Shown here: positions 1-54,711 of the stretch, in pieces
How the letters are laid out: each line of letters begins with the position of its first letter
Position numbering within the stretch: position 1 is the first letter of the stretch
Source of the DNA: a virus
Taxonomy: Duplodnaviria > Caudoviricetes
Virus record (IMG/VR): IMGVR_UViG_3300019742_000004
Coordinates: 1-54,711 of that record
DNA length: 54,711 nt
Strand: one strand, 5' to 3'
The notes under the pieces: generated by a model
Seen by the model: only the letters and a program-made list of their open reading frames with translations
Database searches by the model: none
Told to the model about the DNA's origin: nothing
Translations under genes and position numbers: made by a program

Positions 1-77
1 CAACAGAAATAGGCAAAGACATTTACCGTGTAGATATCAGCGGTAAAATAAATAACTTAAATTACGCACATTATTAA
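1..77 (+). CDS. 3' end of a truncated ORF (TEIGKDIYRVDISGKINNLNYAHY*), possibly a tail-region protein
   Basis: Open frame from the window edge to TAA 75-77. Confidence 0.45.
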   Translation, partial: TEIGKDIYRVDISGKINNLNYAHY

Positions 78-88
78 AATTTATTACT

Positions 89-175
89 ATGCCAATTGTA
101 AAGCCACCAAAAATACCTCCAACAGAGCTAGAGGGAGATGAAGTATCAGATGAAGATAACGTAGATAATGGTTAA
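89..175 (+). CDS. small Pro/acidic peptide MPIVKPPKIPPTELEGDEVSDEDNVDNG
   Basis: Read manually; fills the gap and overlaps the next start; N-terminus resembles MPIIKPTPP at 36575. Confidence 0.45.
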   Translation: MPIVKPPKIPPTELEGDEVSDEDNVDNG

Positions 176-548
176 TTTTATAAAGAAATACTATTTATAT
201 TTAGTGATAGGGCTTTACTTAGCTCTATCATTATTATACATTAATAAAGCTGAGTATAATATATGCTGGTCTGCATTCGGATATCTTACAGATAATATAT
301 TTATAATATTATTAATTATTTATCTTATCCCAAGACTAAAAGACACAAATTTAATGGTGTTTTCGTGCTTTATACCTGCTTATTTTATAATAAATTCAAT
401 TTTGGTGATTATCGGAAGTATAGTATCTAATGATATGAATGAATTTTTTAAATATGGTGATTCTCCAATAACTATTAATATAACAGTTGGAACAATGGTA
501 TTAATATTTATATTGTATCTATTGGGTAAAAAACATAAAATAATATGA
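168..548 (+). CDS. multi-pass membrane protein, lysis-region candidate
   Basis: About 4 hydrophobic segments; coupled to the next two membrane genes. Confidence 0.55.
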   Translation: MVNFIKKYYLYLVIGLYLALSLLYINKAEYNICWSAFGYLTDNIFIILLIIYLIPRLKDTNLMVFSCFIPAYFIINSILVIIGSIVSNDMNEFFKYGDSPITINITVGTMVLIFILYLLGKKHKII

Positions 549-850
549 AAGAATGGGTTAAAAATCTACAATTAAACATGGGTACAATTGTAGTTGTAGC
601 GTTATTATCATTCGTAGCAAGTATTTTTTTATACAACGTATCATCCAGCAACGAAAGAGCTGTTAGGCTGTATCAACAGACACAAGAGGAAATTAAGAAA
701 AAAGTAAGTACAGAAGTGTACGAAGCAAATAGAAGAACACAATCTGTTATAGATAAAACACAGAATGACAAAATACAAGCATTGGAAGATAATTTAAAAG
801 ATGATATTAAAGAGATAAAATTAGGTATGCAAGAATTGAGAGATAAGTAA
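545..850 (+). CDS. single-TM coiled-coil protein (holin/spanin-like candidate)
   Basis: N-terminal TM followed by charged helix; ATGA overlap with previous gene. Confidence 0.5.
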   Translation: MKEWVKNLQLNMGTIVVVALLSFVASIFLYNVSSSNERAVRLYQQTQEEIKKKVSTEVYEANRRTQSVIDKTQNDKIQALEDNLKDDIKEIKLGMQELRDK

Positions 851-1239
851 TGTTTAATATATTTAATAAAGTAAAAGGCGCAGGGATAACGGAAATAATG
901 AAAGGAGCTAAAGAGTTAGCCGATGAATTATTTACCACTAAAGAAGAGAAGCAGCAATTCTTATTAGATGCTTACAAAGAAGTTTCTAAAGATCGTCAAT
1001 CAGCTCGAAATATGTTTATTCACGATAGTTGGTTACAAAAGTCTTTTGCTATTTTATTTCTTGCATGCTGGCTTGTATTAACGTACTTATTATTAAATCA
1101 TTTTGTGGTAGGTAAAGTAGATCTTAAAGAATGGCAAATAGCCTTATTAAGTACTATATACGGAGGTATTAACACGAAATTAAATACTATTATAGATTTT
1201 TTATTTGGAGGTAGCGCGGGAGTTGATAAATCAAAATGA
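850..1239 (+). CDS. putative holin (3TM-holin-like)
   Basis: DELFTTKEEK...DRQSARNM, two TM helices and C-terminal FLFGGS, a pattern seen in phage holin-like proteins. Confidence 0.6.
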   Translation: MFNIFNKVKGAGITEIMKGAKELADELFTTKEEKQQFLLDAYKEVSKDRQSARNMFIHDSWLQKSFAILFLACWLVLTYLLLNHFVVGKVDLKEWQIALLSTIYGGINTKLNTIIDFLFGGSAGVDKSK

Positions 1240-1308
1240 TTTCACTATATTTACACAATCATATCGTAATACGATGTTTAGTTTGTGAAGATTTCATATC
1301 TCTTTACT

Positions 1309-1341
1309 GCCCAGATTCATCACTTCGAATCTGGGTTTCTT
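1309..1341 (+). terminator. intrinsic terminator
   Basis: cccagattc...gaatctggg stem followed by tttctt, downstream of the lysis genes. Confidence 0.55.
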
Positions 1342-1505
1342 ATTTATATTGCTTCTTAATAATAGAATTCTTAATTTCACAACTCAATATTAACTATTAG
1401 ACTAGATCAATAGTATCAACCTAAACAAACAAAAAAGATATGAAGTAGTTAATTAAATGGTTTAAATCGGACTTACCAACCACATAAATGAATTAGAGAT
1501 ACAAA

Positions 1506-1530
1506 GCCGCCAATATAGTGCGGTTTTTTT
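1506..1530 (+). terminator. intrinsic terminator insulating the cassette-array promoter
   Basis: ccgc...gcgg stem then T7. Confidence 0.55.
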
Positions 1531-1538
1531 GTACCCCT

Positions 1539-1643
1539 TATTTATATTCATTCTAAACACTTTTATACTTAGATTTGTGTAAACAAAAAAATAATAGGTA
1601 TGTATAAAAAGCGACGACGCAGGAGGAGAAATGAAGCCATAAC
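1539..1643 (+). repeat. 105-bp promoter/leader unit, copy 1 (inverted copy at 37721-37825)
   Basis: 102/105 identity to the reverse complement of 37721-37825; contains 19-bp operator-like box (1540-1558) and TAGATTTG -7 box (1570-1577); ends at AAC 1641-1643. Confidence 0.9.
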
Positions 1644-1719
1644 GGTACGGTTGTATATTATCGGTTGCTGATGAAGTGACCACATAAGTTGATTAGAATT
1701 ACTAACCGCCCAAACTTAG

Positions 1720-2061
1720 GTGCGTGGGCAAAAACTTTATGAAGCATTAGCATATGCTTATGAATTACTAAAAGAACAATCAGAAACAGGACACTACCCA
1801 GTAAGTGCACTTGCTGAAAATGGGGGTAAAGGTTATGAACCAATTACAAAAGTATTGAAAGAGTGTGAGGGCGAATATTTGAACGAGAGTAGCGGTTTGC
1901 ATTTACAACGTGTTAACGGCTGGCTTGAATTTTACGGAAACGAGCAGTTGTTTAATGACATGGCTAAACTTAATTGCCCTTGCAGATTTGATGATGGTAG
2001 CCAATGTAGATATAATGAAGAACACCCAATGGCAAAGCTAACGCACTTTAAAATAGTGTAG
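1720..2061 (+). CDS. hypothetical protein, cassette 1
   Basis: ORF (GTG start uncertain) reads through GTT 1912 and stops 10 nt before AAC 2071. Confidence 0.6.
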   Translation: MRGQKLYEALAYAYELLKEQSETGHYPVSALAENGGKGYEPITKVLKECEGEYLNESSGLHLQRVNGWLEFYGNEQLFNDMAKLNCPCRFDDGSQCRYNEEHPMAKLTHFKIV

Positions 2062-2130
2062 CTTGCCGTTAACGTGATTGGTATATAAACAAAATTTATT
2101 CACGGCAAATTTGCCACAAAAGATATTAAA

Positions 2131-2424
2131 ATGAAAGAACGTTTAAAATTACTACGTGCGGAGGCAAGCGACCTCCAAGAAAAACTTAGTAACAACAGTA
2201 AAGAACAAACAGAATTGATGATTGCTATTTACAAAGACGATACTAAGCTTGCTGTGGGCGATAAAGTGCTTGTTGACGGCAAAAAGAAAGGTGTAATCGA
2301 AAGCTTTGTCAGAAAATACAGTGAGGTTATGCCTAATGTGCAGTATTACAAGAAAGACGGAACGCTTGGTAAGAGATATGAGCGTGTGTGGGGTTTTCAG
2401 AAAATAGAAAAACTTAGTGAATAA
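2131..2424 (+). CDS. hypothetical protein, cassette 2 (inside the hairpin loop)
   Basis: Enclosed by a perfect 24-bp inverted repeat 2080-2103/2417-2440. Confidence 0.75.
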   Translation: MKERLKLLRAEASDLQEKLSNNSKEQTELMIAIYKDDTKLAVGDKVLVDGKKKGVIESFVRKYSEVMPNVQYYKKDGTLGKRYERVWGFQKIEKLSE

Positions 2425-2581
2425 ATTTTGTTTATATACCTTGTTGTGGTGTCGTTGCTTCTTTTGAAAGCGTGATGACGTTCAATGATTGCATATACTT
2501 ATTTATTATTTGCAATGCACCACAACGACTCGCATATGAGCCGTTTGGATTTAATAGTAAAAATTTCAAAAACATACAATA

Positions 2582-2938
2582 ATGAATGAAGAGAAAAAAG
2601 ATAATAACCGCACCGAAGCCCAAATGACTTATGATGCATTGTTAGCTACCGTTAAGTGCGGTGGGCTTTCAATCGATGAACTAAAAAGACTAAGAAATGC
2701 AGTGGTTGAAAAGGAAACAGAAAACTACCACAGCACAAGGAAGCTTATATATGAAATTGCATTAACTGACGATATGAGCCACTGCTTTAAAAAGCGTGAG
2801 GATGCAATTGAATACTTAACTACCGACCTTGAAGATAACGCAGAAGATTACTTTAACGAAAGTTCGGTTAGATTACGTGCGAGGTGGCTTGATATAGAAA
2901 CCTACAATGATTATAATGACCACTGGCTTGAAGTTTGA
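2582..2938 (+). CDS. hypothetical protein, cassette 3
   Basis: Starts in the loop and reads through GTT 2641. Confidence 0.7.
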   Translation: MNEEKKDNNRTEAQMTYDALLATVKCGGLSIDELKRLRNAVVEKETENYHSTRKLIYEIALTDDMSHCFKKREDAIEYLTTDLEDNAEDYFNESSVRLRARWLDIETYNDYNDHWLEV

Positions 2939-3103
2939 GCGGTGGCAATGGTAGCTAACGAAAAAGTATATGATTTCGAGCCGATAAATGGCACGACCTT
3001 ACGATAACAGATAAAGTAAATTAAAGATTATAAACAAACAAGATAGCACTAACACGGCTTGAATTATATACGGTGTTGTGCATCTTTTAAAAATGCGGAA
3101 ATA

Positions 3104-3310
3104 ATGAACGAAATTTATAGTGTAAAAGACAAATTGCCAGAGGTTGAATGTGGTAGCTACTTAGCTTATGCACCGCAAAGTTTCCCAAAAAATAGCCGAT
3201 GGGTAGTAGCTGAATATTATGATGATTCAAAAGGTTTTTATAGTGAATCAGGTGAGTTTTTTATGGATGACGTTACACATTGGTGTGAACTTCCAAAAGA
3301 ACCGAAATAG
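3104..3310 (+). CDS. DUF551-like phage protein, cassette 4
   Basis: SVKDKLPE...VTHWCELPKEP motif; in-frame ATG 3104 preferred over TTG 3059. Confidence 0.75.
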   Translation: MNEIYSVKDKLPEVECGSYLAYAPQSFPKNSRWVVAEYYDDSKGFYSESGEFFMDDVTHWCELPKEPK

Positions 3311-3451
3311 TAGCATTTTTTATTGTGCACAACGGTGGCAATAAGATTAAGCGTAGCGACCCGTAGGGTTAATTTTATTGCGTGTTGTGTGCTGTATAGC
3401 GACTTATCCCACGAATGATAATTAAATGTACTAATGTAAAAATATTTTAAA

Positions 3452-4348
3452 ATGTGCGATGGCAAAAATGGCTTTGAAAAAGCCAAAAATAAAGACCTTT
3501 TTGGTAATGAAATAATAACTAACCCATTATTGCGAGATAAATTTATTGAGCCACCTTTTTCTATTTTAGATAGTAAAAGTGGAAGTTGGAAAAAAAGGCG
3601 TAATTTATGGAAAAATATAGGCATAAAAAGTGAAGTTGGCAGAGATGTTAAAAGTATTGGATTATCTAAAAGTATATTAAATATTGGTAAAAATCATAAA
3701 GTGCATGAAGGTACTAGTATTTTTGACCCTGCATTGTGTGAAGTGATATATCATTGGTTTATTCCAAAAAATGGTAATATATTAGACCCTTTCGCTGGTG
3801 GTTCTGTACGTGGCATCGTTGCTAATTATTTAGGATATAAATATACAGGCATTGATATAAGGCAAGAACAAATAAATAGCAATAGGGAGCAAGCTATTGA
3901 TATACTTGACATAAATAACCAACCTCAATGGTATGTTGGGGATAGTAACGAAGTATTGAATGAATTTAACACTTCTTTTGATTTTATCTTTAGTTGCCCC
4001 CCTTATGCAGATTTAGAAGTTTACAGCGATTTGCATGGTGATATTTCAAATATGAATTATGTTGAATTTATGAAAGCATATGAAGAAATAATTGCAAAGA
4101 GTTGTAATTTATTAAAAAGCGGTGGTTATGCATGTTTTGTAGTTGGTGAGGTTAGAGATAAAAAAGGTAATTACATAGGATTTGTCCCAGATACAATTAA
4201 TGCATTTAAGAAATGCGGAATGAAATATTATAATGAAGGTATTTACTTGCAAGGATTAGCAGGTGCTTGTATGACCGCAGGGAAGCAAATGGAATCTTCT
4301 AAAAAATTAAGAAAAATACACCAGAACATATTAATATTTAAAAAATAA
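3452..4348 (+). CDS. DNA amino-methyltransferase (N4-C/N6-A), cassette 5
   Basis: SAM-binding LDPFAGGS and catalytic-like SCPPY motifs. Confidence 0.85.
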   Translation: MCDGKNGFEKAKNKDLFGNEIITNPLLRDKFIEPPFSILDSKSGSWKKRRNLWKNIGIKSEVGRDVKSIGLSKSILNIGKNHKVHEGTSIFDPALCEVIYHWFIPKNGNILDPFAGGSVRGIVANYLGYKYTGIDIRQEQINSNREQAIDILDINNQPQWYVGDSNEVLNEFNTSFDFIFSCPPYADLEVYSDLHGDISNMNYVEFMKAYEEIIAKSCNLLKSGGYACFVVGEVRDKKGNYIGFVPDTINAFKKCGMKYYNEGIYLQGLAGACMTAGKQMESSKKLRKIHQNILIFKK

Positions 4349-4352
4349 AATT

Positions 4353-4502
4353 ATGACACGTTTAACAAGATTACAAAAACACGGATGGAATGTAGTTAAT
4401 TATATGAGTGGTAATGGTTGCCAAGCAACCAAAAACAACGGATTAACTAAAATTACAGGGAAAAGCATTACTGATTTGCATAGACAAATATTTTGTTATT
4501 AA
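4353..4502 (+). CDS. small hypothetical protein (49 aa), cassette 5
   Basis: Read manually: MTRLTRLQKHGWNVVNYMSG...HRQIFCY*, 4 nt after the MTase stop. Confidence 0.55.
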   Translation: MTRLTRLQKHGWNVVNYMSGNGCQATKNNGLTKITGKSITDLHRQIFCY

Positions 4503-4626
4503 TGGCTTTTTCAAAGCCAAGAGGGAGGGAAATTTTAAAATATTTTGGGCAATATGGTACAATCTTTAATAAATGTACGGAACTAAGCCATATTGCATAC
4601 AACGTAAATAATAAATACAGTACGAC

Positions 4627-4875
4627 ATGAAAGCAGAATTATTTGATATATTAACGGACGTTGAAAAGGGCAGAATTACCGCCACCGTAGCCACTACAAA
4701 AGTATTGGATTTATTTAGTGTTAGCGGTAGTATTGGTGATATGATCGAGGACAATAGAACTAGATGCCCTAAATGCAAAAGTCCAAACATAGATCTTCCG
4801 CTAAGACTTACAAATTGGAGCAATACAGGCAAAGCAAAATGCCAAGAATGCGGTAATGAGTTTCACGACTTCTAA
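4627..4875 (+). CDS. zinc-ribbon protein, cassette 6
   Basis: CPKC...CQEC; reads through GTT 4720. Confidence 0.7.
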   Translation: MKAELFDILTDVEKGRITATVATTKVLDLFSVSGSIGDMIEDNRTRCPKCKSPNIDLPLRLTNWSNTGKAKCQECGNEFHDF

Positions 4876-4876
4876 T

Positions 4877-4926
4877 ATTACCGCTAACTACCCGATAAGT
4901 ACACATAAACATAATTACCTAACAAC
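4877..4926. repeat. attI-like array-terminal site, copy 1
   Basis: 50-bp perfect direct repeat of 24525-24574; ends 14 nt before the recombinase ATG. Confidence 0.85.
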
Positions 4927-4940
4927 TAGATAAATAAAAC

Positions 4941-5756
4941 ATGAGAAACTCTATACCTATTAGAAATTTAGAGGAATATATGTTTATAAAACAATATTCT
5001 AAAAATACTGTTGATAATTATATATCATGTATAAAAAATGTCTTGAAAAACTCTAACAAAGATGTATACCATTTAACAGTAGATGACTTTAATAATTATA
5101 TTATTAAAAGCAATAAATCATCTAGTTTTAATAACCTAGTTGTTAGTTCAGGTAAACTATTTTTTTATTATGGATTAAAAAGAAAATCAAATAATAAATT
5201 TTTACACAGACCTAAAAAATCTAAAAAAATAATAGAAATTTTAACACAAAAAGAAGTATGGAGTATTATAGATTCTATTAATAACATAAAACAAAAAAGT
5301 ATTATATCTGGTATATATCTTCATGGCTTAAGAATATCAGAGGTTCTGAATTTAAAGTACGAAAACATAGATAGACACAGAAAACTATTGACTATTAGAG
5401 AGGCTAAAGGTAAAAAAGATAGATTAGTCCCTTTAAATAAATTTTGGCTAGAGCACTTAGAAGTATATGCTAAGAAAATGAATCATAAAAAAGGTTATAA
5501 TGAACCAATATTTACTCCTTACTCTTTATCATCTATCAGAAGTACTTTAAAAAAGTACGCTAAAAAGGTAGGAATAAGAAAGAAAATATACCCTCATTTA
5601 CTTAGAGATACTTACGCGAGTCATTTATTACAAAGCGGCTTTGATATTTCGTTAATTCAAGAAATATTAGGTCATTCAAAAATATATACGACAAGGAAAT
5701 ACATACATTTTTCAGCGGTGAATATATCGGCTGTGTGCCTTAAGAAAGTAATTTAA
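4941..5756 (+). CDS. tyrosine recombinase (Xer/integrase family), candidate cassette integrase
   Basis: Complete catalytic set: GLRISE, KGKKDR, HLLR, LGH, TRKY; short SAM-like N-domain YSKNTVDNY. Confidence 0.92.
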   Translation: MRNSIPIRNLEEYMFIKQYSKNTVDNYISCIKNVLKNSNKDVYHLTVDDFNNYIIKSNKSSSFNNLVVSSGKLFFYYGLKRKSNNKFLHRPKKSKKIIEILTQKEVWSIIDSINNIKQKSIISGIYLHGLRISEVLNLKYENIDRHRKLLTIREAKGKKDRLVPLNKFWLEHLEVYAKKMNHKKGYNEPIFTPYSLSSIRSTLKKYAKKVGIRKKIYPHLLRDTYASHLLQSGFDISLIQEILGHSKIYTTRKYIHFSAVNISAVCLKKVI

Positions 5757-5941
5757 ATTCATTCTAAACTAAAATAGAACTAATATTGTGACATGAAAAA
5801 ATACAGAAGAAAATACCCGAATGGGGTACTAGGCTCCCAATTCTACTCTAAAGAAGAATTAAGCAAGTTTAAAATTTGTTTTGGAGCTGATAGCTTAATA
5901 GAATACGATAAAGGGGATAAGACAGGTAAAATATACAAAGT

Positions 5942-6286
5942 ATGGGAACTATGCGACGTAAAATAAAAGAAGTATTAAAAGCCGCTATCGAAGGATTAGA
6001 CTTTAATAGCGTGCAAATATTAAACTACGCTACTTTCATCTTATCAATAAATATAGATAAAGTAGAATTTACATACACTCGATCTCACACGACTAAGCAC
6101 TTATCGCTAGACTTAACAGGCGACATACAAATAAATAAATTCGAAGGCTACGCGAATGTAAATGTAGACGATTTAGAGTTATTTGTTTGGGATACTGACG
6201 GAGACCCAGAGCCTCACGACTTCGAGATGGTTGATGTATGTGAATTACTAACAGATTATATTAATGATAACTTAGAATCATTCTAA
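5942..6286 (+). CDS. hypothetical protein
   Basis: ORF in the + strand gene run. Confidence 0.6.
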   Translation: MGTMRRKIKEVLKAAIEGLDFNSVQILNYATFILSINIDKVEFTYTRSHTTKHLSLDLTGDIQINKFEGYANVNVDDLELFVWDTDGDPEPHDFEMVDVCELLTDYINDNLESF

Positions 6287-6347
6287 ACTACCTATAAGCT
6301 ATGTAATGTAACTTATAGGTAGTATATTTAAACTAAAATAATGAGAT

Positions 6348-6845
6348 ATGAGTAAAACACACTACAGAAAAGTATTTAAATCAGATCATCTAGGACAAGC
6401 TGACTTAGAAGATATGATAGAAGAAGGTAAAAGATTAGTATTTACCATAAAAGAAGTAAGGCAAGAAATAGGCGTTTCGGTTGCTGGCAGAACAGGCAAT
6501 CATAATATAGCTTATTTCGTTGAACCTATCAAACCATTAGTGTTAAATGCTACTAATAGTAAAACAGTTAGAGGATTTAACCAGAACAGCCCGTTTGTTG
6601 AGGATTGGGGTAATACATTAATTGAACTATACATTGATACTAATGTTAAAATGAAAGGCGAAATAGTTGGAGGCGTGAGGATAAAACCAAAACAACCAGC
6701 GATAACTAAACCTGAAATCACACCAGATAGTGCAAAATGGAAAGACGCTGTAGCTTATTACGAAAAACATAAATGCTTTACAGGTGTGCTAAAACATTAT
6801 ACCCTATCCGAGGCTAACCAAAAAAAGATAAAAGATGAAGCTTAG
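6348..6845 (+). CDS. putative ssDNA-annealing/recombination partner protein
   Basis: Overlaps YqaJ gene start; function inferred from position only. Confidence 0.5.
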   Translation: MSKTHYRKVFKSDHLGQADLEDMIEEGKRLVFTIKEVRQEIGVSVAGRTGNHNIAYFVEPIKPLVLNATNSKTVRGFNQNSPFVEDWGNTLIELYIDTNVKMKGEIVGGVRIKPKQPAITKPEITPDSAKWKDAVAYYEKHKCFTGVLKHYTLSEANQKKIKDEA

Positions 6846-7488
6846 ATACGATATAGCTCAGAACTCTGAAGAATGGTACGATATAAAGCTGGGTAAATTC
6901 TCAGCTTCTATTGCTGGTGACTTGCTAATGGATAAAAAAAACAAAGGTTATTCAAATCTTATAAAAAAAATATCTGAAGAGCGAATGACGGGAGAAGCTT
7001 GTGAAAGTAATAGCTTTAAAGGTAATGCATTCACAGAAAGGGGTCATGAATTTGAACCAATAGCCAGAGAAGATTATGAAATAAGAACATTTAACGAAGT
7101 TAAAATAATAGGCGTTATTGAGCGAGATGATTGGTGTTTGTGTTCTCCAGATGGTTTGATAGACGATAACGGATTACACCAAATTAAATGCCCTATATTT
7201 AATACACAAAGCGAGTATCTATATACATATAATAAATACAAGGATACATTAACTGCGAATGAATTAATGTGTAAAATATCATCTACATATTATAAACAAA
7301 TGCAGTTTGAATTATTTGTATCAGAAAGAGAATACAATATATTTACTTCGTATCACCCTAAATTAGCCGCAATAGATATTATAATAACTAGAGATGAAGA
7401 TATGTTAAGGGCTATTGAATATAGATTGATAGAGGCAAAAGAAGAAGTAGTAAAAAGAATTGAATTATTAAAATCTTATAAAAACTAA
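6835..7488 (+). CDS. YqaJ/lambda-exonuclease family recombinase
   Basis: QNSEEW, RGHEFEPIAR, CSPDGL, QIKCP, YYKQMQ motifs. Confidence 0.9.
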   Translation: MKLRYDIAQNSEEWYDIKLGKFSASIAGDLLMDKKNKGYSNLIKKISEERMTGEACESNSFKGNAFTERGHEFEPIAREDYEIRTFNEVKIIGVIERDDWCLCSPDGLIDDNGLHQIKCPIFNTQSEYLYTYNKYKDTLTANELMCKISSTYYKQMQFELFVSEREYNIFTSYHPKLAAIDIIITRDEDMLRAIEYRLIEAKEEVVKRIELLKSYKN

Positions 7489-7491
7489 AAC

Positions 7492-7857
7492 ATGAAATTC
7501 AAAGTATCATTTAAAAAAGAAGTAGAAGGTAAAATAAAGGCTGTATGGGTATTAATAAGCTCCGATACTTACGGACATGCCGAAGAACAGTTTTTCAATT
7601 ACTGCGAAGAACACGAAATACCTATGTCGTTAGGTGAGTATAAAATAGTACCCACGAAAATAACAGATATTATAGTAAATAAAGAGTGTAGCAACTGGTA
7701 TTTAATCACCTACGTAGACACATGTGACGACAAAGAAGTATCATTTCAAGCGTTAATCGAAAGTGACAACGATATAAACGCCCGCAAGGAGATTGAAGAA
7801 ATAGTAAACGTTAAGAGTACGGTATCAACAAAATATATAGATGTAATATGTCAGTAA
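7492..7857 (+). CDS. hypothetical protein (DUF4494-like)
   Basis: Resembles Bacteroidota DUF4494 layout; weak. Confidence 0.45.
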   Translation: MKFKVSFKKEVEGKIKAVWVLISSDTYGHAEEQFFNYCEEHEIPMSLGEYKIVPTKITDIIVNKECSNWYLITYVDTCDDKEVSFQALIESDNDINARKEIEEIVNVKSTVSTKYIDVICQ

Positions 7858-8255
7858 ACAAAGTAATTTTAGTGGGTCGAGTTGGTAAAGATCCTGAAAT
7901 AAAGTATTTAGACGGAGGTACTGCGGTTGCAAACTTTCCTCTAGCAACAAGTGAAAGCTACAAAGATAAGAGCGGCGAAAAAAAAGAAGTAACTGAGTGG
8001 CATAATATATCTATTTGGAGAAGTCTAGCCGAAGTTGTAGAAAAGTATGTTAAAAAAGGTAGTCTTCTATATTTAGAAGGTAAAATTAAAACAGAAACAT
8101 ACGAAAAGAACGGCGAAAAAAGATATTCAACAAAAATAGTCTGCAATCAAATGCAAATGCTAGGAGGCAACCAGACCAAGGAGCAAAAGCCAGCGGATAG
8201 TTTTGATAACGAACCTACGCCGCCGCCAGACGACATAAATGAATTTCCATTCTAA
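7848..8255 (+). CDS. ssb: single-stranded DNA-binding protein
   Basis: VNKVILVGRVGKDPE, TEWH, acidic C-terminus ending FPF. Confidence 0.95.
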   Translation: MSVNKVILVGRVGKDPEIKYLDGGTAVANFPLATSESYKDKSGEKKEVTEWHNISIWRSLAEVVEKYVKKGSLLYLEGKIKTETYEKNGEKRYSTKIVCNQMQMLGGNQTKEQKPADSFDNEPTPPPDDINEFPF

Positions 8256-8324
8256 AACGGTAAAATAAATTATTTTAATTTCTTCCTTTTTAGTAATTTT
8301 GGAGGGAATTAATATTAATAGCCT

Positions 8325-8828
8325 ATGGATACATTAATTTGCACTTTATGTGCGATAGAAAAGCCATTTAATGAGTTCTACAAGAACAAAGGAATGCCTT
8401 CTGGTTACGCTAACCAATGTAAAGAATGCGTAAAAGCAAGGTCTAAAAAAAGAGAGGAGGTGTTAAGGCAAAATCCTGAATGGGTAGAGAAGGAAAAGGC
8501 TAGAGCAAGGGATAAATACAGAAGACTAGGATATAACCATAAGCAAAAAGAATGGGACAAAAAAAGGCCATGGACTAAAATATATGTTTACAAAAACATA
8601 AATAGAGACCTTAAAAGAAAAGGTTTGTTGAATGATTCCCAAACTGCTCACCACTGGAACTATAATCTCCTTAAAGATGTATTTATTTTAAATAAAAAAG
8701 TTCACAGAAAACTACATAGGTTTATCAGGATAGACGAAGAGACGTTATGTTTTAGGACAATAGAAGGTAATTTATTAGACACTAGAGATAAGCACCAAAA
8801 TTATATTAATATAATAGAAAAATTATAA
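8325..8828 (+). CDS. HNH endonuclease-like protein
   Basis: CTLC...CKEC zinc motif, AHHWNY, HRKLH. Confidence 0.7.
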   Translation: MDTLICTLCAIEKPFNEFYKNKGMPSGYANQCKECVKARSKKREEVLRQNPEWVEKEKARARDKYRRLGYNHKQKEWDKKRPWTKIYVYKNINRDLKRKGLLNDSQTAHHWNYNLLKDVFILNKKVHRKLHRFIRIDEETLCFRTIEGNLLDTRDKHQNYINIIEKL

Positions 8829-8883
8829 ACTTAATTTTTTAATTAACTTATAAACAAAAATAAAGCTAGGCGGGACTAGCGGA

Positions 8884-8917
8884 AAGCGGCGGGTTTATAA
8901 CTTTGCCGCTTTTTTTT
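8884..8917 (+). terminator. intrinsic terminator
   Basis: aagcggc...gccgctt stem followed by a T-tract. Confidence 0.65.
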
Positions 8918-8979
8918 GTTTAATGTTTTGTAATTTCATAAAAAGTATTAACTTTGTGAATATATCAATACACAAAAAT

Positions 8980-9684
8980 ATGAAGCATACATTAATGGAA
9001 AGGCCTTTAATGGGCAGTATGATAAGGCAAAGGGTAGATAATGAAATGCTATGCCTTACTGACTTATCAAGAATCTATGAAGCTGAAAGGGTTAAAAATG
9101 GATGGGTTGAAAAAAGATTAGACTGGTTTTTTAATAACGATTCTGAACAAGAGTATATTATAGAATTACTTGATTTACAGGGATGTTTCATAAACGTGAA
9201 AAAATTAACGTTTATGGATCAAGTTAAAAATCAAGGTCTTGTTAAATCTTTGAAATCAATAGGCCAATATAAGACAGGCGGTAGAGGTGAGAACAAAGCA
9301 GTATATTGTAATCCTTATATTTTTGTTGCTGTAGCTCAATGGTTGAATCCTAAATTTAGAGCGAAAGTTACAATGTGGGTAACCGATCAGCTTATTCTTA
9401 ATAGAATTGAAGCAGGAGCAAATTACAATACTCTTTGTGATTCTATAAAAGAAAAGATTCTTCCGCAAAGCAGTGATAATTCAAAGAAATTTATATTTTC
9501 TAACTTCGCTAAACTTATTAATAACCATGTATTCGGTAAGCATGACAGCGATTTAAGACACATAGCCAGTAAAGAACAGTTGACTAAACTAAGAGACACA
9601 GAAATAGAACTAACTACACTTATAAATGTAGGGTTTATTTCATCTTATCAAGAGGCTAAAGAATATTTAAAAAATAAGATATGA
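8980..9684 (+). CDS. KilA-N domain DNA-binding protein
   Basis: IRQRVD...LTDL, GRGENKAVYCNPYIFVAVAQWLNPKF; ATG 8980 follows a TAACTTTG box. Confidence 0.85.
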   Translation: MKHTLMERPLMGSMIRQRVDNEMLCLTDLSRIYEAERVKNGWVEKRLDWFFNNDSEQEYIIELLDLQGCFINVKKLTFMDQVKNQGLVKSLKSIGQYKTGGRGENKAVYCNPYIFVAVAQWLNPKFRAKVTMWVTDQLILNRIEAGANYNTLCDSIKEKILPQSSDNSKKFIFSNFAKLINNHVFGKHDSDLRHIASKEQLTKLRDTEIELTTLINVGFISSYQEAKEYLKNKI

Positions 9685-10070
9685 AAAAAATAATCATTAC
9701 TCATTTATGGGTTATAGGTTTTGGTTGGGAAAACACAATTTACTCAACAGAAGATTTCAATAATGTGATGGAACTAAATAAAATAGATAATAAATTTTAC
9801 GAGTTCGAAGCAACACAAGGAGGTAAATCCTATTTATTAAAAGGTTATTATGTTAAAGATGATGAAATAGTAGATACTCAGTATGAATATACTAAAGAGT
9901 TAAATAACGAAAGAATATGCGACCAATGTGGATCAGAAATGAAAGAATTAAAAAAACCGCGTAAAAAGTATGGCAAGCATAATACTATATACAAATGTAC
10001 TTATTGCGATCATACACATAGAAAGAGAACACAAAACGAAATACTAAGAGATAAAGGATTAAGAGAATGA
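9681..10070 (+). CDS. zinc-finger hypothetical protein
   Basis: CDQC...CTYC. Confidence 0.55.
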   Translation: MKKIIITHLWVIGFGWENTIYSTEDFNNVMELNKIDNKFYEFEATQGGKSYLLKGYYVKDDEIVDTQYEYTKELNNERICDQCGSEMKELKKPRKKYGKHNTIYKCTYCDHTHRKRTQNEILRDKGLRE

Positions 10071-10251
10071 ACAAACTAAAACAGCAATTCAAGTCACTAA
10101 CCGACAACGAGAAAAAGGTTATACGCAAATATTTAGACAAAGAAGTTTATAACGAGTTAAATAGTTAATTATGGAAGAAATTATACAACAAGCTCAGGCA
10201 GATAACAGTAAATTACTAGGTGTAAGATATAGTGATAAATTACCTTTTTAA

Positions 10252-10671
10252 ATGGCATTCTACGACTTAAAAGAAGACAGCAAGGTAGAACAAATAACTA
10301 ACTACCTTGCTAAACTTATATCAGATAAATCCACGGTAGAACTCAGGAGGGTAAAGCCTAAAAGAACTAATAGTCAAAATGCGTATTTACATGTACTTTT
10401 TACGCTATGGGGACTAGAACACGGCTATACTGTTGAAGAAGCAAAAACAAACGTAAAAAGACACTTTCACAATATATTTGTTTACGAGAAGAAAGGTCAT
10501 AAATACCTAGGCCGTACAAGGGATATGGACACAAAACAAATGACTGATTTTATAGACCAATTTCGTAATTGGTCAGCTTCAGAAGGGTATTATTTACCTA
10601 GTCCAGACGAATACAAAGGCAAGTACGCCTACTATCAGAATATAATTGAAATTAATAAGGAGTTTTTATAA
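10252..10671 (+). CDS. NinB-like recombination protein
   Basis: KRTNSQNAYLH...TRDMDTKQMTDFID...LPSP. Confidence 0.7.
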   Translation: MAFYDLKEDSKVEQITNYLAKLISDKSTVELRRVKPKRTNSQNAYLHVLFTLWGLEHGYTVEEAKTNVKRHFHNIFVYEKKGHKYLGRTRDMDTKQMTDFIDQFRNWSASEGYYLPSPDEYKGKYAYYQNIIEINKEFL

Positions 10672-11030
10672 TGAAATTTAAAACAGTTAGTGAGTTATTT
10701 AAACATATTAGCGAAACAAGGGAAATGAAGAGCCAGTTATCGGGAGATCCGTTATTAAATACTAATCATAGTTTACATCATTGGCAATATTTACATATCC
10801 TATCTAAAAATTCGCATACGTTATGGAAAACTGATGAAAGAAACGTAATTCTTGGTACAGTAGAAGAGCACAATAATCAAGAAAGTAACGAAACATTTAA
10901 GCTTATACAGGCAGCAGCAAAAAGGCGTTATATGATAGAAAACGAGGGTAAAAATTTCCCTTTAGACCAGCCTTTTGATTGGTTATTTATGGATAGTGAG
11001 GAAATCAAAACACTTAAAGCTTATGAGTAA
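10671..11030 (+). CDS. HNH/NinG-like nuclease-fold protein
   Basis: HILSK...DERNVILG...EH pattern. Confidence 0.45.
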   Translation: MKFKTVSELFKHISETREMKSQLSGDPLLNTNHSLHHWQYLHILSKNSHTLWKTDERNVILGTVEEHNNQESNETFKLIQAAAKRRYMIENEGKNFPLDQPFDWLFMDSEEIKTLKAYE

Positions 11031-11298
11031 AAGATTCGCTAAAGTAGACAGCAACCAGCCGCAAATAGTCAAGGAACTACGAGAAAAAGGATATACAGTT
11101 AAACATCTACACGAGCTTAAAAACTTCGTTGATATAACTGTAGGACACAAAGGAGTTAATTATCTATTCGAGATAAAACCCGATAAGTCAAAAAAACTAA
11201 CCCCCGGGGAACAAAAGTTTTTCGATGAATGGACAGGCCAAAGAGATGTGATATACTGCGCTCAAGACGCTATTGATATAATAGAAGGGAATAAATAA
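11023..11298 (+). CDS. VRR-NUC-like nuclease / Holliday junction resolvase
   Basis: AKVDSNQPQIV...D...FEIK...LTPGEQKFFDEW. Confidence 0.8.
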   Translation: MSKRFAKVDSNQPQIVKELREKGYTVKHLHELKNFVDITVGHKGVNYLFEIKPDKSKKLTPGEQKFFDEWTGQRDVIYCAQDAIDIIEGNK

Positions 11299-11351
11299 TT
11301 ACTTAGAACCATTATAAATAAGGACATAATGGTTTTATTTTTCTCTAAATA

Positions 11352-11383
11352 GTTGCAATGTACGCAACGGTTAACTATATTTG
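11352..11383 (+). promoter_or_regulatory. Bacteroidota-type promoter overlapped by GTTGC-N7-GCAAC palindrome
   Basis: gttgcaatgtacgcaac 11352-11368; TATATTTG 11376-11383. Confidence 0.6.
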
Positions 11384-11418
11384 TAATGTAATAATTCATA
11401 AACGAAAAATATAAAGAG

Positions 11419-11592
11419 ATGAGAGCAACAGTATCATATTCAGAAAGCGGAAAAATTCAAGTTTTTACAACTAAAGAATTAAAAGGAAGAGGAGTTAGAA
11501 ACATTGGTTTAAAATCTAACGGTGAAACTCGTTACTTACTAACACAAAAGGCTTACGATAAAATACAACACCTTTGCGAATGGATTGGATAA
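11419..11592 (+). CDS. small hypothetical protein (57 aa)
   Basis: Read manually, MRATVSYSESGK...LCEWIG*, directly behind the promoter. Confidence 0.6.
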   Translation: MRATVSYSESGKIQVFTTKELKGRGVRNIGLKSNGETRYLLTQKAYDKIQHLCEWIG

Positions 11593-11839
11593 AATTAAAA
11601 GAGAAGTTCCCGAATAGCTATAAGTAAATTCGGGAATTTTCTGAAAAAACAAATACAATAGGAAGAACGTGTCTTTATAGGTTTTTAAAATCAAAAGGTT
11701 ATCCTGATAGTTTTATTTTAACAAAATATCTGAAAGAGTACGAGAATGATAATACTAAATAAATACACGCCAGAAGCATACGGAAACCTTAAAACACTAT
11801 GCGATGCTTTAAAAGTAAGTTACTACACTTATAAAGCAT

Positions 11840-12226
11840 AACGTAGATGCGGTATGAGTAGGCCGCTTTGTAGACTGCTCAAAATTTAGTAATAGCCTTG
11901 ATAGCGGCTTACTTATGACCGCTTGTTAGGCACAGTACGATACTGAAAATGGAAAATTACATAGTGACACTAAAGAGAAGAACAACTCTAAAATGCTTTA
12001 GGAATAGGATTTTAAAAATGAGATTCGGGTTAAATAAAATCGAACATAGGAACTTTAGTAGACTTGATAACGGTTTGAAAAGAGGACACTTAAAATCCGT
12101 TGGTTCAAGAGAGCTATACAGGATATTGAATAGGTACATAAATATGAGTAACGAAGAGTTGTTTTGTAGCGATATATTTCTACTTGAGATAAAGTAGTAT
12201 TGTGTCTAACTAGTCGATAAAAACAC
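11840..12226 (+). mobile_element. single-cassette satellite array 2 with degenerate attI-like end
   Basis: AAC 11840; arms gcggtatgagtaggccgct / agcggcttacttatgaccgc; GTTaggcacagtac 11925 pairs with gtattgtgtctAAC ending 12210; then tagtcgataaaaacac. Confidence 0.8.
11949..12197 (+). CDS. hypothetical basic protein, cassette cargo
   Basis: ORF fits exactly between GTT 11925 and AAC 12208. Confidence 0.6.
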   Translation: MENYIVTLKRRTTLKCFRNRILKMRFGLNKIEHRNFSRLDNGLKRGHLKSVGSRELYRILNRYINMSNEELFCSDIFLLEIK

Positions 12227-12276
12227 CTTTACCACCAGCTAACCCTTTAACTTACAAGCAACAATACAGTATAAAT

Positions 12277-12456
12277 ATGAAACTAAAAGACAAGATAATT
12301 AAAAGCGGTCTTAGTAACTATTACATAGCACAGCACTCAGGTATAAACAAATCAACAGTAGGTCGTATAAGATCAGGTATAATAAGATACCCGAGAGATG
12401 AAACAGCCGAAGCTATAGAAAAGGCTATTAAGAATCATTCTAAACAGCAAAAATAA
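12277..12456 (+). CDS. XRE/Cro-like helix-turn-helix protein (59 aa)
   Basis: Read manually: GLSNYYIAQHSGINKSTVGRIRSG...PRDETAEAI. Confidence 0.75.
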   Translation: MKLKDKIIKSGLSNYYIAQHSGINKSTVGRIRSGIIRYPRDETAEAIEKAIKNHSKQQK

Positions 12457-12466
12457 ACGCAAATTA

Positions 12467-12498
12467 GTTGCAAGGCTCGCAACTAGGTATTATATTTA
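12467..12498 (+). promoter_or_regulatory. promoter with GTTGC-N7-GCAAC palindrome
   Basis: gttgcaaggctcgcaac 12467-12483 followed by tatattta. Confidence 0.55.
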
Positions 12499-12527
12499 CA
12501 GTATAGAAATTCAAAAAAAACAAAGAG

Positions 12528-12821
12528 ATGAGACTAAATACAAAAAACAAAAGCACAAGGTTCATGAATGGCAACATTGATGTCGATGGCGTTATTTTAG
12601 ATATTCTTATAGAAGAACATGGTCACGCCGCTGTATACTCATCTAATATTGATTTTAGTGAAGCAATTTACTCAAATGGGTTTATTGAAGCTATAGAGGA
12701 TGATAAAATACCTATGTTAAAATTATATCCAACTGATTCACATAGATTTTATAATGAATTAAGTGAATATCATCATATTATTGTGAATGACGAATGTTAT
12801 AATGTATATTTTAAAAACTAA
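12528..12821 (+). CDS. hypothetical protein
   Basis: ORF behind the promoter. Confidence 0.6.
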   Translation: MRLNTKNKSTRFMNGNIDVDGVILDILIEEHGHAAVYSSNIDFSEAIYSNGFIEAIEDDKIPMLKLYPTDSHRFYNELSEYHHIIVNDECYNVYFKN

Positions 12822-12831
12822 ACATAAGATT

Positions 12832-13167
12832 ATGAAAACTTCAACAAAAAATTACGAACATGAATTAAAATGGTTTAACAATCTAACATCTAAAAACAAC
12901 GAATCAGTATCACATGTTTATTATATACAAGATATCCAGACAATAGAGATGCTTAACAAGTATTTTGAAGATTCAGGAGGAGAGCAGAAGTCTGCTATAT
13001 GGGTAGATATAGACGGCCTTATAACTAAGGCTAGTATTGATTGCACTAAAGAAGGTTGTAATTGTTCAGGATCATGGAGTGAAGAGTACTGTGAGCATGA
13101 AGAGGAAGATTTTTATTTCAATTACGAAGATTTATTTAATATTCTTAGTTTACGATATAAACATTAG
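12832..13167 (+). CDS. hypothetical protein
   Basis: ORF; non-overlapping ATG 12832 chosen. Confidence 0.6.
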   Translation: MKTSTKNYEHELKWFNNLTSKNNESVSHVYYIQDIQTIEMLNKYFEDSGGEQKSAIWVDIDGLITKASIDCTKEGCNCSGSWSEEYCEHEEEDFYFNYEDLFNILSLRYKH

Positions 13168-13230
13168 TCACTCCAGCCCCGCTCTGAAACAAAAGCGGGG
13201 AATTGGTGGTAAAACTAAAAAACTTTTGAT

Positions 13231-13515
13231 ATGAAAGATTTATATTATTTCGAAAAAGAAAAAACTTTAATTTGGATAACTGGATACGGTAGTTTTAATA
13301 ATTTAAAAGATAGATTCGAACACTACAGTGAAAAAGCAGACATCCTCAGTAAATTAATAAACAGAGATACTAATGATGTATGCCATTTGTTTATAGAAAA
13401 TTCATCTAGATTCGAAAGAATGAATTGCTTTTATCTACAAGGTGTAACAGAAAAACCAGAAGAAGCAATGGAAATGTGTGAAGATTGGACTGTAAGTAGT
13501 TGGATAAGGAGGTAG
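13231..13515 (+). CDS. hypothetical protein
   Basis: ORF with GATATG start context. Confidence 0.6.
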   Translation: MKDLYYFEKEKTLIWITGYGSFNNLKDRFEHYSEKADILSKLINRDTNDVCHLFIENSSRFERMNCFYLQGVTEKPEEAMEMCEDWTVSSWIRR

Positions 13516-13518
13516 CTT

Positions 13519-13773
13519 ATGAAGCTTAAAATAATACAAGTATGTCAAAAGTTCCAGATTCAGGAACGAATACCCTGCACTAACGTATTCCTAAAAGCAA
13601 ATATCAGCGGTGTAATAAACTCATTTTCTAATATACCAGCCGCTTTAAGAATAATAAAGAAAAAGTACGGATACAAAGGAGAAGAACTAAAAATAATTAT
13701 TGATTATGGAGTTAATAAAGATAGGATTTTCGCAGGAGAGACTAATAAAACTATTCCACGCCAGAAAAGATAG
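13519..13773 (+). CDS. hypothetical protein
   Basis: ORF in tight operon. Confidence 0.5.
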   Translation: MKLKIIQVCQKFQIQERIPCTNVFLKANISGVINSFSNIPAALRIIKKKYGYKGEELKIIIDYGVNKDRIFAGETNKTIPRQKR

Positions 13774-13982
13774 TGAAATAAAACTAAACGTAACTAAAGC
13801 CGATATAATAAATGCAAAGTATGGTTTTAGCAAAATATCTAAAAACTGAAATTATGAAATATTCATTAACAGATTAGCTTTTATAAGCCAGAAACTTATA
13901 CAGTTATGTTATATAAAAGGAAAAGATCTTTCCGAAAGCGAATACAGAACACTAGAAGAGAACAACTATTTAATTTAATGTT

Positions 13983-14177
13983 ATGGAAAAAATAACTCTA
14001 AAAGAAGTAAACGCAATTAATGAGATTTTATACCAACAAGTAGAAGCTTTACAGAAATACGAAGGTGACGACATCACAACCTCATGTAACGCTATATTAA
14101 GCGCAATTCAGCGTAACATCAAGTATTTTACCGATCAAAATCTTAAGAAGGATGGGAATAAAACAAGTAATTCTTGA
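13983..14177 (+). CDS. hypothetical protein
   Basis: ORF in operon. Confidence 0.5.
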   Translation: MEKITLKEVNAINEILYQQVEALQKYEGDDITTSCNAILSAIQRNIKYFTDQNLKKDGNKTSNS

Positions 14178-14352
14178 TTACGTATCAAGTAAACAAAACA
14201 AAGAACACGGAGTAAGTAGAACTAGGATATTTAACTATTTTAATAATATTTACACCCGTGACGAAATATCACAATCAATAAGCGAGTTACAAACCGAAAA
14301 ATTAATGAGATATGAAAACCCAACAGGACAAATCTACACGACTGACATGTAG
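14152..14352 (+). CDS. small winged-helix-like protein
   Basis: ILDYV...GVSR...EISQSISEL...GQIYT pattern. Confidence 0.45.
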   Translation: MGIKQVILDYVSSKQNKEHGVSRTRIFNYFNNIYTRDEISQSISELQTEKLMRYENPTGQIYTTDM

Positions 14353-14531
14353 ATCATTAGCATTATTTAGATCAAAAAGAAAAGAGCTAGCGATGAAAGG
14401 CATAAAAGCGATATACGCTGGTGAATCAAAAGACGCACCAGAAGAGTTAAAACAAAAGGGCGACTTGAGGTGGTTGGTTGTTTGGTAACGACTATAAAAT
14501 AAAAACACCTTTTAATCTAAAAAAACAAGAT

Positions 14532-14708
14532 ATGAAAAATAAATTTCCAGAAAATAAAAAACTTAGCATAAAATACAGGTGCAAAGAAGACGGCGGTGTA
14601 TATTCTGCCGAACAAGCAAGTAATATGCCTAACAATCATTTCAGGTTAATAACTGAGAAAGGCAAAGAAATTGGTGAATTTGTAAAATGGAGTGATGAAA
14701 CTAACTAA
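14532..14708 (+). CDS. hypothetical protein
   Basis: AGATATG start; overlaps the MTase start. Confidence 0.5.
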   Translation: MKNKFPENKKLSIKYRCKEDGGVYSAEQASNMPNNHFRLITEKGKEIGEFVKWSDETN

Positions 14709-15483
14709 AAAACAAATAAAAGCACACGAAGAGGCTTGCAAGTTACTAGAGAAAGATAAATTAACTTTTGAAGATAAGATTTATGTTTTAGATAATTGGC
14801 AAGAAGGAGCTAATAACGTTAATAGTGTAGCGGGTGCTTTTTTTACACCTTGGAAATTAGCAAGAGATTTTAAATTAGCTGTATATTCAGATAAGAGAGT
14901 TATCGATCTATGCGCAGGAATAGGTGCTTTGTCTTTATTCATGGTAGAGCATGCCAAATGGGAGCAGAAAGTACCTGAAATAGTATGTTTAGAACTTAAC
15001 CACTCTTACATAGAAGTAGGTAAAAAAATAGTTCCTGAAGCAACTTGGATACATGGCAGCGTATTAGATCCTGAACTTATAAACTCATTAGGTCATTTTA
15101 CGCAAGCTATTTCTAATCCTCCTTTTGGAAGTATTAAAACAGGATCAGAATATAAGAAGTTTCTAAAATATAAAGGCTCGCAATTCGAGCTGAAAGTTAT
15201 AGAGATAGCTTCGCAGATCGCGGATTTTGGAAGTTTTATAATTCCCCAAATGAGTACACCTTATAAATATTCTGGAAATAACGGAATGTACGAAATGAAA
15301 GGAGATGAAATGCCACAAAAAGTTAAAACATTTATAGATCAAACTAAACTAGAGTATGATTTCAATTGCGGTATTGATACAGAGCAATATATAAACGAAT
15401 GGAAAGGCGTATCACCGATGTGTGAAATAGTTACTTTTGATTTCACACAAACTAAAAAAGCAATCCAACAAACATTATTCTAA
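14692..15483 (+). CDS. DNA adenine methyltransferase
   Basis: GAFFTP, VIDLCAGIGAL and NPPF motifs. Confidence 0.85.
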   Translation: MMKLTKKQIKAHEEACKLLEKDKLTFEDKIYVLDNWQEGANNVNSVAGAFFTPWKLARDFKLAVYSDKRVIDLCAGIGALSLFMVEHAKWEQKVPEIVCLELNHSYIEVGKKIVPEATWIHGSVLDPELINSLGHFTQAISNPPFGSIKTGSEYKKFLKYKGSQFELKVIEIASQIADFGSFIIPQMSTPYKYSGNNGMYEMKGDEMPQKVKTFIDQTKLEYDFNCGIDTEQYINEWKGVSPMCEIVTFDFTQTKKAIQQTLF

Positions 15484-15761
15484 TGGCAACAGATAAACAA
15501 CATTATAATTCAATTGTTAAGCGAGGTCTTATAAACGACAAGACAAGTAAACAAGACTTCAGAAAACAAATCATAGAAGAATTTCAAGAGCTAATAAAAG
15601 AACTCTACTACAACATAGATAATGATAAATTAAACGCAAAAGAGATACAAGAAAGCGTTGATTTAGTGCAAACTATAAAGAATATGTTTATCTATTTTGA
15701 CGTAGATTACAACACAGCTTTAGAAGTTAATATTAATCACCAACTAAGCCGTAAAGACTAA
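15483..15761 (+). CDS. MazG-like/all-alpha NTP pyrophosphatase-like protein
   Basis: EEFQEL...QESVDL acidic helices; weak. Confidence 0.4.
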   Translation: MATDKQHYNSIVKRGLINDKTSKQDFRKQIIEEFQELIKELYYNIDNDKLNAKEIQESVDLVQTIKNMFIYFDVDYNTALEVNINHQLSRKD

Positions 15762-15884
15762 TTTATATTTGTTCTAAACAACTAAATCACGATATTCGTA
15801 ATGAATTAGAAACCCAGATGTGAAATATAATTTTAACATTATAGATTCAGTTTAAGACTTCTGGGTTTCTTTAAAAACTAAGAT

Positions 15885-16283
15885 ATGGAAAAGCCAACAG
15901 TTGAATACAGAATAAAGATAAAAGATAAATTTATAGATCTTAGAGAGTTTCAAAGCGTAGAAGGAGTAACAACAGAATTCAACGTACATGGGATTTATGA
16001 CCCAATTCATTCACTAAGTTTTAGATACATAAAAGATATACCTGCAAATAATCCTTATTCTCACGTAGAGGAATTAAATACTGCAAAACCTAGGTATCAT
16101 GTAATAGATTTTACATGGAGTGATTTAAAATTAAAAGGCAAAAATAAAAGAGCTGGCTTAAGCATGATGACAGAGATAATGTCAAAAGCAATTAGTCATT
16201 TAGCCGATGATTTACAAGAAAGAATTGATATTATTAATTCATATGAGGAAATAGATATTAATAATTACACAATGATAGAATAA
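15885..16283 (+). CDS. hypothetical protein
   Basis: ORF, AGATATG start. Confidence 0.6.
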   Translation: MEKPTVEYRIKIKDKFIDLREFQSVEGVTTEFNVHGIYDPIHSLSFRYIKDIPANNPYSHVEELNTAKPRYHVIDFTWSDLKLKGKNKRAGLSMMTEIMSKAISHLADDLQERIDIINSYEEIDINNYTMIE

Positions 16284-16471
16284 TGGCTAAAGAAATATTG
16301 TATAAAGACGAATATTGTGAGGTTATATTTAAATATAATACAAGAAAGGTCATAATAGGCAAAAATATACTATCTTACTTTAAGTCAAAACATAGATCTT
16401 TTTACGCTAAAACAAGAGAAGAAGCTATTTCAATAGCTGAGAAATTCCTGAATAAAAAAATAAACACATGA
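16283..16471 (+). CDS. hypothetical protein
   Basis: Coupled ORF. Confidence 0.5.
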   Translation: MAKEILYKDEYCEVIFKYNTRKVIIGKNILSYFKSKHRSFYAKTREEAISIAEKFLNKKINT

Positions 16472-16650
16472 TAACTAAACATCTAATCCAATTACGCTAC
16501 AACGCAGGGTATACACAGAAAGAAGCGGCTGAACTGGCAGGTATTAGAACAGAAACTTTAGCATGCTGGGAAGTTGAAAGATACTCCCCATCTGTCAGAA
16601 AATTAAACGAGTATTTGAAAATATATAACAAACAACTTATTATAAAGTGA
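16468..16650 (+). CDS. XRE-family helix-turn-helix regulator
   Basis: LRYNAGYTQKEAAELAGIRTETLACWE...PS. Confidence 0.85.
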   Translation: MITKHLIQLRYNAGYTQKEAAELAGIRTETLACWEVERYSPSVRKLNEYLKIYNKQLIIK

Positions 16651-16844
16651 AATTAACAGGAAAAATACACGCAGGAAGCAACGAACTAAAGCAACTACAA
16701 ATGTCTTCTGAGTTAGAAGTAATAGATGTTAGAAATGTAATATTCGCTTGCTCGGATGCTTTAACTGTACTAAAAACTAAACCTAGGACACGTGTCATAC
16801 TAGGTAAATCAGTTAGAAAATTAATTGAAATATCATATAAATAA
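16647..16844 (+). CDS. hypothetical protein
   Basis: GTGA-coupled ORF. Confidence 0.45.
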   Translation: MKLTGKIHAGSNELKQLQMSSELEVIDVRNVIFACSDALTVLKTKPRTRVILGKSVRKLIEISYK

Positions 16845-16869
16845 CTTGGTATTTTTTAGTAATCAGCGC

Positions 16870-16902
16870 AAAAGAGAGGTGTAGGGGTATACCTCTCTTT
16901 TT
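16870..16902 (+). terminator. hairpin/terminator
   Basis: aaaagagaggt...acctctctttt. Confidence 0.55.
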
Positions 16903-16916
16903 AAAAAATTAGAGAT

Positions 16917-17204
16917 ATGAAAATAAAAGAAAAGGTACGTCACATTATAAGTGAAGTATGTACACACTGGATATGCGTAGATGATAACGAGTTAGAAAAA
17001 GTTTCTGCCTACTTAGCTGTAGGTATACAGAAATTAATAGACGAGGATGGTAATAAAAAAACTAACTGGTTAATAAAGCATCGTAAATCAGGAATTGTGA
17101 GAGAGTTTAATGATATAGTACTAGATGAATTAATTGATAATATAATGAAATTGCCGGATAGTGATTTAGCTAGTTATATGGTATGTGAACAAGTTTTAGA
17201 ATAA
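16917..17204 (+). CDS. hypothetical protein
   Basis: ORF, AGATATG start. Confidence 0.6.
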   Translation: MKIKEKVRHIISEVCTHWICVDDNELEKVSAYLAVGIQKLIDEDGNKKTNWLIKHRKSGIVREFNDIVLDELIDNIMKLPDSDLASYMVCEQVLE

Positions 17205-17210
17205 AAAGAT

Positions 17211-17996
17211 ATGATACAAATTAAAACATTTAGAAAAAATGCAAGTGACAAATCTGTAAATGATTTCCTTGCAAATAATCAAGGCTCTAAGATAGTATGT
17301 TATGATCCTATTAGGGTTGAGTATGAAGAGATGAGTAAATTAGAATTACCTTCTGCTGAATTTGTATCAGCTAATGTGATATATATGTACATATAGTTTA
17401 CAAGCGAAACTACATCATCTTTCAGAAGTAAATATAATACAGCATACTATTGTTCTGATTATGAAGAAACAAATTGCGATAATTGTGATAAATATTGTTT
17501 AAATGCTATTAACGAAAAACAGTTAACGTATACTAAAACATATTTATTTAATAGAATAACGGAATTTGTAGATTATTGGCTAATAACTAACCAAAAAGGC
17601 GAATACGTAAAAGTTTTTCGAGATAATGAAAACACAATTGAAACTAATGTAAAATATATACCTAGTTATTGTACAGGATTTAATAATGTAAGATTATTAA
17701 ATAAAAGTTTTGAATTTACTGGCGAAGACTGCGGTGATTTAGATAGGTATAAATTATGTGATAATAACTCTTTTATGAGTGAATTAATATCTATAGAAAA
17801 TTTTATACATACATCACCAACTATTTCATACAATGAGAGGACAAAGTCATTTCAATCAATTAGTAACTCAATTGATAGAGTAGGTCAAAATATACGTCAT
17901 GGGCTTATTGAAAATGGAGAAGATATAGCTAGTGCCACTATTCGAGCCTCTAATATACAAGCTAGTGCTACTAGAAAATATTTACGTAGAAAATAA
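17211..17996 (+). pseudogene. 261-codon frame broken by one in-frame TAG (17394-17396)
   Basis: Listed ORFs 17211-17396 and 17775-17996 share a frame and the sequence between them has no other stop. Confidence 0.75.
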
Positions 17997-18010
17997 TTTA
18001 AAACTAAAAC

Positions 18011-18322
18011 ATGACAGAAAAACCAATACACTACAGCCAACTTGATCTACTCAAACGACAAGGCGATTCTGTTGTAATCTTCGAAGACACTTTAAGCAGA
18101 GCAGCAATACGGCATTACACGGATAAAAAAAAGTTCTTTGTTAAAATACAACGAATAGCAGTAGTTACAACAACTTCAGAAGGTTCCACCTGTAGAAATG
18201 CTTTTGAGGTAATAAGGAAGGAAAGTGAATGTAAACACCTTAGGGAGTTTGTTAAAAATACAAAACATTATACATTAGAGTTTTGCCCTACGTGTAAAAA
18301 ATATTTTGAAATAAAACGGTAA
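18011..18322 (+). CDS. hypothetical protein
   Basis: ORF with C-terminal CKH...CPTC. Confidence 0.55.
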   Translation: MTEKPIHYSQLDLLKRQGDSVVIFEDTLSRAAIRHYTDKKKFFVKIQRIAVVTTTSEGSTCRNAFEVIRKESECKHLREFVKNTKHYTLEFCPTCKKYFEIKR

Positions 18323-18337
18323 TTTAAAATAGATGAT

Positions 18338-19405
18338 ATGGCAAATTTTAAAATAACAGGCGAATACATTACTGATAACTCTCGTAAATTATGGCTACAA
18401 GGAGATTATAAAGATGCAATATCATTTGTAGAAAGCTCTGTTCCGGAAATGAATAAAGTTCAGATAATAAGCCTAATCGAGTATGACATGAAGCTTTCCG
18501 GAGTTAATGAATTAGATTTTGTGAAAGATGAAAGGAATAAACCTAATTATTATCCATTATTTAACGATATCATAGGATTTGCTCAAAACGCTAGAACTGT
18601 AATTGACGACATACAAAATGACCATAGATTAGAGGCTAATAACATAATAAATGAATTCAATAGTTTTGAAGGTTTAGTTAGTAATAAAAATTATCAAGAT
18701 AGGTGTTGTGATTTAGCAAGGAGATGGTTTAATATATTGCCAGAAGTACGTCTTGAAATGAACCGATTTGTTCCGTATTATTTATCATTGTATTTAAGAC
18801 AAGTTAGTAAACTTGATTATAAATCTTTTAATGATAAATACGAGAAAGACGGTCTTTTTAAAACTAGACTTGGTGGATGGGGTGTTATTTCTCATAAATC
18901 TATAATATTATCTATATTTGGAGATAAAAAATTTATTTTTTTTACAAAAAAAGGTAGAGACACTTATGACAGAGTGTGCGATGATTTATTTATATATGGA
19001 GAGGAGAGAGAGTCTATATATAATGACTTAAAAAATCTTCATACAAGAATTACAAAACCTATTAATAAATATCAAGAAAAAGAAAAGCCTTTAATAAAAA
19101 CAAAAGCATCTAAAGATTATATTTTCGGATGGATATCTAAAGATGGATGGGTTTATCCATGTGATTATCTAAAACACAGTATTACTTCTTATCGTATTTT
19201 AAATGAAATACATTATAAAAAAACTACCTACACTACATCTGAACACGATTTAGAAAAATTAGGATATGTGAGAGTGCATATAAGGGATGATAATCCTGAT
19301 TATATATTATTCTCTCATATGGATAAAATAACCACGCATCAACAAAAAAGGATAGATGAATATAAAAAATATCATAATATAAAATATAATAATTATAGAT
19401 ATTAA
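18338..19405 (+). CDS. hypothetical protein (355 aa)
   Basis: Long ORF; C-terminal GWISKDG...H...GYVRV resembles 22264-22617. Confidence 0.7.
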   Translation: MANFKITGEYITDNSRKLWLQGDYKDAISFVESSVPEMNKVQIISLIEYDMKLSGVNELDFVKDERNKPNYYPLFNDIIGFAQNARTVIDDIQNDHRLEANNIINEFNSFEGLVSNKNYQDRCCDLARRWFNILPEVRLEMNRFVPYYLSLYLRQVSKLDYKSFNDKYEKDGLFKTRLGGWGVISHKSIILSIFGDKKFIFFTKKGRDTYDRVCDDLFIYGEERESIYNDLKNLHTRITKPINKYQEKEKPLIKTKASKDYIFGWISKDGWVYPCDYLKHSITSYRILNEIHYKKTTYTTSEHDLEKLGYVRVHIRDDNPDYILFSHMDKITTHQQKRIDEYKKYHNIKYNNYRY

Positions 19406-19487
19406 TATAATTAAATTAAAATACCTATATTTGTATTACCGCTTGAAAGGGCGGTTTTAAAATAAAAACTAAATAACATTGTAAAGC

Positions 19488-19667
19488 ATGAAGTTAATTA
19501 AAACAAGCGAAAAAGTATTAATTTGGTTGCATAGAGAGGAAAAAACACAAAAATGGCTAGGAGATGAATTAGGAGTTACTAGGCAGGCAGTAAGTCAAAA
19601 AATAAAAGATAATATATTCACTGTAGGCGATATATTAAAATTAAAATCATTAGGCTGCAAATTATAG
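19488..19667 (+). CDS. Cro-like helix-turn-helix protein (59 aa)
   Basis: Read manually: KTQKWLGDELGVTRQAVSQKI; follows TATATTTG, precedes the replication genes. Confidence 0.75.
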   Translation: MKLIKTSEKVLIWLHREEKTQKWLGDELGVTRQAVSQKIKDNIFTVGDILKLKSLGCKL

Positions 19668-19735
19668 CCTTTTTTAGCTTTAAAAAATAACATTGTCAAC
19701 TAATTATAATAATTAATAAAAAAGTAAATAATATT

Positions 19736-20371
19736 ATGGCAGAAGGTAAGAAAGGATTTGTATTATATGCTGATATTATACATACAGTTAAAAAACTGCC
19801 AAATGATAAAGCAGGCGAGTTATTTAAGTTTATTCTAGACTATGTAAATGATAAAAACCCTAACACAGATGACCTTATAACTCAACTTGCTTTTGAACCG
19901 ATAAAACAAAGTTTAAAACGTGATTTAGAAAAATATGAAGCTAGATGTAAAAGAAATAAAGAGAACGGTAACAAAGGCGGTAGGCCACCTAGGAAACCGA
20001 CTGAAGAAATAATTAACCCAAAAAAACCCACTGGGTTAAATGGGTTACAAGATAAACCCAAAAAACCCGATAGTGATACAGATAGTGATAGTGATATTAT
20101 ATATTCTTTCGATGACTTTTGGAAAAAGTATCCTAAGAAAGTAGGTAAAAAGGATTGCGAAAAAATCTTTTCAAAATTAAAGGATAGTGAATTACAAAAA
20201 ATAAAAGATACTTTAGATTTATTCATTACTTATAAGCCTTTCGAATCATATAATCATCCTAATCCTAAGTCATATCTTAATCAAAAACGCTGGGAAGACG
20301 AAATAAGTACAGAATCGACAGTAAGTAATAAACCTAAAACAGTAGTAACTATAAATAAACCTGTTAGATAA
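19736..20371 (+). CDS. phage replication initiator (DUF6291-like N-terminus)
   Basis: KKGFVLY...AGELFK...NGNKGGRP; C-terminal FDDFWKKYPKKVGK...YLNQKRWEDE; upstream of DnaB. Confidence 0.8.
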   Translation: MAEGKKGFVLYADIIHTVKKLPNDKAGELFKFILDYVNDKNPNTDDLITQLAFEPIKQSLKRDLEKYEARCKRNKENGNKGGRPPRKPTEEIINPKKPTGLNGLQDKPKKPDSDTDSDSDIIYSFDDFWKKYPKKVGKKDCEKIFSKLKDSELQKIKDTLDLFITYKPFESYNHPNPKSYLNQKRWEDEISTESTVSNKPKTVVTINKPVR

Positions 20372-21753
20372 TGAATGATTTAGGCAAGATACCACCGCAA
20401 GCTATAGACCTAGAAGAAGCTGTTCTTGGAGCTTATATGATAAGTAGTGAAGCTATATTAAATACGATTGACTTAATAACTCCTAGTCACTTTTATAAAA
20501 ATAATCACGTAGTTATATGTTCAGCTATATATGATTTATATAAAAATAATAAGCCTGTAGATATTTTAACCGTAGTGGAATATCTAAAAAATAAAGAACA
20601 ACTAGAAAACGTAGGAGGTGTGTCAAAAATAGCTGAATTAACGGATAAAATAGACGCCCCTAGCAATGCAGAGTATTACGCCAGAATTATATCAGAAAAA
20701 TACATAAAAAGAGAATATATAAGAATAGCTCATGAGTTGCAAAAAAAAGCTTTTGACGATAGTGAGGATATGAGCGATATAATAACTTATGCAGAGAAAT
20801 CAATATTATCAGTTTCAGAGCAATTAAGTGTTTCTGAACCGCAATTTATAGAACAGTCTTTACCGTCTACTTATCAGCTTATAAAAAAAGCACAAGAAAG
20901 GGCGCAAAATGGAGAGTTTACAGGTATACCAACTGGGTTACGAAGATTAGACGAGATTACAGGAGGTTGGCAAGATACAGATTTAATAGTATTAGCAGCA
21001 CGCCCAGCTATGGGTAAAACAGCCGTAGCAATGTATTTTGCTAAAGCAGCTACTACATACGAATTTCCTACGCTATTTTTTAGTTGTGAAATGAGTGTAG
21101 ATCAGTTGAATTCAAGATTGATATCTGGTAAAACTGAATATACACCTAGTGAGCTTAGAACAGGTTCATTTATGGATTTAGAACAAATAAAAGATGCTGT
21201 AGATATTTTAAGCCAAAACAAAATAATGGTAGATGATACAGCGAATATAAATATTCATGAACTATGTGCTAAGGCAAGAAGAGCTAAAAAAAAGAGCGAA
21301 ATAAAACTAATAATAGTTGATTATATACAATTAGTAACGGCAGGAAAAGAGTTTTCTGGAAATAGAGAGCAAGAGGTTAGTTATATTTCAAGGACATTAA
21401 AAGCATTGGCTAAGGATTTAAGAGTACCAGTTATTGCATTAGCTCAATTAAATAGGAGTTTAGAAAATAGGCCAAATAAAAAACCACAAAATTCTGATCT
21501 TAGAGAATCTGGAGCTATTGAACAAGATGCTGATATGATAATGTTTGTACACAGACCTATAGTTTACGGAGAAGATACAATGATGGTTAATAACGGGCAT
21601 GAAGAAATAGAAATAGCTTCTGAAGGTGTAGGTATGATACCAATTACTAAGAATAGACACGGAATGCTTGACGATGTAATGTTTAACCATAACATAGGTA
21701 TGACTGACTTAAATAACTTTAATTTTGATAATAGTAACGAACAAATATATTAA
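20371..21753 (+). CDS. dnaB: replicative DNA helicase
   Basis: PPQAIDLEEAVLG, AARPAMGKT, IVDYIQL, DLRESGAIEQDAD. Confidence 0.97.
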   Translation: MNDLGKIPPQAIDLEEAVLGAYMISSEAILNTIDLITPSHFYKNNHVVICSAIYDLYKNNKPVDILTVVEYLKNKEQLENVGGVSKIAELTDKIDAPSNAEYYARIISEKYIKREYIRIAHELQKKAFDDSEDMSDIITYAEKSILSVSEQLSVSEPQFIEQSLPSTYQLIKKAQERAQNGEFTGIPTGLRRLDEITGGWQDTDLIVLAARPAMGKTAVAMYFAKAATTYEFPTLFFSCEMSVDQLNSRLISGKTEYTPSELRTGSFMDLEQIKDAVDILSQNKIMVDDTANINIHELCAKARRAKKKSEIKLIIVDYIQLVTAGKEFSGNREQEVSYISRTLKALAKDLRVPVIALAQLNRSLENRPNKKPQNSDLRESGAIEQDADMIMFVHRPIVYGEDTMMVNNGHEEIEIASEGVGMIPITKNRHGMLDDVMFNHNIGMTDLNNFNFDNSNEQIY

Positions 21754-21780
21754 AATAGACTTAACCAAATAAAAAGAATT

Positions 21781-22203
21781 ATGAAAGAAATAAAATACAA
21801 TGCAGGAGACTTCGTTTATGACGACGAAAACAAAATATGTAGAATAAGCACCTCATATACTGACAAGAAAAAGAACTACGAAGGATATTCAAGAAACGAA
21901 GATATACAAGTAGAATATAACGATTCTGAAAACATTTATCTATCTAAAGTAGTTAATCCAATTCCTTTAAACGAGGAGTTGCTTTTGAAGTGTTGGTTTG
22001 AGAAGTATTCAAAAGACCATTTTATACTTAATGGAATATTAGGTACAAGGAAAATACACGCTTATACGTGTGAAAATAATATTTCTTTCGAGTTAGGCAA
22101 CCGAAGCGGATATAGTTTCGGACAACCTAAAGTGAAACACCTCCACCAACTCCAAAACCTATACTACGCCTTAACCCAAGAAGAACTACCCATCAACCTC
22201 TAA
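21781..22203 (+). CDS. hypothetical phage protein
   Basis: PIPLNEELL...HQLQNLYYALT motif common in Bacteroidota phage ORFs. Confidence 0.6.
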   Translation: MKEIKYNAGDFVYDDENKICRISTSYTDKKKNYEGYSRNEDIQVEYNDSENIYLSKVVNPIPLNEELLLKCWFEKYSKDHFILNGILGTRKIHAYTCENNISFELGNRSGYSFGQPKVKHLHQLQNLYYALTQEELPINL

Positions 22204-22263
22204 TTTATATTTGTTCTAAACAAATAAAGCCGTAATATTGAAATGAATTAAAAAACCAAGGAT

Positions 22264-22617
22264 ATGAATGACGCATGGATAGACGATAAAGGAAGGTTAA
22301 TCGAGGTAAGTACACATAATAGATATGCTAGTGAACTACTTGAGAAAGAAATGGGGTTCGAAGAATTGTATGAATACCTTGAAAACAACGATATAGAATA
22401 CCCGTATCAACTTTTACACAAGAGAGGATGGGTGAGAGTCAAAGTTTATAGTGCAGGTAGAATACAGATATTAGGTGACTGCATAGATTTAACTAAACAA
22501 ATGCGAAATACTATTGACCCAGCTATGAACGATAGACAATTAAGAGTAGCTAAACAACTTTGTAGAGAAGTAGGAATGGATTTTCACAACGCAATAAACG
22601 ATCGTAGATTTTGGTAG
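22264..22617 (+). CDS. hypothetical protein
   Basis: AWIDDKG...H...RGWVRV. Confidence 0.6.
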   Translation: MNDAWIDDKGRLIEVSTHNRYASELLEKEMGFEELYEYLENNDIEYPYQLLHKRGWVRVKVYSAGRIQILGDCIDLTKQMRNTIDPAMNDRQLRVAKQLCREVGMDFHNAINDRRFW

Positions 22618-22632
22618 ATTAAACTTTTAACC

Positions 22633-23007
22633 ATGAAAAAACTAAAAACAAGCATACATAAATACAGAGACAAAGCCAGAATACAAAATCACATCGACAC
22701 TGTTGTAATAAGCGGCCAAATTTCGATTCAAAAGATAGTTATGGTAGTATGTGACTATTTCGGGGTTGGAGTTGAAAAAATAGGTGTTAAAACAAGGAAG
22801 CGTGAAATACTTCAAGCACGGCAAATAGCTCATTATTTTTGTAAAGAATTAATTCCAGATTTAACCTACGAAAAAATAGGTCAGCAAATAGGAGGTAAAG
22901 ACGGATGTACAGCAAGGTGGAGCAGGGAAGAGGTCGTAAAAAGAATCGAGACAGAACCAGAATTCAGAAAAGCAATAGAAGAAATTGAAGATAAATTAAA
23001 ATCATGA
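22633..23007 (+). CDS. DnaA C-terminal-like HTH protein
   Basis: VCDYFGV...TRKREILQARQIAHY...IGQQIGGKD. Confidence 0.8.
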   Translation: MKKLKTSIHKYRDKARIQNHIDTVVISGQISIQKIVMVVCDYFGVGVEKIGVKTRKREILQARQIAHYFCKELIPDLTYEKIGQQIGGKDGCTARWSREEVVKRIETEPEFRKAIEEIEDKLKS

Positions 23008-23427
23008 AACCAGAGTATAAAAATTTTCTAGGTACACTAGTACTATCAGTAATAGTTTTAATTTTAATCTTTAAATTGTTAAAAATGGAAGAAGAAGAAA
23101 AAGTAGTAAACGAAGAAACAACAGAAACTACACAAGTAGAAAGTAATGACTCTGATTCAGATCATGTGACAGATGTGTTGTGGTAAGGTAAAAACGCCCC
23201 TCTCTGGAATATGGGAGGGGTTAACGTAGATGCGGTATGGTTAATAAAAAGCAACCACCGCAGCAGATTCAAAGCATTAAACTTCATTTGCTTTTTATTA
23301 ATTATGACCGCTTGTTATACCCCGTTTTTGTGGGGTGGACGAAAATAATTTACAGAAAAGTTTATTTTTATTTGGTAGTTAATACAGAAAACTGTATATT
23401 TGAAGTGTAATTTAAAAACTACAAGAT

Positions 23428-23595
23428 ATGGAACGTAGAATTAAACCAGATGTACAGATAAAATTAGAACCAATGGAGTACATAAAAAGAAACGCAAAAA
23501 CGGAACACCATTTTAAGGGCGTACCAAAGAAATACAAGGTGAAAACTATTGAAAATGGAGAAGTTAATTATTACAAAAGTGGACTTGAAGTATGA
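23428..23595 (+). CDS. small hypothetical protein (55 aa), cassette cargo
   Basis: Read manually; preceded by TATATTTG box and AGATATG. Confidence 0.6.
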   Translation: MERRIKPDVQIKLEPMEYIKRNAKTEHHFKGVPKKYKVKTIENGEVNYYKSGLEV

Positions 23596-23747
23596 GCAAC
23601 TTAATTAAATGGAGCGAACTGAGCCGCATATTAAGCGGTTCGGATAACTCTATAAGACCAAATAAAATACCAAAGAAATACGAACGCAAGGTTAAAAGAT
23701 TACTTCGTTTGCTAGATGCGTGGGAGCGTTTGGCAAATGGGGTATAA
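23592..23747 (+). CDS. small DNA-binding-like protein (51 aa), cassette cargo; paralog of 32019-32174
   Basis: MSNLIKWSELSRILSGSDNSIRPNKIPKKY; stop TAA lies in the junction TAAC. Confidence 0.7.
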   Translation: MSNLIKWSELSRILSGSDNSIRPNKIPKKYERKVKRLLRLLDAWERLANGV

Positions 23748-23852
23748 CGATTAATTATATGGGTAGTGCAACCCTCTAAACTGCACGAAAGTTGATTAAA
23801 TGTAGAACCGTTCCCGTTTTATTTTTTGAGCGTGGGCATAAAATTAAATAGA

Positions 23853-24119
23853 ATGAATGAATTTAAAGAGAAAAACCCAGAAATGTACGAAGAAATGGTT
23901 AACCAAATTTGCGATAGAATTGGTTGTGACCCTGATGAAGTAAAAGAAGCTAAAAATGTTAGAGATGATTTAGGCTTTGATTCATTAGATGAAATTGAGA
24001 TGATAATGGATTGTGAGCAAATGTTTGGTATTACCATAACTGACGATGAAGCCGAAGCCACAAATGGGGATATGCTTGAAATATGCAACGGGTTACAGCG
24101 TGCGGTGGAGAAAAAATAA
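23853..24119 (+). CDS. acpP: acyl carrier protein, cassette cargo
   Basis: DDLGFDSLDEIEMIMDCEQMFGITITDDEAE with phosphopantetheine-site Ser; acidic 88 aa. Confidence 0.85.
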   Translation: MNEFKEKNPEMYEEMVNQICDRIGCDPDEVKEAKNVRDDLGFDSLDEIEMIMDCEQMFGITITDDEAEATNGDMLEICNGLQRAVEKK

Positions 24120-24307
24120 AACTTGCACAAACGCTGATTAAACGCACGTTGCATTACCTATATAATGTGTTAGCAGCTGGCTTTACTTCTTAAATGTGGT
24201 AAAGCTAGAAAACAAGCATAGGTATTAATTTATTTAAGCTTGCCGCTAACGGTGTGAGTATGTTTAGTTGCGATACTGAACACAAAACTTAATTAAATAT
24301 TGATACT

Positions 24308-24535
24308 ATGAATAAAGCAGAAAGATTATTAAAAGGACTGAAACCGCAATTAAATATACTTGATGTTAGCTGTAGTTCTTTGAGACACCCAAAATGCAAA
24401 GGATTTAAAACGCCTGATGTTGGGTGGGGCAGTGACTATGATTGTGGTTACGACACTACAATAGACTGTGATGAATGTAAATATGGAGGCGGTAGAAAAG
24501 ACCCAGAAGCTAAATGTAATACGAATTACCGCTAA
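24308..24535 (+). CDS. Cys-rich hypothetical protein, cassette cargo
   Basis: Reads through GTT 24365; stop TAA lies in the junction TAAC. Confidence 0.65.
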   Translation: MNKAERLLKGLKPQLNILDVSCSSLRHPKCKGFKTPDVGWGSDYDCGYDTTIDCDECKYGGGRKDPEAKCNTNYR

Positions 24536-24574
24536 CTACCCGATAAGTACACATAAACATAATTACCTAACAAC
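24525..24574. repeat. attI-like array-terminal site, copy 2
   Basis: Identical to 4877-4926. Confidence 0.85.
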
Positions 24575-25074
24575 CAAGCAAATAAAATAGCATTTTGACA
24601 TGATATCCTCTAAACCATGTCAAGATATAGAGCTTATTTATATTGATTCTAAAAGATAGGTTTTATATCTTAGCATTCTAAAATATACAGATATGATACA
24701 AATAGCAAGCTCAAAAACAAAACTAGATATGATAAGCGATGTCGAAGAAGAATTAAACTTTGAAATACTAAAATACTGCTGTAAGGGATGGAAAGTATTT
24801 AAGCCAACTTACCTGTATTACTCAACAGATAATAAAAGGTATAGATACAAAGCAGAGCTGAAGAAATAGGATAATTAATTAATAATTAGTAAATTGCATA
24901 AGATGGAAGACTTTAAAAAACTGATTAGTTCTCTGGATGTGATTAAACAAGAGCTAATTATTTTAAACAAGAAGATAAAAGAATCTTCACAGGCTACAAA
25001 AGAGCTGGAAATCGAATTAAATAAAATAACAAATAGACCGCTATGGATGCGGTTGATATATTAAAATTAGAGAT

Positions 25075-25317
25075 ATGAAAGATCATTTAGGAAATGAATG
25101 GATTAAAAGTGATAGACCTTTAAAGGATTACCCTACTGGAACTAAAGCTAAAGCCGATGGTGGAGGGTATTGGGTTAAAAACGAAAGAGGCTGGAGTTGG
25201 TCTAATAGTAGCGCAACTTTTCCTACTCCGGGAGGAGATTGGAACGGGCATGTATCCTTGCCAAAAACTGTTTTTGAACAATTGCCTGATGGCGATTTAA
25301 CAGGTTTAACTAAATAG
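25075..25317 (+). CDS. hypothetical protein
   Basis: ORF, AGATATG start. Confidence 0.6.
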   Translation: MKDHLGNEWIKSDRPLKDYPTGTKAKADGGGYWVKNERGWSWSNSSATFPTPGGDWNGHVSLPKTVFEQLPDGDLTGLTK

Positions 25318-25319
25318 AT

Positions 25320-25811
25320 ATGAAATTAGAATTAAAACATTTAGCACCTTATTTGCCTTATGAGTTAAAGCTTAAAGGTAACGATGGTATTTACACATTA
25401 ATAGGACTAAGAAGCCCTTACAAGACAAACGATAAATGCTTTTTAACAGGTGAAGTAAGATATGAGAATACGACTAAAATCAGAAGTCACGTATTTAACA
25501 CTTCTAGTAAGGAAGAAGATATATTAATACCAATACTTCGTCCTTTATCCGGTCTAACAAAAGAGATAGAGGTTAATGGATACAGGTTTGTTCCTATTGA
25601 GGGAATTGATCAATTGTTCGGTGATTATAATACTAGTTATGAAGTTAGTCGCAATGGAACTTCAATATTTGAATACAAAGAAACCAGTATTTATACATTT
25701 TATAACGTTAATTGCTTCCCATGGTTTATTATCCAAAAACTCCACGAGTGGCACTTTGACACAAACAACTTAATAAAAGAAGGTCTAGCGATAGATATAA
25801 ATACATTGTAA
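25320..25811 (+). CDS. hypothetical phage protein
   Basis: LKHLAPYLPY...PILRPLS...WHFD motif typical of Bacteroidota phage ORFs. Confidence 0.65.
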   Translation: MKLELKHLAPYLPYELKLKGNDGIYTLIGLRSPYKTNDKCFLTGEVRYENTTKIRSHVFNTSSKEEDILIPILRPLSGLTKEIEVNGYRFVPIEGIDQLFGDYNTSYEVSRNGTSIFEYKETSIYTFYNVNCFPWFIIQKLHEWHFDTNNLIKEGLAIDINTL

Positions 25812-26073
25812 TTATGAGTAAAATGAAAACAATTTAGTTCATAGATGGTTCTGTAACTAATTTTGTTAAAACTATGGATTCATCCCATTTAAAATCAACT
25901 ACAAATAAAGCCGAAGCTGGTGTGTTTACCGAAAGAATGGCTAAAGAAGCAATCGATGAATTCTGCAACTCTTTTGAAGAATATTCCCCGCGTGATTTTT
26001 ACATAGAAACATGGAGATGTCCTTTTGAGAGTGAAATCTTAAGAAAGAAATATAGTTTAAATAAAGATCAATT

Positions 26074-26289
26074 ATGACCCATAAAACCAAGAAAAACCAA
26101 AATACAGCAATGGAAAACGTATCTAAAGAGGTGACAAGAATCTCTGACGAGCATAAAATAAGCAAGCTAGTAGAAGACTCTAAGAAACTCATAGACACTT
26201 TAGAGCTAGACAAATCAACTGCCGATTTGATAAAGCAGCAATTTGATTATAACGGAGAAATGAGTTTGTTAATAATAGAGAAAATGTAA
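26074..26289 (+). CDS. hypothetical protein
   Basis: Coupled ORF. Confidence 0.45.
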   Translation: MTHKTKKNQNTAMENVSKEVTRISDEHKISKLVEDSKKLIDTLELDKSTADLIKQQFDYNGEMSLLIIEKM

Positions 26290-26401
26290 TATATATTACA
26301 AAACAACAAAATAACTGATAAAAAAACAGAAAAAAAGTTGCAAAGTCTGAAACAAAAGCCGATATTTGAAGTATAATAATTACAAACAAACACACAGAGA
26401 T

Positions 26402-26812
26402 ATGACACGTAAAGCGATAATGGCAGCAGCACACAAACAAGCAAAACAAGCTCAATATTATAACGGTGGTAGTTATGTAGTTTATTTATCTTTCTTCTTA
26501 AAAAAAGAAAACTGGAACATGCAATTAATCCAAGAACTTAGCGCCGAAAAAGAAGTATTTACATTGTCTATCCCTTACAACTCAAAATCTGCAAGAAAAG
26601 AAGCGAAAGAAATGGGAGCAAAATGGAATCCAGAAACTAAGGTTTGGTTGTTAGAGTGTACTAGAGAAGATGTTGGCTATAGCATGTATTTAGAAAAATA
26701 TTTGGTTAACAATGCAGTTGTAAGCGATAAAAAAGAGGGTAATTTCGGGACAGGATGCGTTACAACTTATGCAAAAGCTATGAAATACGGATATGATGCT
26801 ATAGAAAGATAA
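26402..26812 (+). CDS. DUF5710-like domain protein
   Basis: LSIPY...EAKEMGAKWNPETKVW; follows promoter 26337-26368. Confidence 0.65.
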   Translation: MTRKAIMAAAHKQAKQAQYYNGGSYVVYLSFFLKKENWNMQLIQELSAEKEVFTLSIPYNSKSARKEAKEMGAKWNPETKVWLLECTREDVGYSMYLEKYLVNNAVVSDKKEGNFGTGCVTTYAKAMKYGYDAIER

Positions 26813-26838
26813 TACTTATAATATTTAAAATTACAGAT

Positions 26839-27123
26839 ATGAAAACTTTAGAAAATTTAAAATCAGAATTTTTGAACGAGAAAATGACATTATCAGAAAT
26901 GGACTCTATTTTTTGTGGTCAAAAAGATTCACAATCTATTTTTGGATGCGATGAAGGTACAGAACTGATTGAAGGTGAAACTGGAAACTTTTCCTACCCA
27001 TGCGAATTTAACGAAATAGGCATTTGTGTAGAGTACAAGTTTGTAGATTTTAAATATACAGATGAAGACTCTGCCGAATTACTAAAAAAAGAAGTTATTA
27101 TAACAGATATTTGGGAGCATTAA
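26839..27123 (+). CDS. hypothetical protein
   Basis: ORF, AGATATG start. Confidence 0.6.
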   Translation: MKTLENLKSEFLNEKMTLSEMDSIFCGQKDSQSIFGCDEGTELIEGETGNFSYPCEFNEIGICVEYKFVDFKYTDEDSAELLKKEVIITDIWEH

Positions 27124-27124
27124 A

Positions 27125-27322
27125 ATGAAAACATTAATAAAACAACAACTAAAGCAGCTTGGAATAAAACAAGCTGCTTTTTGCGAAGAACACGGTTATA
27201 AATACAAAGACTTTTCGACAAAAGTAACTCGTATGCAAACTCGTATAACTAAAATTAACGAGTTTTTAAGGCCGTTAAAATTGAAATTAATTATTATTGA
27301 ATTAAAGGACATGGAGAAGTAA
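27125..27322 (+). CDS. HTH-like small protein
   Basis: LKQLGIKQAAFCEEHG pattern. Confidence 0.5.
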   Translation: MKTLIKQQLKQLGIKQAAFCEEHGYKYKDFSTKVTRMQTRITKINEFLRPLKLKLIIIELKDMEK

Positions 27323-27458
27323 GGGTGTAATCATTTTAATAATTAAGATATGAACTACGTAGAAAAAGCAAAACAAGCAGCGGATAGAGTAAACAAAATC
27401 TGCGAAAAGAACTTAGAGAAGTTTAATTATGTTGCGGATAAGTTGAAAACTAAATAAT

Positions 27459-27674
27459 ATGAAATACATAACAAGAACTTATGACGACAACGAGAATATA
27501 AACGAAGACCAACTTGAATTAGTTGTAGAATTAATTACATTCTCAGCGGTTATGAATAAGCAGAAGTTCTACACTAATTATAAAAGTATACGCGAAAAAG
27601 AACCTTATTTATTAGGATATAGGTTCGGCTGTAGACTTCCTGATATTTCTATATGTACTATATGCGCGCCTTAA
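27459..27674 (+). CDS. hypothetical protein
   Basis: ORF. Confidence 0.45.
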   Translation: MKYITRTYDDNENINEDQLELVVELITFSAVMNKQKFYTNYKSIREKEPYLLGYRFGCRLPDISICTICAP

Positions 27675-27815
27675 CTTGCATAAATCACTAATTTTAACTA
27701 AATTGCAAATCTAAATGCTACCTATACAAGAAATAATACCATACACCGAAATACTCCAAATACAGGAGTACGAGAGAGTATTGATAGGTAGATGTTATTA
27801 TAAACATGAATTGAT

Positions 27816-28085
27816 ATGAACATACATTCTATAAAAACAGAAGATCAATTATGTGACTTAGGTGATATATGGAGAAATAGAGCTTTTAAACTAAATCCTA
27901 TCTGGCAAAACGAAGATGAATCGCAAGAAAGAAGAGCTAAAGCATTTGCTATATGGTCTAGGCTCCTAAGAAGAATTCAGGCAATAGCTAAACATATTCA
28001 AAGCAGTAGATATGTTGGTTATCCAAAAAAGCAATCGCAAATTATTGAATTAAGTAAAGAAGAACAAGTAGTACCAAATACGTAG
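27816..28085 (+). CDS. hypothetical protein
   Basis: ORF. Confidence 0.55.
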   Translation: MNIHSIKTEDQLCDLGDIWRNRAFKLNPIWQNEDESQERRAKAFAIWSRLLRRIQAIAKHIQSSRYVGYPKKQSQIIELSKEEQVVPNT

Positions 28086-28199
28086 ACTAATGAAAATAAT
28101 CCTAGGCATAGTACTAATACTAGTAATAACTGCTCTCTGGACAAGAGCAGTAGAGAACAAGAGAAGAAATAAAATAAAGAAGTTTGAAGAACTAAAGAA

Positions 28200-28535
28200 A
28201 TGAGAAAAGCAAAAAGACAATTATTAAAACAACAGGTTAATGCATTGAACAGCTTATACAGTATATGTAGAACAACTGCTAAGCCATGGAACGTAAATCA
28301 TATCCCGCTTAATACATTTAAAAACATCTGTGATTTAGGTAAAATTAAGCCAAAGACAGATGAAAAATCAATTCTTGCGTTATCACAAGCGTTTAATAAT
28401 ATGATAGATAGCATATACAAAGGCGCTGAAGCAGAATGTAAAGAACATGCTACTAAACACGTCCCTTTAGTTGTTATTAAACAGATGATTGATGTAACCA
28501 TCCAAGGACTAAAAGAAGGAGCTAAACAACAATAG
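28200..28535 (+). CDS. hypothetical protein
   Basis: ORF. Confidence 0.6.
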   Translation: MRKAKRQLLKQQVNALNSLYSICRTTAKPWNVNHIPLNTFKNICDLGKIKPKTDEKSILALSQAFNNMIDSIYKGAEAECKEHATKHVPLVVIKQMIDVTIQGLKEGAKQQ

Positions 28536-28537
28536 AT

Positions 28538-29059
28538 ATGAAACATATTAAATACCTACTAAACGAACTAATAAAAAAAGACAACGAGCTTAAGAAGGTT
28601 AAAGAGCAGTTTGATAAGTTAGACTATGAACACAAGAAGAAAGACGCTGATTATAAATTAGAGCTAGAAAAGCTTAAAGATGTAATTATTGCATCTAATC
28701 AAGATAGAGTTAGAGAGATTTTTAAGAAGCACGAAGAAACACCATTTGGAGCTATAATAGCAGCAGTAGAGTGTTTTAAGATTGCCGTAGATACAGCTAA
28801 TAAGTTAAAAAAAGAACCTGCACTAATAATTTCAAGCGATATACAAGACAAGTTTATTAAATTCCTGAAGGATGAAGGAGTATATGAGGAGTTTAAAGAG
28901 AAGACTGATGCAGTTGATGATGAATTTCATTTAGATTTTGAACAACTTTTAATCATCACAGATCCGTTGCGGTATACGCATGAAGCATTCTATTGGGGAA
29001 ATGAAAGTAAATGGGCAGATTTAAATGCAAAATGGGAAGAAATATTAGAAAACAAGTAA
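28538..29059 (+). CDS. coiled-coil hypothetical protein
   Basis: ORF. Confidence 0.6.
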   Translation: MKHIKYLLNELIKKDNELKKVKEQFDKLDYEHKKKDADYKLELEKLKDVIIASNQDRVREIFKKHEETPFGAIIAAVECFKIAVDTANKLKKEPALIISSDIQDKFIKFLKDEGVYEEFKEKTDAVDDEFHLDFEQLLIITDPLRYTHEAFYWGNESKWADLNAKWEEILENK

Positions 29060-29125
29060 AAAAACTAAAGCTCCGTGAATCAATCAGTTAGTTAGGTTGT
29101 CTCACGGGGTGGATAAAAGAAAGAT

Positions 29126-29326
29126 ATGGAAGACGAAAAAGACTATAAAAGAATAGAAATAACTGACAGCAAAGAAGAAGATGTGGTTATAGAAGGAAAA
29201 ACTACTGTAACATTAAAATCTATATCCGGAAAGGTGGTAGAAGGACTAACAGAGTTAGTTATAAATAATAAAATAAGGAATCTTAGAGAAATAAGTAAAG
29301 GAGTTTATGAAGTAATAGAGATATGA
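29126..29326 (+). CDS. hypothetical protein
   Basis: ORF. Confidence 0.5.
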   Translation: MEDEKDYKRIEITDSKEEDVVIEGKTTVTLKSISGKVVEGLTELVINNKIRNLREISKGVYEVIEI

Positions 29327-29571
29327 AAAAAATAGGAAAAGAACATTACAGACTATCAACAGGAAAAGACATATTCCCTAATTGCGGTTATATTGGCTTA
29401 TGTATAGATGATGATCATGCAAAAATAAGTACAGGCTACGACAGTAGGTTAACTACAGATGATGAAGAACACGACGACTTAACTATAGAGGAAAAACTAG
29501 AATTAGCTGCGTTTATGGCTGGAGAATGGAGTAAGTACAGGCGTAAGTTAGATGAACAAAAGATTGGATAG
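29323..29571 (+). CDS. hypothetical protein
   Basis: Coupled ORF. Confidence 0.55.
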   Translation: MKKIGKEHYRLSTGKDIFPNCGYIGLCIDDDHAKISTGYDSRLTTDDEEHDDLTIEEKLELAAFMAGEWSKYRRKLDEQKIG

Positions 29572-29764
29572 TGGTCATGGAGGATAACGAACTAGTGAAG
29601 CAATATCAAATAAATGTTATAGAAGCTATAACCAATAATGACTTAAAGCAATATAACGAAAACATGATACTGCTAGAAAAAGAAGTTATAACAGGTAATC
29701 AGTTTAGAAAGATTAGACGTAAAAACAAATAAAACCATGAAAGAAAAGGATAAAGGAGGTTAAT

Positions 29765-30148
29765 ATGAAATATGAAGAAAATGATATTTTCGATAAAGCA
29801 ATAAAAGCAATAAAAGAAAACAACCTATATTTTATTGATGAAATTATAACTTATCTACCATGTGGCAAGACAACTTTTTATACTTTATTCCCTGCTGATT
29901 CGGACAAATTGAACCTTATAAAAGAAGCAATAGATGTTAACCGAGTGAGTACTAAGGTAAAGATGCGTAAAAAGTGGTACGATTCTGACAACGCTACATT
30001 ACAAGTAGCTTTAATGAAGCTTATTTCATCCGATAAAGAAGCTCATAGGCTAAATGGTACTAAGCAAGAAATAGATCACACAAGTAAAGGAGATAAAATA
30101 AACAATACTATCACAATAGGCTATAAAGATATTTCAGAAAAAGAATGA
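29765..30148 (+). CDS. terS: terminase small subunit (putative)
   Basis: HTH-like TTFY, C-terminal QEIDHTSKGDKI, overlaps terL start. Confidence 0.7.
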   Translation: MKYEENDIFDKAIKAIKENNLYFIDEIITYLPCGKTTFYTLFPADSDKLNLIKEAIDVNRVSTKVKMRKKWYDSDNATLQVALMKLISSDKEAHRLNGTKQEIDHTSKGDKINNTITIGYKDISEKE

Positions 30149-31521
30149 ATCTAGATATAGACCCAAGGCTATTTAACCCGTTGTATTGGCATATACTAGA
30201 TGCTATGAGCGATGAAGACATAAGAATGATCCTATTAATGGGTGGTTCTTCTTCTGGTAAGAGCTATTCATACTCCCAAGCTGTCAATATAGATACATTG
30301 CAAAACCCATCAAACACAATGATGATGAGAAAATACAATGTAGATATAAACGATAGTATATATGCAGATGTAAAAGGGTTCGGGTCTAAGCTAAACAAGT
30401 ACACTAATAACTATGAGTTTATCCGAGGCTTAGCCCGTATAGGTAGTTCACAAGTAAAATTTAGAGGGTTAGATGATTCTGAGCGTATAAAGGGTTTAGC
30501 GTCTTACAAAAGGGTTATACTTGACGAGCTTAATCAATTTGCTAAAGCTGATTTAGACCAGATAAAAAAGAGGTTAAGAGGTATGCCCGGACAGCAAATA
30601 CTAGCAAGCTGGAATCCTATAAGTACAGAGCATTGGGTTAAAAATGATTTAGTTGATTTAGAATACTGGGAAGACTTACCAACAGAATTAGAAGGCAATA
30701 AGCTGTCTGCTTTATATACTGGGCAAGAAAGAAAAGATATTCCTGAAGAATATCAAGAATTGTTTGACGGGAAACCAAAAACACATTCATACAAAAAGAT
30801 TAATAAAAAGGGTAATATACTGCTTATAAAATCAACTTTTAGAGACAACTTCTGGGTATGTGGTCACCCTTCAGGCAAGGAATATGGTTACTTTGATAAT
30901 CACGTATTAGATAACTTTCTACACGATAAAATACACAACCCTGTAGATTATGATATATACGCTAATGGAGAATGGGGAGTTATCACAGATAAATTAATAT
31001 TTCCTAAACTTAATTACTGCGAGAAAGTACCAGAGAATGCAAAGCGTATACCTACAGGATTAGATTTTGGTTATAACCCAGATCCTACAGCGGCAGTTGA
31101 TCTATGGATAAGGGGTAACGAGGTATACATAAAAGAAAGGTTATATAAAACTAATCTTAACTATAGAAAGAGTGATGTTGACGATAGTATACAGGAAGAA
31201 CTTGAGAAAAGCAAATTCGATAAATCACAACTAATAATCTGTGAATCAGCGGAGCCAAGAGGTAAGCGCGAATTAATGGAAGCAGGATTTAACATATGGG
31301 CTACATCAAAAAAATCTGGGTATAAAATCGAGATGATAAAAATAATGCGCTCATATAGTATATTTATAGTAGGTGACTCACCTAATGTAAAAAAAGAATG
31401 GTCAACTTATGAACGCGCTGAAGACAAACAAGGAACTATATTACCACAACCAAAAGACGGTAATGACCACACAATAGACGCAACTTTTTATGTATTCCTG
31501 ATGCGTAACAAACTATGGTAA
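30145..31521 (+). CDS. terL: terminase large subunit (PBSX-like)
   Basis: Walker A GGSSSGKS, Walker B ILDE, nuclease GLDFG and NDHTIDA. Confidence 0.95.
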   Translation: MNLDIDPRLFNPLYWHILDAMSDEDIRMILLMGGSSSGKSYSYSQAVNIDTLQNPSNTMMMRKYNVDINDSIYADVKGFGSKLNKYTNNYEFIRGLARIGSSQVKFRGLDDSERIKGLASYKRVILDELNQFAKADLDQIKKRLRGMPGQQILASWNPISTEHWVKNDLVDLEYWEDLPTELEGNKLSALYTGQERKDIPEEYQELFDGKPKTHSYKKINKKGNILLIKSTFRDNFWVCGHPSGKEYGYFDNHVLDNFLHDKIHNPVDYDIYANGEWGVITDKLIFPKLNYCEKVPENAKRIPTGLDFGYNPDPTAAVDLWIRGNEVYIKERLYKTNLNYRKSDVDDSIQEELEKSKFDKSQLIICESAEPRGKRELMEAGFNIWATSKKSGYKIEMIKIMRSYSIFIVGDSPNVKKEWSTYERAEDKQGTILPQPKDGNDHTIDATFYVFLMRNKLW

Positions 31522-31595
31522 ATACAAAAATTAGTATCACAAGCGCGGAGAATAACACAAATTTTTGTATATTTACTTGAACTAAAATTATAGAT

Positions 31596-32000
31596 ATGGA
31601 ATACACGTACAGCCAAAAAAAGGAAGTTGTAAGAAAGCTATTAAATAACTCTCAAGAAGATAAAGAGTTCTTACAGGGTTTTAACGATAATAATATAGAC
31701 GGCACTTACAATCCTTCTAAACCTATATGGTTAATGAGTGACATTGAAAAAGCGATACAGTGCTCAGCTTATTGGGGGTACATGATAGGTAAAGGAACTT
31801 TTAAAAAAGAAGATTACATGCCTTCTACAGATGAATCTATACATAATTCAAGGAATGGCAGTTTATTTGTTTGGTTTTTGATAGCACTATTTGCGTTTAT
31901 AATAATAGCAGGTGCATCATCGTTTATGAGTAACGATAATAAAACACCTAACCAAATAAAGCAACAGGAGTACGAAACAATAGGTTACCCTAGGTATTAA
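31596..32000 (+). CDS. membrane-anchored hypothetical protein
   Basis: C-proximal TM helix. Confidence 0.55.
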   Translation: MEYTYSQKKEVVRKLLNNSQEDKEFLQGFNDNNIDGTYNPSKPIWLMSDIEKAIQCSAYWGYMIGKGTFKKEDYMPSTDESIHNSRNGSLFVWFLIALFAFIIIAGASSFMSNDNKTPNQIKQQEYETIGYPRY

Positions 32001-32018
32001 TTAAACATTAGTACCTAG

Positions 32019-32174
32019 ATGAACAATCTAATAAACTGGTCAGAAGTAAGTCGGATGTTATCAGGAAGCGCACAGAACATCAGGCCTAATAAAATTCCTA
32101 AGAAGTACGGTTACAAGATTAAGATATTGCAAGCGTTAATTGAGACTTGGGTTAAACTTATAAAAGAAAACTGA
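32019..32174 (+). CDS. small DNA-binding-like protein (51 aa), paralog of 23592-23747
   Basis: MNNLINWSEVSRMLSGSAQNIRPNKIPKKY. Confidence 0.7.
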   Translation: MNNLINWSEVSRMLSGSAQNIRPNKIPKKYGYKIKILQALIETWVKLIKEN

Positions 32175-32175
32175 T

Positions 32176-32538
32176 ATGAGTAATAAATGGGATTATAAGC
32201 CTAAAAGAATTAATATAAAGCCTATAGTATTTGGTAATATAGAGGTAAGTAAGTTATTGCATGATTTAATAATTCTGGGAAAAGAAAGAAGAGATTGTGA
32301 AATATCACATGTAATCGGAAAAGCCAACAAAGATATAGAATCTATGTTTTTGGTTGCTGTAAACGGGCAGTTTGTTTGGGTAGATGATAATACAGATATA
32401 CCTAACGTATCGCCTGACACCGAAGAAGAAGACAAGAAACGACAAAATAAATTCTTTGCTTCGAAAAAGGAAGAACGAAATAATCATAAACATAAGCAGT
32501 CGTGTGCTAAAGCTAAACGTAAACGTAAAAAGAAGTAG
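32176..32538 (+). CDS. hypothetical protein with basic tail
   Basis: ORF. Confidence 0.55.
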   Translation: MSNKWDYKPKRINIKPIVFGNIEVSKLLHDLIILGKERRDCEISHVIGKANKDIESMFLVAVNGQFVWVDDNTDIPNVSPDTEEEDKKRQNKFFASKKEERNNHKHKQSCAKAKRKRKKK

Positions 32539-32707
32539 GCATGAAAAAGACACAAAGCGCTTTCGATTGGTGGGATAATTTACCTGATAGTAGTATGGAA
32601 GTAGAAAATAAAAAGGGCTTAGCTTATTTATTAGATACGACACCTGAAAATATTACAATTGGACAAATAAAATTACTACATAAAATAAGAGATAAAAAGA
32701 AGTAGAT

Positions 32708-33109
32708 ATGAAAGAAACTAAACAAGATTTAAAAGACAACCTAGACGACTATCCAGAGAAGAGGATAATAGAAGGAAAACAACCAGAATCACTAAAGCAA
32801 TTCAAAATTTACAAAACCAAATTCGGTTGGGTAGTATCTGAAGCTAGGAAGATAGTTAAAAAACGTTGGTTTAGGGATGATGTAGTAAGCTGGGAATATG
32901 AAGTTATTAGCGCTGCTGGTAAATTTATAATACCTATAATATACAGGCAAAGAACGCTTAATCCTTTTTATAATTCACGGCATACACCTTTCAGAACTAA
33001 AGAAAAAGCTGAGGAATGGTTAAGGGATATAGTTAAGCAACGAAGAGAAAAGGCAGTAACTTCGGAAGAACCAGAAATATATTTTAATGAAAAAGATTTA
33101 ATAAAGTAA
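32708..33109 (+). CDS. hypothetical protein
   Basis: ORF. Confidence 0.55.
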   Translation: MKETKQDLKDNLDDYPEKRIIEGKQPESLKQFKIYKTKFGWVVSEARKIVKKRWFRDDVVSWEYEVISAAGKFIIPIIYRQRTLNPFYNSRHTPFRTKEKAEEWLRDIVKQRREKAVTSEEPEIYFNEKDLIK

Positions 33110-33119
33110 ACATTAATTA

Positions 33120-33147
33120 AAGCTTCTCAATAACGAGGAGCTTTTTT
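33120..33147 (+). terminator. intrinsic terminator
   Basis: aagcttctc...gaggagctt followed by Ts. Confidence 0.6.
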
Positions 33148-33231
33148 ATTACAAATAATTTAATTAAGAAACAATATAAATAACGAATTAATTGCTTAAC
33201 TTTGTATAGTTAATTAAAAATCTATGCAGAA

Positions 33232-33699
33232 ATGAAAGCAAGAGTATTATTAATACCAGACCTAGATTTTACAGGTACATTTCCAACAGCACAAGCCTCT
33301 ACTACTAAAGGTAAGTGGGTAAAATTAAACGCAACTACTTACGAGATAATTGATGATTTCAGTTATTTTAATGTATTTTCTGTTCAGGCAATTTCCGATC
33401 CTAGCGATCAAATGGATCAGTCGGCAACGGTGAATTTTAAAGCTAGTAACTTTACACCTTTCTCTAATCCAGACAACAGCTATTCTGGCACTGACAGAGA
33501 AGTAGATAGAACACAGGCGTATGATTATTTCGCAGATTATGTTAATACATTAGGAGATAATGTAACCTTAACAGTTTCAGCAGTGCCTAGCGCGACAATG
33601 TACGGGCAAGGCGAAGTATTCCCGTTTAAAATGATAAAAGTTCAAGTAACAAGCACAGCTACAACAGGTAAATTACAATTCGAATTTGCACAGAAATAA
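33232..33699 (+). CDS. putative virion structural protein
   Basis: Beta-rich, low-Lys composition; follows a TAACTTTG box. Confidence 0.5.
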   Translation: MKARVLLIPDLDFTGTFPTAQASTTKGKWVKLNATTYEIIDDFSYFNVFSVQAISDPSDQMDQSATVNFKASNFTPFSNPDNSYSGTDREVDRTQAYDYFADYVNTLGDNVTLTVSAVPSATMYGQGEVFPFKMIKVQVTSTATTGKLQFEFAQK

Positions 33700-33701
33700 T
33701 T

Positions 33702-35603
33702 ATGGCAACTAAAGATAAATACAGAAAGTTATCTGGTACTGCCTTATTTGCTAATCCTTGGAATAGATTCGAATGTGTAGAGCAAGCGGTTGTATTCGAT
33801 TTACCCGAAGAGTTCCCTGACGGTCATTGGGGTTGGTGGAGTAAGAAAGGGGAGCGGAAAGAAATTCCTTTTGAATCTGTAGCTATATTAGGTAACGGAA
33901 CTGTACAGGTAGACTTCACGCTTGCCAGAGTTGGGGAAGGTTTTAGTTATTTTGATGGTACAACTACGCAAAACGATACAGTACCAGCAGGAGGTGTTTG
34001 GACGGTACCTAATACTGTTAAAGTAAACACATTTACTACCTTAGATGGCAATATTTGGAACTTAGAAAATACAGATCAGCCGCGCATTTGGTGCGTAAAC
34101 GCCTTAGCCGCTCCTTTAGATATAGTAAACGTATCTATTGTAACGGATATAGTAACTGATAATAGATTCATAAGTTATGCTAATGAATACGGTTACAAGT
34201 TATCAGGTAGTGAAATTATACCGCCTTATATTGTAGATGGCAAAGCAGTAAGTGCAGCAGATGGAGGTGAATTAACTAACAAAGGTGCTGTTAGATATCC
34301 TGTAAAAGCAGCTAGTAACGCTTGTATAATAGGTGACACTGTGGCTAAACTACAGTTTAAGGCTTCTCAAGATGGAGAGACTTTAACTTACAGAAACGCG
34401 GAAACAAAAGTAGAAACATCTGTAACTTATAATCATGCAACCAATTGGCTAATACCTTCTGTTTATATAGATTTAATTAAATTTTCTGGAGGGTCAGAGT
34501 ACCATTGCGCAGAAGTTGAGGGAGATACGATATCGGATATTGTAAATAATAATGATGGCTTATTCGTAACTGCTACTTTAGCTGTAAATAGGACAGATAA
34601 CGACAAAGCGGAGCCTCATAATACAAATAATGGATTTAGTCAGAAGTTAGTTTGCGAAACTGTGGGAACTACTTCTATACCATTTGCAGCAGATTTGAGT
34701 ACTCAGGAATATACGTGGGAAGTTGATTTTAAATTTCCTACTTATGCCTCGTCTAGTCAGCGCATAATTTATCTGAATCCTAGGACAATAACGGGTGGTG
34801 GTGGGTCTATTCCTCCAACGGATTTTTATGGTTTGGGTTCCCATACGTCAAATGTATTACGATTTTTTAAATGGAATGGAACTGTATTCACAGTATTATG
34901 GAGTACTGATATAAATTATTTAACGGATGGAGAAAAATATAGAATAAAAGTTGTGAGAACTGCATTAGGTGAGTTCACAACCTATATTAAAGGAGGTATT
35001 TACACAAATTATACCTTGGTTGTGCCAAGTTCAGGTACAAACCCCGTAGTAGATACAACTTATACTTCAAGTAATTTCGTGTCCTTTGATTTAGATACTG
35101 GAGACGAAGTAAAGAACCTTTCGATAAACTCTAACCATCAAAACCTAATGGCAACTACAGACGGAACAGGCACTTACTCTAAAGTAAGGATTTCAGCTAA
35201 AACCTCAGTGTTAGATGTAGAAGGGGATGAATTAAGCAATCCTGCTGGAAAATGGCATAATAGAAGCGAAAGCACACTACTATGGCACCCATGCTATAAT
35301 ACAACTGAAATAGACGCTACTCTAAGCGTACCATTCTTAACTAGCGACGGAGTAACACCTGTAGAAAAATCTTATGCAGATTTCGAAGCTGAGGGAGGTA
35401 ATGTATATAATGAGAATCAAATATTTTACAACCTAGATTATTTAAGGGAGATAGTTAGTTTTGAGAAGGATGCAAAAGATAATTCATTTAATTGTTTTGT
35501 AAGAGCATTGTTAAAAATAAGGGCAATTGAACCTTTATTAGATGAGTTTGGAGAGGTATATGTAGATGAATTTGGAGAAAAATATTATGTAATTTTATAT
35601 TAA
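33702..35603 (+). CDS. putative virion fibre/receptor-binding protein with lectin-like domain
   Basis: 633 aa, T/G/V-rich; central ConA/LamG-like pattern (YTWEVDFK...YRIKVVR). Confidence 0.5.
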   Translation: MATKDKYRKLSGTALFANPWNRFECVEQAVVFDLPEEFPDGHWGWWSKKGERKEIPFESVAILGNGTVQVDFTLARVGEGFSYFDGTTTQNDTVPAGGVWTVPNTVKVNTFTTLDGNIWNLENTDQPRIWCVNALAAPLDIVNVSIVTDIVTDNRFISYANEYGYKLSGSEIIPPYIVDGKAVSAADGGELTNKGAVRYPVKAASNACIIGDTVAKLQFKASQDGETLTYRNAETKVETSVTYNHATNWLIPSVYIDLIKFSGGSEYHCAEVEGDTISDIVNNNDGLFVTATLAVNRTDNDKAEPHNTNNGFSQKLVCETVGTTSIPFAADLSTQEYTWEVDFKFPTYASSSQRIIYLNPRTITGGGGSIPPTDFYGLGSHTSNVLRFFKWNGTVFTVLWSTDINYLTDGEKYRIKVVRTALGEFTTYIKGGIYTNYTLVVPSSGTNPVVDTTYTSSNFVSFDLDTGDEVKNLSINSNHQNLMATTDGTGTYSKVRISAKTSVLDVEGDELSNPAGKWHNRSESTLLWHPCYNTTEIDATLSVPFLTSDGVTPVEKSYADFEAEGGNVYNENQIFYNLDYLREIVSFEKDAKDNSFNCFVRALLKIRAIEPLLDEFGEVYVDEFGEKYYVILY

Positions 35604-35607
35604 AGCT

Positions 35608-36096
35608 ATGCCTATACTTACACAAGATGAATATATAAATACTAAGACAAAAGTTAGATTCGGAGGATATTTAGCTACTGTATTTGGACCATATTCAATG
35701 ACCGCAGGAAGTCCAGTTAAAATAGCTAATCTCTTGAATATTCAGCCTGATGATGCAGATCATGTGGAAGGAATTACAGTATCAAATGGACGTCTCACAA
35801 ATGCTTCAGGCTATAAAATAGAGCTATCTGTTAATGTATCTATGTCGGCGAGTTCTTCAAATCCTAATTTAGTTCTTAAATTTACAGGATGTGTAAATAC
35901 TACAGCTATAACAGCAAGTACTAGTATAAGAACTATTGGTACAGGTGGAGATATAGGAGCAGTTCCTTTAATCCATCCCTTTATTTTAAACGATGGAGAT
36001 TATCTAGATCTTCAGGTTGAAGCAGATGCAAACACAAGCCTGACTATTGAATCTATGTCATTTGATGCATTCGCTAAGAAAATATTTTTACCTTAA
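35608..36096 (+). CDS. beta-sandwich (C1q/BclA-CTD-like) virion protein
   Basis: LNDGDYLDLQV pattern; paralog of the next gene (both start MPILTQ). Confidence 0.5.
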   Translation: MPILTQDEYINTKTKVRFGGYLATVFGPYSMTAGSPVKIANLLNIQPDDADHVEGITVSNGRLTNASGYKIELSVNVSMSASSSNPNLVLKFTGCVNTTAITASTSIRTIGTGGDIGAVPLIHPFILNDGDYLDLQVEADANTSLTIESMSFDAFAKKIFLP

Positions 36097-36106
36097 AAAT
36101 TAAGAT

Positions 36107-36568
36107 ATGCCTATATTAACTCAAGAGGAATATAGTTTAATAATAAATAAGTCATATACAGCGCTATATGTAACTACACCTGAACAAGTTACTATAACGG
36201 CGGGTACTCCGGAAAGCCCCTCGTTAAACATATCAGAAATATCAGGCAATTTATTTGATTACATAGGAGGTAGTTTAAAATATATAGGTGAATATCCTAT
36301 AACTGTTAAGATAGATGGATCTGTGAGCATGACAGGAAGTTCAAGCGGTATAATAGTTAAGCTATATTATGGTAAAAATGGATCTATTGACGCTAGAACA
36401 GAAATGAATAAAAAGATATTAACAGGCTCGGATGTGATTGTAGTCCCTGTTAATGGACAGTTCGATCTAGTAACCAATGATACTTTAGATTTTTTAATGG
36501 ATACAAGTACTAACGCCACCATTACGATAGAAAAAGCGTTCTGGAATATAACTACAGTAAATATATAG
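36107..36568 (+). CDS. beta-sandwich (C1q/BclA-CTD-like) virion protein
   Basis: LVTNDTLDFLM pattern; paralog of the previous gene. Confidence 0.5.
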   Translation: MPILTQEEYSLIINKSYTALYVTTPEQVTITAGTPESPSLNISEISGNLFDYIGGSLKYIGEYPITVKIDGSVSMTGSSSGIIVKLYYGKNGSIDARTEMNKKILTGSDVIVVPVNGQFDLVTNDTLDFLMDTSTNATITIEKAFWNITTVNI

Positions 36569-36574
36569 CATATT

Positions 36575-37048
36575 ATGCCAATAATTAAACCAACACCCCC
36601 ACAAAAAGAGCTTGAATGCGTTCAGAATGTGTGCAAGAAAGAAGTAGCTGACGAAGTAAAAGTATGCTATACCAGCATAGGCGAAATAGTCCTGAGAGAT
36701 TTGATAACAAATGATGTAGAAACAACTCAAATGTATATAGGTATAGAGTTGCCAGCTTCGCAAATAAACGATGCTGTACCTGTAGGATTGCCAAGTTCGA
36801 CTATTATAGTCGAAGAAGTAGAGAGGCAAAAAACTTGGGCAGAGTATTGCACTATGGGCAGGAAAATATTATCTACTGATGAATCTACTTATTTACTATT
36901 CTTAGGTGTATTCGATCAACACGGAAATACACAGGAAGTTACTTGGGAACAAGTAAAATCATACTATTCCGAGTTTGTTGATCTGTTAGCCCCGAAGGAA
37001 TTTGAAGAGCTAAGGACTAGTTCTAAATATAAAAAGGAACCTGTTTAG
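36575..37048 (+). CDS. hypothetical protein
   Basis: Last ORF of the operon. Confidence 0.6.
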   Translation: MPIIKPTPPQKELECVQNVCKKEVADEVKVCYTSIGEIVLRDLITNDVETTQMYIGIELPASQINDAVPVGLPSSTIIVEEVERQKTWAEYCTMGRKILSTDESTYLLFLGVFDQHGNTQEVTWEQVKSYYSEFVDLLAPKEFEELRTSSKYKKEPV

Positions 37049-37063
37049 TAGGTTCCTTTTTTT
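37031..37063. terminator. bidirectional terminator
   Basis: aaaaaggaacct...aggttccttttttt between convergent genes. Confidence 0.75.
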
Positions 37064-37085
37064 TATAATATTTAGTTATTTCTAA

Positions 37086-37328
37086 TTAAAGATTATTTAC
37101 TATTTTAAACAAATCATCTATTTCTATTGGTTCTTTAAGTTCTTTACATGTATCATCCAATTTTTTAAAGCATTCACATAGCCTTTTGTACAAAATATTA
37201 CGTGTCTCATTTTGCATATCAAACAACAAATCGTTAACAGCGTGATCACCTTTTATTAGTCTATATTCTTTTTCTTTTTCAGTATACTTTGCTACTAAAT
37301 CAACTAAGTCGTCAGTGTCTAATTCCAT
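37086..37328 (-). CDS. hypothetical protein
   Basis: Minus-strand ORF with no competing + ORF; GATATG start. Confidence 0.65.
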   Translation of the reverse strand: MELDTDDLVDLVAKYTEKEKEYRLIKGDHAVNDLLFDMQNETRNILYKRLCECFKKLDDTCKELKEPIEIDDLFKIVNNL

Positions 37329-37351
37329 ATCATTTAAGTTATTAATAAAGA

Positions 37352-37612
37352 CTACACTCGTTTAAATTCATAGTTTATATCTTTATTTACGTGCTGCGTA
37401 AAAATTACATCATATTTAGGTACAGCATCGCCTTCTTTCAGCTCGTCAAACATTTCAGAAACACCATATATATACCAAGTGTCATTTTCCCAATACCTAA
37501 ACTCTATGTGAGTCGGGCGAAAATCTTTCATAAATACATATAATCTTGCCCAATCATTTACATATAATTGATTGCTAATTTTTACTAATCCTTTATTCAT
37601 TTTTTTATCCAT
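37352..37612 (-). CDS. hypothetical protein
   Basis: Minus-strand ORF behind the duplicated leader. Confidence 0.7.
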   Translation of the reverse strand: MDKKMNKGLVKISNQLYVNDWARLYVFMKDFRPTHIEFRYWENDTWYIYGVSEMFDELKEGDAVPKYDVIFTQHVNKDINYEFKRV

Positions 37613-37720
37613 GCAAAGTCTTTTCTTGTGTTTGTCGCTAATTATTTCTATATTTTAAAGTTTGTATCTCGCATTATCTTTGGTAAGTTATTCATCAAGC
37701 AACGGCAACTTACCTAAACA

Positions 37721-37825
37721 GTTATGGCTTCATTTCTCCCCCTGCGTCGTCGCTTTTTATCCATACCTATTATTTTTTTGTTTACACAAATATAAGTATA
37801 AAAGTGTTTAGAATGAATATAAATA
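37721..37825 (-). repeat. 105-bp promoter/leader unit, copy 2
   Basis: Reverse complement of 1539-1643 with 3 mismatches. Confidence 0.9.
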
Positions 37826-37887
37826 GAGGATGTTTTGTAATTTAGAATAATTATATATAATTTTGAGTGTTAAATATACTTGCATAA

Positions 37888-39294
37888 ATGAATTTTTTTG
37901 ATAAGATAGGCATTCGTAAGAGAAAAAAATCCGAGACGGTCAATAAACAATCGGCGAGTATACCGTATATAGACATCACAGGCGGTTCAATGTCAGCTAA
38001 TTGGCTGAGCTTAGGTGGCTCTTCTGAACTGAATAAAGCTTATATGAACCCCGCAGTACAACCAGCCGTAAATATCTGGGGTTCTGCTGTTTCAAACATG
38101 AAGCGCTCAATTAAGAACTTGAAAAGTGGTGAAGTATATAACAGTGAAACTATAATTAAAGCGCCTGAAGAAATTCAGAATCTATATAGGTTATTAAAAC
38201 AACCTAATCCTTTTATGTCAGAAGCTGAATTACTTAACTTTAGAACTATTACACAGAAAGTTAACGGGAATTCATATACGTATTATAGACCGTACACAGG
38301 ATTCGAAAGCTTAGATAAGCTGAGATTAAAAGATTTAACAGCTATTTATTCTTTGTGGCCTCAGTTTGTAAAACCATTGGTGCCAAGTAATCCTGAATTA
38401 TTCCCCGCTGAATTAAGCGAAACAATAAAAGGTTATGCTTTTGTGAGCGGGATGTATAAGAAAGAATTTGGCTCGCATTTAGTAATGCATGCCAATGAGG
38501 TAAATCTAACAATGACAGCGGGATTAAATGATAATCCTTATAAGGGAATGTCACCTTTACTTCCTCAGAAAATGCCTATTTCGAATATTGAAGCGGCTTT
38601 AGAAAGTAGAAATGTGTTCTATAACAACCACGGAATGCTAGGTATTATCTCATCTGACAAGCAAAATGCAGGGGATAAAATGCCAATGTTGCCAGCCGAA
38701 CGAGAGCAGTTCGATAAAGATTTAGAAGGATTTGGCACAAAATACGGACAAAGTAAGTACTATATAACTAACGAGTCTATTAAGTACACGAATATGGCTA
38801 TGTCACCAAATGACTTAGGTTTATTCGAAGAAATATGGAATAGCTCTATAATGATCGGTAACGGTTTAAGAGTGCCTAAAAACTTAATAGAAACTTATTT
38901 ACAAGGCGCTACTTTCGATAATCAAAATTTAGCATGGTTAAGATTCTATCAAGATAGCGTAATACCTTTCGCGCAAGGAATGAATCAAGCTGAGACCGAA
39001 AAACTAGGCTTAAGAGAATTAGGTTACGAAATAATAGGTTCATTCGATCATTTACAAGTACTTCAGAAAGACGAGAAACAAGCAGCCGAAACAAAGGCTA
39101 AGAATGTTGAGGCAACTATTAAGGCATTCGAAAAAGGAGCGGCAACAATAGCGGATATTGCACAGGCTAACGGTTTAGAATCTGACGACGACAGGACAAT
39201 ACTTGACTTATCACCAGAAGAGAGAGCAATCGTACTAAATACTAAAGCAAATGGCACTAACGAAGGAGCAACTAGCACAGATGGAGAAGCTTAA
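37888..39294 (+). CDS. portal protein (HK97-like)
   Basis: QPNPFMS...GNSY...GMSPL...FYNN.GM.GII; first gene of the head operon. Confidence 0.9.
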   Translation: MNFFDKIGIRKRKKSETVNKQSASIPYIDITGGSMSANWLSLGGSSELNKAYMNPAVQPAVNIWGSAVSNMKRSIKNLKSGEVYNSETIIKAPEEIQNLYRLLKQPNPFMSEAELLNFRTITQKVNGNSYTYYRPYTGFESLDKLRLKDLTAIYSLWPQFVKPLVPSNPELFPAELSETIKGYAFVSGMYKKEFGSHLVMHANEVNLTMTAGLNDNPYKGMSPLLPQKMPISNIEAALESRNVFYNNHGMLGIISSDKQNAGDKMPMLPAEREQFDKDLEGFGTKYGQSKYYITNESIKYTNMAMSPNDLGLFEEIWNSSIMIGNGLRVPKNLIETYLQGATFDNQNLAWLRFYQDSVIPFAQGMNQAETEKLGLRELGYEIIGSFDHLQVLQKDEKQAAETKAKNVEATIKAFEKGAATIADIAQANGLESDDDRTILDLSPEERAIVLNTKANGTNEGATSTDGEA

Positions 39295-39345
39295 AGACAA
39301 AAAAGATAAGTCTTTAAATGATAATAAAATAGTCAAAAAATAATT

Positions 39346-40167
39346 ATGGACAAGTTAAATATACCTGAATTTAAAGACAAGAAAGAGCTATTTAAGTTTC
39401 TTGTCGAGAATAAAAGCACTTTAGAGGCTCAGAAAAAAGCTGAAACAAAACATGCTGATTCAGTTATGTTTATCATGCCTTCTAATAGTAAAAAAACAGC
39501 CAATAAATCAGAAGCGAATATAGATAGCATAGATGAATTAAAAGTTAAGGTAGTTATTAATACGACTAATTTAATAGACTCGCATTCAGATATGCACGTA
39601 CCAGGTATATGGGACAAATCTTTAAAAGAGAATAAAAGCATAATGCACTTGCAAGAGCATGTTAATAAATTCGATCATTTAATTGCAGATAGCGAAGATA
39701 TAACGGCATACACTCAGAATTACACATTCAAAGAGCTTGGTTTTGATATAGAAGGAAAGACACAAGCGTTAGTATTTGAATCTACTATAAGAAAAGATGT
39801 AAATCCTTATATGTTTAAGCTTTATTATAACGGTAGGGTAAAAGAACATAGCGTTGGGATGCGTTATGTAAAATTAGTAATGGCTGTAAACGATGAAGAT
39901 TGGGGTGCTGAATTTGAAGCGTGGGAAAAATATTATCCAGATGTTGCTAATAAAGAAGTAGCAGATGCTCAAGGTTATTTCTGGGTAGTAAAAGAAGCTA
40001 AGGTGGTTGAGGGATCCGCAGTATTAAAAGGCAGTAATTATGCAACCCCAACATTAACAGTAGAAAGTAAAAACGAGCCGCTGAAAGGCACTCACAAAGA
40101 TAATAATGAGCCGTCAATCGACACTCAAGAAGTAAAGCAATTAATTAGTAATTTTAAAATTTTTTGA
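39346..40167 (+). CDS. prohead maturation protease
   Basis: IDSHSD, HLQEH, EHSVGM, EGSAVLKGSN; lies between portal and capsid. Confidence 0.8.
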   Translation: MDKLNIPEFKDKKELFKFLVENKSTLEAQKKAETKHADSVMFIMPSNSKKTANKSEANIDSIDELKVKVVINTTNLIDSHSDMHVPGIWDKSLKENKSIMHLQEHVNKFDHLIADSEDITAYTQNYTFKELGFDIEGKTQALVFESTIRKDVNPYMFKLYYNGRVKEHSVGMRYVKLVMAVNDEDWGAEFEAWEKYYPDVANKEVADAQGYFWVVKEAKVVEGSAVLKGSNYATPTLTVESKNEPLKGTHKDNNEPSIDTQEVKQLISNFKIF

Positions 40168-40168
40168 A

Positions 40169-41701
40169 ATGAATGAAGAATTAAAAAAAGAATTTGACGG
40201 TCTTTTGTTAAATGTAAAAGAACAAGTCAAAACCCAACTTGAGGATGTTACTAAAAATTTAGAAGGTAATGACCAGTTGAAAGAAAATCTTTCTAACCTT
40301 GAAAAAGGTTTAGAAAAAGTGACTGAGCAAGTTAAAAACTTGACTGATAATAATGACATGGCTAAGTTAAAAGAAGCTATGGAAGATATCGAGAAAGTAG
40401 TTCAAATGCAAGCTACACTTATTGATGCTAATAAAAATAAAAATTCAAGCGGTCTTGAGGTAGTTACATTTAAAGACTTAGCAGATAAGTTCACTGATTC
40501 AGATGCTTATAAAAATTACCTAGCGAATCCTAATGGTAATTCTCAGAAAATGGAGCTTAAAGATGTTTCCCTTTCTGGTAATTATATCGGCTTTGCAAAT
40601 AAACCGGCTACATTAACCGATCAAACAGGTGTGGTAGTTATACAGCCTTATCAGGAAAACAACATTAGAGCAAGAGATTTAATGCCTACAAGCCCTATTG
40701 ATGTTCCTTTTGTAATCTCTGAAGAGATTGTTGATTGGGTTAATACTATTGATGTTAATTCTGAGAATGGCACTTTGGTTGAATTTGATTTCAAGGCAGA
40801 ATATAAGACATTTGAGAAAAAGAGAATTGGTGCTTATACTAAGATATCTAAAGACATGATAGAGTCAAGACCTTTTATTGTTTCTCAGGTTCAAAACGTA
40901 TTGCCTCGTAAGTACTACTACAAAGAGAATCAAGAAATGTTTAGAGGCTCAGGCACAGGCAATCACTTGCAAGGTATTTTCACAAATGCTAATGTAAGAA
41001 CTTTTGCATTAAATGGAACTTTCGCAGCTGGTTCTATTGCCTCTGTATCTTCTTTCGGAGATGGTAGTTCTGTATTGATAGAATTCACTAACGACCATAA
41101 GTTATGGGAAGGATATAAATTAACTATTGCTAATGCAACTGAAGCCACATACAATGATGCTTTTAATGTACATGTACATACTAAGAAAAAAATTGTTATT
41201 GAAGTAGCATATGTTGTAGAGGCTGATACCTCAGCATGGACAGGTACATTTGAGCATCCAAGATATAAGAAAGTATTTAATCCTAATATCGGGGATGTTG
41301 CTAGTAACGCTATGAGAGCTTTAAATCAAGGCTTTAACAAAACTACTGCTATTCTAATCAATCCTTATGATGCATCAGATTTGAATGATTTGAAAGACAC
41401 AACAGGTCAATACGTTATGAAATTTGTAGACACACAAGGTAACGTAGTTATCAATAGAGTTCCTGTTGTTGAATCTGACGCTGTAACTATTGGTGAAATT
41501 TGGCTAGGTGATTTCGCTGGTTCTGCTGCTGTATTTGATTATAAAGATTTGGAAATGTACATGAGTACAGATGTATCTTACCAGCTTAATAATCAAGTAG
41601 CATTGATACTAGAGGCGCATGTTATATTAGCTAATTATAATCCATTAATGTTTATGAAGGTTAATATTGCTGGCGCGAAAACAGGTTTATCAGACGCTTA
41701 A
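40169..41701 (+). CDS. major capsid protein (HK97 fold) with coiled-coil delta domain
   Basis: N-terminal coiled coil, KISKDMIES, GSGTGNHLQGI, INPYD...LKDTTGQY. Confidence 0.9.
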   Translation: MNEELKKEFDGLLLNVKEQVKTQLEDVTKNLEGNDQLKENLSNLEKGLEKVTEQVKNLTDNNDMAKLKEAMEDIEKVVQMQATLIDANKNKNSSGLEVVTFKDLADKFTDSDAYKNYLANPNGNSQKMELKDVSLSGNYIGFANKPATLTDQTGVVVIQPYQENNIRARDLMPTSPIDVPFVISEEIVDWVNTIDVNSENGTLVEFDFKAEYKTFEKKRIGAYTKISKDMIESRPFIVSQVQNVLPRKYYYKENQEMFRGSGTGNHLQGIFTNANVRTFALNGTFAAGSIASVSSFGDGSSVLIEFTNDHKLWEGYKLTIANATEATYNDAFNVHVHTKKKIVIEVAYVVEADTSAWTGTFEHPRYKKVFNPNIGDVASNAMRALNQGFNKTTAILINPYDASDLNDLKDTTGQYVMKFVDTQGNVVINRVPVVESDAVTIGEIWLGDFAGSAAVFDYKDLEMYMSTDVSYQLNNQVALILEAHVILANYNPLMFMKVNIAGAKTGLSDA

Positions 41702-41710
41702 TATTAATAC

Positions 41711-41728
41711 GGAGGGCTTCGGCTCTCC
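41711..41728 (+). terminator. hairpin after capsid gene
   Basis: ggagggc-ttcg-gctctcc. Confidence 0.55.
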
Positions 41729-41743
41729 TAGTAATCTTTAATT

Positions 41744-42157
41744 ATGAAAATTACATTTGAAGGTACAGATAGTAAAATTAAAAACTTTCTAAGATGCTAT
41801 GGGCAATGGTTAAAGGTTCATTGCATCAAAATAGTCGAACCCTCGGAGCCAGACAACTCTGAACTCGAAAACAATATTGCTGAAAATGAATCTGATAAAG
41901 TTGAAATGACGGCTAAAATCGAGGAGTTAAACAGCTCTTTAACTGAATTAGACGCTTTAAAAGATAAAAACGAAGCTTTAAAACTTGAAGTCGAAAGACT
42001 TGCGCAAGCTAATAAACAAGAGGCTGATAATTCAAGCGTTGAAGAGTTAGAAAGGCAATTAGCAGATACTAAGGAAGAATTAAGACTTTCTCAAGCTAAT
42101 TTAGCAAATTACAAATCTAAGCTTAAAAAAGCAAACGAGAAACTTAAGGAAGAATGA
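41744..42157 (+). CDS. coiled-coil protein
   Basis: Heptad-rich ORF in the head operon. Confidence 0.6.
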   Translation: MKITFEGTDSKIKNFLRCYGQWLKVHCIKIVEPSEPDNSELENNIAENESDKVEMTAKIEELNSSLTELDALKDKNEALKLEVERLAQANKQEADNSSVEELERQLADTKEELRLSQANLANYKSKLKKANEKLKEE

Positions 42158-42774
42158 TAAACACAGTTGCAGATTTTACAGGAGATTATAACCTTACTCA
42201 ATTATCTCTAGAAGAACCAGATTTACAAGAGGTTATTAACGAGGAAGAAATAAGAGTATTGACTGATATTATGGGTGGTCATGAGTTTAGATTATTAGAA
42301 GAAGATCTAGATGTTGACGGAATCCCACAGACTCAGAAATACATTGATCTTATCGAAGGCTCTAAGGAATATACTGTAAAAGATGTTGACGGTGTTGAGC
42401 ATACTTTGGAATGGGGAGGGTTAAAAGAAACACTAAAGGGTTATTGTTATTTTGCTGTATTGCACTATCAGAAAAGTTTTAACACTGGAAGCGGGGAGGT
42501 TCAATTGCTAGGTAGCGAGACAGACCGACCAAGCACCGGAAAGGCTAAGACGGCAAGAAACAAAGCAGCGAGACTAACAGGTAAAGACCTTAGAGAGTAT
42601 ACATGTGATAAATCTTTAGGTATAGTTTCTATTAATTCACAACCATACGACGCTAAGAATTATAACTGGTATTGGGAATATGCAATTGAGAATACTTTTT
42701 TTAACTATATGTTAGCTAATATTAGCGATTTTCCGAAGTGGACATTTAAACAACAGGATATAATAGTATTTTAA
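42154..42774 (+). CDS. putative head-tail adaptor
   Basis: Position between capsid and tail genes. Confidence 0.5.
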   Translation: MINTVADFTGDYNLTQLSLEEPDLQEVINEEEIRVLTDIMGGHEFRLLEEDLDVDGIPQTQKYIDLIEGSKEYTVKDVDGVEHTLEWGGLKETLKGYCYFAVLHYQKSFNTGSGEVQLLGSETDRPSTGKAKTARNKAARLTGKDLREYTCDKSLGIVSINSQPYDAKNYNWYWEYAIENTFFNYMLANISDFPKWTFKQQDIIVF

Positions 42775-43301
42775 TGGCGTTGTCAAGAAACATAAATAAT
42801 TTGCAGGATGTTGATATAATTGCGTATCTAACGGCTTTATTTAATACTTACAAAACTGAGCAATCGGTTACGTGTTCGTTTTTGAATGGGATGTTAAAAG
42901 ACGTGGTTAGTGAGTTGCAGAAAAAAGAAACGTATCCAGCAATGTTATTCATAGAACCAATAGAGGAAAATTATGATTATGACCCTAATAGCTCAAGGTT
43001 TCAAAGCACGTCTATTAAAATGATTGTAACTGCGCCGATAAACTGGTCAGATTGGTCTACTAATGAAATTCATACAAATACATTAAGCGGGTTAAAAGCT
43101 ATTGCGTTTGGTTTTCAAAAATATCTATTAAATGATAAGTCTATAGATAGTAAGAAATTACAATATAGAACTAAATCATACACTCATTACAGGCTAGCCT
43201 TACAAGACGGTAATCGAAAAGCAATAATTTTTGATAAAAATAGCGCTGTAGAAATAAATTTCAATTTAGAATTTACAAATAAATTTAAAACTTGTTCATA
43301 A
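42774..43301 (+). CDS. putative tail terminator
   Basis: Precedes major tail gene; YPAM motif. Confidence 0.5.
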   Translation: MALSRNINNLQDVDIIAYLTALFNTYKTEQSVTCSFLNGMLKDVVSELQKKETYPAMLFIEPIEENYDYDPNSSRFQSTSIKMIVTAPINWSDWSTNEIHTNTLSGLKAIAFGFQKYLLNDKSIDSKKLQYRTKSYTHYRLALQDGNRKAIIFDKNSAVEINFNLEFTNKFKTCS

Positions 43302-43302
43302 A

Positions 43303-44217
43303 ATGGCATGTGATAACAATATTAATGACTTATTTGCTTCAGATTGTCCTTTTGGATTAAAAGTAGCATCTAAATTATTTTTCCAGCCTATCAAGGATAG
43401 CGCGGGAGCACGTAACGGATTTGATACCGTAGCTGATTTCACATTAGCAAATATCAATACAGCATTAGCAGAATCGGATCAGTTTGCTAGGTTCTACCCT
43501 GCTGACGGTGAGTTAGAAAACGTAGAAGACACTAGAGGAGATAGCACTACTCAGGAGTTTAATTCTGGTAATATTGCTTTTATCGCTCAAGGGCCACGTA
43601 CTTTCACGGCCATTTATTCTAATGCGAATCCTCAACTGATTGACCAGTTCAATAGCTTGACTTCGTTAAACATGGGATTCACATACGCCGATACTGATGG
43701 TAATTACGTGTATCAAACAGATCCTGCTACACATAAAAAAGTATATCCTATTAATATTCTTAAAGGATCGCTAAGAGCTACTATGATACCTGCAACTGAT
43801 ACGACTGTATCGGCTGTTCAGATTCAATTTACTATTCCTAAAACTGTTGATGATTCATTAACGAGAGTAATTCCTAGAGATACACACGGAATTGATTTAT
43901 TTAATGATGTAAACGCACGTAAGCAAGTATTTACACCAGCATTTACAGCGGTAGCAACTAAGACTACCATTGAGTTAACTACTAAGTATGATGCAGCAGT
44001 AACAGGATTATTATTAGCTGATTTTGCTTTGTATAATAATACCCAATCAGCGGCAGTAACTATAGATTCTGTTAATGAGGTTTCAGATGGTGTATATGAG
44101 TTGAATCATGCGGTTGGTGTTGTTTCTACTGATGTACTTCAACCTACTATAACATTCAACCCAACGACTACTTATAACTTTGATTTGGTTAACGCTTCAA
44201 CTGTAACTGTAGCATAA
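43303..44217 (+). CDS. major tail tube protein (putative)
   Basis: Size, composition and position; C-terminal Ig-like segment. Confidence 0.7.
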   Translation: MACDNNINDLFASDCPFGLKVASKLFFQPIKDSAGARNGFDTVADFTLANINTALAESDQFARFYPADGELENVEDTRGDSTTQEFNSGNIAFIAQGPRTFTAIYSNANPQLIDQFNSLTSLNMGFTYADTDGNYVYQTDPATHKKVYPINILKGSLRATMIPATDTTVSAVQIQFTIPKTVDDSLTRVIPRDTHGIDLFNDVNARKQVFTPAFTAVATKTTIELTTKYDAAVTGLLLADFALYNNTQSAAVTIDSVNEVSDGVYELNHAVGVVSTDVLQPTITFNPTTTYNFDLVNASTVTVA

Positions 44218-44393
44218 TGCTAGATAAAGTATTTGATAAAGAGCAAGCTTGCAAAATGACCGAAAGCGAGTTTTGCAAGCGTTACGCAGGAAATAGATAT
44301 CTAGTTAGAAATAAAATAGATATCAAAGAAGCGTACAAGGAGCTAACGAAAGACAAGAAAAAGTCTAACAAAAATAAGGAGGGGGATAAATAA
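44217..44393 (+). CDS. small protein (58 aa)
   Basis: Read manually; TAATG-coupled to the tail gene. Confidence 0.55.
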   Translation: MLDKVFDKEQACKMTESEFCKRYAGNRYLVRNKIDIKEAYKELTKDKKKSNKNKEGDK

Positions 44394-44408
44394 TATCCCC
44401 TTTTTTTA
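44381..44408 (+). terminator. intrinsic terminator
   Basis: ggggata...tatcccc followed by T8. Confidence 0.7.
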
Positions 44409-44409
44409 A

Positions 44410-44865
44410 ATGAATAAGATTAAGAAAATATTAGAGAATCTAAGAACTTTCGATCTATCAGAGTCGATAGAAAAGTCTATTGAAGAGAACGAAGATTTAA
44501 TAATAGATGAGAATATAGCACAAGTAAGAGATTACGGTATAGATGGTTCAAGTCAATCTATAAGTGCGGAAAATCCATATACAGAATTCACTATACAGGC
44601 TAAGGCAGAAAAAGGGACATTAACTAGCAATAACCCTAGTATAGTAAACCTAGAAGACGAAGTAAATTATCATAATAAAAAGAAACTAATAAAAAATGGC
44701 AACAGTCACGACATCGAAAGCTTGGATGAAAAAAATGATGACCTCGTTAAAAAATACGGGGAAGAGATCAATCAGCTCGAAGACTCAAGACTCTACGGAA
44801 TTGTTAAAGAAACAATCTTATTCGACGCTAGAGCAGATTTCAGAAAAGTGCTGGACGTCAATTAA
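44410..44865 (+). CDS. putative neck/tail-completion protein
   Basis: PYTEFT...K...VNL.D...LVKKYG pattern; position. Confidence 0.5.
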   Translation: MNKIKKILENLRTFDLSESIEKSIEENEDLIIDENIAQVRDYGIDGSSQSISAENPYTEFTIQAKAEKGTLTSNNPSIVNLEDEVNYHNKKKLIKNGNSHDIESLDEKNDDLVKKYGEEINQLEDSRLYGIVKETILFDARADFRKVLDVN

Positions 44866-45298
44866 TGAATTACCATTTTATAACTACAGATTAATTAGAG
44901 AAGAAGATAATATAAAGCATTTACTCAAAGAGAAAATAGAGATAAATGAAGATAATATAAAGCACTTACATACTATTAACGAGAACATTGAATCTGAAAT
45001 GATCGATGTATTCGGGGTTAGTAAGTCATATCATAGGAAATTTAAACTAAAGAATAAATTAAAATCACTTGAACTAAAATTCATCGCTACATCAGATAGA
45101 ACACTATTAACTGATATTTATATACTAAGAAAGCAAATTGAAGAAATTAAAGACGGAAAAGAGCAAGATTTATACGAGCTAGAAAGAGTTATAAATCGAC
45201 ATTATAAAATGACATTAGATGTCCGTGCAACTTCTACTAGACAGATATACGGATACATAGAAGATATTAACAAGGAAATAAAGCGCAATGGCAGATAA
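44696..45298 (+). CDS. putative tail assembly chaperone (start uncertain)
   Basis: Immediately precedes the tape measure gene; overlaps the upstream gene. Confidence 0.45.
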   Translation: MATVTTSKAWMKKMMTSLKNTGKRSISSKTQDSTELLKKQSYSTLEQISEKCWTSINELPFYNYRLIREEDNIKHLLKEKIEINEDNIKHLHTINENIESEMIDVFGVSKSYHRKFKLKNKLKSLELKFIATSDRTLLTDIYILRKQIEEIKDGKEQDLYELERVINRHYKMTLDVRATSTRQIYGYIEDINKEIKRNGR

Positions 45299-48200
45299 AG
45301 CAATTACAGGTAAGGATATATTTGATGGCGATGTATCGAGTCTTGAGAGATTAGAAAAATCACTAAAAGAAATAGATATTGTAATAGACTCGCTTAACCA
45401 AAGCGCAGGGGAGTTAAGCAAGGATTTTGAGAATCTAGCTAAATCATCAAAGGTTAACAGCGATGCAATAAAAAAGGCTAACTTACTGAATCGTGAGGCT
45501 GAAAAATTAGAAAGAGAGCGAATAAAAACACTTAAAATTCAAGAAGGATTAAATAGAGAGCGCGAAAAGACTATTCAGGCCATAGCAACTACTCAGCAAA
45601 AAAAGAATGCTTTAGCAGAGCAGGAGCGTAAAATAGGTGAGCGATTAGAAAAGCAAAATAAAAGCTTAAATTCAGAATACAAAAAGCAAAGTGCTACCCT
45701 TACTAAACTAAGAAACGAGGCAAAAGATTTAGCTCTAACTTTAGGCCAAGATTCGAGAGAGTTTAAAAAAGCAGCTAAAGAAGTTCAGAATTTAGATAAG
45801 AGATTAAAATCTATCGATACCGAACTAGGGCAATCACAAAGAGAAGTAGGTAACTACGGTAAGGCATGGAGTAAGGCTACTAAGTTAATTGGTGGAGGTT
45901 TAGCCGCTGTTGGTATAACTCAAGGACTTGGAGTGGTTAAAGACGCTCTTACAGATGCCGTAAAAGTAACCGCAGAGTTTGGAGAAAAAGTAAGTTTCTT
46001 GGGTGCTGTTTCTGGAGCTTCAGTGTCAGAACTTAAAACGTTAGAAAAACAAGCCTTAGAACTAGGACGAACTACTCAAAGAAGCGCGGGAGATGTAGCA
46101 CAATTACAGGTTGAATTATCGAAATTAGGATTCACAGCAAAATCAATTGAAGACGCAACAGAGGGAATATTAGAGCTTTCAATCGCGACAGGTGAGGACT
46201 TAGCAGATTCAGCAGCAGTAACAGCAGGGGTTTTAAATGCATTTCAAAAAGACGCTTCTGAAACTGGAGAAGTTGTAGATATAATGGCGAAAGCGTTTAG
46301 TTCATCCGCTTTAGATCTACAGAAGTTCAAGGTAGCTATTGCGCCAGTCGCACCAGTGGCTAATCAAGCGGGAGTAAGTTTAGAACGCGTAACAGCTGAA
46401 TTGGGTATATTAGTAGATAGAAATATAGATGCAAGTTCAGCAGGAGCGGCATTAAGAAATATATTCTTAGACCTATCTGCTTCGGGAATGGACTACGACG
46501 AAGCACTTAGACAAATTCGTGAATCTAGCGACTCGAACGCAGCAGCTTTGGAATTATTCGGTAAACGAGGTGCAGCAGTAGCTTCTATCTTAGCAACTTC
46601 ACAGCCGGCAATTGAAAAACTAACAACCGGATTAGAAAATAGTGCGGGAGCAGCTAAACGAATGAGTGATATTTTAGCCGATAACCTAGAGGGCGACTTT
46701 AAAGCAAGTGCATCTGCTTCAGAAGGTCTGCAAATCTCGCTAGGTAAAAGGCTGGAGCCGTCGTTGCGAAAGGTAACAAAAGCGTGGACAAATATAAAAA
46801 TAGCAACGGCTGAATTTTTGGAGTTATCACCTGAAAAAGAAATAGAAAAAGAGCGTGAAGAAGTATTTAAGCTAACAGGAATAATCCAAAACAACAATGT
46901 AACACGCGAAGAACAGAACGCGGCATTAGAGAAACTACAACAAATAGCGCCTGAAGTCGCAAAAGGCGTAAGTTTAGAAACTAAAAACTACGAATTATTA
47001 AACGACCAATTGCGTGTATATCTTCAGAACGTTATAAAACGAATAGCCTTAGCTAATCTAGAAAAAGAGCGTGAAGAAGAATTAGCAGAAATCGCGGATA
47101 TAAGAATAAAACAAGGGCAAAATATAATAGCGGCCTTAGAAGCTACAACGACTGTTAATAAGGAGTTTGTGTCTTCCGAAACAGACGTCCAAAAAAAGCT
47201 TAAAGAAACAATTATCTTATTACAAGAGGAAGTTGACAGACAAGAAGAAGCTGGCGAGGCAGGCGAAAAACTTGTAACTCAAAGAGGTGCTATAATAGAT
47301 AGCAGAACAGATGAGCAAAAGGCATTACAAACTTTAATAAATAACTATAGTGCATTTAACAGGCTTGAAGAAGAAGCTAACGAAATAAGTAGAGAATCAA
47401 TTGATCCACTTAATAAAAAAATAAATGTACTAAATGACTTATTAAGCGTAACAAAAGAACCTGTAGATACTGACATAATAAACGTCGAGGAAGATTTAGC
47501 TAATTTCGATGAATTAGTAGCTACGTCTTCAGAAGCTATAGAAGAAATTAACAAAGAAGTTGAAAAAGGACAAAAAGAATTTCTTAAAATAGAAGGTAAG
47601 AGGCTTGCGGAGTTTAAGCGTATTCAAGCTTTGCTAGATAGCATCCGTAAAGAATCAGGAGAGCTCGACATAGAATTAGTAAGAAATCAATTTGACAAAG
47701 AAGAAAGATTAGCGGAAGTATTTTATAAATTAAAGCTTGATGAATTTGAAATAAATCAAGATGAATTAACAGCAAAAGCAGAAGAAAGCGCCGAGCAATT
47801 AACTACAATTGAAAGAGCTAAGTATACATTATTGCTTCAGTTACAAGAGGAATATCTAAATAAAGTAGAACAAAACGACCTAAATAGAGCGTTATCAGAT
47901 TTAGAAAATCAACAAGCTTTAATTGACGAAAAAATATCTATACTATCTAGTTTAGATGTGTATAACGAAGAGGCGTTTACTGAGCAAATAGCAGCTGAAG
48001 AAGAAAGATATGCTTTAGAAAGGCAAGCATTAGCAGGACAAAATGAAGCTTTAGAAGCAGCGGCTGTTGAGCATAATGCTAAAATGAGGGAATTAGGCAT
48101 ACAAGAAACTGATGCAAAACAAAAAGAATTAGAAAAAATAAATGAATTAGAACAAGCTAGAATCGGAGTGATAAGAGCAGGCTCACAAACGTTAAGAACA

Positions 48201-48779
48201 ATAGCGGGTGAAAACTCTGAAATTAGCAAGGCGTTATTTTTATTCGAGCAAGGACTAGCAATTGCTAGTATTGTAAAAGATACACAGGTAGCTAACGCAG
48301 CAGCTACAGCCGCTTATGCTCCTCTAGGGCCATTAGGGGTCGCTCCATTAGCCGCAACAATAGCGACAAATAACGCTAATATGACAACTGGAATCATAAC
48401 AGTAGCGACTCAAACAGTAGGTGAATTAGCATTTAAAGACGGGGTAATAGGCTTTAAAGGTGAGGGGACAGAAACGAGTGATAGTAACGTGGTAAGAATA
48501 AGTAATGAGGAATCTATTATTAAAGCTAGAAGCTCTAAGCAATCAACTAAATTACTTACAGCAATTAATGACGGCATAATATCAGATAAAGATCTATCTA
48601 TGTTCTCAGACTACGAAAATTTGAAAGCATCACAAAATAACGTTATCTTTAAAACCTATAGGATGGAAAGAGAGCTAAGCGAGATAAAAGCTATTTTGAA
48701 AGGACAGCCTATAATTATTCCGTTGGGAGGGCACAAAGAGCGTTACCACAACGGCGAAACTGAAACATTTCTACAATGA
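45288..48779 (+). CDS. tail tape measure protein (TP901-like core)
   Basis: 1163 aa helical; SQREVGNY, AGAALRN, LELFGKRG, DNLEGD. Confidence 0.92.
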   Translation: MADKAITGKDIFDGDVSSLERLEKSLKEIDIVIDSLNQSAGELSKDFENLAKSSKVNSDAIKKANLLNREAEKLERERIKTLKIQEGLNREREKTIQAIATTQQKKNALAEQERKIGERLEKQNKSLNSEYKKQSATLTKLRNEAKDLALTLGQDSREFKKAAKEVQNLDKRLKSIDTELGQSQREVGNYGKAWSKATKLIGGGLAAVGITQGLGVVKDALTDAVKVTAEFGEKVSFLGAVSGASVSELKTLEKQALELGRTTQRSAGDVAQLQVELSKLGFTAKSIEDATEGILELSIATGEDLADSAAVTAGVLNAFQKDASETGEVVDIMAKAFSSSALDLQKFKVAIAPVAPVANQAGVSLERVTAELGILVDRNIDASSAGAALRNIFLDLSASGMDYDEALRQIRESSDSNAAALELFGKRGAAVASILATSQPAIEKLTTGLENSAGAAKRMSDILADNLEGDFKASASASEGLQISLGKRLEPSLRKVTKAWTNIKIATAEFLELSPEKEIEKEREEVFKLTGIIQNNNVTREEQNAALEKLQQIAPEVAKGVSLETKNYELLNDQLRVYLQNVIKRIALANLEKEREEELAEIADIRIKQGQNIIAALEATTTVNKEFVSSETDVQKKLKETIILLQEEVDRQEEAGEAGEKLVTQRGAIIDSRTDEQKALQTLINNYSAFNRLEEEANEISRESIDPLNKKINVLNDLLSVTKEPVDTDIINVEEDLANFDELVATSSEAIEEINKEVEKGQKEFLKIEGKRLAEFKRIQALLDSIRKESGELDIELVRNQFDKEERLAEVFYKLKLDEFEINQDELTAKAEESAEQLTTIERAKYTLLLQLQEEYLNKVEQNDLNRALSDLENQQALIDEKISILSSLDVYNEEAFTEQIAAEEERYALERQALAGQNEALEAAAVEHNAKMRELGIQETDAKQKELEKINELEQARIGVIRAGSQTLRTIAGENSEISKALFLFEQGLAIASIVKDTQVANAAATAAYAPLGPLGVAPLAATIATNNANMTTGIITVATQTVGELAFKDGVIGFKGEGTETSDSNVVRISNEESIIKARSSKQSTKLLTAINDGIISDKDLSMFSDYENLKASQNNVIFKTYRMERELSEIKAILKGQPIIIPLGGHKERYHNGETETFLQ

Positions 48780-51700
48780 ACAAATACAAAATATTCATCC
48801 AAGGTACTCATGAGCTAAGTGCTAACTTTAAAGATTTAATTATCAAAAAAGAGCGTACAAACGTACAAGATAGGCTTACTTTAGAGAACACAATTACAAT
48901 AGGAGGGAATGAACTTGGCGACGACTACGATTATCTTCGTAGTAGAATGGATGCAGGTAAAATAAGTTTCAAAATACAAGAATATAACGGTATTTTATAC
49001 GAAGATATCGCTTACGGGTATTTACAATTAGATGCAGATTGGGACGACACAAAGAAAATAGTAGTAACGCAGGTAGAGAGTTACAATGAGTACACAAAAT
49101 TAGACGATTCAAAAGATTACGAGTATTCGTGTGAGCAAAGAGCTATTTTAAGCCCTACTAATATAACAAATTTCGGAACTAAATTTTCTACTAAGTTTCC
49201 GTTTACGCCAGTAAAGTACGATGAAATTGAACGTGTAGAGGGCAATGCATCGGGGGCTATTGATCCAGATGGTGCATTCTGGAATAACACACCGTCGGGT
49301 TATCAAGAATTATTTAACGGCAACACTGATAAAATAAACAGAAATGAAACATGGTATGGCGCAAGATGGAATAACAATAACATCGAACCTTATGTTCATG
49401 TAAAATTCAAAACACCTCGGGCAGTAAAAGAAATAAGATTATACGCGGACAGTAAGTGGGATCTTAAGCAAGGAGTAGTAGTTCTGTATGATCCTAGCGG
49501 GTTTAATGTCGGTAGTTACGCTACGGCTCCAATCCCTGAAGACCCTACATTTGTACCGCACGAGCAAATACATACATTTACAAACGAAGTTTATAACGTA
49601 TTATCAATTGTAGTTACATACGATAACTTAGTAGCTGCTGATGACTGGTACGAACCGATAGAATATAAGATATACACAGACCACGACGAGTCTTCCGAAA
49701 CAACAGATATAGTTTACGGCACAAAAAACAACTTCATAGGAGCCAAGCCTTTCAGAATGGTGCTTGCTGATATGTTAAATGACATTGACGAGATTCTAGG
49801 TGGTACAGAATTTTTCAAATGGAATGATATCTTAAGAAATAACTTTCGGAATTTACTATTAAAACTAGAAGGCACAGAACTATTTGACGCTCTTGTAATC
49901 CCTTCTGAAGTACTGACTGGAGACGACGGAGACCCTACAACATTTACAACGGGAGATGTTATAAATATGTTAGGGGAGATATTCCACAAGTACTTAAGAA
50001 TTGAGGGTGATCTATCTTCAGGCGCTACAACAGCTTTTACAAATGGGCAAGCCGAGTTAATGAAAGTAATAGATATTGATTACTCGGTTATAGGAAAAGA
50101 TTTAACCAACTACAAAAGTCGAAATTGGTCAGAAATTCAAAGCCAGTTTACCAGTTCGGCTCTGGCAAAACCTCGAAGACTAGTTTATGACCAAACAAGT
50201 AAAAATGATTTGTTCGGTTCTGGAAGAATTGACTTCAAGCAAGCGCCAACTTTCACGGAAGATCAAGATGTAGATTTCGGGGCTTGGGAGTTCGATATCA
50301 TGGATGTGTTACTTAGGCCAGATCAGTATTCAAGTAAAATATTCTTAGCTGATTGTACAGCAACTCTAACAGGAGCGAATAAATATCAAGATTTTAGTAA
50401 TACTTCAACAGATTTACTTCTAAACGGCTCTACGTGGACAAACACCTCGCTAACTGATTTGGATTTAACAAATAATTCTAGTTCACCTATTGAAATAACA
50501 ACTAACCTAATAAGTCTAACTGCTGGTGACTCTATAAGAATAATTAGCAACACAATAAATAATATACGTGTTAGAATATGGAATACAGCGGAATTCGAAT
50601 ATTATCATTACATAAACACAGTTGATGGTGTAGCCGAATTCACGGTAGGCGTAACAGGAAATTACAGGGTTAAACTATCAATTCCTACGGGCGTATCGTT
50701 TATTAGGGATTTCGAAATTAAAACGGTCGAGTACGAGATAAACGAAGTTAGCGGCGAAGTGAATAAAAACTTCTCTATGAATAACTTACTAGTAAACAAT
50801 ATCGCTGAAATGCCTTATTCGCCGTGTGATGTTCAGTTCTTAAAGGTCAACAATAACTGGCAGACAACCGATGTACTAAACGCACCTTTGAAGCCAGATA
50901 AACGAATAGCACAACTAGAATTCCCTGTGCCTCCAGAGGTTGAAACGTTCCCTATATTAACTACAGAAACTTGGTTACGAGGACTTATAAATTTAGACAC
51001 TTCATTTAAGACAGATTTAGGCACGGTACAACCGCTTTCAATATCTCGAATAGCTAACGAAGGTAACTTTATAAACTTAGACGGTTATTTATATCAAGAC
51101 CCTTACATAGATATAAGAGACTTTAGTTATTCTGGAGATTCAAATGTTTTTACAGATCAAGACACAGACCCTACTTGCTTTAATTTTAAGAATTCATTCC
51201 TATACATCGGAGGAAATACAAACAAAAAGATCTATAAATACTACATACCTTTTAATCTAAGTAACCCGACTTACTTTAATGATTTTCTAGATGTTTCAGG
51301 AGAGGTAACAGGCACAGGTTTTCTGGCTGATTTTAAATTTAACAGAACTGGAGATTCTGTTTATGTAGTTGACAGTGCTCACAATATAATATTTCAGTAT
51401 TATTTATCGACTCCTTATCAGCTATCAACAGGTAGCTATTCAGGTAAAAGTTTTACTCTAACAACCCCTTTTATAAATAGCTTTGAGTTAAATACAAAAG
51501 GAGATAAATTCTATCACATTGAACCAGCACCTATGCCAAATCTAGGTAAGGCTCATCAATATTATTTCGGGAATGAAGATATAAGCACCGCTATTAATAC
51601 AGGAGAGATATTGAATTTTGGTGATGAATCGGAATATAGCGACGGACTTAGTTTAGATCCAGCAGGTAAAAATTTAATAACAATAGGGGTTGAAGAAAAA

Positions 51701-51874
51701 AAACTATTCCAATATAGACTACCTACTTCCGATACGTTAACTGGCGGTACTTACATGGATAGATTCTTAGACATAAGCAGCCAATGTACTACGCCTACTA
51801 AAATAATCTTAGATAACGACGAGATTTACGTGCTAGACTCTAGTAATTATACAATTTTTAGGTATAGTAGATAA
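48776..51874 (+). CDS. tail-tip/hub protein with C-terminal beta-propeller repeats
   Basis: Follows tape measure; repeated IFQYxL / F-N-x-x-G-x-K-x-Y units. Confidence 0.65.
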   Translation: MNKYKIFIQGTHELSANFKDLIIKKERTNVQDRLTLENTITIGGNELGDDYDYLRSRMDAGKISFKIQEYNGILYEDIAYGYLQLDADWDDTKKIVVTQVESYNEYTKLDDSKDYEYSCEQRAILSPTNITNFGTKFSTKFPFTPVKYDEIERVEGNASGAIDPDGAFWNNTPSGYQELFNGNTDKINRNETWYGARWNNNNIEPYVHVKFKTPRAVKEIRLYADSKWDLKQGVVVLYDPSGFNVGSYATAPIPEDPTFVPHEQIHTFTNEVYNVLSIVVTYDNLVAADDWYEPIEYKIYTDHDESSETTDIVYGTKNNFIGAKPFRMVLADMLNDIDEILGGTEFFKWNDILRNNFRNLLLKLEGTELFDALVIPSEVLTGDDGDPTTFTTGDVINMLGEIFHKYLRIEGDLSSGATTAFTNGQAELMKVIDIDYSVIGKDLTNYKSRNWSEIQSQFTSSALAKPRRLVYDQTSKNDLFGSGRIDFKQAPTFTEDQDVDFGAWEFDIMDVLLRPDQYSSKIFLADCTATLTGANKYQDFSNTSTDLLLNGSTWTNTSLTDLDLTNNSSSPIEITTNLISLTAGDSIRIISNTINNIRVRIWNTAEFEYYHYINTVDGVAEFTVGVTGNYRVKLSIPTGVSFIRDFEIKTVEYEINEVSGEVNKNFSMNNLLVNNIAEMPYSPCDVQFLKVNNNWQTTDVLNAPLKPDKRIAQLEFPVPPEVETFPILTTETWLRGLINLDTSFKTDLGTVQPLSISRIANEGNFINLDGYLYQDPYIDIRDFSYSGDSNVFTDQDTDPTCFNFKNSFLYIGGNTNKKIYKYYIPFNLSNPTYFNDFLDVSGEVTGTGFLADFKFNRTGDSVYVVDSAHNIIFQYYLSTPYQLSTGSYSGKSFTLTTPFINSFELNTKGDKFYHIEPAPMPNLGKAHQYYFGNEDISTAINTGEILNFGDESEYSDGLSLDPAGKNLITIGVEEKKLFQYRLPTSDTLTGGTYMDRFLDISSQCTTPTKIILDNDEIYVLDSSNYTIFRYSR

Positions 51875-51893
51875 TAATTGTTAAATTTACACC

Positions 51894-54065
51894 ATGAGCG
51901 GAAACGTACACATACTACTTGACGAACTACAAGACGAACAACTAGGTTCAGAATACGGAGGAAACAATACAACAAACTTGTTTACTTACCCTAAGTTTCC
52001 GAAGTTTTTTGTTAAGTTAAGTGGCACGGTTACAGAGTTTAATATACGAAAATACAGGGCAACAGGTGGTGAATATATTAAAGTTACTGAATTCATACCT
52101 ACAACTAGTACTTCTGTTCTTGGCGATTATATAGTTTTTCAAGGGCAAGAAATTTCACCTAGTTTGTCGAATGAATTAGGCTCAGGATACTTTAATTATT
52201 ATTTCAAAGTTGACGGCGTAGCTTATAAAAGTGGAATGTTTCATTTAGGAGGCTACGAAGTGGCAATACCTATAATAATGACAGTAAAAGATCCTCACGA
52301 CAACTTACAGGAAGGTGTGGTTATAAAACTAAACGATAGCATATTAGGCACAACAAATGCAAGCGGTGAAGCTTCAATATTTGCTAACGAAACAGATGAA
52401 ATAGAACTATATAAAAATGGTTTTTTCACTAAGTTGTACACTCTTACAGGTGATACATCACAGGAAGTTTCGATGAGTTACGCAATTGGCGAAACTATAC
52501 AGATAGGTACGCAGATATGGGCTAAGCGTAATTTAGATATTGACGATCTACAGGGAGGTATTGACTTCCCGAATAATGACGTAAATAACATAGAGACATA
52601 TGGTTTGTTGTATAATTTTAACTCAATTGAAAGACTAGTCCCTGTGATAGCTTCTTTCGATATACCTTCGTATAATGATTATGAAGTATTGCGTGATTTT
52701 GTAGGGAGTAATATAGAAGGTAAGGTTTTAAAAGAAGCAGGAGATAACACGTGGCTGACAGGGAATTCAGGGACAAATGACTATGGCTTCGCAGCTAGAG
52801 GAGCTGGATTAGTATATAATGGATCGTTTTTAAAATTTAAAGACACAGTATATTATGGCACAGCTAACAGGGATAGATCCAGAAATTACCAATACAATAC
52901 AGATATAGGATCGTATAGCACACCTACTTTAACTTGGTATATAAGTTATAGACTTAAAAAAGCATCAACACCCGCAACATTCAACTTCTCAATCTCAGTT
53001 AACAGCTCAGGCGCAGCCGTGCAAGGAGCAACTGTAACAGTAGAAGGGAATGAATACACGACAGATATAAACGGTCAAGTACATCTACAAGAGTACAAAA
53101 CATCTGTAGATTACAGTATTTCAAAAGTTGGATACACTACACAAGCGGGAACGATAGATACAACAATAGAATATACTAAGATTGTTACGTTACCGTCAGA
53201 AACTTACGATTGGAGACTTAAAACAACAGGCAATACGACATCATTAAACGGAATAGCAGTAAACAATAATAATATAGTAAGTATTGGAGGGTCGCAAGTA
53301 TATGTAATAAGTAGTGACGCTGGTGAAAACTGGACGCTTGGAACTATAGGCTTTGGGTTATCATATAATGATGTTTATATGATAAATGCCACAGCATTTG
53401 CATGTGGTGAAGCTGGCAATATAGCTAAATCTACTGATTCTGGCGCAAATTGGACAGATGTGTCTGGAAGTTCAGGAGTTAATAACGCTGTATATATGGA
53501 AAGCGAAAGCATTGTATATGTAGTAGGCAGTAACGGAGGGGTAGGAGTTATAAGAAAAACTACAAACGGAGGCGCAAACTGGACAGATATCTCATTAGTT
53601 ACATCAGACACAAGATTAAATAGCGTTTGTTTTAAAAATACAAACACAGGATTAACAGTAGGTGAGAGCGGTATAATTTACAAAACTACAAACGCTGGTG
53701 TTAATTGGAATTCAATAACCTCACCTACTTCAGATGAATTATTAGGAGTAGAATATGATGGAGTAAATAAATGGATAATATGCGGAAGATTAGGTGTAGT
53801 ATATACATCAATAGATGATGGTGCGAATTGGGTAGATATAAGCGAGGTAACTGCGGAAGATTTTGAAAACGTATCTAGCAAAAACACCGACAACATTTTT
53901 ATAGCTAATTCAGACGATTCAAATATAATTTACGAAAGAGTTGGTAGTGCGTGGGATAAAAAGGAGATTATAGGGGAGAGGGCGATGGATATACAAATGG
54001 TATCAAATAACTTAGGATATGCTTGCTTGCAAAGTGGAGATATTGTAAAATATAGTTTAGAATGA
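51894..54065 (+). CDS. tail/receptor-binding protein: FISUMP domain, Ig-like domains and YCF48/BNR propeller
   Basis: IQIGTQIWAKRNLD...YGLLYN...GTNDYGFAA; repeated S/T-x-D/N-x-G-x-N-W. Confidence 0.75.
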   Translation: MSGNVHILLDELQDEQLGSEYGGNNTTNLFTYPKFPKFFVKLSGTVTEFNIRKYRATGGEYIKVTEFIPTTSTSVLGDYIVFQGQEISPSLSNELGSGYFNYYFKVDGVAYKSGMFHLGGYEVAIPIIMTVKDPHDNLQEGVVIKLNDSILGTTNASGEASIFANETDEIELYKNGFFTKLYTLTGDTSQEVSMSYAIGETIQIGTQIWAKRNLDIDDLQGGIDFPNNDVNNIETYGLLYNFNSIERLVPVIASFDIPSYNDYEVLRDFVGSNIEGKVLKEAGDNTWLTGNSGTNDYGFAARGAGLVYNGSFLKFKDTVYYGTANRDRSRNYQYNTDIGSYSTPTLTWYISYRLKKASTPATFNFSISVNSSGAAVQGATVTVEGNEYTTDINGQVHLQEYKTSVDYSISKVGYTTQAGTIDTTIEYTKIVTLPSETYDWRLKTTGNTTSLNGIAVNNNNIVSIGGSQVYVISSDAGENWTLGTIGFGLSYNDVYMINATAFACGEAGNIAKSTDSGANWTDVSGSSGVNNAVYMESESIVYVVGSNGGVGVIRKTTNGGANWTDISLVTSDTRLNSVCFKNTNTGLTVGESGIIYKTTNAGVNWNSITSPTSDELLGVEYDGVNKWIICGRLGVVYTSIDDGANWVDISEVTAEDFENVSSKNTDNIFIANSDDSNIIYERVGSAWDKKEIIGERAMDIQMVSNNLGYACLQSGDIVKYSLE

Positions 54066-54711
54066 AAATAGAAAAAATAACTATATCTAAAGCCCCCGGG
54101 GTAATTCCTGACACGTTCACGGACGAAATGTTTATCGAATCTAGTCTAAGCAAGCAAGACGACAAAATAGACGTAACTAACGATGAATGGCAAGGCGATA
54201 AGAATATAATGGTATTTTATGAAAAAAATAAATGCTATGCCTTTCAAATCATTATGAATCAAGAGCAGTTTGAGAGTTTTCAGCACTTGAGATACGGCTC
54301 AAATATTGATATTTTAACAGATAGAAATCAAACGCATAAAGCGTTTGTAACTAGTTTTAAATCACAGGATACAGAGAATACTTTTTTTAAATTCGTAGAG
54401 GTTGAGTATATCGATCTTAGTACAACTACGTATATTAATTATTTCGATTATGTTAACCACCCTACACAGCTAAATACAATACATACCGAGTTAGAACTAC
54501 AAAACTTTGAAACAGACGGAACTACCCCAAAACCTATAGATGCAAATTGGGGTACATTTGGTAATTCATACAAAGTACAGAGCAATCTATCACCTGATTT
54601 GAAAGGTAATATATCTCAAGCTACAACGAATAACAGGACAGGTGTTGAGGTAGTAGATTTTACAACAATAGGAGATCTTTTAAACCTTAGATTCTATTTA
54701 AACAAGGAACA
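54062..54711 (+). CDS. tail-region protein, truncated at window end
   Basis: ATGA-coupled start, frame appears open to the edge. Confidence 0.6.
   Translation, partial: MKIEKITISKAPGVIPDTFTDEMFIESSLSKQDDKIDVTNDEWQGDKNIMVFYEKNKCYAFQIIMNQEQFESFQHLRYGSNIDILTDRNQTHKAFVTSFKSQDTENTFFKFVEVEYIDLSTTTYINYFDYVNHPTQLNTIHTELELQNFETDGTTPKPIDANWGTFGNSYKVQSNLSPDLKGNISQATTNNRTGVEVVDFTTIGDLLNLRFYLNKE

Follow-up and report, generated by a model that had tools for sequence, protein, structure and literature searches.

Integron-like folded sites bound strings of small genes beside an IntI-related tyrosine recombinase in a tailed phage

The window analyzed here is the whole 54,711-nt stretch of tailed-phage DNA in IMG/VR record IMGVR_UViG_3300019742_000004. 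Six tandem units run in it from a leader block to a tyrosine recombinase gene. Each unit extends from just past one + strand AAC to the next AAC, and its ends hold the two halves of a site:

1539..1643, + strand: leader block with AAC at its end (1641-1643), bordering array 1 on the 5′ side
1644..2073, + strand: unit 1, with X interval 1644-1911, GTT arm 1912-1920, ORF 1720-2061 and arm-AAC 2065-2073
2074..2526, + strand: unit 2, with L stem 2080-2103 / 2417-2440, gene 2131-2424 in the loop and an "empty" R-stem element 2443-2526
2527..2959, + strand: unit 3, with a 114-nt X interval, GTT arm 2641-2650 inside ORF 2582-2938 and arm-AAC 2950-2959
2960..3333, + strand: unit 4, with a 115-nt X interval, GTT arm 3075-3082, DUF551 gene 3104-3310 and arm-AAC 3326-3333
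3334..4603, + strand: unit 5, with a 50-nt hairpin (3338-3381), GTT arm 3384-3392, ORFs 3452-4348 and 4353-4502 and arm-AAC 4595-4603
4604..4888, + strand: unit 6, with a 116-nt X interval, GTT arm 4720-4729 inside ORF 4627-4875 and arm-AAC 4879-4888
4877..4940, + strand: terminal AAC|T site plus the 51 nt up to the recombinase start, a candidate attI-like site
4941..5756, + strand: tyrosine recombinase of 271 aa, IntI/Xer-related, without the IntI insert

The preliminary description had marked AAC at 1641, 2071, 2524, 2957, 3331, 4601, and 4886, and all seven are confirmed. The complementarity it reported is present in six of six units, the arm before each AAC being the reverse complement of the GTT-headed arm within the same unit. 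The arms measure 9 nt in unit 1 (left GTT 1912; right 2065-2073), unit 2 (left GTT 2443; right 2518-2526), and unit 5, where there is one G·T mismatch, 10 nt in units 3 and 6, and 8 nt in unit 4. As described, there is a single ORF per unit except for the two in unit 5; none of the array 1 ORFs is cut by AAC, and GTT cuts them in three of the six units. The picture of an imperfect hairpin at the unit start, 5′ of the gene, holds with exceptions. In units 1, 3, and 6 the GTT arm lies inside the ORF, so that the hairpin interval includes the gene start, while the hairpin of unit 2 is an exact inverted repeat of 24 nt (2080-2103 / 2417-2440) whose loop contains the entire gene. The hairpin of unit 1 is weak (-8.3 kcal/mol, own partner ranking 12 of 26). 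The L stems of units 3 and 4 reach -18.0 and -21.6 kcal/mol, both with the own partner at rank 1, and positions 3326-3392 adopt an attC-like hairpin fold (-14.2 kcal/mol, z -3.6) that none of 200 shuffles matches. The R-stem element of unit 2 (2443-2526; folding z -3.1 to -3.5) has a 55-nt core conserved in the related phage L014, with compensatory arm changes. As to cargo, ORF 3452-4348 encodes an N6/N4 DNA methyltransferase (Pfam PF01555, 6.5e-13), the ORF of unit 6 has weak zinc-ribbon matches in Pfam, all under the cut-offs, and family searches including Pfam returned no family for the ORF of unit 1. In the leader there are AGGAGG, a stretch resembling a promoter, and a mini-ORF of 3 codons (ATG AAG CCA TAA).

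Each boundary is a module of about 50 nt, composed of an R stem, an asymmetric spacer, and an L stem. The R stem consists of GTT plus 6-7 specific base pairs and a recurrent G·T, and the L stem of 16-20 site-specific base pairs. Read along the + strand, the order is arm′-AAC, a spacer of ~5 nt, one half of the L stem, the loop, the other half, a spacer of ~2 nt, and the GTT-arm, which pairs with the arm before the AAC closing its own unit. The unpaired spacers have medians of 5 and 2 nt (39 stems); extrahelical bases were not assignable to one arm. Over 26 AAC-to-GTT intervals, pairing with the own partner averages -18.7 kcal/mol against -7.8 kcal/mol with other partners, a mean reached by 0 of 10,000 permutations, and the own partner ranks first in 20 and not in the remaining 6. 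Compensatory arm changes around conserved cores occur in 6 of 10 pairs. Only one strand folds, because the internal mismatches of 52 phage stems comprise 45 G·T against 3 A·C (13 other); in 16 stems of cultured phages the counts are 13, 0, and 6. Single-stranded DNA of the + strand is the only form in which a complete phage site can arise.

A motif matrix derived solely from loci other than the window gives 13 + strand matches of at least 13 bits in it, 9 of which are window left ends. Combining arms and matrix yields 10 matches on the + strand and none either on the - strand or in five shuffled sets of 228 kb; 7 of the 10 correspond to real units, and in the other 3 real sites are mispaired over a long range. 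Counting, more crudely, every GTT/AAC 8-mer pair no more than 1.5 kb apart gives only 50, with 37.7 in shuffles. What stands out is that GC-rich pairs anchored at gene ends follow one another in a run.

The initial observation is therefore confirmed, and its extent is larger than first noted: the window holds three arrays in total, the other two being

11840..12210, + strand: array 2, with AAC 11840-11842, an 82-nt hairpin interval, GTT 11925, ORF 11949-12197 and arm-AAC|T 12202-12210
23223..24587, + strand: array 3, of three units, with AAC at 23223, 23746, 24248, and 24534 and GTT at 23314, 24169, and 24365

The L stem of array 2 folds at -31.9 kcal/mol. Array 3 carries an ACP-like gene (23853-24119; phrog_5934, 2.5e-12), and the arms of unit 6 recur in it (24365/24528) as well as in phage L015 (6625/6770). 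Arrays 2 and 3 likewise end in the AAC|T site, and the terminal block 4877..4940 has a copy at 24525-24587 (94% identity). Neither array has an adjoining recombinase.

The recombinase of array 1 had been called catalytically intact and non-IntI, and both statements agree with our results. Its translation retains R131, K156, H219, R222, H245, and Y254, and the IntI profile TIGR02249 matches only in two stretches at 126.9 bits, under its cut-off of 265. The protein matches PF00589 (1.5e-33) and SAM_4, and scores 181.5 bits against NF040815 (cut-off 220). The IntI insert has been called essential to integron function (PMC8138268), and its absence counts against an integron-like function of the phage enzyme.

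In 8 of 8 related phage lineages an AAC|T array end lies 45-55 nt before the recombinase gene. The same family of sites is found in two cultured Polaribacter phages: in Leef_1 an array directly precedes an integrase 37% identical to the window recombinase, and in P12002L, in whose genome no recombinase is annotated, the sites flank the methyltransferase genes. Between phages (pairs L006/L008, L008/L015, L007/L008, and L009/L014), DNA homology begins 0-17 nt before the terminal AAC and continues into the recombinase gene; the arrays upstream are unrelated, and their gene content shows 1 ORF match only at E below 1e-4. The strain variants L010, L007, and L016 are >99.8% identical downstream, and their arrays differ by exchanges whose break points lie within X intervals, where the sequence is shared, rather than at AAC, one variant (A) having a hybrid L stem. 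The homology borders near the terminal AAC support unit borders at AAC; these exchanges inside units count against a simple picture. Because the strain-variant break points lie in shared X sequence, homologous recombination also shapes the arrays. Identical R stems occur next to unrelated genes: GTTAGCGGTA twice in the window and in L015, GTTGGCAGTA in both P12002L and Leef_1, and GTTGTATG in the window, L014, and P12002L. This is not predicted by a strictly cassette-owned R box and counts against an integron-like reading.

Relatives also exist on Bacteroidota chromosomes, beside genes of the NF040815 type ("site-specific tyrosine recombinase/integron integrase"). Among 24 loci with a homologous recombinase (32-43% identical, likewise without the IntI insert), 17 carry 1-4 adjoining units, as compared with 0 in shuffles. 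They share the site matrix, the arms, and hairpin intervals of 114-121 nt with the phage, and 35 bacterial stems contain 31 G·T, 0 A·C, and 7 other mismatches. The recombinase is mostly upstream and co-directional (13 of 16 loci; divergent in 3). Gene polarity differs: in the bacteria, cassette ORFs take up the GTT-to-AAC interval and are encoded opposite the folding strand in 22 of 27 units (same strand 2; no ORF 3), as in canonical integrons, whereas phage genes lie on the folding strand. The inverted polarity given in the preliminary description is accordingly correct for the phages and opposite in the bacteria.

For integron attC sites, the recombinogenic bottom strand is described as folding, as enriched in G·T, and as carrying AAC on the 5′ arm, with cleavage in AAC (PMC5027507). 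The phage sites fit this description, because they have AAC on the 5′ arm, an asymmetric spacer, G·T enrichment, and short-site intervals of 49-121 nt (PMC5027507). Further features in common with canonical integrons are AAC/GTT triplets in a folded single-strand site with R stem, unpaired spacer, and L stem, and G·T enrichment on the folding strand (PMC5027507), a unit start complementary to the arm before its own AAC in a cassette-specific manner, unrelated small genes arrayed beside a tyrosine recombinase, and a recombinase gene that lies 3′ of the terminal AAC and has the folding strand as its sense strand. Unlike canonical integrons, the phage recombinase has no IntI insert, cassette genes read toward the recombinase, ORFs start within the site or are housed in its loop, the L stem measures 16-20 bp, the two spacers differ (5 and 2 nt) where integrons have 5-6 on both arms, and one genome carries several arrays. 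Gene-carrying loops of 370-1900 nt should also fold poorly, which counts against an integron-like reading, as do the 6 intervals whose own partner is not ranked first, the extrahelical bases without an assignable arm, and the arrays of P12002L, where no recombinase is annotated.

P12002L was already known as a virulent phage with a CALIN, reported to have two predicted attC sites in "divergent directions" and no integrase; IntI1 recombined one of the two into attI1, and methyltransferase cassettes were noted (Qi et al. 2023, PMC9892861). Our analysis places the same site family around the methyltransferase genes of that phage, and the IntI1 experiment is a point in favor of an integron-like platform. 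Sections 5 and 13 and further passages of PMC9892861 contain nothing on unit architecture, recombinase clade, terminal site, or bacterial relatives.

The observed site anatomy, strand specificity, conservation, and linkage to one recombinase clade lead us to favor, with moderate confidence, an integron-like cassette platform with an IntI-related, insert-less recombinase. Its unit borders at the + strand AAC, as first proposed, agree with the sparing of ORFs by AAC and with the homology borders of the leader and between phages; overall, the original interpretation is partly supported. In the mechanism we infer, which extends to catalysis, crossover point, and circle formation at the phage sites, an excised, circular unit would take on a dumbbell fold, whose central duplex (made up of the L stem, a bubble, and the GTT/AAC R stem) would mimic a recombinase core site, like attC. 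The recombinase encoded downstream would cut in AAC of the folded strand and exchange units between folded sites and the AAC|T site before its own gene, and the phage could thereby gain, lose, and reorder small accessory genes, methyltransferases and ORFans among them. This flavobacterial-type phage stores such genes as strings of units bounded by folded-DNA, integron-like sites. XerC/D integrates single-stranded CTX-type phage DNA at a folded hairpin, a likeness in that a Xer-type recombinase acts on a site existing only in folded single-stranded DNA; the difference is that a whole filamentous phage enters dif, and there are no cassette arrays in a tailed phage.

It is rather unlikely that the folded sites are real and yet not moved by the neighboring recombinase, which would be an ordinary lysogeny integrase or have another role, with the arrays as CALIN-like relics or recombination hot spots whose genes turn over through homologous or illegitimate exchange between conserved modules in intergenic DNA. 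In T4-type phages, regulatory stem-loop cassettes have been proposed to turn over in this way. The strain-variant breaks in shared X sequence with one hybrid L stem, the recombinase-free surroundings of arrays 2 and 3 and of P12002L, and the same stems with different cargo all favor it, and the exonuclease, SSB, and endonuclease VII encoded by the phage could drive such recombination. The Leef_1 integrase was taken by the genome's authors as a sign of temperate potential (PMC8776804). However, invariant GTT/AAC triplets and strand-specific pairing serve nothing in homologous exchange, units are linked to the recombinase clade in the 8 close phage lineages, Leef_1, and 17 of 24 bacterial loci, mostly no more than ~100 nt from the gene, and a search of 401 Bacteroidota genomes found no prophage with a close recombinase homolog, the sole close match being a 3-kb contig.

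Two further readings are improbable. Stems acting in RNA, bracketing the cistrons of a polycistronic transcript to have it processed, stabilized, or terminated, G·U pairs being tolerated, would suit the bracketed genes, the coincidence of folding and coding strand in the four phage groups examined, and a G·T share of ~7% of pairs, as in RNA helices. We nevertheless consider this very unlikely: in the bacteria, cassette genes are read from the strand opposite the folding one (22 of 27 units; G·T 31 versus A·C 0), so that the fold is not an mRNA structure, which favors single-stranded DNA sites, pairings reach up to 1.2-1.9 kb, linkage of the sites is to a recombinase of DNA, and an Rfam search gave no family at gathering score. 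Hardly credible is an inversion system (shufflon or invertible switch) in which each arm pair would serve as two double-stranded sites in inverted orientation, with an overlap sequence of their own, and the recombinase would flip the segment between them. The near reverse complementarity of left and right sites speaks for it, as does the need of tyrosine recombinases for identical overlap regions. Yet ORFs are co-oriented in all arrays, relatives and strain variants show no inverted form, antisense frames of the units look non-coding, and the G·T versus A·C asymmetry shows that selection acts on one strand in single-stranded form rather than on a duplex.

Apart from the three arrays, the 105-nt leader is repeated in the window with 96% identity, the homology ending exactly after AAC:

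37718..37825, - strand: second leader copy, with AAC at 37721-37723 and T directly after

This copy is possibly an unoccupied platform.

The record is linear, 54,711 bases long and estimated to be 69% complete, and encodes a large terminase, a DnaB-type helicase, a recombination exonuclease and endonuclease VII, together with an ORF (7848-8255) whose translation reads as a putative SSB. The AAC borders reported in the preliminary description for array 1 were confirmed in the sequence at 1641, 2071, 2524, 2957, 3331, 4601 and 4886, and the complementarity claimed between the GTT arm and the arm ending in AAC was found in every one of the six units: each contains internally, headed by GTT, a reverse-complement copy of the bases that end in its closing AAC. 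The arrays of the window are as follows.

Arrays of the window and the recombinase gene
1641-4888 (+), array 1, six units followed by the recombinase gene
Unit 1, GTT arm starting at 1912, arm of 9 nt
Unit 2, GTT arm starting at 2443, arm of 9 nt
Unit 3, GTT arm starting at 2641, arm of 10 nt
Unit 4, GTT arm starting at 3075, arm of 8 nt
Unit 5, GTT arm starting at 3384, arm of 9 nt with one G·T
Unit 6, GTT arm starting at 4720, arm of 10 nt
4941-5756 (+), recombinase gene
11840-12210 (+), array 2, one unit with an 82-aa ORF (11949-12197), ending in AAC|T
23223-24536 (+), array 3 (to 24587 with its terminal block), three units, with an acyl-carrier-protein-like gene (23853-24119) and a Cys-rich 75-aa ORF

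The picture of a hairpin opening each unit with the gene after it fails for units 1, 3 and 6, in which the ORF encloses the GTT arm. The hairpin of unit 1 is also weak, and in unit 2 the arms do pair but are only 75 nt apart and both lie 3′ of the gene, which is bracketed by a perfect 24-nt inverted repeat. Over the whole window, GTT/AAC 8-mer pairs within 1.5 kb of each other are unremarkable in number (50 vs a mean of 37.7 in 20 shuffles); the signal of array 1 is the consecutive run of GC-rich pairs, with each right arm directly 3′ of a stop codon. We also noticed a small palindromic hairpin, GGCTTT/AAAGCC, twice in unit 5, once within the initial codons of the methyltransferase gene (3469-3485) and once 3′ of the second ORF (4503-4519).

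A site matrix built solely from loci outside the window recovers the left ends of the window on the + strand and exposes arrays 2 and 3. Array 2 is followed by a small ORF at 12278 that reads as a possible helix-turn-helix gene, and the terminus of array 3 is a 94% copy of the block preceding the recombinase gene (4877-4939 = 24525-24587). A second copy of the 105-nt leader that precedes array 1 (1539-1643) lies at 37718-37825 (−), 96% identical, the homology ending exactly after AAC, and the − strand copy has AAC then T and no unit. In both leader copies (1620-1643 and 37721-37745 (−)) AGGAGG or GGGGAG is followed by a three-codon ORF, ATG AAG CCA TAA, whose stop overlaps the AAC border. With its T and two small genes after the AAC, the − strand copy resembles what may be an empty platform. 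Elsewhere in the window, a direct repeat of ~70 nt (83%) occupies two intergenic positions, 15758-15824 and 22200-22268.

When the left and right ends of the window and its relatives were lined up, the left half of the site read tAAATATAC-N3-5-GTT-arm-(T)CGTT or TGGCT and the right half AATG or GCTT-arm′-AAC-G-N5-6-G(G)TATAT. Intervals of two types thus follow each other in turn: those from GTT to AAC (Y intervals) are closed by a unit-specific R stem followed by a recurrent G·T, those from AAC to the next GTT (X intervals) by an L stem. The two triplets are invariant across all units listed. Compared over 26 X intervals of five phage lineages, L-stem pairing averages -18.7 kcal/mol between the two ends of one interval vs -7.8 kcal/mol with other partners. 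An interval's own partner comes first in 20 of the 26, and 0 of 10,000 permutations reach the observed mean; here, as in the phage mismatch counts and the spacer and bulge counts, two flanks are 1 base off, the opening AAC of each of arrays 2 and 3 having been taken as 11843 and 23226 (correct 11842 and 23225). This pairing persists with 370-800 nt, including a gene, between the ends. A chance origin of the sites is ruled out by the re-finding with the matrix, the own-partner pairing and the absence of units in shuffled sequence.

In the 39 of 42 stems that were used, the median spacer measures 5 nt on the AAC side of the stem and 2 nt on the GTT side. The 39 stems hold 22 bulges, 21 of them of one nucleotide, with 12 assigned to the AAC arm and 10 to the GTT arm by duplex folding, which is ambiguous on the arm; in several sites ATAT[G]AC can be seen by eye on the GTT arm. 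Four X intervals in the window measure 114-116 nt and six intervals in bacterial arrays 114-121 nt. Short-form intervals span 49-121 nt, and 11 of the 26 phage X intervals exceed 141 nt, many of these containing genes. The "empty" Y elements of ~80 nt have cores conserved across distant phages: window 24153-24252 and 8931-9031 of the related phage locus L015 are 80.6% identical, with recombinase genes at only ~65%, and the arms of such elements show compensatory change in 6/10 stem pairs (an alignment of nine elements by MAFFT was poor, and four were aligned in its place). Counting the outermost trinucleotide over all maximal inverted repeats was uninformative; Rfam at gathering score gave no match and a tRNA scan no gene. 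A motif, (G/T)TTGATTAAATG, at ~23791-23802 of the window and at ~661-672 and ~1309-1320 of phage locus L007, sits ~45-70 nt before start codons in X intervals of different phages and may be a promoter element.

Which strand folds can be read from the mismatches inside the stems, counted after every mismatch had been scored alike.

Internal mismatches of stems
52 phage stems: G·T 45, A·C 3, other 13
16 stems of cultured phages: G·T 13, A·C 0, other 6
Bacterial stems, on the strand antisense to the ORFs: G·T 31, A·C 0, other 7

Repeats acting as duplex DNA would give equal G·T and A·C, so the excess of G·T indicates that one strand is selected to pair. In the phages this is the coding strand, as a structure in mRNA would also have it; in the bacterial relatives the folding strand is antisense to the cassette ORFs, which rules out the mRNA reading and makes the structure one of single-stranded DNA. 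An inversion system or shufflon was likewise rejected, all units and ORFs being co-oriented in every locus and the pairing strand-specific.

The recombinase had been described as catalytically intact and distinct from IntI, and both statements hold. The catalytic residues are present in the translation, with matches to Pfam PF00589 and SAM_4, and the IntI model TIGR02249 scores 126.9 bits, below its cut-off of 265, in two stretches (residues 8-180 and 201-264) that skip profile positions ~180-258, the region of the IntI insert. The best-scoring model for the protein is NF040815, "site-specific tyrosine recombinase/integron integrase" (181.5 bits, cut-off 220). The integrase of Leef_1, a cultured Polaribacter phage, scores 189.2 bits and five bacterial relatives 220.6-240.3 bits, above that cut-off, all of them likewise without the insert. 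Identity with the XerC/XerD dimer resolvases was dismissed (TIGR02225 138.5 vs cut-off 329.6; TIGR02224 135.9 vs 335.15). A classification paper, in the portion available, places integron integrases in an "integron-like" subgroup. About 35 homologues of ~270 aa and 45-61% identity were collected, all on metagenomic contigs. With the single recombinase as query, a search for related loci in viral contigs returned none; with alignment A3 as query, 2 loci came from viral contigs, 12 from metagenomes and 2 from genomes.

Every recombinase lineage with upstream sequence has GTT/AAC units. In all eight lineages (the window, L006, L008, L009, the L010 group, L014, L015 and L018) the terminal AAC has a T directly after it and stands 45-55 nt before the recombinase start codon; this conserved AAC|T is a candidate attI. 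Between lineages, DNA homology begins 0-17 nt 5′ of the terminal AAC and runs through the recombinase gene.

Start of DNA homology between related phage loci
L006 and L008: from 114 and 144
L008 and L015: from 145 and 9911
L007 and L008: from 1560 and 128
L009 and L014: from 265 and 5097

Only one ORF match between the upstream arrays of different phages reaches E < 1e-4, and identical R stems border unrelated genes across phages. The expectation that relatives would differ exactly at AAC is borne out near AAC for the edge of homology between lineages but not for the strain variants of one phage (L010/L011, L007/L012/L013 and L016), which are >99.8% identical downstream and differ in their arrays. 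Variant B has two additional units. Its L stems and those of variant C are perfect; in A they are hybrid. Break points between the variants fall inside shared X sequence, which indicates homologous exchange at work. DNA relatives among 50,697 phage records were limited to short methyltransferase-like matches, and neither the leader nor the terminal block, each scanned for as an exact pattern, matched any viral contig. In read mining, the stretch was present in three sequencing runs, in contig form only, and gave no usable joint of a circle or a deletion: the two joints listed have sides of just 21-23 letters. This has no bearing on excision either way; the loose ends at 1539, 1643 and 4926 are other repeat copies.

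Cultured phages carry the same architecture. Leef_1 has sites on the coding strand, in an array ending 55 nt before an integrase gene whose product is 37% identical to the window recombinase. Polaribacter phage P12002L has sites of the window type on the coding strand, around methyltransferase genes, and no annotated integrase. Its unit with methyltransferase gp36 (30055-30912 (−)) has non-matching arms, GTTACCTGT vs GTTGCTAAC, and looks like a fused or recombined unit.

Recombinase homologues at E <= 1e-35 are encoded in 74 of 401 sampled Bacteroidota genomes, at 32-43% identity bar one 55% match on a 3-kb contig; this was the one close homologue in a check, on this small sample, for prophage copies flanked by attL and attR as a temperate-phage attP x attB integrase would leave, which also counted 2 loci in the genome collection. 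Of these loci, 24 were examined for units with the arms plus the phage-derived matrix, a replacement for a loose structural scan (280 vs 144 in shuffles), and 17 have 1-4 units directly beside the recombinase gene, with none in five shuffled sets. The cassette ORFs occupy the GTT-to-AAC interval and lie opposite the folding strand in 22/27 units, on the same strand in 2, with no ORF of at least 60 aa in 3. The recombinase gene is upstream and co-directional in 13/16 loci and divergent in the other 3/16. At the Bacteroidota locus L040 (216-2335), the recombinase gene has just one cassette next to it, coding for a LinB-like nucleotidyltransferase (PF21418, 2.3e-23); the arms of this cassette, GTTAGCGGTA/TACCGCTAAC, are those of window unit 6. 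The hairpin intervals of L046 (561-3906, four cassettes) and L050 (4957-7917, three) measure 114-121 nt; their lengths match four window intervals, and the sequences are unrelated.

The part of PMC5027507 available to us describes attC as recombining in the form of a folded bottom strand, cleaved between A and C of the conserved R-box 5′-AAC-3′, with an unpaired spacer between L and R boxes, extrahelical bases on the arm opposite AAC, a length of 57-141 bp and a bottom strand enriched in G:T mispairs. As far as that description goes, the window sites are alike in their triplets, two stems, unpaired spacer, strand-specific G·T and short-form size. The canonical order on the folding strand (units, terminal AAC, recombinase gene in sense) is also that of the phages. 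What is inverted relative to the canonical integron is the cassette genes: in a canonical cassette the top strand bears the ORF and attC follows at its 3′ end, an arrangement which the bacterial relatives share, whereas the window ORFs are on the folding strand. The inverted gene polarity proposed earlier thus stands, and its companion claim of a hairpin 5′ of the gene is better put as a hairpin interval that precedes or overlaps the ORF start. In having genes in loops, and ORFs that extend across the L′ and R′ halves, the phage units differ from known cassettes. The canonical recombinase has the IntI insert, which those of the window, Leef_1 and the five bacterial relatives lack.

The observation is confirmed and extended, and one phage host was already partly anticipated. 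According to the accessible text of Qi et al. 2023 (PMC9892861), IntegronFinder and HattCI+Infernal found 17 CALINs in phages, P12002L was called a CALIN on two predicted attC sites with two methyltransferase genes, and one of these sites was recombined into attI1 by IntI1. That paper is the nearest that our literature search found; none was found on this recombinase clade with such arrays. The IntegronFinder 2.0 preprint, as far as available, gives integrons as very rare or nearly absent in Bacteroidetes, and the available text of PMC8776804 interprets the Leef_1 integrase as a sign of temperate potential, with no mention of repeats.

The best reading, and in our judgment a probable one, is an integron-like cassette system with single-strand sites, an insert-less IntI-related recombinase and a phage form with inverted cassette polarity. 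Its main rival, which we consider unlikely, accepts the sites as real and has turnover proceed by general recombination while the enzyme serves lysogeny; the break points of the strain variants in shared X sequence, the hybrid L stem of variant A and the unrelated genes flanked by identical R stems in different phages all speak for it. A clean integron model must also accommodate the P12002L unit with mismatched arms, and no recombination product was seen. More tentatively, and at somewhat less than an even chance, the integron-like phage system may be a branch of an unrecognised Bacteroidota-wide integron class with insert-less IntI-related recombinases and attC-like single-strand sites of ~130 nt, in which the phage design is turned over, with genes on the recombinogenic strand even through the site and several arrays per genome served in trans.

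Integrons are defined by IntI; a working system with an insert-less recombinase would widen that definition, reveal a blind spot of current detectors and provide a second natural structure-specific recombination system of use as a tool. It would also alter what "integrase" means in the annotation of flavobacterial phage genomes, where it is now taken as temperate potential, and tailed phages would gain site-specific shuffling of accessory genes such as DNA methyltransferases. On the more tentative Bacteroidota-wide reading, the "integrase" genes of many flavobacterial phages would be cassette recombinases and not signs of lysogeny, and phages would exchange cassettes such as methyltransferases with one another for counter-defence. 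Leef_1 is cultured and holds both recombinase and array, which makes the system testable. A second DNA methyltransferase gene of the window (14692-15483; phrog_3820, 8e-94) lies outside the arrays.

Follow-up and report, generated by a model that had tools for sequence, protein, structure and literature searches.

Integrons, which are known chiefly from the chromosomes, plasmids and transposons of bacteria, are the textbook case of recombination that acts on folded single strands of DNA, and to our knowledge their definition has so far rested on a single enzyme family, IntI. The window analysed here, the whole of a 54.7-kb tailed-phage record, carries hairpins that resemble integron attC sites, which raises the question of whether they delimit exchangeable cassettes and which enzyme would act on them. 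Nine clear sites and one degenerate site were found in three arrays, confirming the attC-like hairpins that an earlier note had reported at 2071–4722. On the coding strand each consists of AAC, 4–6 nt, a stem, a loop, the other half of the stem, 2–3 nt and GTT, and coordinates are given from the start of AAC to the end of GTT. Our reading, to which we assign a probability of roughly 60 %, is that they are the recombination sites of an integron-like cassette system of phages, probably those of Bacteroidota.

Read along the coding strand, AAC is followed in each cassette by a spacer of 4–6 nt, an imperfect hairpin, a spacer of 2–3 nt, GTT with a further 10 nt or so (the R' box), the gene body and an R'' box that ends in the next AAC. 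The helix of the hairpin (L) spans 17–24 bp and its loop between 8 and about 370 nt, and the loop may hold the start of a gene or a whole gene.

Three arrays of hairpin sites

All features of the window described here are on the + strand. Furthest upstream is the degenerate site S0 (1641–1914), in which the 3' arm and GTT are good and the 5' arm has decayed (stem score 19). Its loop contains the start of the ORF at 1720–2061, its 3' arm shares 85 % identity with the arm of a site in phage contigs L015 and L012, and its R' box, GTTAACGGCTGGC, matches the R'' box of S1, GCTTGCCGTTAAC. S1 (2071–2445) has perfect 24-bp arms (2080–2103 and 2417–2440), which contain no wobble and flank a complete ORF (2131–2424). 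It is followed by a short cassette body with no ORF (2446–2523; 2443–2526 or 84 nt when the flanking GTT and AAC are included), the ends of which, GTTGTGGTG and CACCACAAC, are complementary over 9 nt. S2 (2524–2643) has one bulged G in the 3' arm and a loop carrying the start codon of a 118-aa ORF (2582–2938) that had no family match, and its R' box, GTTAGCTACCGTT, matches the next R'' box at 12 of 13 positions. S3 (2957–3077) and the short, 56-nt S4 (3331–3386) are the first two examples of the earlier note, and the arms quoted there are in place, as are those of its array 3 examples at 24256 and 23754. S3 precedes an ORF of the DUF551 family (3104–3310; PF04448, E 5.9e-7) and S4 a DNA methyltransferase gene (N6_N4_Mtase, 3452–4348; PF01555, E 6.5e-13; phrog_498). 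A DUF551 gene is also held in the array of the Polaribacter phage Leef_1. The loop of S5, a weak site (4601–4722; stem score 24), contains the start of a zinc-ribbon-like ORF (4627–4875), and the S5 R' box, GTTAGCGGTAGTA, matches the terminal R'' box, TATTACCGCTAAC, at 12 of 13 positions. The array ends in a half-site (4876–4926) that comprises the R'' box, AAC (4886–4888) and then TACCCGATAAGTACAC, lacks a 3' arm and is a candidate attI-like site.

The second array has one cassette, headed by S6 (11840–11927; ends AACGTAGATGCGGTATG ... ATGACCGCTTGTTA), one of the sites that we call class A. The cassette holds the ORF at 11949–12197 and is followed by a terminal half-site (12198–12227) with the R'' box TATTGTGTCTAAC and then TAGTCGATAAAAACAC; the motif after its AAC, at 12208, resembles that in the half-site of array 1. 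Array 3 begins with a further class A site, S7 (23223–23316). The 19-bp arms of S8 (23746–24171) flank an acyl-carrier-protein-like ORF (23853–24119; PF00550, E 2.4e-8), and S9 (24248–24367), which was matched by the class A model at E 7e-7, has the start of a Cys-rich ORF (24308–24535) in its loop. The terminal half-site of this array (24524–24574) is a copy of 4876–4926, with the 50 nt at 4877–4926 identical to 24525–24574. A hairpin-less half-site is thus repeated at every array end, with three copies in the window, three in the phage genome G002 and two in the Polaribacter phage P12002L.

To gauge chance, an anchored-stem scanner was run on the window and on dinucleotide shuffles of it. 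Six + strand sites in the window scored at least 33 and five at least 36, whereas 16 shuffles gave between none and two at the lower threshold and a single site at the higher one in 1 of the 16.

Pairing within sites and between cassette ends

A set of 80 sites from the window and related phages was curated, and some analyses used 60 curated sites. The 5' spacer was 4–6 nt in 73 of the 80 and the 3' spacer 2–3 nt in 71, in line with the geometry described in the earlier note, though the scanner allowed only 4–7 and 2–4 nt and these ranges are therefore partly built in. AAC and GTT are present in 60/60 sites by construction. Conservation extends beyond them to T-AAC-G and T-GTT-A, which was not imposed; the base after AAC is G in 58/60 and the base before GTT is T in 53/60.

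The earlier note's observation that nearly all mismatches are G·T on the + strand also held. Across the 80 stems, G on the 5' arm faces T on the 3' arm in 148 pairs, while the reverse arrangement (T·G) occurs 12 times and A·C 15 times. When the arms of 60 sites were re-aligned with a scoring that treated G·T and A·C equally, 116 G·T and 14 A·C were obtained (binomial p 3.6e-21), although the initial picking of sites used a score favouring G·T on the scanned strand, and several sites are near-copies of one another so the counts are not independent events. The wobbles cluster at two distances, 12–15 and 17–20 nt after AAC and about 5 nt apart. Folding both strands with DNA parameters, a check suggested in the earlier note, favoured the + strand in 49 of the 60 sites, with mean energies of −13.5 kcal/mol for it and −11.6 kcal/mol for the other strand (Wilcoxon p 3e-8). 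Bulges did not favour one side over the 80 sites, with 24 bulge columns in the 3' arms and 27 in the 5' arms; class A sites carry a single bulged G in the 3' arm.

Covariation is observed in the inner (L) helix of ten class A sites, where 98.3 % of positions are paired and 9 of the 18 pairs show compensatory changes. This level was reached by 0/500 shuffles, and sliding the pairing partner cut pairing to 35–52 %. Searching with a model derived from the class A sites gave 39 hits, including further sites in arrays and mostly on the strand of the seeding site (3/39 opposite). A 17-mer that S6 and S7 share at their 5' ends was found in ten viral contigs, nine of which have the same architecture.

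The flanks of the sites also pair, and do so within a cassette. When the 10 nt after the GTT of one site were compared with the 10 nt before the AAC of the next, 37 of 59 cassettes had at least seven Watson–Crick pairs (mean 6.7), while the two flanks of the same site reached this in 3 of 80 cases (mean 3.9) and other pairings in 3.1 % of 6191 (Mann–Whitney p 3e-12). At box position 11 G·T was found in 25 of the 37 and a Watson–Crick pair in only two. Complementary ends within a cassette and not within a site are the classic integron signature, which these data support, and the sites behave as cassette boundaries.

A different explanation is that the hairpins, and the R'/R'' helices that would enclose each gene in a loop, are RNA elements that act in a polycistronic early mRNA, in RNase III-like processing, stability or translation control, while genes are swapped by ordinary recombination that survives only at module borders. 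In all arrays the strand that folds has the sense of the mRNA, which counts against our reading, and the polarity of sites follows the flips of gene polarity within G001 and G002. G·U wobbles are natural in RNA, and the wobbles seen here are compatible with them. On our reading of how the boxes are ordered, a linear transcript can form L helices next to same-cassette R helices without conflict; start codons lie inside the loops of S2, S5 and S9, and arrays occur without a recombinase. Against this, the wobbles lack the scatter expected of neutral intermediates; they fall at the two set distances from AAC, and 148 of the 160 G·T or T·G pairs have G on the 5' arm. A search of Rfam 15 gave no match at the gathering score in the whole window, and even at E≤1 there was none in contig L008 (4000–12883) and only one, to an irrelevant snoRNA, in positions 1400–5200 of the window. 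We consider RNA elements as the whole explanation unlikely.

Breakpoints between phages and the neighbouring recombinase

Related phages, compared as assembled contigs, lose homology at the AAC of a site. L015 and L012 share 762 nt at 100 % identity and are unrelated directly after AACGT. Homology blocks between the Polaribacter phages P12002L and P12002S likewise start or end at site AACs (reverse-strand positions 8981, 9446, 11425, 16410 and 17377). A 914-nt unit bounded by AAC|...AAC| is present in P12002S and absent from P12002L. It combines a site with the methyltransferase gene P12002S_0038 and an R'' box, and the sequences on either side are 99.7 % and 98.6 % identical in the two phages. 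The R' box of this unit pairs with the R'' box upstream and not with the unit's own, which counts against our reading. The hairpin moves together with the downstream gene in these comparisons, and the sequence shared at the junctions is only about 5 nt. S6 and S8 behave differently. S6 matches an L015 site at 96.8 % identity, but the flanks are unrelated and homology stops 8 nt past GTT, and the arms of S8 are 90–95 % identical to those of a G002 site while the loop interior fails to align. As both modules are shared without the downstream gene, a single AAC crossover is insufficient for them. Overall, the alignments support a crossover that would lie in the folded strand at its 5' AAC, placed no more finely than the triplet.

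These breakpoints bear on RNA elements too, since exact AAC breakpoints recur in independent phage pairs that share only those few nucleotides, and a specific recombinase family sits at array ends. IntI1 also acted on single-stranded DNA of a predicted P12002L site, according to the portion of Qi et al. 2023 available to us (PMC9892861). The earlier note had cautioned that RNA structure might account for the hairpins; this stands as a possible additional role, but RNA cannot explain breakpoints in DNA. Its attC-like reading and its choice of the + strand are backed by four independent computational lines, namely covariation, the fixed wobbles, cassette-end complementarity and the AAC breakpoints. 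We infer that the + strand would be recombined as folded single-stranded DNA, and not as a cruciform or duplex.

The candidate enzyme is a 271-aa Xer-like tyrosine recombinase (4941–5756, +; PF00589 and PF13495) whose gene lies 55 nt beyond the end of array 1. The additional domain specific to IntI was not matched in it. TIGR02249 aligns residues 8–180 with profile positions 3–180 and PRK15417 aligns residues 201–264 with positions 259–322, so that about 20 residues stand in place of about 78 profile positions, and both scores are far under the cut-offs. It is Xer-like in fold family only, as NCBIfam scores also fell under the cut-offs for XerA_Arch (181.5 against 220), XerD (138.5 against 329.6) and XerC (135.9 against 335). 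The nearest solved structures are XerA-type (4a8e and 5hxy), followed by IntI4 (2a3v).

Relatives with full-length matches at 31 % identity or more have sites no more than 3 kb upstream in all six loci that could be evaluated, compared with 5 of 71 for more distant tyrosine recombinases. The start codon lies about 40–70 nt past the array-ending AAC in 10/10 loci, established by reading and without a control (the window, G005, L033, L034, L039–L043 and Leef_1). PF00589 had no match in the array-bearing, near-complete genomes G001 (100 % complete), G002 (100 %) and G003 (92 %), and the link to the enzyme therefore cannot be obligatory in cis. An integrase is also absent from the annotation tables of P12002L and P12002S. 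The recombinase has been annotated elsewhere as a lysogeny integrase, in the part of Bartlau 2021 available to us (PMC8776804), and it may have that role, which is compatible with the data. Its placement suggests that it may be the enzyme acting on the sites.

Exchange might instead need no site-specific recombinase. Hairpins could stall replication or be cut by a structure-specific nuclease, and template switching or single-strand annealing (by the RecE-like exonuclease and annealing proteins of the phage itself) would then join genomes at the conserved TAACG microhomology. Such a process would operate in phages without a tyrosine recombinase and place breakpoints at the hairpin base, where they are located; the window has a RecE-like exonuclease gene at 6835–7488 and P12002L encodes NinG and HNH proteins. 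However, it leaves unexplained the cassette-specific complementarity of R' and R'', the fixed wobbles and the recurrence of terminal half-sites next to a recombinase gene, and we regard it as very improbable.

Under the preferred reading, of a cassette system with its own recombinase, a cassette would be excised between two AACs and closed into a circle, bringing R'' and R' together as a helix of 13–16 bp. The folded strand of the circle would then resemble the core site of a tyrosine recombinase, with an arm, an unpaired central region and an arm. A tyrosine recombinase, in the window presumably the 271-aa protein, would cleave the 5' AAC of the folded coding strand and exchange it with another AAC, either in a second site or in the hairpin-less half-site that ends an array, and replication would then resolve the junction, as it does in integrons. 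Two or three G·T wobbles at fixed positions, in which the G is invariably on the 5' side, would combine with the unequal spacers so that only the coding strand folds well, and would thereby take the role of the extrahelical bases of attC. Arrays in phages without a recombinase would be the counterpart of CALINs, either served in trans or inactive.

Comparison with integrons and other systems

The phage arrays share much with integrons as these are described in the available portions of two papers (PMC5027507, PMC4889954). In both, AAC and GTT enclose a hairpin that is imperfect and varies in length, good folding is confined to one strand, and the crossover is placed at the 5' AAC of that strand, which in integrons is the bottom strand (Nivina 2016, PMC5027507). 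Both have complementary ends within cassettes, arrays of mostly one-gene cassettes, a recombinase gene adjoining a hairpin-less site at one array end, and arrays without a recombinase (CALIN). Qi et al. 2023 predicted two attC sites in P12002L using HattCI/Infernal, stated to be divergent in direction, and the bottom strand, and only that strand, of one recombined with attI1 under IntI1, as reported in the available text (PMC9892861).

It could be argued from these similarities that the sites are ordinary attC sites, in CALINs that were acquired from bacterial integrons or that a host IntI uses, an interpretation advanced by Qi et al. 2023 for P12002L, and that the phage Xer-like gene is an unrelated lysogeny integrase; half of bacterial CALINs are found in genomes without IntI, going by the portion of PMC4889954 consulted. 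But the class A pattern was found only once among 185,579 species (one genome each), on a 2.3-kb MAG contig with two sites, and the anatomy differs. In attC the unpaired central spacer has 5–6 bases on each arm, the strand is marked by extrahelical bases, R boxes are 7 nt, and the site lies downstream of the gene with the non-coding strand recombining, at least in the passages available. In the phages the 3' spacer has 2–3 nt, the strand is marked by fixed G·T wobbles with no consistent extrahelical bases, R boxes are 13–16 nt, and the site lies upstream of the gene with the coding strand folding. Loops can contain whole genes, and S1 and S8, which do, have no counterpart among attC sites, a point that also counts against our own reading. 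The carriers are phages, and the one recombinase family associated with array ends has no IntI domain and is encoded downstream of the cassettes in the same direction, unlike in integrons. Ordinary attC sites are thus an improbable explanation.

More tentatively, and at somewhat less than even odds, the arrays may represent a second kind of integron, one that is phage-borne, has a small Xer-like recombinase without the IntI domain, chooses its strand by G·T wobbles and unequal spacers, and places the site, and perhaps expression signals, before the gene. If so, folded-strand cassette capture arose more than once or predates IntI, and methyltransferases and other accessory genes pass between phages, probably those of Flavobacteriia, in units of one gene. 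This would bear on how integrons arose from Xer recombinases, on the one-gene-at-a-time turnover of the 'hyperplastic' regions of phages and on the spread of counter-defence genes (orphan methyltransferases) among them.

CTX-type phages integrate via a folded single-stranded attP that is recognised by the host XerC/XerD. There too a single-stranded phage hairpin mimics an Xer core with an unpaired centre and is used by an Xer-type enzyme, but each genome has one site, for integration of the whole phage by host XerCD, whereas here many sites bound cassettes. PeSLs are promoter–terminator motifs exchanged by homologous recombination. In the PeSL cassettes of T4-type phages small accessory genes within variable parts of the genome are also flanked by stem-loop repeats, with indels and replacements there, to go by the available parts of the reports (PMC2839356, PMC4122927); the phage junctions examined here, in contrast, share only about 5 nt and each cassette has its own complementary ends. 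The pdif modules of Acinetobacter plasmids, as set out in the portion of PMC7399989 available, are likewise gene modules bounded by Xer-type sites, but those sites are duplex 28-bp XerC/XerD sites and not hairpins, and are not in phages.

The two predicted attC sites in P12002L were known before this work. The study by Qi et al. concerns the same phage and cassettes with methyltransferase genes, and in the available text reads the sites as parts of bacterial integrons (PMC9892861). 'Xer' does not occur in that text, nor do a dedicated recombinase, an R-box rule, a wobble rule or a comparison of P12002L with P12002S. We list nine co-oriented sites in P12002L, the two sets being compared by count and not by coordinates, and six further sites in P12002S. 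If our reading is correct, attC finders tuned to IntI sites see a small part of such arrays. The system is directly testable because cultured Polaribacter phages (P12002L, P12002S and Leef_1) carry it, and Leef_1 combines arrays, a terminal half-site and the recombinase.

Hairpin sites and their strand asymmetry

Sites were sought with an anchored-stem scanner that required, in order, AAC, 4–7 nt of spacer, one arm of a stem in which bulges were permitted, a loop no longer than 480 nt, the other arm, 2–4 nt of spacer and GTT. It replaced an earlier scan in which AAC and GTT were made to pair with each other and which was overwhelmed by common terminator hairpins. On the + strand of the window it detected six sites scoring at least 33, and dinucleotide shuffles (n=16) yielded 0–2. 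Manual additions included, the window holds nine clear attC-like sites and one degenerate site (S0) in three arrays, all on the + strand, namely array 1 (S0 to S5, 1641–4722), array 2 (S6, 11840–11927) and array 3 (S7 to S9, 23223–24367). All of the hairpin arms quoted in the earlier note are present in the sequence, and the interval that it gave, 2071–4722, runs from the AAC of S1 through the GTT of S5. A reading of the sites as intrinsic terminators was rejected, as the T-rich run lies about 9–16 nt beyond GTT, away from the stem. A G+C-rich hairpin, GCCCCTCTC...GGGAGGGG (23192–23225), abuts the AAC of S7 to give GTTAAC and may represent either a terminator or a site of minimal size; GTTAAC is also found directly before S1. 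No Rfam family matches the sites, and no tRNA or tmRNA was found in the window.

Strand asymmetry was examined in sites curated from the window, related phage records (G001, G002, G005), related contigs (L008, L011, L012, L013, L015, L032, L034, L042, L043) and the cultured Polaribacter phages P12002L and P12002S, with the arms re-aligned so that G.T and A.C were scored equally. Sixty curated sites contained 116 G.T and 14 A.C pairs. In 80 sites there were 148 pairs with G in the 5' arm and T in the 3' arm, 12 T.G and 15 A.C, in agreement with the earlier note that almost every mismatch is a G-T pair on the + strand. When both strands were folded with DNA parameters, the + strand was the more stable in 49 of 60 sites. 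These counts carry the caveats that the scoring by which sites were first picked gave an advantage to G.T on whichever strand was scanned, and that many sites are related copies. The G.T pairs cluster 12–15 and 17–20 nt past AAC, often as TATG facing TATA. G directly follows AAC in 58/60 sites and T directly precedes GTT in 53/60, so that one further G.T pair is possible beside the AAC/GTT pairs. Wobbles fixed in position and orientation are unlike neutral helix drift, and have the look of an inherent label for one strand.

Both S6 and S7 have the ends AACGTAGATGCGGTATG ... ATGACCGCTTGTTA and belong to a subfamily with common end sequences, here called class A. A 17-mer of the class A end was found in 10 viral contigs, nine of which have the same architecture with differing inner stems. 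In an alignment of 10 class A sites the inner helix is 98.3% paired and nine of its 18 pairs are changed on both sides, a level of covariation reached by none of 500 shuffles; slid partners pair at only 35–52%. A covariance model built from this alignment recovered further sites in the same contigs, mostly on the strand of the site that had brought in the locus. Only three of its 39 matches were on the opposite strand, two of these overlying a stronger match at the same place.

Cassette ends and the position of the crossover

The roughly 10 nt after the GTT of a site (R' box) are complementary to the roughly 10 nt before the AAC of the next site (R'' box), not to the bases before the AAC of the same site. 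At least seven of 10 positions formed Watson–Crick pairs for 37 of 59 consecutive sites (mean 6.7), compared with 3 of 80 when both boxes were taken from the same site (mean 3.9) and 3.1% of 6191 other pairings (mean 3.5). Where consecutive sites scored low, this was mostly because the scanner had missed sites, as became clear when the best-matching R'' box downstream was sought. In the window, 12 of 13 positions match from S2 to S3, from S5 to the array end and from S7 to S8, and 11 of 13 from S6 to the end of its array. The complementarity often extends to 15–16 nt, and position 11 is G.T in 25 of 37 cassettes and Watson–Crick in two. Complementarity between the ends of a cassette is the relation first used to locate the crossover in integron cassettes, and would be expected if the cassette has a circular stage in which both ends meet. 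The proteins encoded by the window's cassettes had no relatives in nine related records, so that the window itself offers no instance of one cassette in two contexts.

Breakpoints between related phages coincide with the AAC of sites. The viral contigs L015 and L012 share 762 nt at 100% identity and are unrelated from the bases after AACGT. The contig of phage record G003 (L028, 73.6 kb) starts at position 1 exactly with the AAC of the site at 4509 in L011, and the near-identical shorter L011 contig extends upstream of 4509 by four more cassettes, placing the site inside an array; the G003 assembly may have broken there because cassettes varied within the sample. P12002L and P12002S are cultured relatives, both from South Korean seawater, with sites on the minus strand, co-oriented with the early genes. 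Their blocks of homology start or end at site AACs in five places. A 914-nt unit present in P12002S is absent from P12002L, with flanks 99.7% and 98.6% identical, and consists of a spacer, hairpin, R' box, methyltransferase gene (P12002S_0038) and R'' box ending in AAC. Since this unit carries the hairpin ahead of the gene, each hairpin goes with the gene that follows it, which puts the crossover at the coding-strand 5' AAC. Integron crossovers are described as lying in the 5' AAC of the folded strand, there the bottom strand (PMC5027507), a part taken here by the coding strand. A reading of the R boxes as the terminal inverted repeats of a MITE was rejected, as the P12002S unit holds a hairpin site, is bounded by AAC and has no target duplication.

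A single crossover point does not account for three cases. S6 and a site in L015 are 96.8% identical, with homology stopping 8 nt past GTT; the arms of S8 are 90–95% identical to those of a G002 site, although the sites have different loop genes and differ in both R boxes; and the R' box of the extra P12002S unit pairs with the upstream R'' box, not its own. We conjecture that the other strand is occasionally used, which would put the crossover at GTT, or that paralogous cassettes undergo homologous exchange.

One contig from sequencing run X2 joins 1915 to 11840 and so connects S0, at its GTT end, with the AAC at which S6 begins, but the shorter side is 43 letters and the joint is ambiguous by one base, making it too short and ambiguous to serve as evidence. 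Two further joints in assembled contigs, 4353 to 6046 and 4354 to 19630, have sides of 21–22 letters and lie away from sites. A 7294-nt contig (run X1) matches the window solely at 1539–1643, with three differences, ending at the last base of the S0 AAC; it is suggestive only, and may stem from a variant in which different DNA follows that AAC.

The recombinase and the array ends

The 271-aa Xer-like tyrosine recombinase of the window (4941–5756) starts 55 nt past the terminal AAC of array 1 and has Phage_integrase and SAM_4 domains. Its top NCBIfam match, under the cut-off, was XerA_Arch, and the closest solved structures were XerA-type proteins, then IntI4 and XerD. TIGR02249 aligned over profile positions 3–180 and PRK15417 over 259–322, leaving the IntI-specific stretch between them unmatched. 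Metagenomes contain about 35 close homologues (255–277 aa, 45–61% identity), carried by contigs that reach the size of a phage genome. A single-sequence search of the viral contigs gave no matches, and alignment-based searches were required. Among the viral contigs, relatives with at least 31% identity over a full-length match had sites within 3 kb upstream in all six evaluable loci, compared with 5 of 71 for more distant tyrosine recombinases, two of those five loci being G+C-rich (0.55–0.57), which inflates the site score. In all of ten loci (window, G005, L033, L034, L039–L043 and the cultured Polaribacter phage Leef_1), judged by eye, the start codon lies about 40–70 nt after the AAC that ends the array. 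In the original description of Leef_1 the integrase was taken to indicate that the phage is temperate, and the words 'hairpin' and 'palindrom' are absent from the text of that description (PMC8776804).

Arrays were also found in G001, G002 and G003 (100%, 100% and 92% complete), which had no PF00589 match in a search that was positive in 14/14 control genomes, and no integrase is listed in the annotation of either P12002L or P12002S. Array phages of this kind argue against an obligatory link between array and recombinase. Arrays without a recombinase resemble bacterial CALINs, half of which are reported from genomes without IntI (PMC4889954).

The last element of every array is an R'' box with its AAC, beyond which comes a repeated sequence with no 3' arm. 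In the window the motif reads AAC TACCCGATAAGTACAC in two places (4886 and 24534), both within a repeat of 50 identical nt, and AAC TAGTCGATAAAAACAC in a third (12208). Three array ends in G002 have AAC ATAAAATAGAGCGCACGTCC with minor variation. P12002L and P12002S have AAC AACGGATAAAAC, and a 5-kb conserved backbone begins at that AAC; P12002L has a second, 68-nt copy. The 24-mer of the terminal half-site had no exact match in the viral contigs. These hairpin-less motifs are read as candidate attI-like half-sites.

The earlier note had raised RNA structure as an alternative to recombination. The hairpins could have an RNA role, possibly alongside recombination, because the folding strand is the mRNA strand everywhere and, in G001 and G002, site polarity flips along with gene polarity. 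However, an RNA role alone explains neither the exact DNA breakpoints nor the placement of the recombinase nor the terminal half-sites. Overall, the earlier observation is confirmed and its attC-like reading is supported. The cassette logic and the crossover position are those of integrons, while the defining IntI domain and several attC features were tested for and not found; the system is therefore best placed beside the integrons, as a new variant, rather than among them.

Distribution of the sites and the surrounding phage genes

Qi et al. (2023) screened 10,705 phage genomes using IntegronFinder and HattCI plus Infernal. Of the 17 CALINs that they reported, one lies in P12002L and comprises two predicted attC sites together with two methyltransferase genes; they also showed that IntI1 recombines P12002L_attC2, as its bottom strand, with attI1 (PMC9892861). 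We found nine sites in P12002L compared with their two, the sets being compared by number only. The available text of that study does not contain the word 'Xer', and describes no dedicated recombinase, R-box or wobble rules, site-before-gene order or comparison of P12002L with P12002S (PMC9892861). No other account of such a phage system was found among the papers listed by full-text searches of the literature collection used.

A blastn search of deposited phages with a class A site gave chance matches only. A search for the class A pattern in one genome per species (185,579 species) returned a single match, L032, a 2.3-kb contig binned in a Treponemataceae MAG, which is probably a misbinned phage fragment, as it carries two sites with matching R boxes. 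The scanner shows regular alternation of sites and ORFs, for example in L008. Many sites in L007, L008, L009 and L011 are 121–126 nt long, near-constant at about 124 nt, with loose loop motifs ATTACGAAGCAC ... CTATCAA ..., and this near-uniformity recalls the VCR-type attC sites of chromosomal integrons.

The 54,711-base window (estimated 69% complete, about 33% G+C) carries nearly all of its long ORFs on the + strand and is a tailed phage, since it encodes a large terminase, portal, major head protein, DnaB-like helicase and RecE-like exonuclease. The named relatives of its recombinase are in Bacteroidota, and its site family is also found in the cultured Polaribacter phages. Three microbial-mat DNA runs cover the region, all as assembled contigs, and there was no RNA run among the sequencing runs matching the region. 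With positions 1–8000 as the blastn query, matches to deposited phages were limited to methyltransferase and SSB fragments.

A recombination module at 6348–8255 (a phrog_21613 protein, the RecE-like exonuclease at 6835–7488 and an SSB-like stretch) may be a source of single-stranded DNA; the SSB-like stretch matches, at 7853–7969, the SSB gene of a Pseudoalteromonas phage. One DNA methyltransferase is in a cassette (3452–4348) and a second (14692–15483, phrog_3820, E 8e-94) is in the backbone, outside the arrays. Two copies of the palindrome TAGTTGC-N7-GCAAC(TA), at 11350–11368 and 12465–12483, lie in A/T-rich intergenic DNA just upstream of small ORFs (11419–11592 and 12528–12821) and look like operators for a phage repressor. 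Two 51-aa ORFs with 62% identity are found at 23592–23747, inside array 3, and at 32019–32174, far from any array; a cassette gene may have been copied into the backbone, or a backbone gene into the array.

Follow-up and report, generated by a model that had tools for sequence, protein, structure and literature searches.

The 50-nucleotide sequence that occurs twice in this genome is best explained, with a probability of about 0.7 judged from sequence comparison, as an attI-like docking site of a phage-borne and integron-like cassette platform, which would work independently of IntI and would not be a canonical integron. The anatomy of the site, the conservation of a short motif within it, and the turnover of cassettes at the equivalent site of the Polaribacter phages named Freya are directly visible in the sequences compared here.

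The window (the whole stretch of DNA analysed, 54,711 nt) is the entire assembly, in one contig, and looks like the genome of a tailed phage. Almost all of its listed open reading frames (ORFs) lie on the plus strand, and the GC content is around 32%. It encodes a large terminase (30145-31521) and a DnaB-like helicase (20371-21753), together with a replication initiator, a RecE-like exonuclease, an endonuclease VII, NinB and two DNA methyltransferases. A megablast search with the region 4000-9000 found no match, and hence no close relative, among 50,697 phage records. Four public microbial-mat runs contain the stretch; within the scope of assembled contigs over 1300-21299 and joints with sides of 20-43 nt, array 3 and copy 2 lying outside, no variants of the window's own phage were found.

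Anatomy of the repeated site and its cassettes

The 50 nt at 4877-4926 are identical to those at 24525-24574, as an earlier note on this DNA had stated from the sequence alone, and a weaker match extends to 63 nt at 94%. The only exact repeats of at least 25 nt in the genome are this pair and a 108-nt inverted repeat (1539-1646 and 37718-37825). A third and weaker copy (TAACTAGTCGATAAAAACAC) is found at 12207-12226, where the same note had placed the end of array 2 in a shared consensus. That consensus, with up to two mismatches, occurs at exactly three places, the shuffle expectation being 0.09 and none of 100 shuffles reaching three, although the pattern was taken from those same three sites and the count is in part circular. 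A 26-mer taken from 4885 and searched on both strands with up to eight substitutions recovers only 4885 and 24533 (0 substitutions each) and 12207 (7). Across the whole genome, a 19/26 match such as that of 12207 is by itself close to what chance would give. What lends it weight is its position, in register and immediately behind the ...TAAC that terminates a strong inverted-repeat unit, an end which each of the three sites directly adjoins.

The 50-mer is made of two parts. The left 12 nt (ATTACCGCTAAC, 4877-4888) belong to the 3′ hairpin arm of the last cassette, while the right 38 nt are constant and unpaired. The site had been described as lacking a hairpin partner; this does not hold for the left part, which pairs in all three copies, and it does hold for the right part, since 4885-4940 folds at 0 kcal/mol on the plus strand and at -0.7 on the minus strand. 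In copy 1, the constant part covers 4889-4926 on the plus strand (TACCCGATAAGTACAC...CCTAACAAC), joins exact repetition and lack of fold to the conserved motif described below, and stands 52 nt upstream of a tyrosine recombinase gene whose start codon is at 4941; a weaker likeness to copy 2 extends to 4939. The constant part of copy 2 (24537-24574, plus strand) is the exact repeat and is followed by an ORF at 24693-24869 without a Pfam family; no recombinase gene follows it. Copy 3 is a variant (12211-12244, plus strand, TAGTCGATAAAAACAC...GCTAAC), after which a helix-turn-helix gene is found (12277-12456, HTH_3 match). Of the three copies, only copy 1 precedes a recombinase gene. Of the layout that had been proposed, the adjacency of site and recombinase gene holds at copy 1, which lies directly before that gene, and not at copies 2 and 3, which adjoin none.

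Immediately after the AAC, the sequence shows a direct TAAC-N7-TAAN arrangement. The site repeat matches no family in Rfam, the window contains no tRNA or tmRNA gene, and an exact 24-mer of the site has no match in the viral contigs. The GTTAGCG that had been taken as a fixed core did not stand up: its complement CGCTAAC is found 7 times where 3.4 would be expected, a count that 8 of 100 shuffles also attain. GCYTAAC, tried as another fixed core, was rejected with 11 occurrences against 12.9 expected. Since neither is enriched, only the GTT/AAC triplets with variable arms matter.

The pairing of the arms is clear at the three ends. The 3′ arm of the last cassette of array 1 (4872-4888, plus strand, CTAATATTACCGCTAAC), which contains the left 12 nt of the repeat and ends in the AAC of the presumed crossover, pairs with a 5′ arm at 4720-4736 (plus strand, GTTAGCGGTAGTATTGG) inside the ORF 4627-4875; 17 positions are paired, two of them as G.T, with a score of 16. 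In array 3, the corresponding arms are 24523-24536 (plus strand, GAATTACCGCTAAC) and 24365-24378 (GTTAGCTGTAGTTC), and the pairing extends 2 nt to the left of the 50-nt identity, with bases that differ from those of copy 1. The single cassette of array 2 holds a unit at 11925-12210 (plus strand), with arms at 11925-11941 (GTTAGGCACAGTACGAT) and 12194-12210 (GTAGTATTGTGTCTAAC). In the whole genome, GTT...AAC units with a score of at least 11.5 number 15, against 3.15 ± 1.97 (maximum 9) in 100 dinucleotide shuffles.

The units conserve structure rather than sequence. Among 35 units, tabulated for the window, for Freya and for six metagenomic loci, GTT/AAC fills positions 1-3 in 33-35, and positions 4-9 and 12-14 form Watson-Crick pairs in 28-34, with at least four pair types at each; these pairing counts are partly circular, the units having been chosen by complementarity. 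The irregular positions escape this circularity because the scan penalised mismatches and wobbles: position 10 is A-T (13 units) or T.T (10 units), and position 11 is G.T in 25/35, with T on the 3′ arm in 32/35. Given that a G.T on the plus strand is an A.C mismatch on the other, position 11 makes the stems inherently different between the two strands. Loop lengths run from 25 to around 1,200 nt, and the loops often enclose an ORF; the upper lengths are long for a folded-strand substrate and count against a folded-strand reading.

Three arrays of such units are found, all on the plus strand, their junctions being placed from unit ends and from a leader pattern: internal units continue, after YAAC, into G-N5-9-GTAT(G)..TAGTnGCG, the leader of the next cassette. 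Array 1 (1644-4888) comprises six cassettes, with junctions after 2073, 2526, 2959, 3333 and 4603, and passes after 4888 into the site and the recombinase gene. Array 2 has a junction after 11842 and a single cassette, with the variant site after 12210, and array 3 (23226-24536) comprises three cassettes, with junctions after 23225, 23748 and 24250 and the site after 24536. The claim that the site closes all three arrays is supported, in that a constant unpaired sequence to the right of ...TAAC ends each of the three hairpin-closed runs of small genes. The simpler possibility that a cassette is the GTT...AAC unit alone, with an AAC-GTT palindrome in the circle, was rejected, as the leader ahead of the 5′ arm is part of the insert in Freya_6 and of the deletion in Freya_8. 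An identical 14-nt leader (GTAGATGCGGTATG; 11843-11856 and 23226-23239) opens the first cassette of array 2 and that of array 3.

The cargo is small and mostly unnamed, and includes a DUF551 protein and a DNA methyltransferase (3452-4348) in array 1, an acyl-carrier-like ORF and zinc-ribbon-like ORFs. The acyl-carrier-like ORF (23826-24119, array 3) carries a phosphopantetheine-attachment domain (PF00550, E = 3e-8), unusual in a phage early region. In a DNA alignment of the two terminal cassettes closed by the exact copies (around 285 and 286 nt), the match is confined to the arm regions and the 50-mer. Their cargo differs, and BLASTP does not align their proteins (82 and 75 aa) with each other. 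Just before the ORF, several cassette leaders of unrelated phages contain GCACGAA(A/C)GTTGATTAAATG (window 23770-23800; L002 around 650-670 and 1300-1318; L009 around 1665-1690), a possible shared signal for the expression of cassette genes.

Conservation and turnover in related phages

Scans of viral and metagenome contigs yielded 12 loci, of which 11 carry relatives of the recombinase at 49-54% identity, with six distinct upstream sequences. Conservation upstream of homologous recombinase genes, which the earlier note had proposed as a check, is evident: the motif AAC-TAC-N3-ATAA-N2-ACA, with the presumed cut between AAC and TAC, lies around 45-55 nt before the start codon in all six upstream sequences and Freya, and both variants of the window contain it. 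Its invariant columns are AAC, TA and CA, and a hairpin arm ending in ...AAC precedes it in all six. At the twelfth locus, whose recombinase is 28% identical, the motif is absent. Arrays of like units stand upstream of the recombinase in L002, L005, L009 and L010. It is important to note that, in the pairs L005/L011 and L002/L005, homology breaks inside cassettes and not after AAC, which counts against the docking-site reading; these breaks are read as different cargo on homologous hairpin modules. A hairpin module of around 170-240 nt is homologous at L005 1514-1750, L002 453-622 and L011 360-596 and is attached there to different cargo ORFs. Its single 3′ arm has an outer and an inner 5′ arm as alternative partners and covaries with both.

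A conserved box at a roughly fixed 45-55 nt from the start codons of the relatives' recombinases would also be expected of a shared regulatory element, that is, a promoter, operator or leader serving the genes after copies 1 and 2. Both exact copies do precede plus-strand genes, by 52 and 118 nt, and the arrays end where functional modules meet. Nonetheless, a scan for σ70-type as distinct from Bacteroidota-type promoters, and one for terminators, detected nothing inside either copy on the plus strand, the genes that follow copies 2 and 3 have no relation to the recombinase, and regulation alone does not explain why the Freya breakpoints (see below) fall exactly at the left edge of the element. 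Regulation as the sole function appears improbable; a dual role, regulatory and docking, is possible.

The nearest cultured relatives are the Polaribacter phages Freya_1 to Freya_10, whose recombinase is 30.5% identical to that of the window and starts at very different offsets from the beginning of the record (62 to 4159). In the seven of the ten isolates that were compared by sequence, six different cassette ends (those of Freya_1, Freya_2, Freya_5, Freya_6, Freya_9, and of Freya_8 and Freya_10, which are the same) are joined to an identical recombinase-proximal ACCCCTATAAC..., the constant sequence before the recombinase gene being ACCCCTATAACAACAATAAG. Freya_8 lacks exactly one internal cassette, and Freya_6 has a cassette that is not present in Freya_10. 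All breakpoints lie immediately 3′ of AAC, and at each of the seven left ends an inverted-repeat unit, with a score of 12-23.5, has its 3′ end. The crossovers thus fall within the 3-nt AAC, with cassette-specific bases retained right up to it, and longer identities beside them, such as TTGTT, were not used; this argues for a site-specific cut over a homology-driven exchange. Nesting of the Freya arrays starts at the far end, which is what gain and loss of cassettes beside the site would produce, and this agrees with the earlier proposal that the newest cassette is nearest to it. Freya_10 has a single exact copy of its site (one exact among nine matches at up to three mismatches), as opposed to two exact copies plus one variant in the window.

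The position of the Freya crossovers also bears on whether the 50-nt repeat is a passive scar, copied by a recent duplication or by homology-driven shuffling and without a dedicated function. The exact identity is longer than the function of a site would need and points to a recent duplication or conversion, which counts against the docking-site reading. Unrelated sequence flanks it, and the common arm sequences of the terminal cassettes could seed homologous exchange. There is a precedent in T4-type phages, where repeated intergenic stem-loop motifs (PeSLs) flank small variable genes by which close relatives differ, much as here; in the portions of those reports considered, the shuffling is ascribed to homologous recombination between the repeats, with no dedicated recombinase (PMC2839356; PMC4122927). 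In the window, on the contrary, a recombinase gene stands at the end of an array and the breakpoints are fixed at one triplet. PeSL-type exchange is expected to break inside a shared stretch, whereas all Freya breakpoints are in or at the 3-nt AAC and not in the longer adjacent identities. The motif is moreover kept across lineages whose recombinases are only 30-54% identical, unlike a scar, and the diverged third copy, which likewise follows a hairpin end, has kept the boxes in register. A scar is, according to this evidence, a very unlikely origin for the site. Further points count against the docking-site reading. The recombinase of Freya shares only 30.5% identity with that of the window, copies 2 and 3 adjoin no recombinase gene, and Freya_10 has just one exact copy of its site. 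Copies 1 and 2 are moreover direct repeats 19.6 kb apart that flank the replication genes, and recombination between them would delete these genes.

The phages Freya were described by Bartlau et al. (2021; PMC8776804), in the part of the paper considered here, with the integrases of Freya, Danklef and Leef taken as a sign of a possible temperate life; the main text contains none of the terms 'indel', 'insertion', 'deletion', 'variable region', 'cassette' or 'intraspecies'. That interpretation favors reading the site as the attP core that an ordinary phage integrase would use to insert the phage into a host chromosome, with the cassette-like variation incidental, and attP is usually located beside int, as copy 1 is. 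Against this, one genome contains three copies of the site, neither a tRNA nor a tmRNA gene is present in the window, nothing in Rfam matches the repeat, and lysogeny does not explain six cassette ends joined after AAC to one constant sequence. A scan for the family across 185,579 species of bacteria and archaea, each represented by a single genome and weak evidence as it used two peptide patterns only, found two loci, one of them a close relative on a 3.2-kb contig of a metagenome-assembled genome without prophage context. An attP core is an unlikely identity for the site.

In Danklef_5 and Danklef_1 (L036, L037 4835-4966), the recombinase gene is reduced to a remnant of 44 aa, 99.6% identical to the 3′ half of that of Freya, and a minus-strand ORF covers the place of the lost 5′ half. 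Danklef_1 and Danklef_5 are alike for 4.5 kb upstream of the remnant. Danklef could be used as a natural recombinase-dead relative, that is, as a control.

The recombinase and its likeness to known systems

The gene after copy 1 (4941-5756, plus strand) encodes a tyrosine recombinase of 271 aa, Xer/XerA-like, with a Pfam PF00589 match at 1.5e-33. The catalytic R-K-H-R-H-Y residues R131, K156, H219, R222, H245 and Y254 are conserved in the family alignment. The best NCBIfam match is XerA-like (181 bits, under the model cutoff of 220), while the integron integrase model TIGR02249 gives 127 bits against a cutoff of 265 and skips the IntI-specific stretch. The integron-integrase match is split in two (query 8-180 on profile 3-180 and, with PRK15417, query 201-264 on profile 259-322), and around 58 profile positions are consequently missing from the recombinase. 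The nearest PDB entries are archaeal XerA (4a8e and 5hxy), followed by IntI4 (2a3v) in two stretches. Metagenomes hold around 35 proteins of the family at 45-61% identity. The recombinase as a single query against viral contigs confirmed 0 of 47 candidate stretches, and the relatives were found through the family alignment that this failure made necessary.

The site would function much like an integron attI, whereas membership of the integron family fails on integrase, site polarity and gene orientation. The likeness consists of a constant site that separates a run of small cassettes from an adjacent tyrosine recombinase gene, cassettes closed by imperfect inverted repeats in which structure is conserved rather than sequence, a GTT/AAC triplet as the only feature common to the partner sites, and, in Freya, near-identical strains that differ by the cassettes adjacent to the site. 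In integrons, attC sites are imperfect palindromes of around 57-141 nt with the consensus 5′ RYYYAAC ... GTTRRRY 3′. The window units follow an analogous logic, with an invariant triplet, a covarying stem and fixed irregular positions (10 and 11), but their stems have GTT at the outer 5′ and AAC at the outer 3′ end, so that the attC polarity is reversed and the units do not qualify as attC. Their loops, of 25 to around 1,200 nt and often with an ORF inside, differ as well. The recombinase lacks the IntI-specific stretch and falls below the integron-integrase cutoff. All cassette ORFs and the recombinase gene are on the plus strand with the array upstream of the gene, and the cassette genes point toward the recombinase, while an integron integrase is divergent from its cassettes. 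Integron cassettes are expressed from a promoter at the attI end, and the promoter-like repeated element of the window is at the far end (1539-1646); each window cassette starts in addition with a conserved leader (G-N5-9-GTATG..TAGTnGCG). Furthermore, there are up to three putative docking sites per genome and the carrier is a phage. For these reasons, the 'canonical intI-attI arrangement' that the earlier note had seen has to be given up: the recombinase is not IntI, the genes point toward it, the polarity of the hairpins is opposite to that of attC, and the left 12 nt of the supposed site belong to a cassette hairpin.

Xer enzymes offer a second comparison. XerC and XerD integrate folded single-stranded phage DNA of the CTX-phi type, in which a Xer-type enzyme acts on a hairpin-folded strand with one strand exchange. 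The window recombinase is in the same clade and its nearest solved structures are XerA. As a difference, the enzyme is here encoded by the phage and the outcome is an array of cassettes, as opposed to the integration of a whole element at dif. The site shows no 11-6-11 palindrome of the dif type (around 28 bp, with two inverted 11-bp arms and a 6-bp spacer), 4885-4940 having neither inverted symmetry nor a fold.

Canonical attC clusters (CALINs) and integrons have been reported in phages, including the marine Polaribacter phage P12002L; in the portion of that paper considered here, the attC sites were found with HattCI/Infernal, and the enzyme that recombines them is the bacterial IntI1, no phage recombinase being involved (Qi et al., 2023; PMC9892861). 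The present case has in common with them recombination sites of the integron type in a phage and DNA methyltransferases in the cargo. P12002L contains no match to the window's recombinase at E ≤ 1e-5.

Taking the docking-site reading as the working model, the Xer-like recombinase (4941-5756) would cut directly after the invariant AAC at the base of the GTT...AAC stem of a cassette, and the cut end would be joined to the constant TAC-N3-ATAA-N2-ACA. Cassettes would enter and leave beside the site, with the latest addition sitting closest, and one recombinase would serve the three sites at the ends of runs of six, one and three cassettes. This assumes that the window's recombinase acts at the window sites and that copies 2 and 3 are active, which we infer from sequence. 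Since the partner sites have nothing but AAC in common and diverge beyond the cut, the most likely course is that a folded strand takes part in a single-strand exchange and that replication then finishes the reaction, as happens in integrons; which strand is used is likewise inferred.

A broader reading, which we consider fairly probable, is that marine flavobacterial-type phages carry an IntI-independent analogue of the integron, consisting of a Xer-like recombinase, cassettes with stems of fixed geometry (GTT, six covarying pairs, a T.T/A-T position, a G.T wobble and further pairs) and one or several attI-like docking sites, the three of the window being the most elaborate seen. Integrons are regarded as a bacterial invention bound to one integrase clade; if the analogue is real, cassette capture evolved more than once. 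It would also mean that co-infecting phages could exchange small early genes as cassettes, would provide a concrete mechanism for the rapid turnover of small 'ORFan' early genes in phages, and would leave the 'integrase' genes of such phages as no evidence of lysogeny. No description of such a system was found in the literature searched (main texts, not all journals). The Freya isolates and their host, Polaribacter sp. HaHaR_3_91, exist and make up a culturable test system.

Other repeats in the genome

The two copies of the 108-nt inverted repeat (1539-1646 on the plus and 37718-37825 on the minus strand) are 96% complementary, and both contain a tiny ORF rich in arginine (MYKKRRRRRRNEAIT... 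and MDKKRRRRRGRNEAIT...) together with an AT-rich stretch that resembles a promoter. Their similarity stops at ...GAAGCCATAAC, exactly where array 1 has its first junction. At 37.8 kb, the minus-strand copy leads the only minus-strand gene block of the genome (37.0-37.8 kb), which opens with a duplicated leader ending in ...CCATAAC. This block was considered as a cassette array and rejected, as it ends in a terminator-like hairpin without an attI-like site. Finally, intergenic direct repeats of around 23 nt (TAATTTAnATTyrTTCTAAAC) are present at 1538, 5749, 6268, 15759, 19820 and 22201, and also at 24633, and may be phage promoters; one copy lies around 60 nt past the attI-like copy 2 and another immediately after the recombinase gene.

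Follow-up and report, generated by a model that had tools for sequence, protein, structure and literature searches.

The region 23221-24536 of the window, as we term the whole 54,711-nt stretch of phage DNA analyzed herein, is probably, if by no great measure, an integron-like, CALIN-like array of mobile promoter-less cassettes belonging to a phage-specific family. The array is a row of small accessory genes, each enclosed by hairpin elements and by GTTA…TAAC arms that match one another; it holds one clean attC-like hairpin (M1) and three bracket pairs, and the nearest recombinase gene (4941-5756) lies 17.5 kb away. The original prediction for this DNA had described an integrase-free satellite array of three cassettes with its own attI-like site, forming part of a distributed cassette system served by one recombinase.

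Anatomy of the array and its bracket pairs

The upstream gene block is closed by a GC-rich, terminator-like hairpin (23196-23221, predicted helix 23196-23204/23213-23221), which lies on the + strand, as do all the features described below. Its sequence, CCCCTCTC…GGGAGGGG at 23197-23220, was confirmed by the motif check to precede the entry AAC, and the entry TAAC is reached directly from its 3' arm, GGGAGGGGT. The array itself is opened by the hairpin module M1 (23223-23317, 95 nt), which was recognized by its conserved ends, its fold, the family alignment and the stem covariation, and which consists, in order, of AAC, GTAGAT, GCGGTATG, a 14-bp perfect stem with a 33-nt loop, TTATG(bulged G)ACCGC, TT and GTTA. 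The DNA fold of M1 was calculated at -18.4 kcal/mol (z -3.2).

Cassette 1 is bracketed by a 5' arm GTTATACCCCGT (23314-23325) and a 3' arm ATGGGGTATAAC (23737-23748), which pair through 11 Watson-Crick pairs and one G.T out of 12; in the motif check, GTTATACCCC at 23314 and GGGGTATAAC at 23739 were complementary at 10/10 positions. Its cargo (23428-23747) consists of a small ORF of 55 aa (23428-23595) overlapped by another of 51 aa (23592-23747), the latter of which is terminated by the TAA of TAAC and matches phrog_34662 (1.1e-10; function unknown), and the former of which gave no match among the protein families searched. A promoter box had been predicted for this cassette, and the box TATATTTG is indeed present at 23395-23402, 26 nt before the ATG at 23428, where it fits TAnnTTTG, which we take to be the Bacteroidota -7 promoter consensus. 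As the window contains no excess of TAnnTTTG (74 found vs 80.6 expected), however, the box is regarded as a consensus match and a putative promoter.

The acyl carrier protein (ACP) gene that follows (23853-24119; 88 aa with a DSL phosphopantetheine site; PF00550, 2.4e-8; phrog_5934 acyl carrier protein, 2.5e-12; NCBIfam ACP models, 8.4e-16 and under their cut-offs) is enclosed by a separate long-range stem (23754-24166), identified as an inverted repeat and a predicted helix, in which 23754-23772 and 24148-24166 are 89% complementary over 19 nt with AAC/GTT at the inner ends. Within this stem, there are a 12/12 bracket of its own (23816-23827/24111-24122) and two copies of TGCACnAAnnnTGATTAAA (23782 and 24124), so that the predicted count of three cassettes is a simplification.

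Cassette 2 (24169-24250) is an 82-nt unit without an ORF, defined by arm pairing and a predicted helix. Its arms, GTTAGCAGCTGG and CTTGCCGCTAAC, form nine Watson-Crick pairs and one G.T out of 12 (GTTAGCAGC at 24169 and GCCGCTAAC at 24242 being complementary at 8/9 positions in the motif check), and an inner hairpin lies at 24177-24187/24198-24208. This second pair belongs to a weaker subtype, GTTA-N4-GCTGG / CTTGCC-N-TAAC, which was seen again at 1912/2073 and in the loci L018 and L102. Between the TAAC at 24250 and the GTTA at 24365, a predicted stem (24256-24361) of 17 bp with two G.T pairs (24256-24272 with 24345-24361) encloses the ATG at 24308; it is the weakest element of the array, because its folding energy is no better than that of shuffles (z -0.09). 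Cassette 3 (24365-24536), supported by the ORF list, the motif check and arm pairing, has the arms GTTAGCTGTAGT (24365-24376) and ATTACCGCTAAC (24525-24536), with GTTAGCTGTAGTTC at 24365 and GAATTACCGCTAAC at 24523 complementary at 12/14 positions, and carries a Cys-rich ORF (24308-24535, 75 aa) whose stop is again the TAA of TAAC. A shorter form of this ORF, starting downstream of the 5' arm, is also possible. M1 is the only clean hairpin module of the array, the other two "modules" enclosing a gene or a gene start. The three GTT…AAC pairs and the two cargo stop codons formed by TAA of the junction were thus found exactly where they had been predicted.

These pairs are real cassette-like brackets, and such pairs exceed chance expectation. 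The strict signature GTTR-N6-GT … AT-N6'-YAAC occurred five times on the + (gene) strand of the whole window and never on the - strand, against a mean of 0.11 and a maximum of 1 in 200 shuffles, and the first and third pairs of the array (23314/23748 and 24365/24536) are two of these five. Likewise, 10 GTT…AAC 14-mer pairs with at most two mismatches were observed against 2.63 ± 1.78 in 30 shuffles. Chance inverted repeats in AT-rich intergenic DNA might account for the AT-rich pairs yielded by a loose search (28 found vs 18 ± 3.4 in shuffles) and for the second pair and the stem 24256-24361, which are individually weak, but as an explanation of the array they are of virtually negligible probability in view of the strict signature and of the same covarying architecture in 24/33 modules from other phages; for pairs 1 and 3 and module M1, a chance origin was refuted on these grounds. 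The array region also folds better than shuffles, with z values of -6.1 on the + strand and -4.1 on the - strand, three control regions giving -2.6, -2.0 and -1.8. Rfam gave no match at gathering score in the whole window and none at E ≤ 1 in 22900-24900, and a tRNA scan of the window found none.

In agreement with the predicted multi-locus system, arrays were found at about 1912-4888, 11840-12210 and 23221-24536. The first (1912-4888), recognized by inverted repeats, the strict signature and arm pairing, has brackets at 1912/2073, 2443/2526, 2641/2959, 3075/3333 and 4720/4888, a 24-nt perfect inverted repeat (2080-2103/2417-2440) around the ORF 2131-2424, and a DNA methylase gene (3452-4348). 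A search for the 3' partner of an arm-like GTTGTGTGC at 3384 gave none, the best score being 6.5 of 12. The second is a single cassette (11840-12226) made up of a module (11840-11928), arms (11925-11936/12199-12210) and one cargo ORF (11949-12197, 82 aa), and a leader motif at 12206-12226, related to the repeat described next, precedes an HTH regulator gene (12277-12456).

The predicted 50-bp repeats were present, their actual length being 63 nt: the two direct copies, 4877-4939 and 24525-24587, are 94% identical. Copy 1 takes up the whole gap that separates the recombinase ATG from the final cassette arm of the first array, and copy 2, the candidate attI-like site, is found at the end of the third, "satellite" array; it is A/C-rich and contains ATTACCGCTAAC and ATTACCTAAC. 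The repeat and its relatives are unstructured (MFE about 0), and an exact search for a 23-mer of it in IMG/VR gave no match. The last cassettes of these two arrays (4720-4888 and 24365-24536) are paralogues that have diverged but have an identical 3' arm.

The hairpin module family and its cargo

Both conserved module ends occur exactly twice in the window, at 11840-11928 and in M1 (23223-23317); the ends of these two modules are identical, and their central stems are unlike yet still paired. At least 31 further modules were found in IMG/VR phage contigs, a regex extraction having given 36 candidates of which 33 were kept (two from the window and 31 IMG/VR loci). The module is spread among unrelated phages, whose loci have it alone in common. 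Record G000 shares one protein with G002 and five with G001, and no protein family recurs within ±5 kb of the modules, the most widespread being present in 4/36 loci. Among 185,579 prokaryote genomes, the short class of module was detected in one, on a 2.3-kb contig, and a blastn search for distant relatives of the module returned short chance matches only.

Arms and stems alike covary within this family. For 24 of the 33 modules, a match to the 12-nt arm that follows the hairpin lies 216-459 nt further downstream, with one small ORF in between (pairs scoring at least 10.5, which were reached in 26 of 1650 shuffled-arm searches), and 15 distinct N6 hexamers covary in the module arms; position 11 of the arm is a G.T in 23 of the 24 pairs. 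The commonest arm allele is GTTAGGC/GCCTAAC, which we take to be the classical integron core-site consensus. The allele GTTAGGCACAGT was found joined to different cargo ORFs in six contigs, indicating that the arms are not strictly cargo-specific. Since MAFFT/RNAalifold, applied to 15 modules, misaligned the module centre and gave the invariant outer stem only, stem covariation was counted by script. Across 32 modules with 21 distinct stems, 327 Watson-Crick, 60 G.T (15%), 0 A.C and 4 other pairs were counted, and this imbalance of G.T over A.C indicated that one strand folds, namely the sense strand. In one module (L027), a hybrid, the two stem halves do not pair, which points to homologous crossover inside modules.

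The cargo is diverse. The 25 cargo segments contain small ORFs of 11-125 aa with a single homologous pair among them, and in 11 of them the TAA of TAAC serves as the stop codon. Cargo lies on the module strand in 24/24 cases, with the hairpin upstream of it on the coding strand. Whole arrays are replaced between near-identical phages: the backbones of L019 and L054 are 96-99% identical, and the arrays between the same TAAC anchors are entirely different, holding three and five different cassettes, respectively; array content is therefore not invariant across relatives, which speaks for the original prediction. A 180-nt indel that also distinguishes these two phages was rejected as a TAAC event, being an ordinary gene indel between RBS repeats. 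In the pair L015/L027, cassette homology stops exactly at TAAC, and the flanks are unrelated.

Searches for closer relatives of the locus gave little. A megablast search of 22000-26000 against isolated phages gave no match, tblastn with DnaB and ACP retrieved distant phages only (<60% identity), a metagenome scan with a DnaA-C-like neighbour gene retrieved 37-43% relatives only and was uninformative for the locus, and locus searches with single proteins (the recombinase; a 633-aa protein) found no relatives. Contigs from four microbial-mat DNA sequencing runs, one of which (X1) contains the identical phage, were compared with 4600-24599. No recombination event was seen in them: a deletion or other joint between the repeats did not appear, and neither did inversions or strand-change joints at the brackets, the contigs breaking inside both 63-nt repeats; as contigs drop rare variants, this is weak evidence. 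A joint from 14353 to 23219 was seen in X2-X4, with short sides (30-45 nt).

These comparisons bear on the idea of single-strand transposition, with an HUH/Y1 enzyme cutting after TAAC, or of arms acting as invertons that flip single genes. The ends of IS200/IS605 insert after a fixed tetranucleotide beside a hairpin, an arrangement that the present units resemble; inverted arms do flank whole genes, and NCBIfam tyrosine-invertase models match the recombinase weakly (51 bits vs a cut-off of 222). The arms differ from unit to unit, however, unlike transposon ends, a Y1 transposase was present in 1/20 records and none in the window, and the cargo on one strand in 24/24 cases would not be expected from active inversion, of which the contigs of the four runs bore no joints. 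Taken together, both variants are highly improbable.

The main alternative to mobile DNA cassettes, which we consider possible but rather unlikely, is that the elements are sense-strand RNA structures in a polycistronic early transcript combined with homologous shuffling. The transcript would be processed at the module stems, e.g., by a double-strand-specific RNase; the 12-nt arms would hold the two ends of every small mRNA together, 5' to 3', for control of stability or translation; and cassettes would turn over between phages through ordinary homologous recombination wherever modules and arms are conserved, as is proposed for PeSL in two reports (PMC2839356, PMC4122927), which also provide a precedent. 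Such a role would be in agreement with the co-orientation of modules and cargo (24/24), with the 60 G.T and 0 A.C stem pairs, which fit RNA at least as well as DNA, with the conserved arm G.T (23/24), with the stronger fold of the + strand (z -6.1 vs -4.1) and with 33 of 38 module-bearing records being without PF00589; the hybrid L027 module is consistent with a crossover in module homology. On the other hand, the invariant TAAC/GTTA letters, the borders of homology and of arrays lying exactly at TAAC with unrelated sequence beyond, and the fixed distance of a cassette end before one recombinase clade would all be unexplained by it, and the fifteen different arm hexamers provide poor homology for exchange. 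In addition, the module has no promoter consensus, unlike PeSLs, and matched no Rfam family.

The recombinase gene and a candidate mechanism

The sole PF00589 match in the window (1.5e-33) is a 271-aa tyrosine recombinase encoded at 4941-5756, in which the catalytic residues R, K, H, R, H and Y are invariant in a 22-sequence alignment. Its best NCBIfam model is XerA-type (181.5 bits vs a cut-off of 220), and the integron-integrase models TIGR02249 (126.9 bits, cut-off 265) and NF011946 (77.1 bits, cut-off 435) each match in two pieces, the piece shown ending at model position 180 for the former and covering model positions 259-322 for the latter. Because these models match only in separated stretches, the region of the IntI extra domain appears unmatched. 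Judging from its sequence, the enzyme thus appears to be Xer-like and to lack the integron-integrase insertion, and so the IntI of a complete integron appears to be absent. Integron polarity was not seen either: in canonical integrons the array is divergent from the integrase gene, whereas here the array and the recombinase gene run in one direction, with the hairpin placed ahead of its cargo.

A cassette end is found at a fixed position before the recombinase gene. The ATG is preceded by a cassette 3' arm and the 63-nt TAAC-containing sequence, the gene beginning 52 nt after the end of the last cassette of the first array. In the window and four module-bearing records with recombinase homologues of 34-40% identity, the cassette arm ends 36-65 nt before the ATG, and no cassette arm was found upstream of the less similar homologues (26-29% identical) in L073 and L074. 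Of 34 viral loci picked by recombinase homology alone, nine have a matched arm pair whose end lies 30-95 nt upstream of the ATG, all of them among the 20 of at least 33% identity, compared with 0/164 control positions. Similarly, a TAAC ends 36-56 nt before the ATG in 17/27 close recombinase homologues vs 66/584 control ORF starts.

An ordinary phage integration module, in which the Xer-like enzyme would be a lysogeny integrase, the 63-nt sequence its attP, the copy at 24525-24587 a pseudo-site and the brackets unrelated, is improbable in the light of these results. Integrase genes usually adjoin attP, and the 63-nt repeat does directly precede the recombinase gene; one module-bearing record (G031) is classed as a provirus. 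The site before the gene, however, is a cassette 3' arm in the window and the four close module-bearing homologues, and likewise in the 9/20 close homologues found independently. Moreover, apart from further TAAC motifs, the sequence from TAAC to ATG is not conserved among the homologues, and the finding of the short-class module in one of 185,579 prokaryote genomes indicates phages that are rarely seen as prophages.

On the coding strand, a unit begins with TAA/C and a short spacer; a long imperfect hairpin follows, then GTTA-N6-GT, the small ORF and finally AT-N6'-TAA/C. For the integron-like reading, we infer DNA as the folded strand, action of the recombinase on these sites and a circular stage of the cassettes. 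Upon excision of such a unit as a circle, its two 12-nt arms would come to flank the hairpin, and arms and hairpin would form one extended folded site on the sense strand, following the logic of integron attC, in which a paired "R-box" with AAC/GTT innermost is followed by an unpaired spacer, a bulged-G stem and a variable loop. A tyrosine recombinase, here the Xer-like enzyme of 4941-5756, would exchange units at the TAAC/GTTA junction, its own site being the TAAC-containing 63-nt sequence just upstream of the start codon. Since the second 63-nt copy has no adjoining recombinase gene, the array 23221-24587 would be served in trans.

The predicted service by one recombinase holds for the window insofar as a single PF00589 gene directly follows one of its arrays. 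It is not general, because a PF00589 protein was found in 5/38 module-bearing viral records and a tyrosine recombinase in 2/12 module-bearing phages at least 90% complete, being absent from the other 10. Y1 transposases (1/20 records) and serine recombinases (2-3/20) were no commoner.

A wider proposal, to which we would give slightly less than even chances, is that Bacteroidota phages own an integron analogue, in which a small Xer-like enzyme with a site upstream of its gene captures and shuffles hairpin-tagged single-gene cassettes. These cassettes would circulate among unrelated phages and be near-absent from bacterial chromosomes, the arrays of most phages would be recombinase-free and serviced in trans at co-infection, and the window would represent one complete platform with two satellite arrays. 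If the integron-like reading holds, phages would have a concrete mechanism for the gain and swap of small accessory genes ("ORFans," methylases and possible counter-defence genes), and the folded-hairpin cassette strategy would extend beyond IntI integrases, as it is linked here to a Xer-type enzyme, with a bearing on the origin of integron integrases from Xer-like ancestors. Viromes can be searched for such cassettes in a simple way, by means of the module ends and the strict bracket signature. Even if the structures act as RNA, the module is a widespread, strongly covarying and unannotated structured element of phage early regions.

Comparison with known systems

REP/RAYT and IS200/IS605 palindromes are hairpins with a short conserved tag, single-strand folding and fixed-tetranucleotide insertion, and tagged hairpins, single-strand-specific folding and insertion after a fixed tetranucleotide are features that the present elements would share with them. 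In contrast, no associated HUH/Y1 protein was recognized here (a Y1 protein occurring in 1/20 records), and the present elements contain a variety of ORFs and long-range arms that covary. Xer enzymes act beside their own gene or on folded single strands in xerS/difSL, CTX phage attP and pdif modules. The system described here resembles them in its small Xer-type enzyme without an arm-binding domain, in a probable site directly upstream of the gene and in a candidate substrate that is a hairpin folded from one strand; it differs in that nothing like a 28-bp dif site, with its pair of 11-bp arms, was recognized and in that its sites vary except for TAAC/GTTA and the module ends.

attC sites are imperfect palindromes, about 57-141 nt long, in which the boxes R''…AAC and GTT…R' are combined with a central spacer that stays unpaired, one or more extrahelical bases and a terminal loop that varies. 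M1 measures 95 nt from AAC to GTTA and has a TAAC/GTTA base and a 6-nt/2-nt unpaired spacer; its attC assignment is one by anatomy, with spacers of unusual size and arms that, at 12 nt, are unusual as well; the same anatomy was seen throughout the module family by alignment and stem counts. The complementarity of the cassette start to the inverse core was found in 24/33 modules, with 15 covarying hexamers, whereas the canonical order, in which the ORF precedes attC and the bottom strand folds, was not, the hairpin preceding the cargo and the sense strand folding. Unlike integrons, moreover, the arrays are linked to a Xer-like enzyme without the IntI insertion and co-directional with its gene, the arms pair over 12 nt instead of about 7, the spacers are of 5-6 nt and 2 nt, and prokaryote genomes contain practically no member of the module family.

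In the PeSL cassettes of T4-type phages, as described in two reports, conserved stem-loop motifs flank small variable ORFs in hyperplastic regions and are proposed as the driver by which closely related phages gain, lose and replace modules (PMC2839356, PMC4122927). Stem-loop motifs beside small variable ORFs are thus common to both. As portrayed there, however, PeSLs are direct repeats with an early promoter that act through homologous recombination, whereas no -33/-7 promoter consensus was found within the present module, the only promoter-like box in the array lying 78 nt past it; the early promoter joined to the stem-loop is thereby missing, and fixed TAAC/GTTA junctions, covarying inverted arms and a linked tyrosine recombinase are found instead.

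CALINs are clusters of two or more neighbouring attC sites with no integron integrase close by. The likeness to them includes promoter-less small ORFs set apart by imperfect hairpin sites (88-129 nt) in which AAC…GTT triplets are conserved, the spacer is unpaired, one base is bulged and the loop varies, first cassette bases that are complementary to the bases preceding the AAC of the cassette, and diverse cargo, here including the DNA methylase of the neighbouring array. Virulent phages have been reported to carry CALINs, among them the Polaribacter phage P12002L, with methyltransferase cassettes, of which one attC was reportedly recombined by IntI1 (Qi et al. 2023, PMC9892861). The type-1 module ends were not found in P12002L. 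Nevertheless, four strict pairs were counted on the early-gene strand of P12002L, and two of its methyltransferase genes are separated by a TAAC-spacer-hairpin-GTTAGGCAC element, the hairpin lying between gp36 and gp35 at about 30040-30080 of the record; this published CALIN shows the same bracket signature as the window.

Setting and anatomy of the cassette array

The window, which spans a complete, linear virus record in IMG/VR (54,711 bases; estimated completeness 69%), carries all sizeable ORFs on the + strand, has a G+C content of about 32%, and showed no DNA-level similarity to isolated phages in a nucleotide search with positions 22000-26000. The relatives of its only tyrosine recombinase (4941-5756), which include Bacteroidota proteins, together with a box matching the Bacteroidota consensus TAnnTTTG, point to a Bacteroidota host. 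A family of ~23-nt direct repeats, TAATTTATATTYRTTCTAAAC, drawn from three repeat sets (D1, D2, and D5) and including the TATATTTG box, has members ahead of genes, at 1538, 5749, 6268, 15759, 19820, and 22201 (also 24633), which are probably phage promoters. A 108-nt inverted repeat (1539-1646 / 37718-37825, 96% complementary) was also noted, the copies of which lie 36 kb apart, the former overlapping a repeated promoter-like sequence and the latter located in the sole window region with near-zero GC skew.

The array (23221-24587, + strand) lies just downstream of the replication genes, including those for the DnaB helicase (20371-21753, +) and a DnaA C-terminal-domain protein (22633-23007, +; PF08299, 8.3e-18). 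The latter product, of 124 aa, consists of the DnaA C-terminal helix-turn-helix domain alone, adjoining the DnaB helicase. The array region was unusually structured, with a folding z of -6.1 vs -1.8 to -2.6 in three control regions. Each motif listed in the original prediction was found at its stated position by a motif check, the GC hairpin at 23197-23220 was real as judged from this check and a predicted helix, and the sequence and ORF list bore out the claim that two cargo stop codons are the TAA of TAAC. At the entry TAAC (23221-23224), what had been described as an 'entry AAC' is the start of a 95-nt element, the hairpin module M1 (23223-23317). Cassette 1 (arms 23314-23325 / 23737-23748) contains two small ORFs and a TATATTTG box, and is followed by an acyl carrier protein (ACP) gene (23853-24119), with a DSL phosphopantetheine motif, that lies within a long-range stem of 19 bp (23754-23772 / 24148-24166). 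A further, perfect 12-nt bracket (23816-23827 / 24111-24122) belongs to this gene, two copies of a 19-nt motif are also found at the unit, and the nesting is as would arise if one unit had inserted at the junction of a second. Next come cassette 2 (24169-24250), which has no ORF, then a 17-bp stem that surrounds the beginning of the following ORF and has a folding energy no better than chance, and finally cassette 3 (arms 24365-24376 / 24525-24536) with Cys-rich cargo. The repeat pair proposed earlier as 50 bp does exist, its length being 63 nt (4877-4939 / 24525-24587, 94% identical), and its second copy ends the array.

Cassette 3 has a diverged paralogue at 4720-4888, in the first array (1912-4888); the two share their 3' arm and the downstream 63 nt, which is the best hint that there may be traffic between arrays. 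In the first array, a perfect 24-nt inverted repeat (2080-2103 / 2417-2440) encloses an ORF (2131-2424, 97 aa) between TAAC (2073) and GTTG (2443), a layout also seen in the stem that encloses the ACP gene, and an N6/N4 DNA methylase gene (3452-4348) is also present.

A phage-specific family of modules and paired arms

Exact copies of the two ends of M1, AACGTAGATGCGGTATG and TTATGACCGCTTGTTA, are present at 11840-11928, the interiors being quite different in sequence while folding predicted a long stem in both. When each end was used to scan IMG/VR, 10 and 46 loci were identified, and regular-expression extraction gave 36 candidates, 33 of which were kept after three false ones (L017, the second site in L021, and L046) were dropped. 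These modules form two size classes, of ~90 and ~126 nt. The original observation is confirmed, and the array is part of a large, phage-specific family. Among 185,579 prokaryote genomes, the short-class module with the exact 3' end was found a single time, on a MAG contig of 2.3 kb. Rfam contained no family resembling the module (whole window scanned; 22900-24900 at E ≤ 1). In 32 of the 33 modules (L030, mis-trimmed, was excluded), 21 different stem sequences with a constant bulged G were observed, and the pairs beyond the invariant GCGG/CCGC were 327 Watson-Crick, 60 G.T, 0 A.C, and 4 others. The excess of G.T over A.C indicates that one strand folds, namely the coding strand. A hybrid module in locus L027 (306-410) has a 5' half of the 11840-11928 type and a 3' half of the type in loci L014 and L015, its two stem halves being non-complementary.

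Loose GTT…AAC inverted pairs were in modest excess over shuffles (14-mers, 10 vs 2.6; long-range 12-mers, 28 vs 18). The strict form common to real pairs, GTTR-N6-GT … AT-N6'-YAAC, occurred five times on the + strand of the window and never on the - strand (shuffles, 0.11 each; maximum 1 in 200). Two of the three pairs originally predicted, the first and third, are among the five, and the second belongs to a weaker, recurring, ORF-less subtype. Matched 12-nt arms were present in 24 of the 33 modules, with GTTA-N6-GT after the hairpin and its AT-N6'-TAAC partner 216-459 nt downstream; some of the nine modules lacking a partner have truncated flanks. The typical match comprises 11 Watson-Crick pairs and one G.T, a score reached in 26 of 1650 shuffled-arm trials, and 15 different hexamers covary. 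As a rule one small ORF lies between the arms, on the module strand in 24/24, and its stop is the TAA of TAAC in 11 of 25 cargo segments, which are mutually unrelated except for one pair. The closing TAAC is often followed by a further module-like start, so that the units form arrays.

An integron-like cassette array is the best single explanation, and one we hold slightly more probable than all others together, since it alone explains together the invariant letters TAAC/GTTA, the pairing of arms only in a circularised or looped unit, the location of breakpoints at TAAC, the replacement of arrays between near-identical phages, and the link to a recombinase. Its main rival, which we consider rather unlikely, holds that the elements form RNA structures on the sense strand and that cassettes are shuffled by homologous recombination; the strict co-orientation of modules and cargo, the G.T-rich stems, and the many module-bearing phages devoid of a recombinase speak for it. 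The two readings are compatible and not mutually exclusive.

Cassette replacement and the recombinase

Loci of different contigs have only the module in common (~50-170 nt, 77-99% identity), and the window shares one protein with record G002 and five with G001, the module ends being nonetheless identical. One cassette alone is shared, between L015 and L027 (92% amino-acid identity); its homology starts inside the module and stops exactly at …TAAC, with unrelated DNA on both sides. The invariance of array content among relatives, proposed as a refutation, was not observed: in L019 (3636-4925) and L054 (10469-12490, reverse strand), the flanks are 96-99% identical, and three and five entirely different cassettes of the same grammar lie between the anchors …ttttacaTAAC and cattaTAACcccactt. 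No recombination event was seen in contigs of sequencing runs over 4600-24599. In the microbial-mat runs X2-X4, contigs connect DNA similar to the part that ends at 14353 with DNA similar to 23219-23300, the matches having many differences; each side covers only 30-45 nt, and the joint may represent another phage's module beside DNA unrelated to it, or may stem from misalignment at GTAGA.

The recombinase is Xer-like, with all NCBIfam equivalogs below their own cut-offs, and integron-integrase models gave a two-piece match apparently skipping the IntI-specific region; catalytic residues are conserved across its clade. In the first array, the final cassette arm, ATTACCGCTAAC (4877-4888), is located 52 nt upstream of the recombinase ATG. 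Likewise, in the four module-bearing records with a 34-40% identical homologue, an arm with YAAC at its end stops 36-65 nt before the ATG, and two distant homologues (26-29% identity) have no such arm upstream. Among 34 non-redundant loci selected by recombinase homology alone, a matched arm pair ended 30-95 nt before the ATG in 9/34 (9/20 at ≥33% identity) vs 0/164 control positions. A TAAC end 36-56 nt before the ATG was found in 17/27 close homologues vs 66/584 control ORF starts, and in 3/17 and 4/17 of more distant ones. These placements indicate that the recombinase and a cassette junction are linked. Among 38 module-bearing records, only five encode a tyrosine recombinase (two among the 12 that are near-complete), and Y1 transposases and serine recombinases were no commoner there.

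Comparison with known systems

In the literature searched, we found no description of a phage cassette system linked to an Xer enzyme. There are published reports of integrons and attC clusters in phages: Qi et al. (PMC9892861) reported 17 CALINs in 10,705 phage genomes, methyltransferases being their recurrent cargo; one, with methyltransferase cassettes, is in Polaribacter phage P12002L, and of two attC sites of this phage that they tested, one was recombined by IntI1. In this isolated Flavobacteriia phage (L066), type-1 module ends were absent, and four strict GTTG-N6-GT / AT-N6'-CAAC brackets were detected on the early-gene strand (30952-31120, 39242-39518, 40047-40154, and 40552-40764). 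Between two of its methyltransferase genes (~30040-30080) lies a 60-nt hairpin element, TAAC…GTTAGGC, reading TAAC-GGCTAC-hairpin-ATT-GTTAGGCAC, which may be the published attC. By the account of the IntegronFinder 2 paper (PMC9024848), Bacteroidetes rarely carry canonical integrons. The array is not one: its linked enzyme does not qualify as an integron integrase, strand and orientation follow other rules, and recombination was not observed. Among the published systems considered, the PeSL cassettes of T4-type phages are the closest functional analogue in phages.
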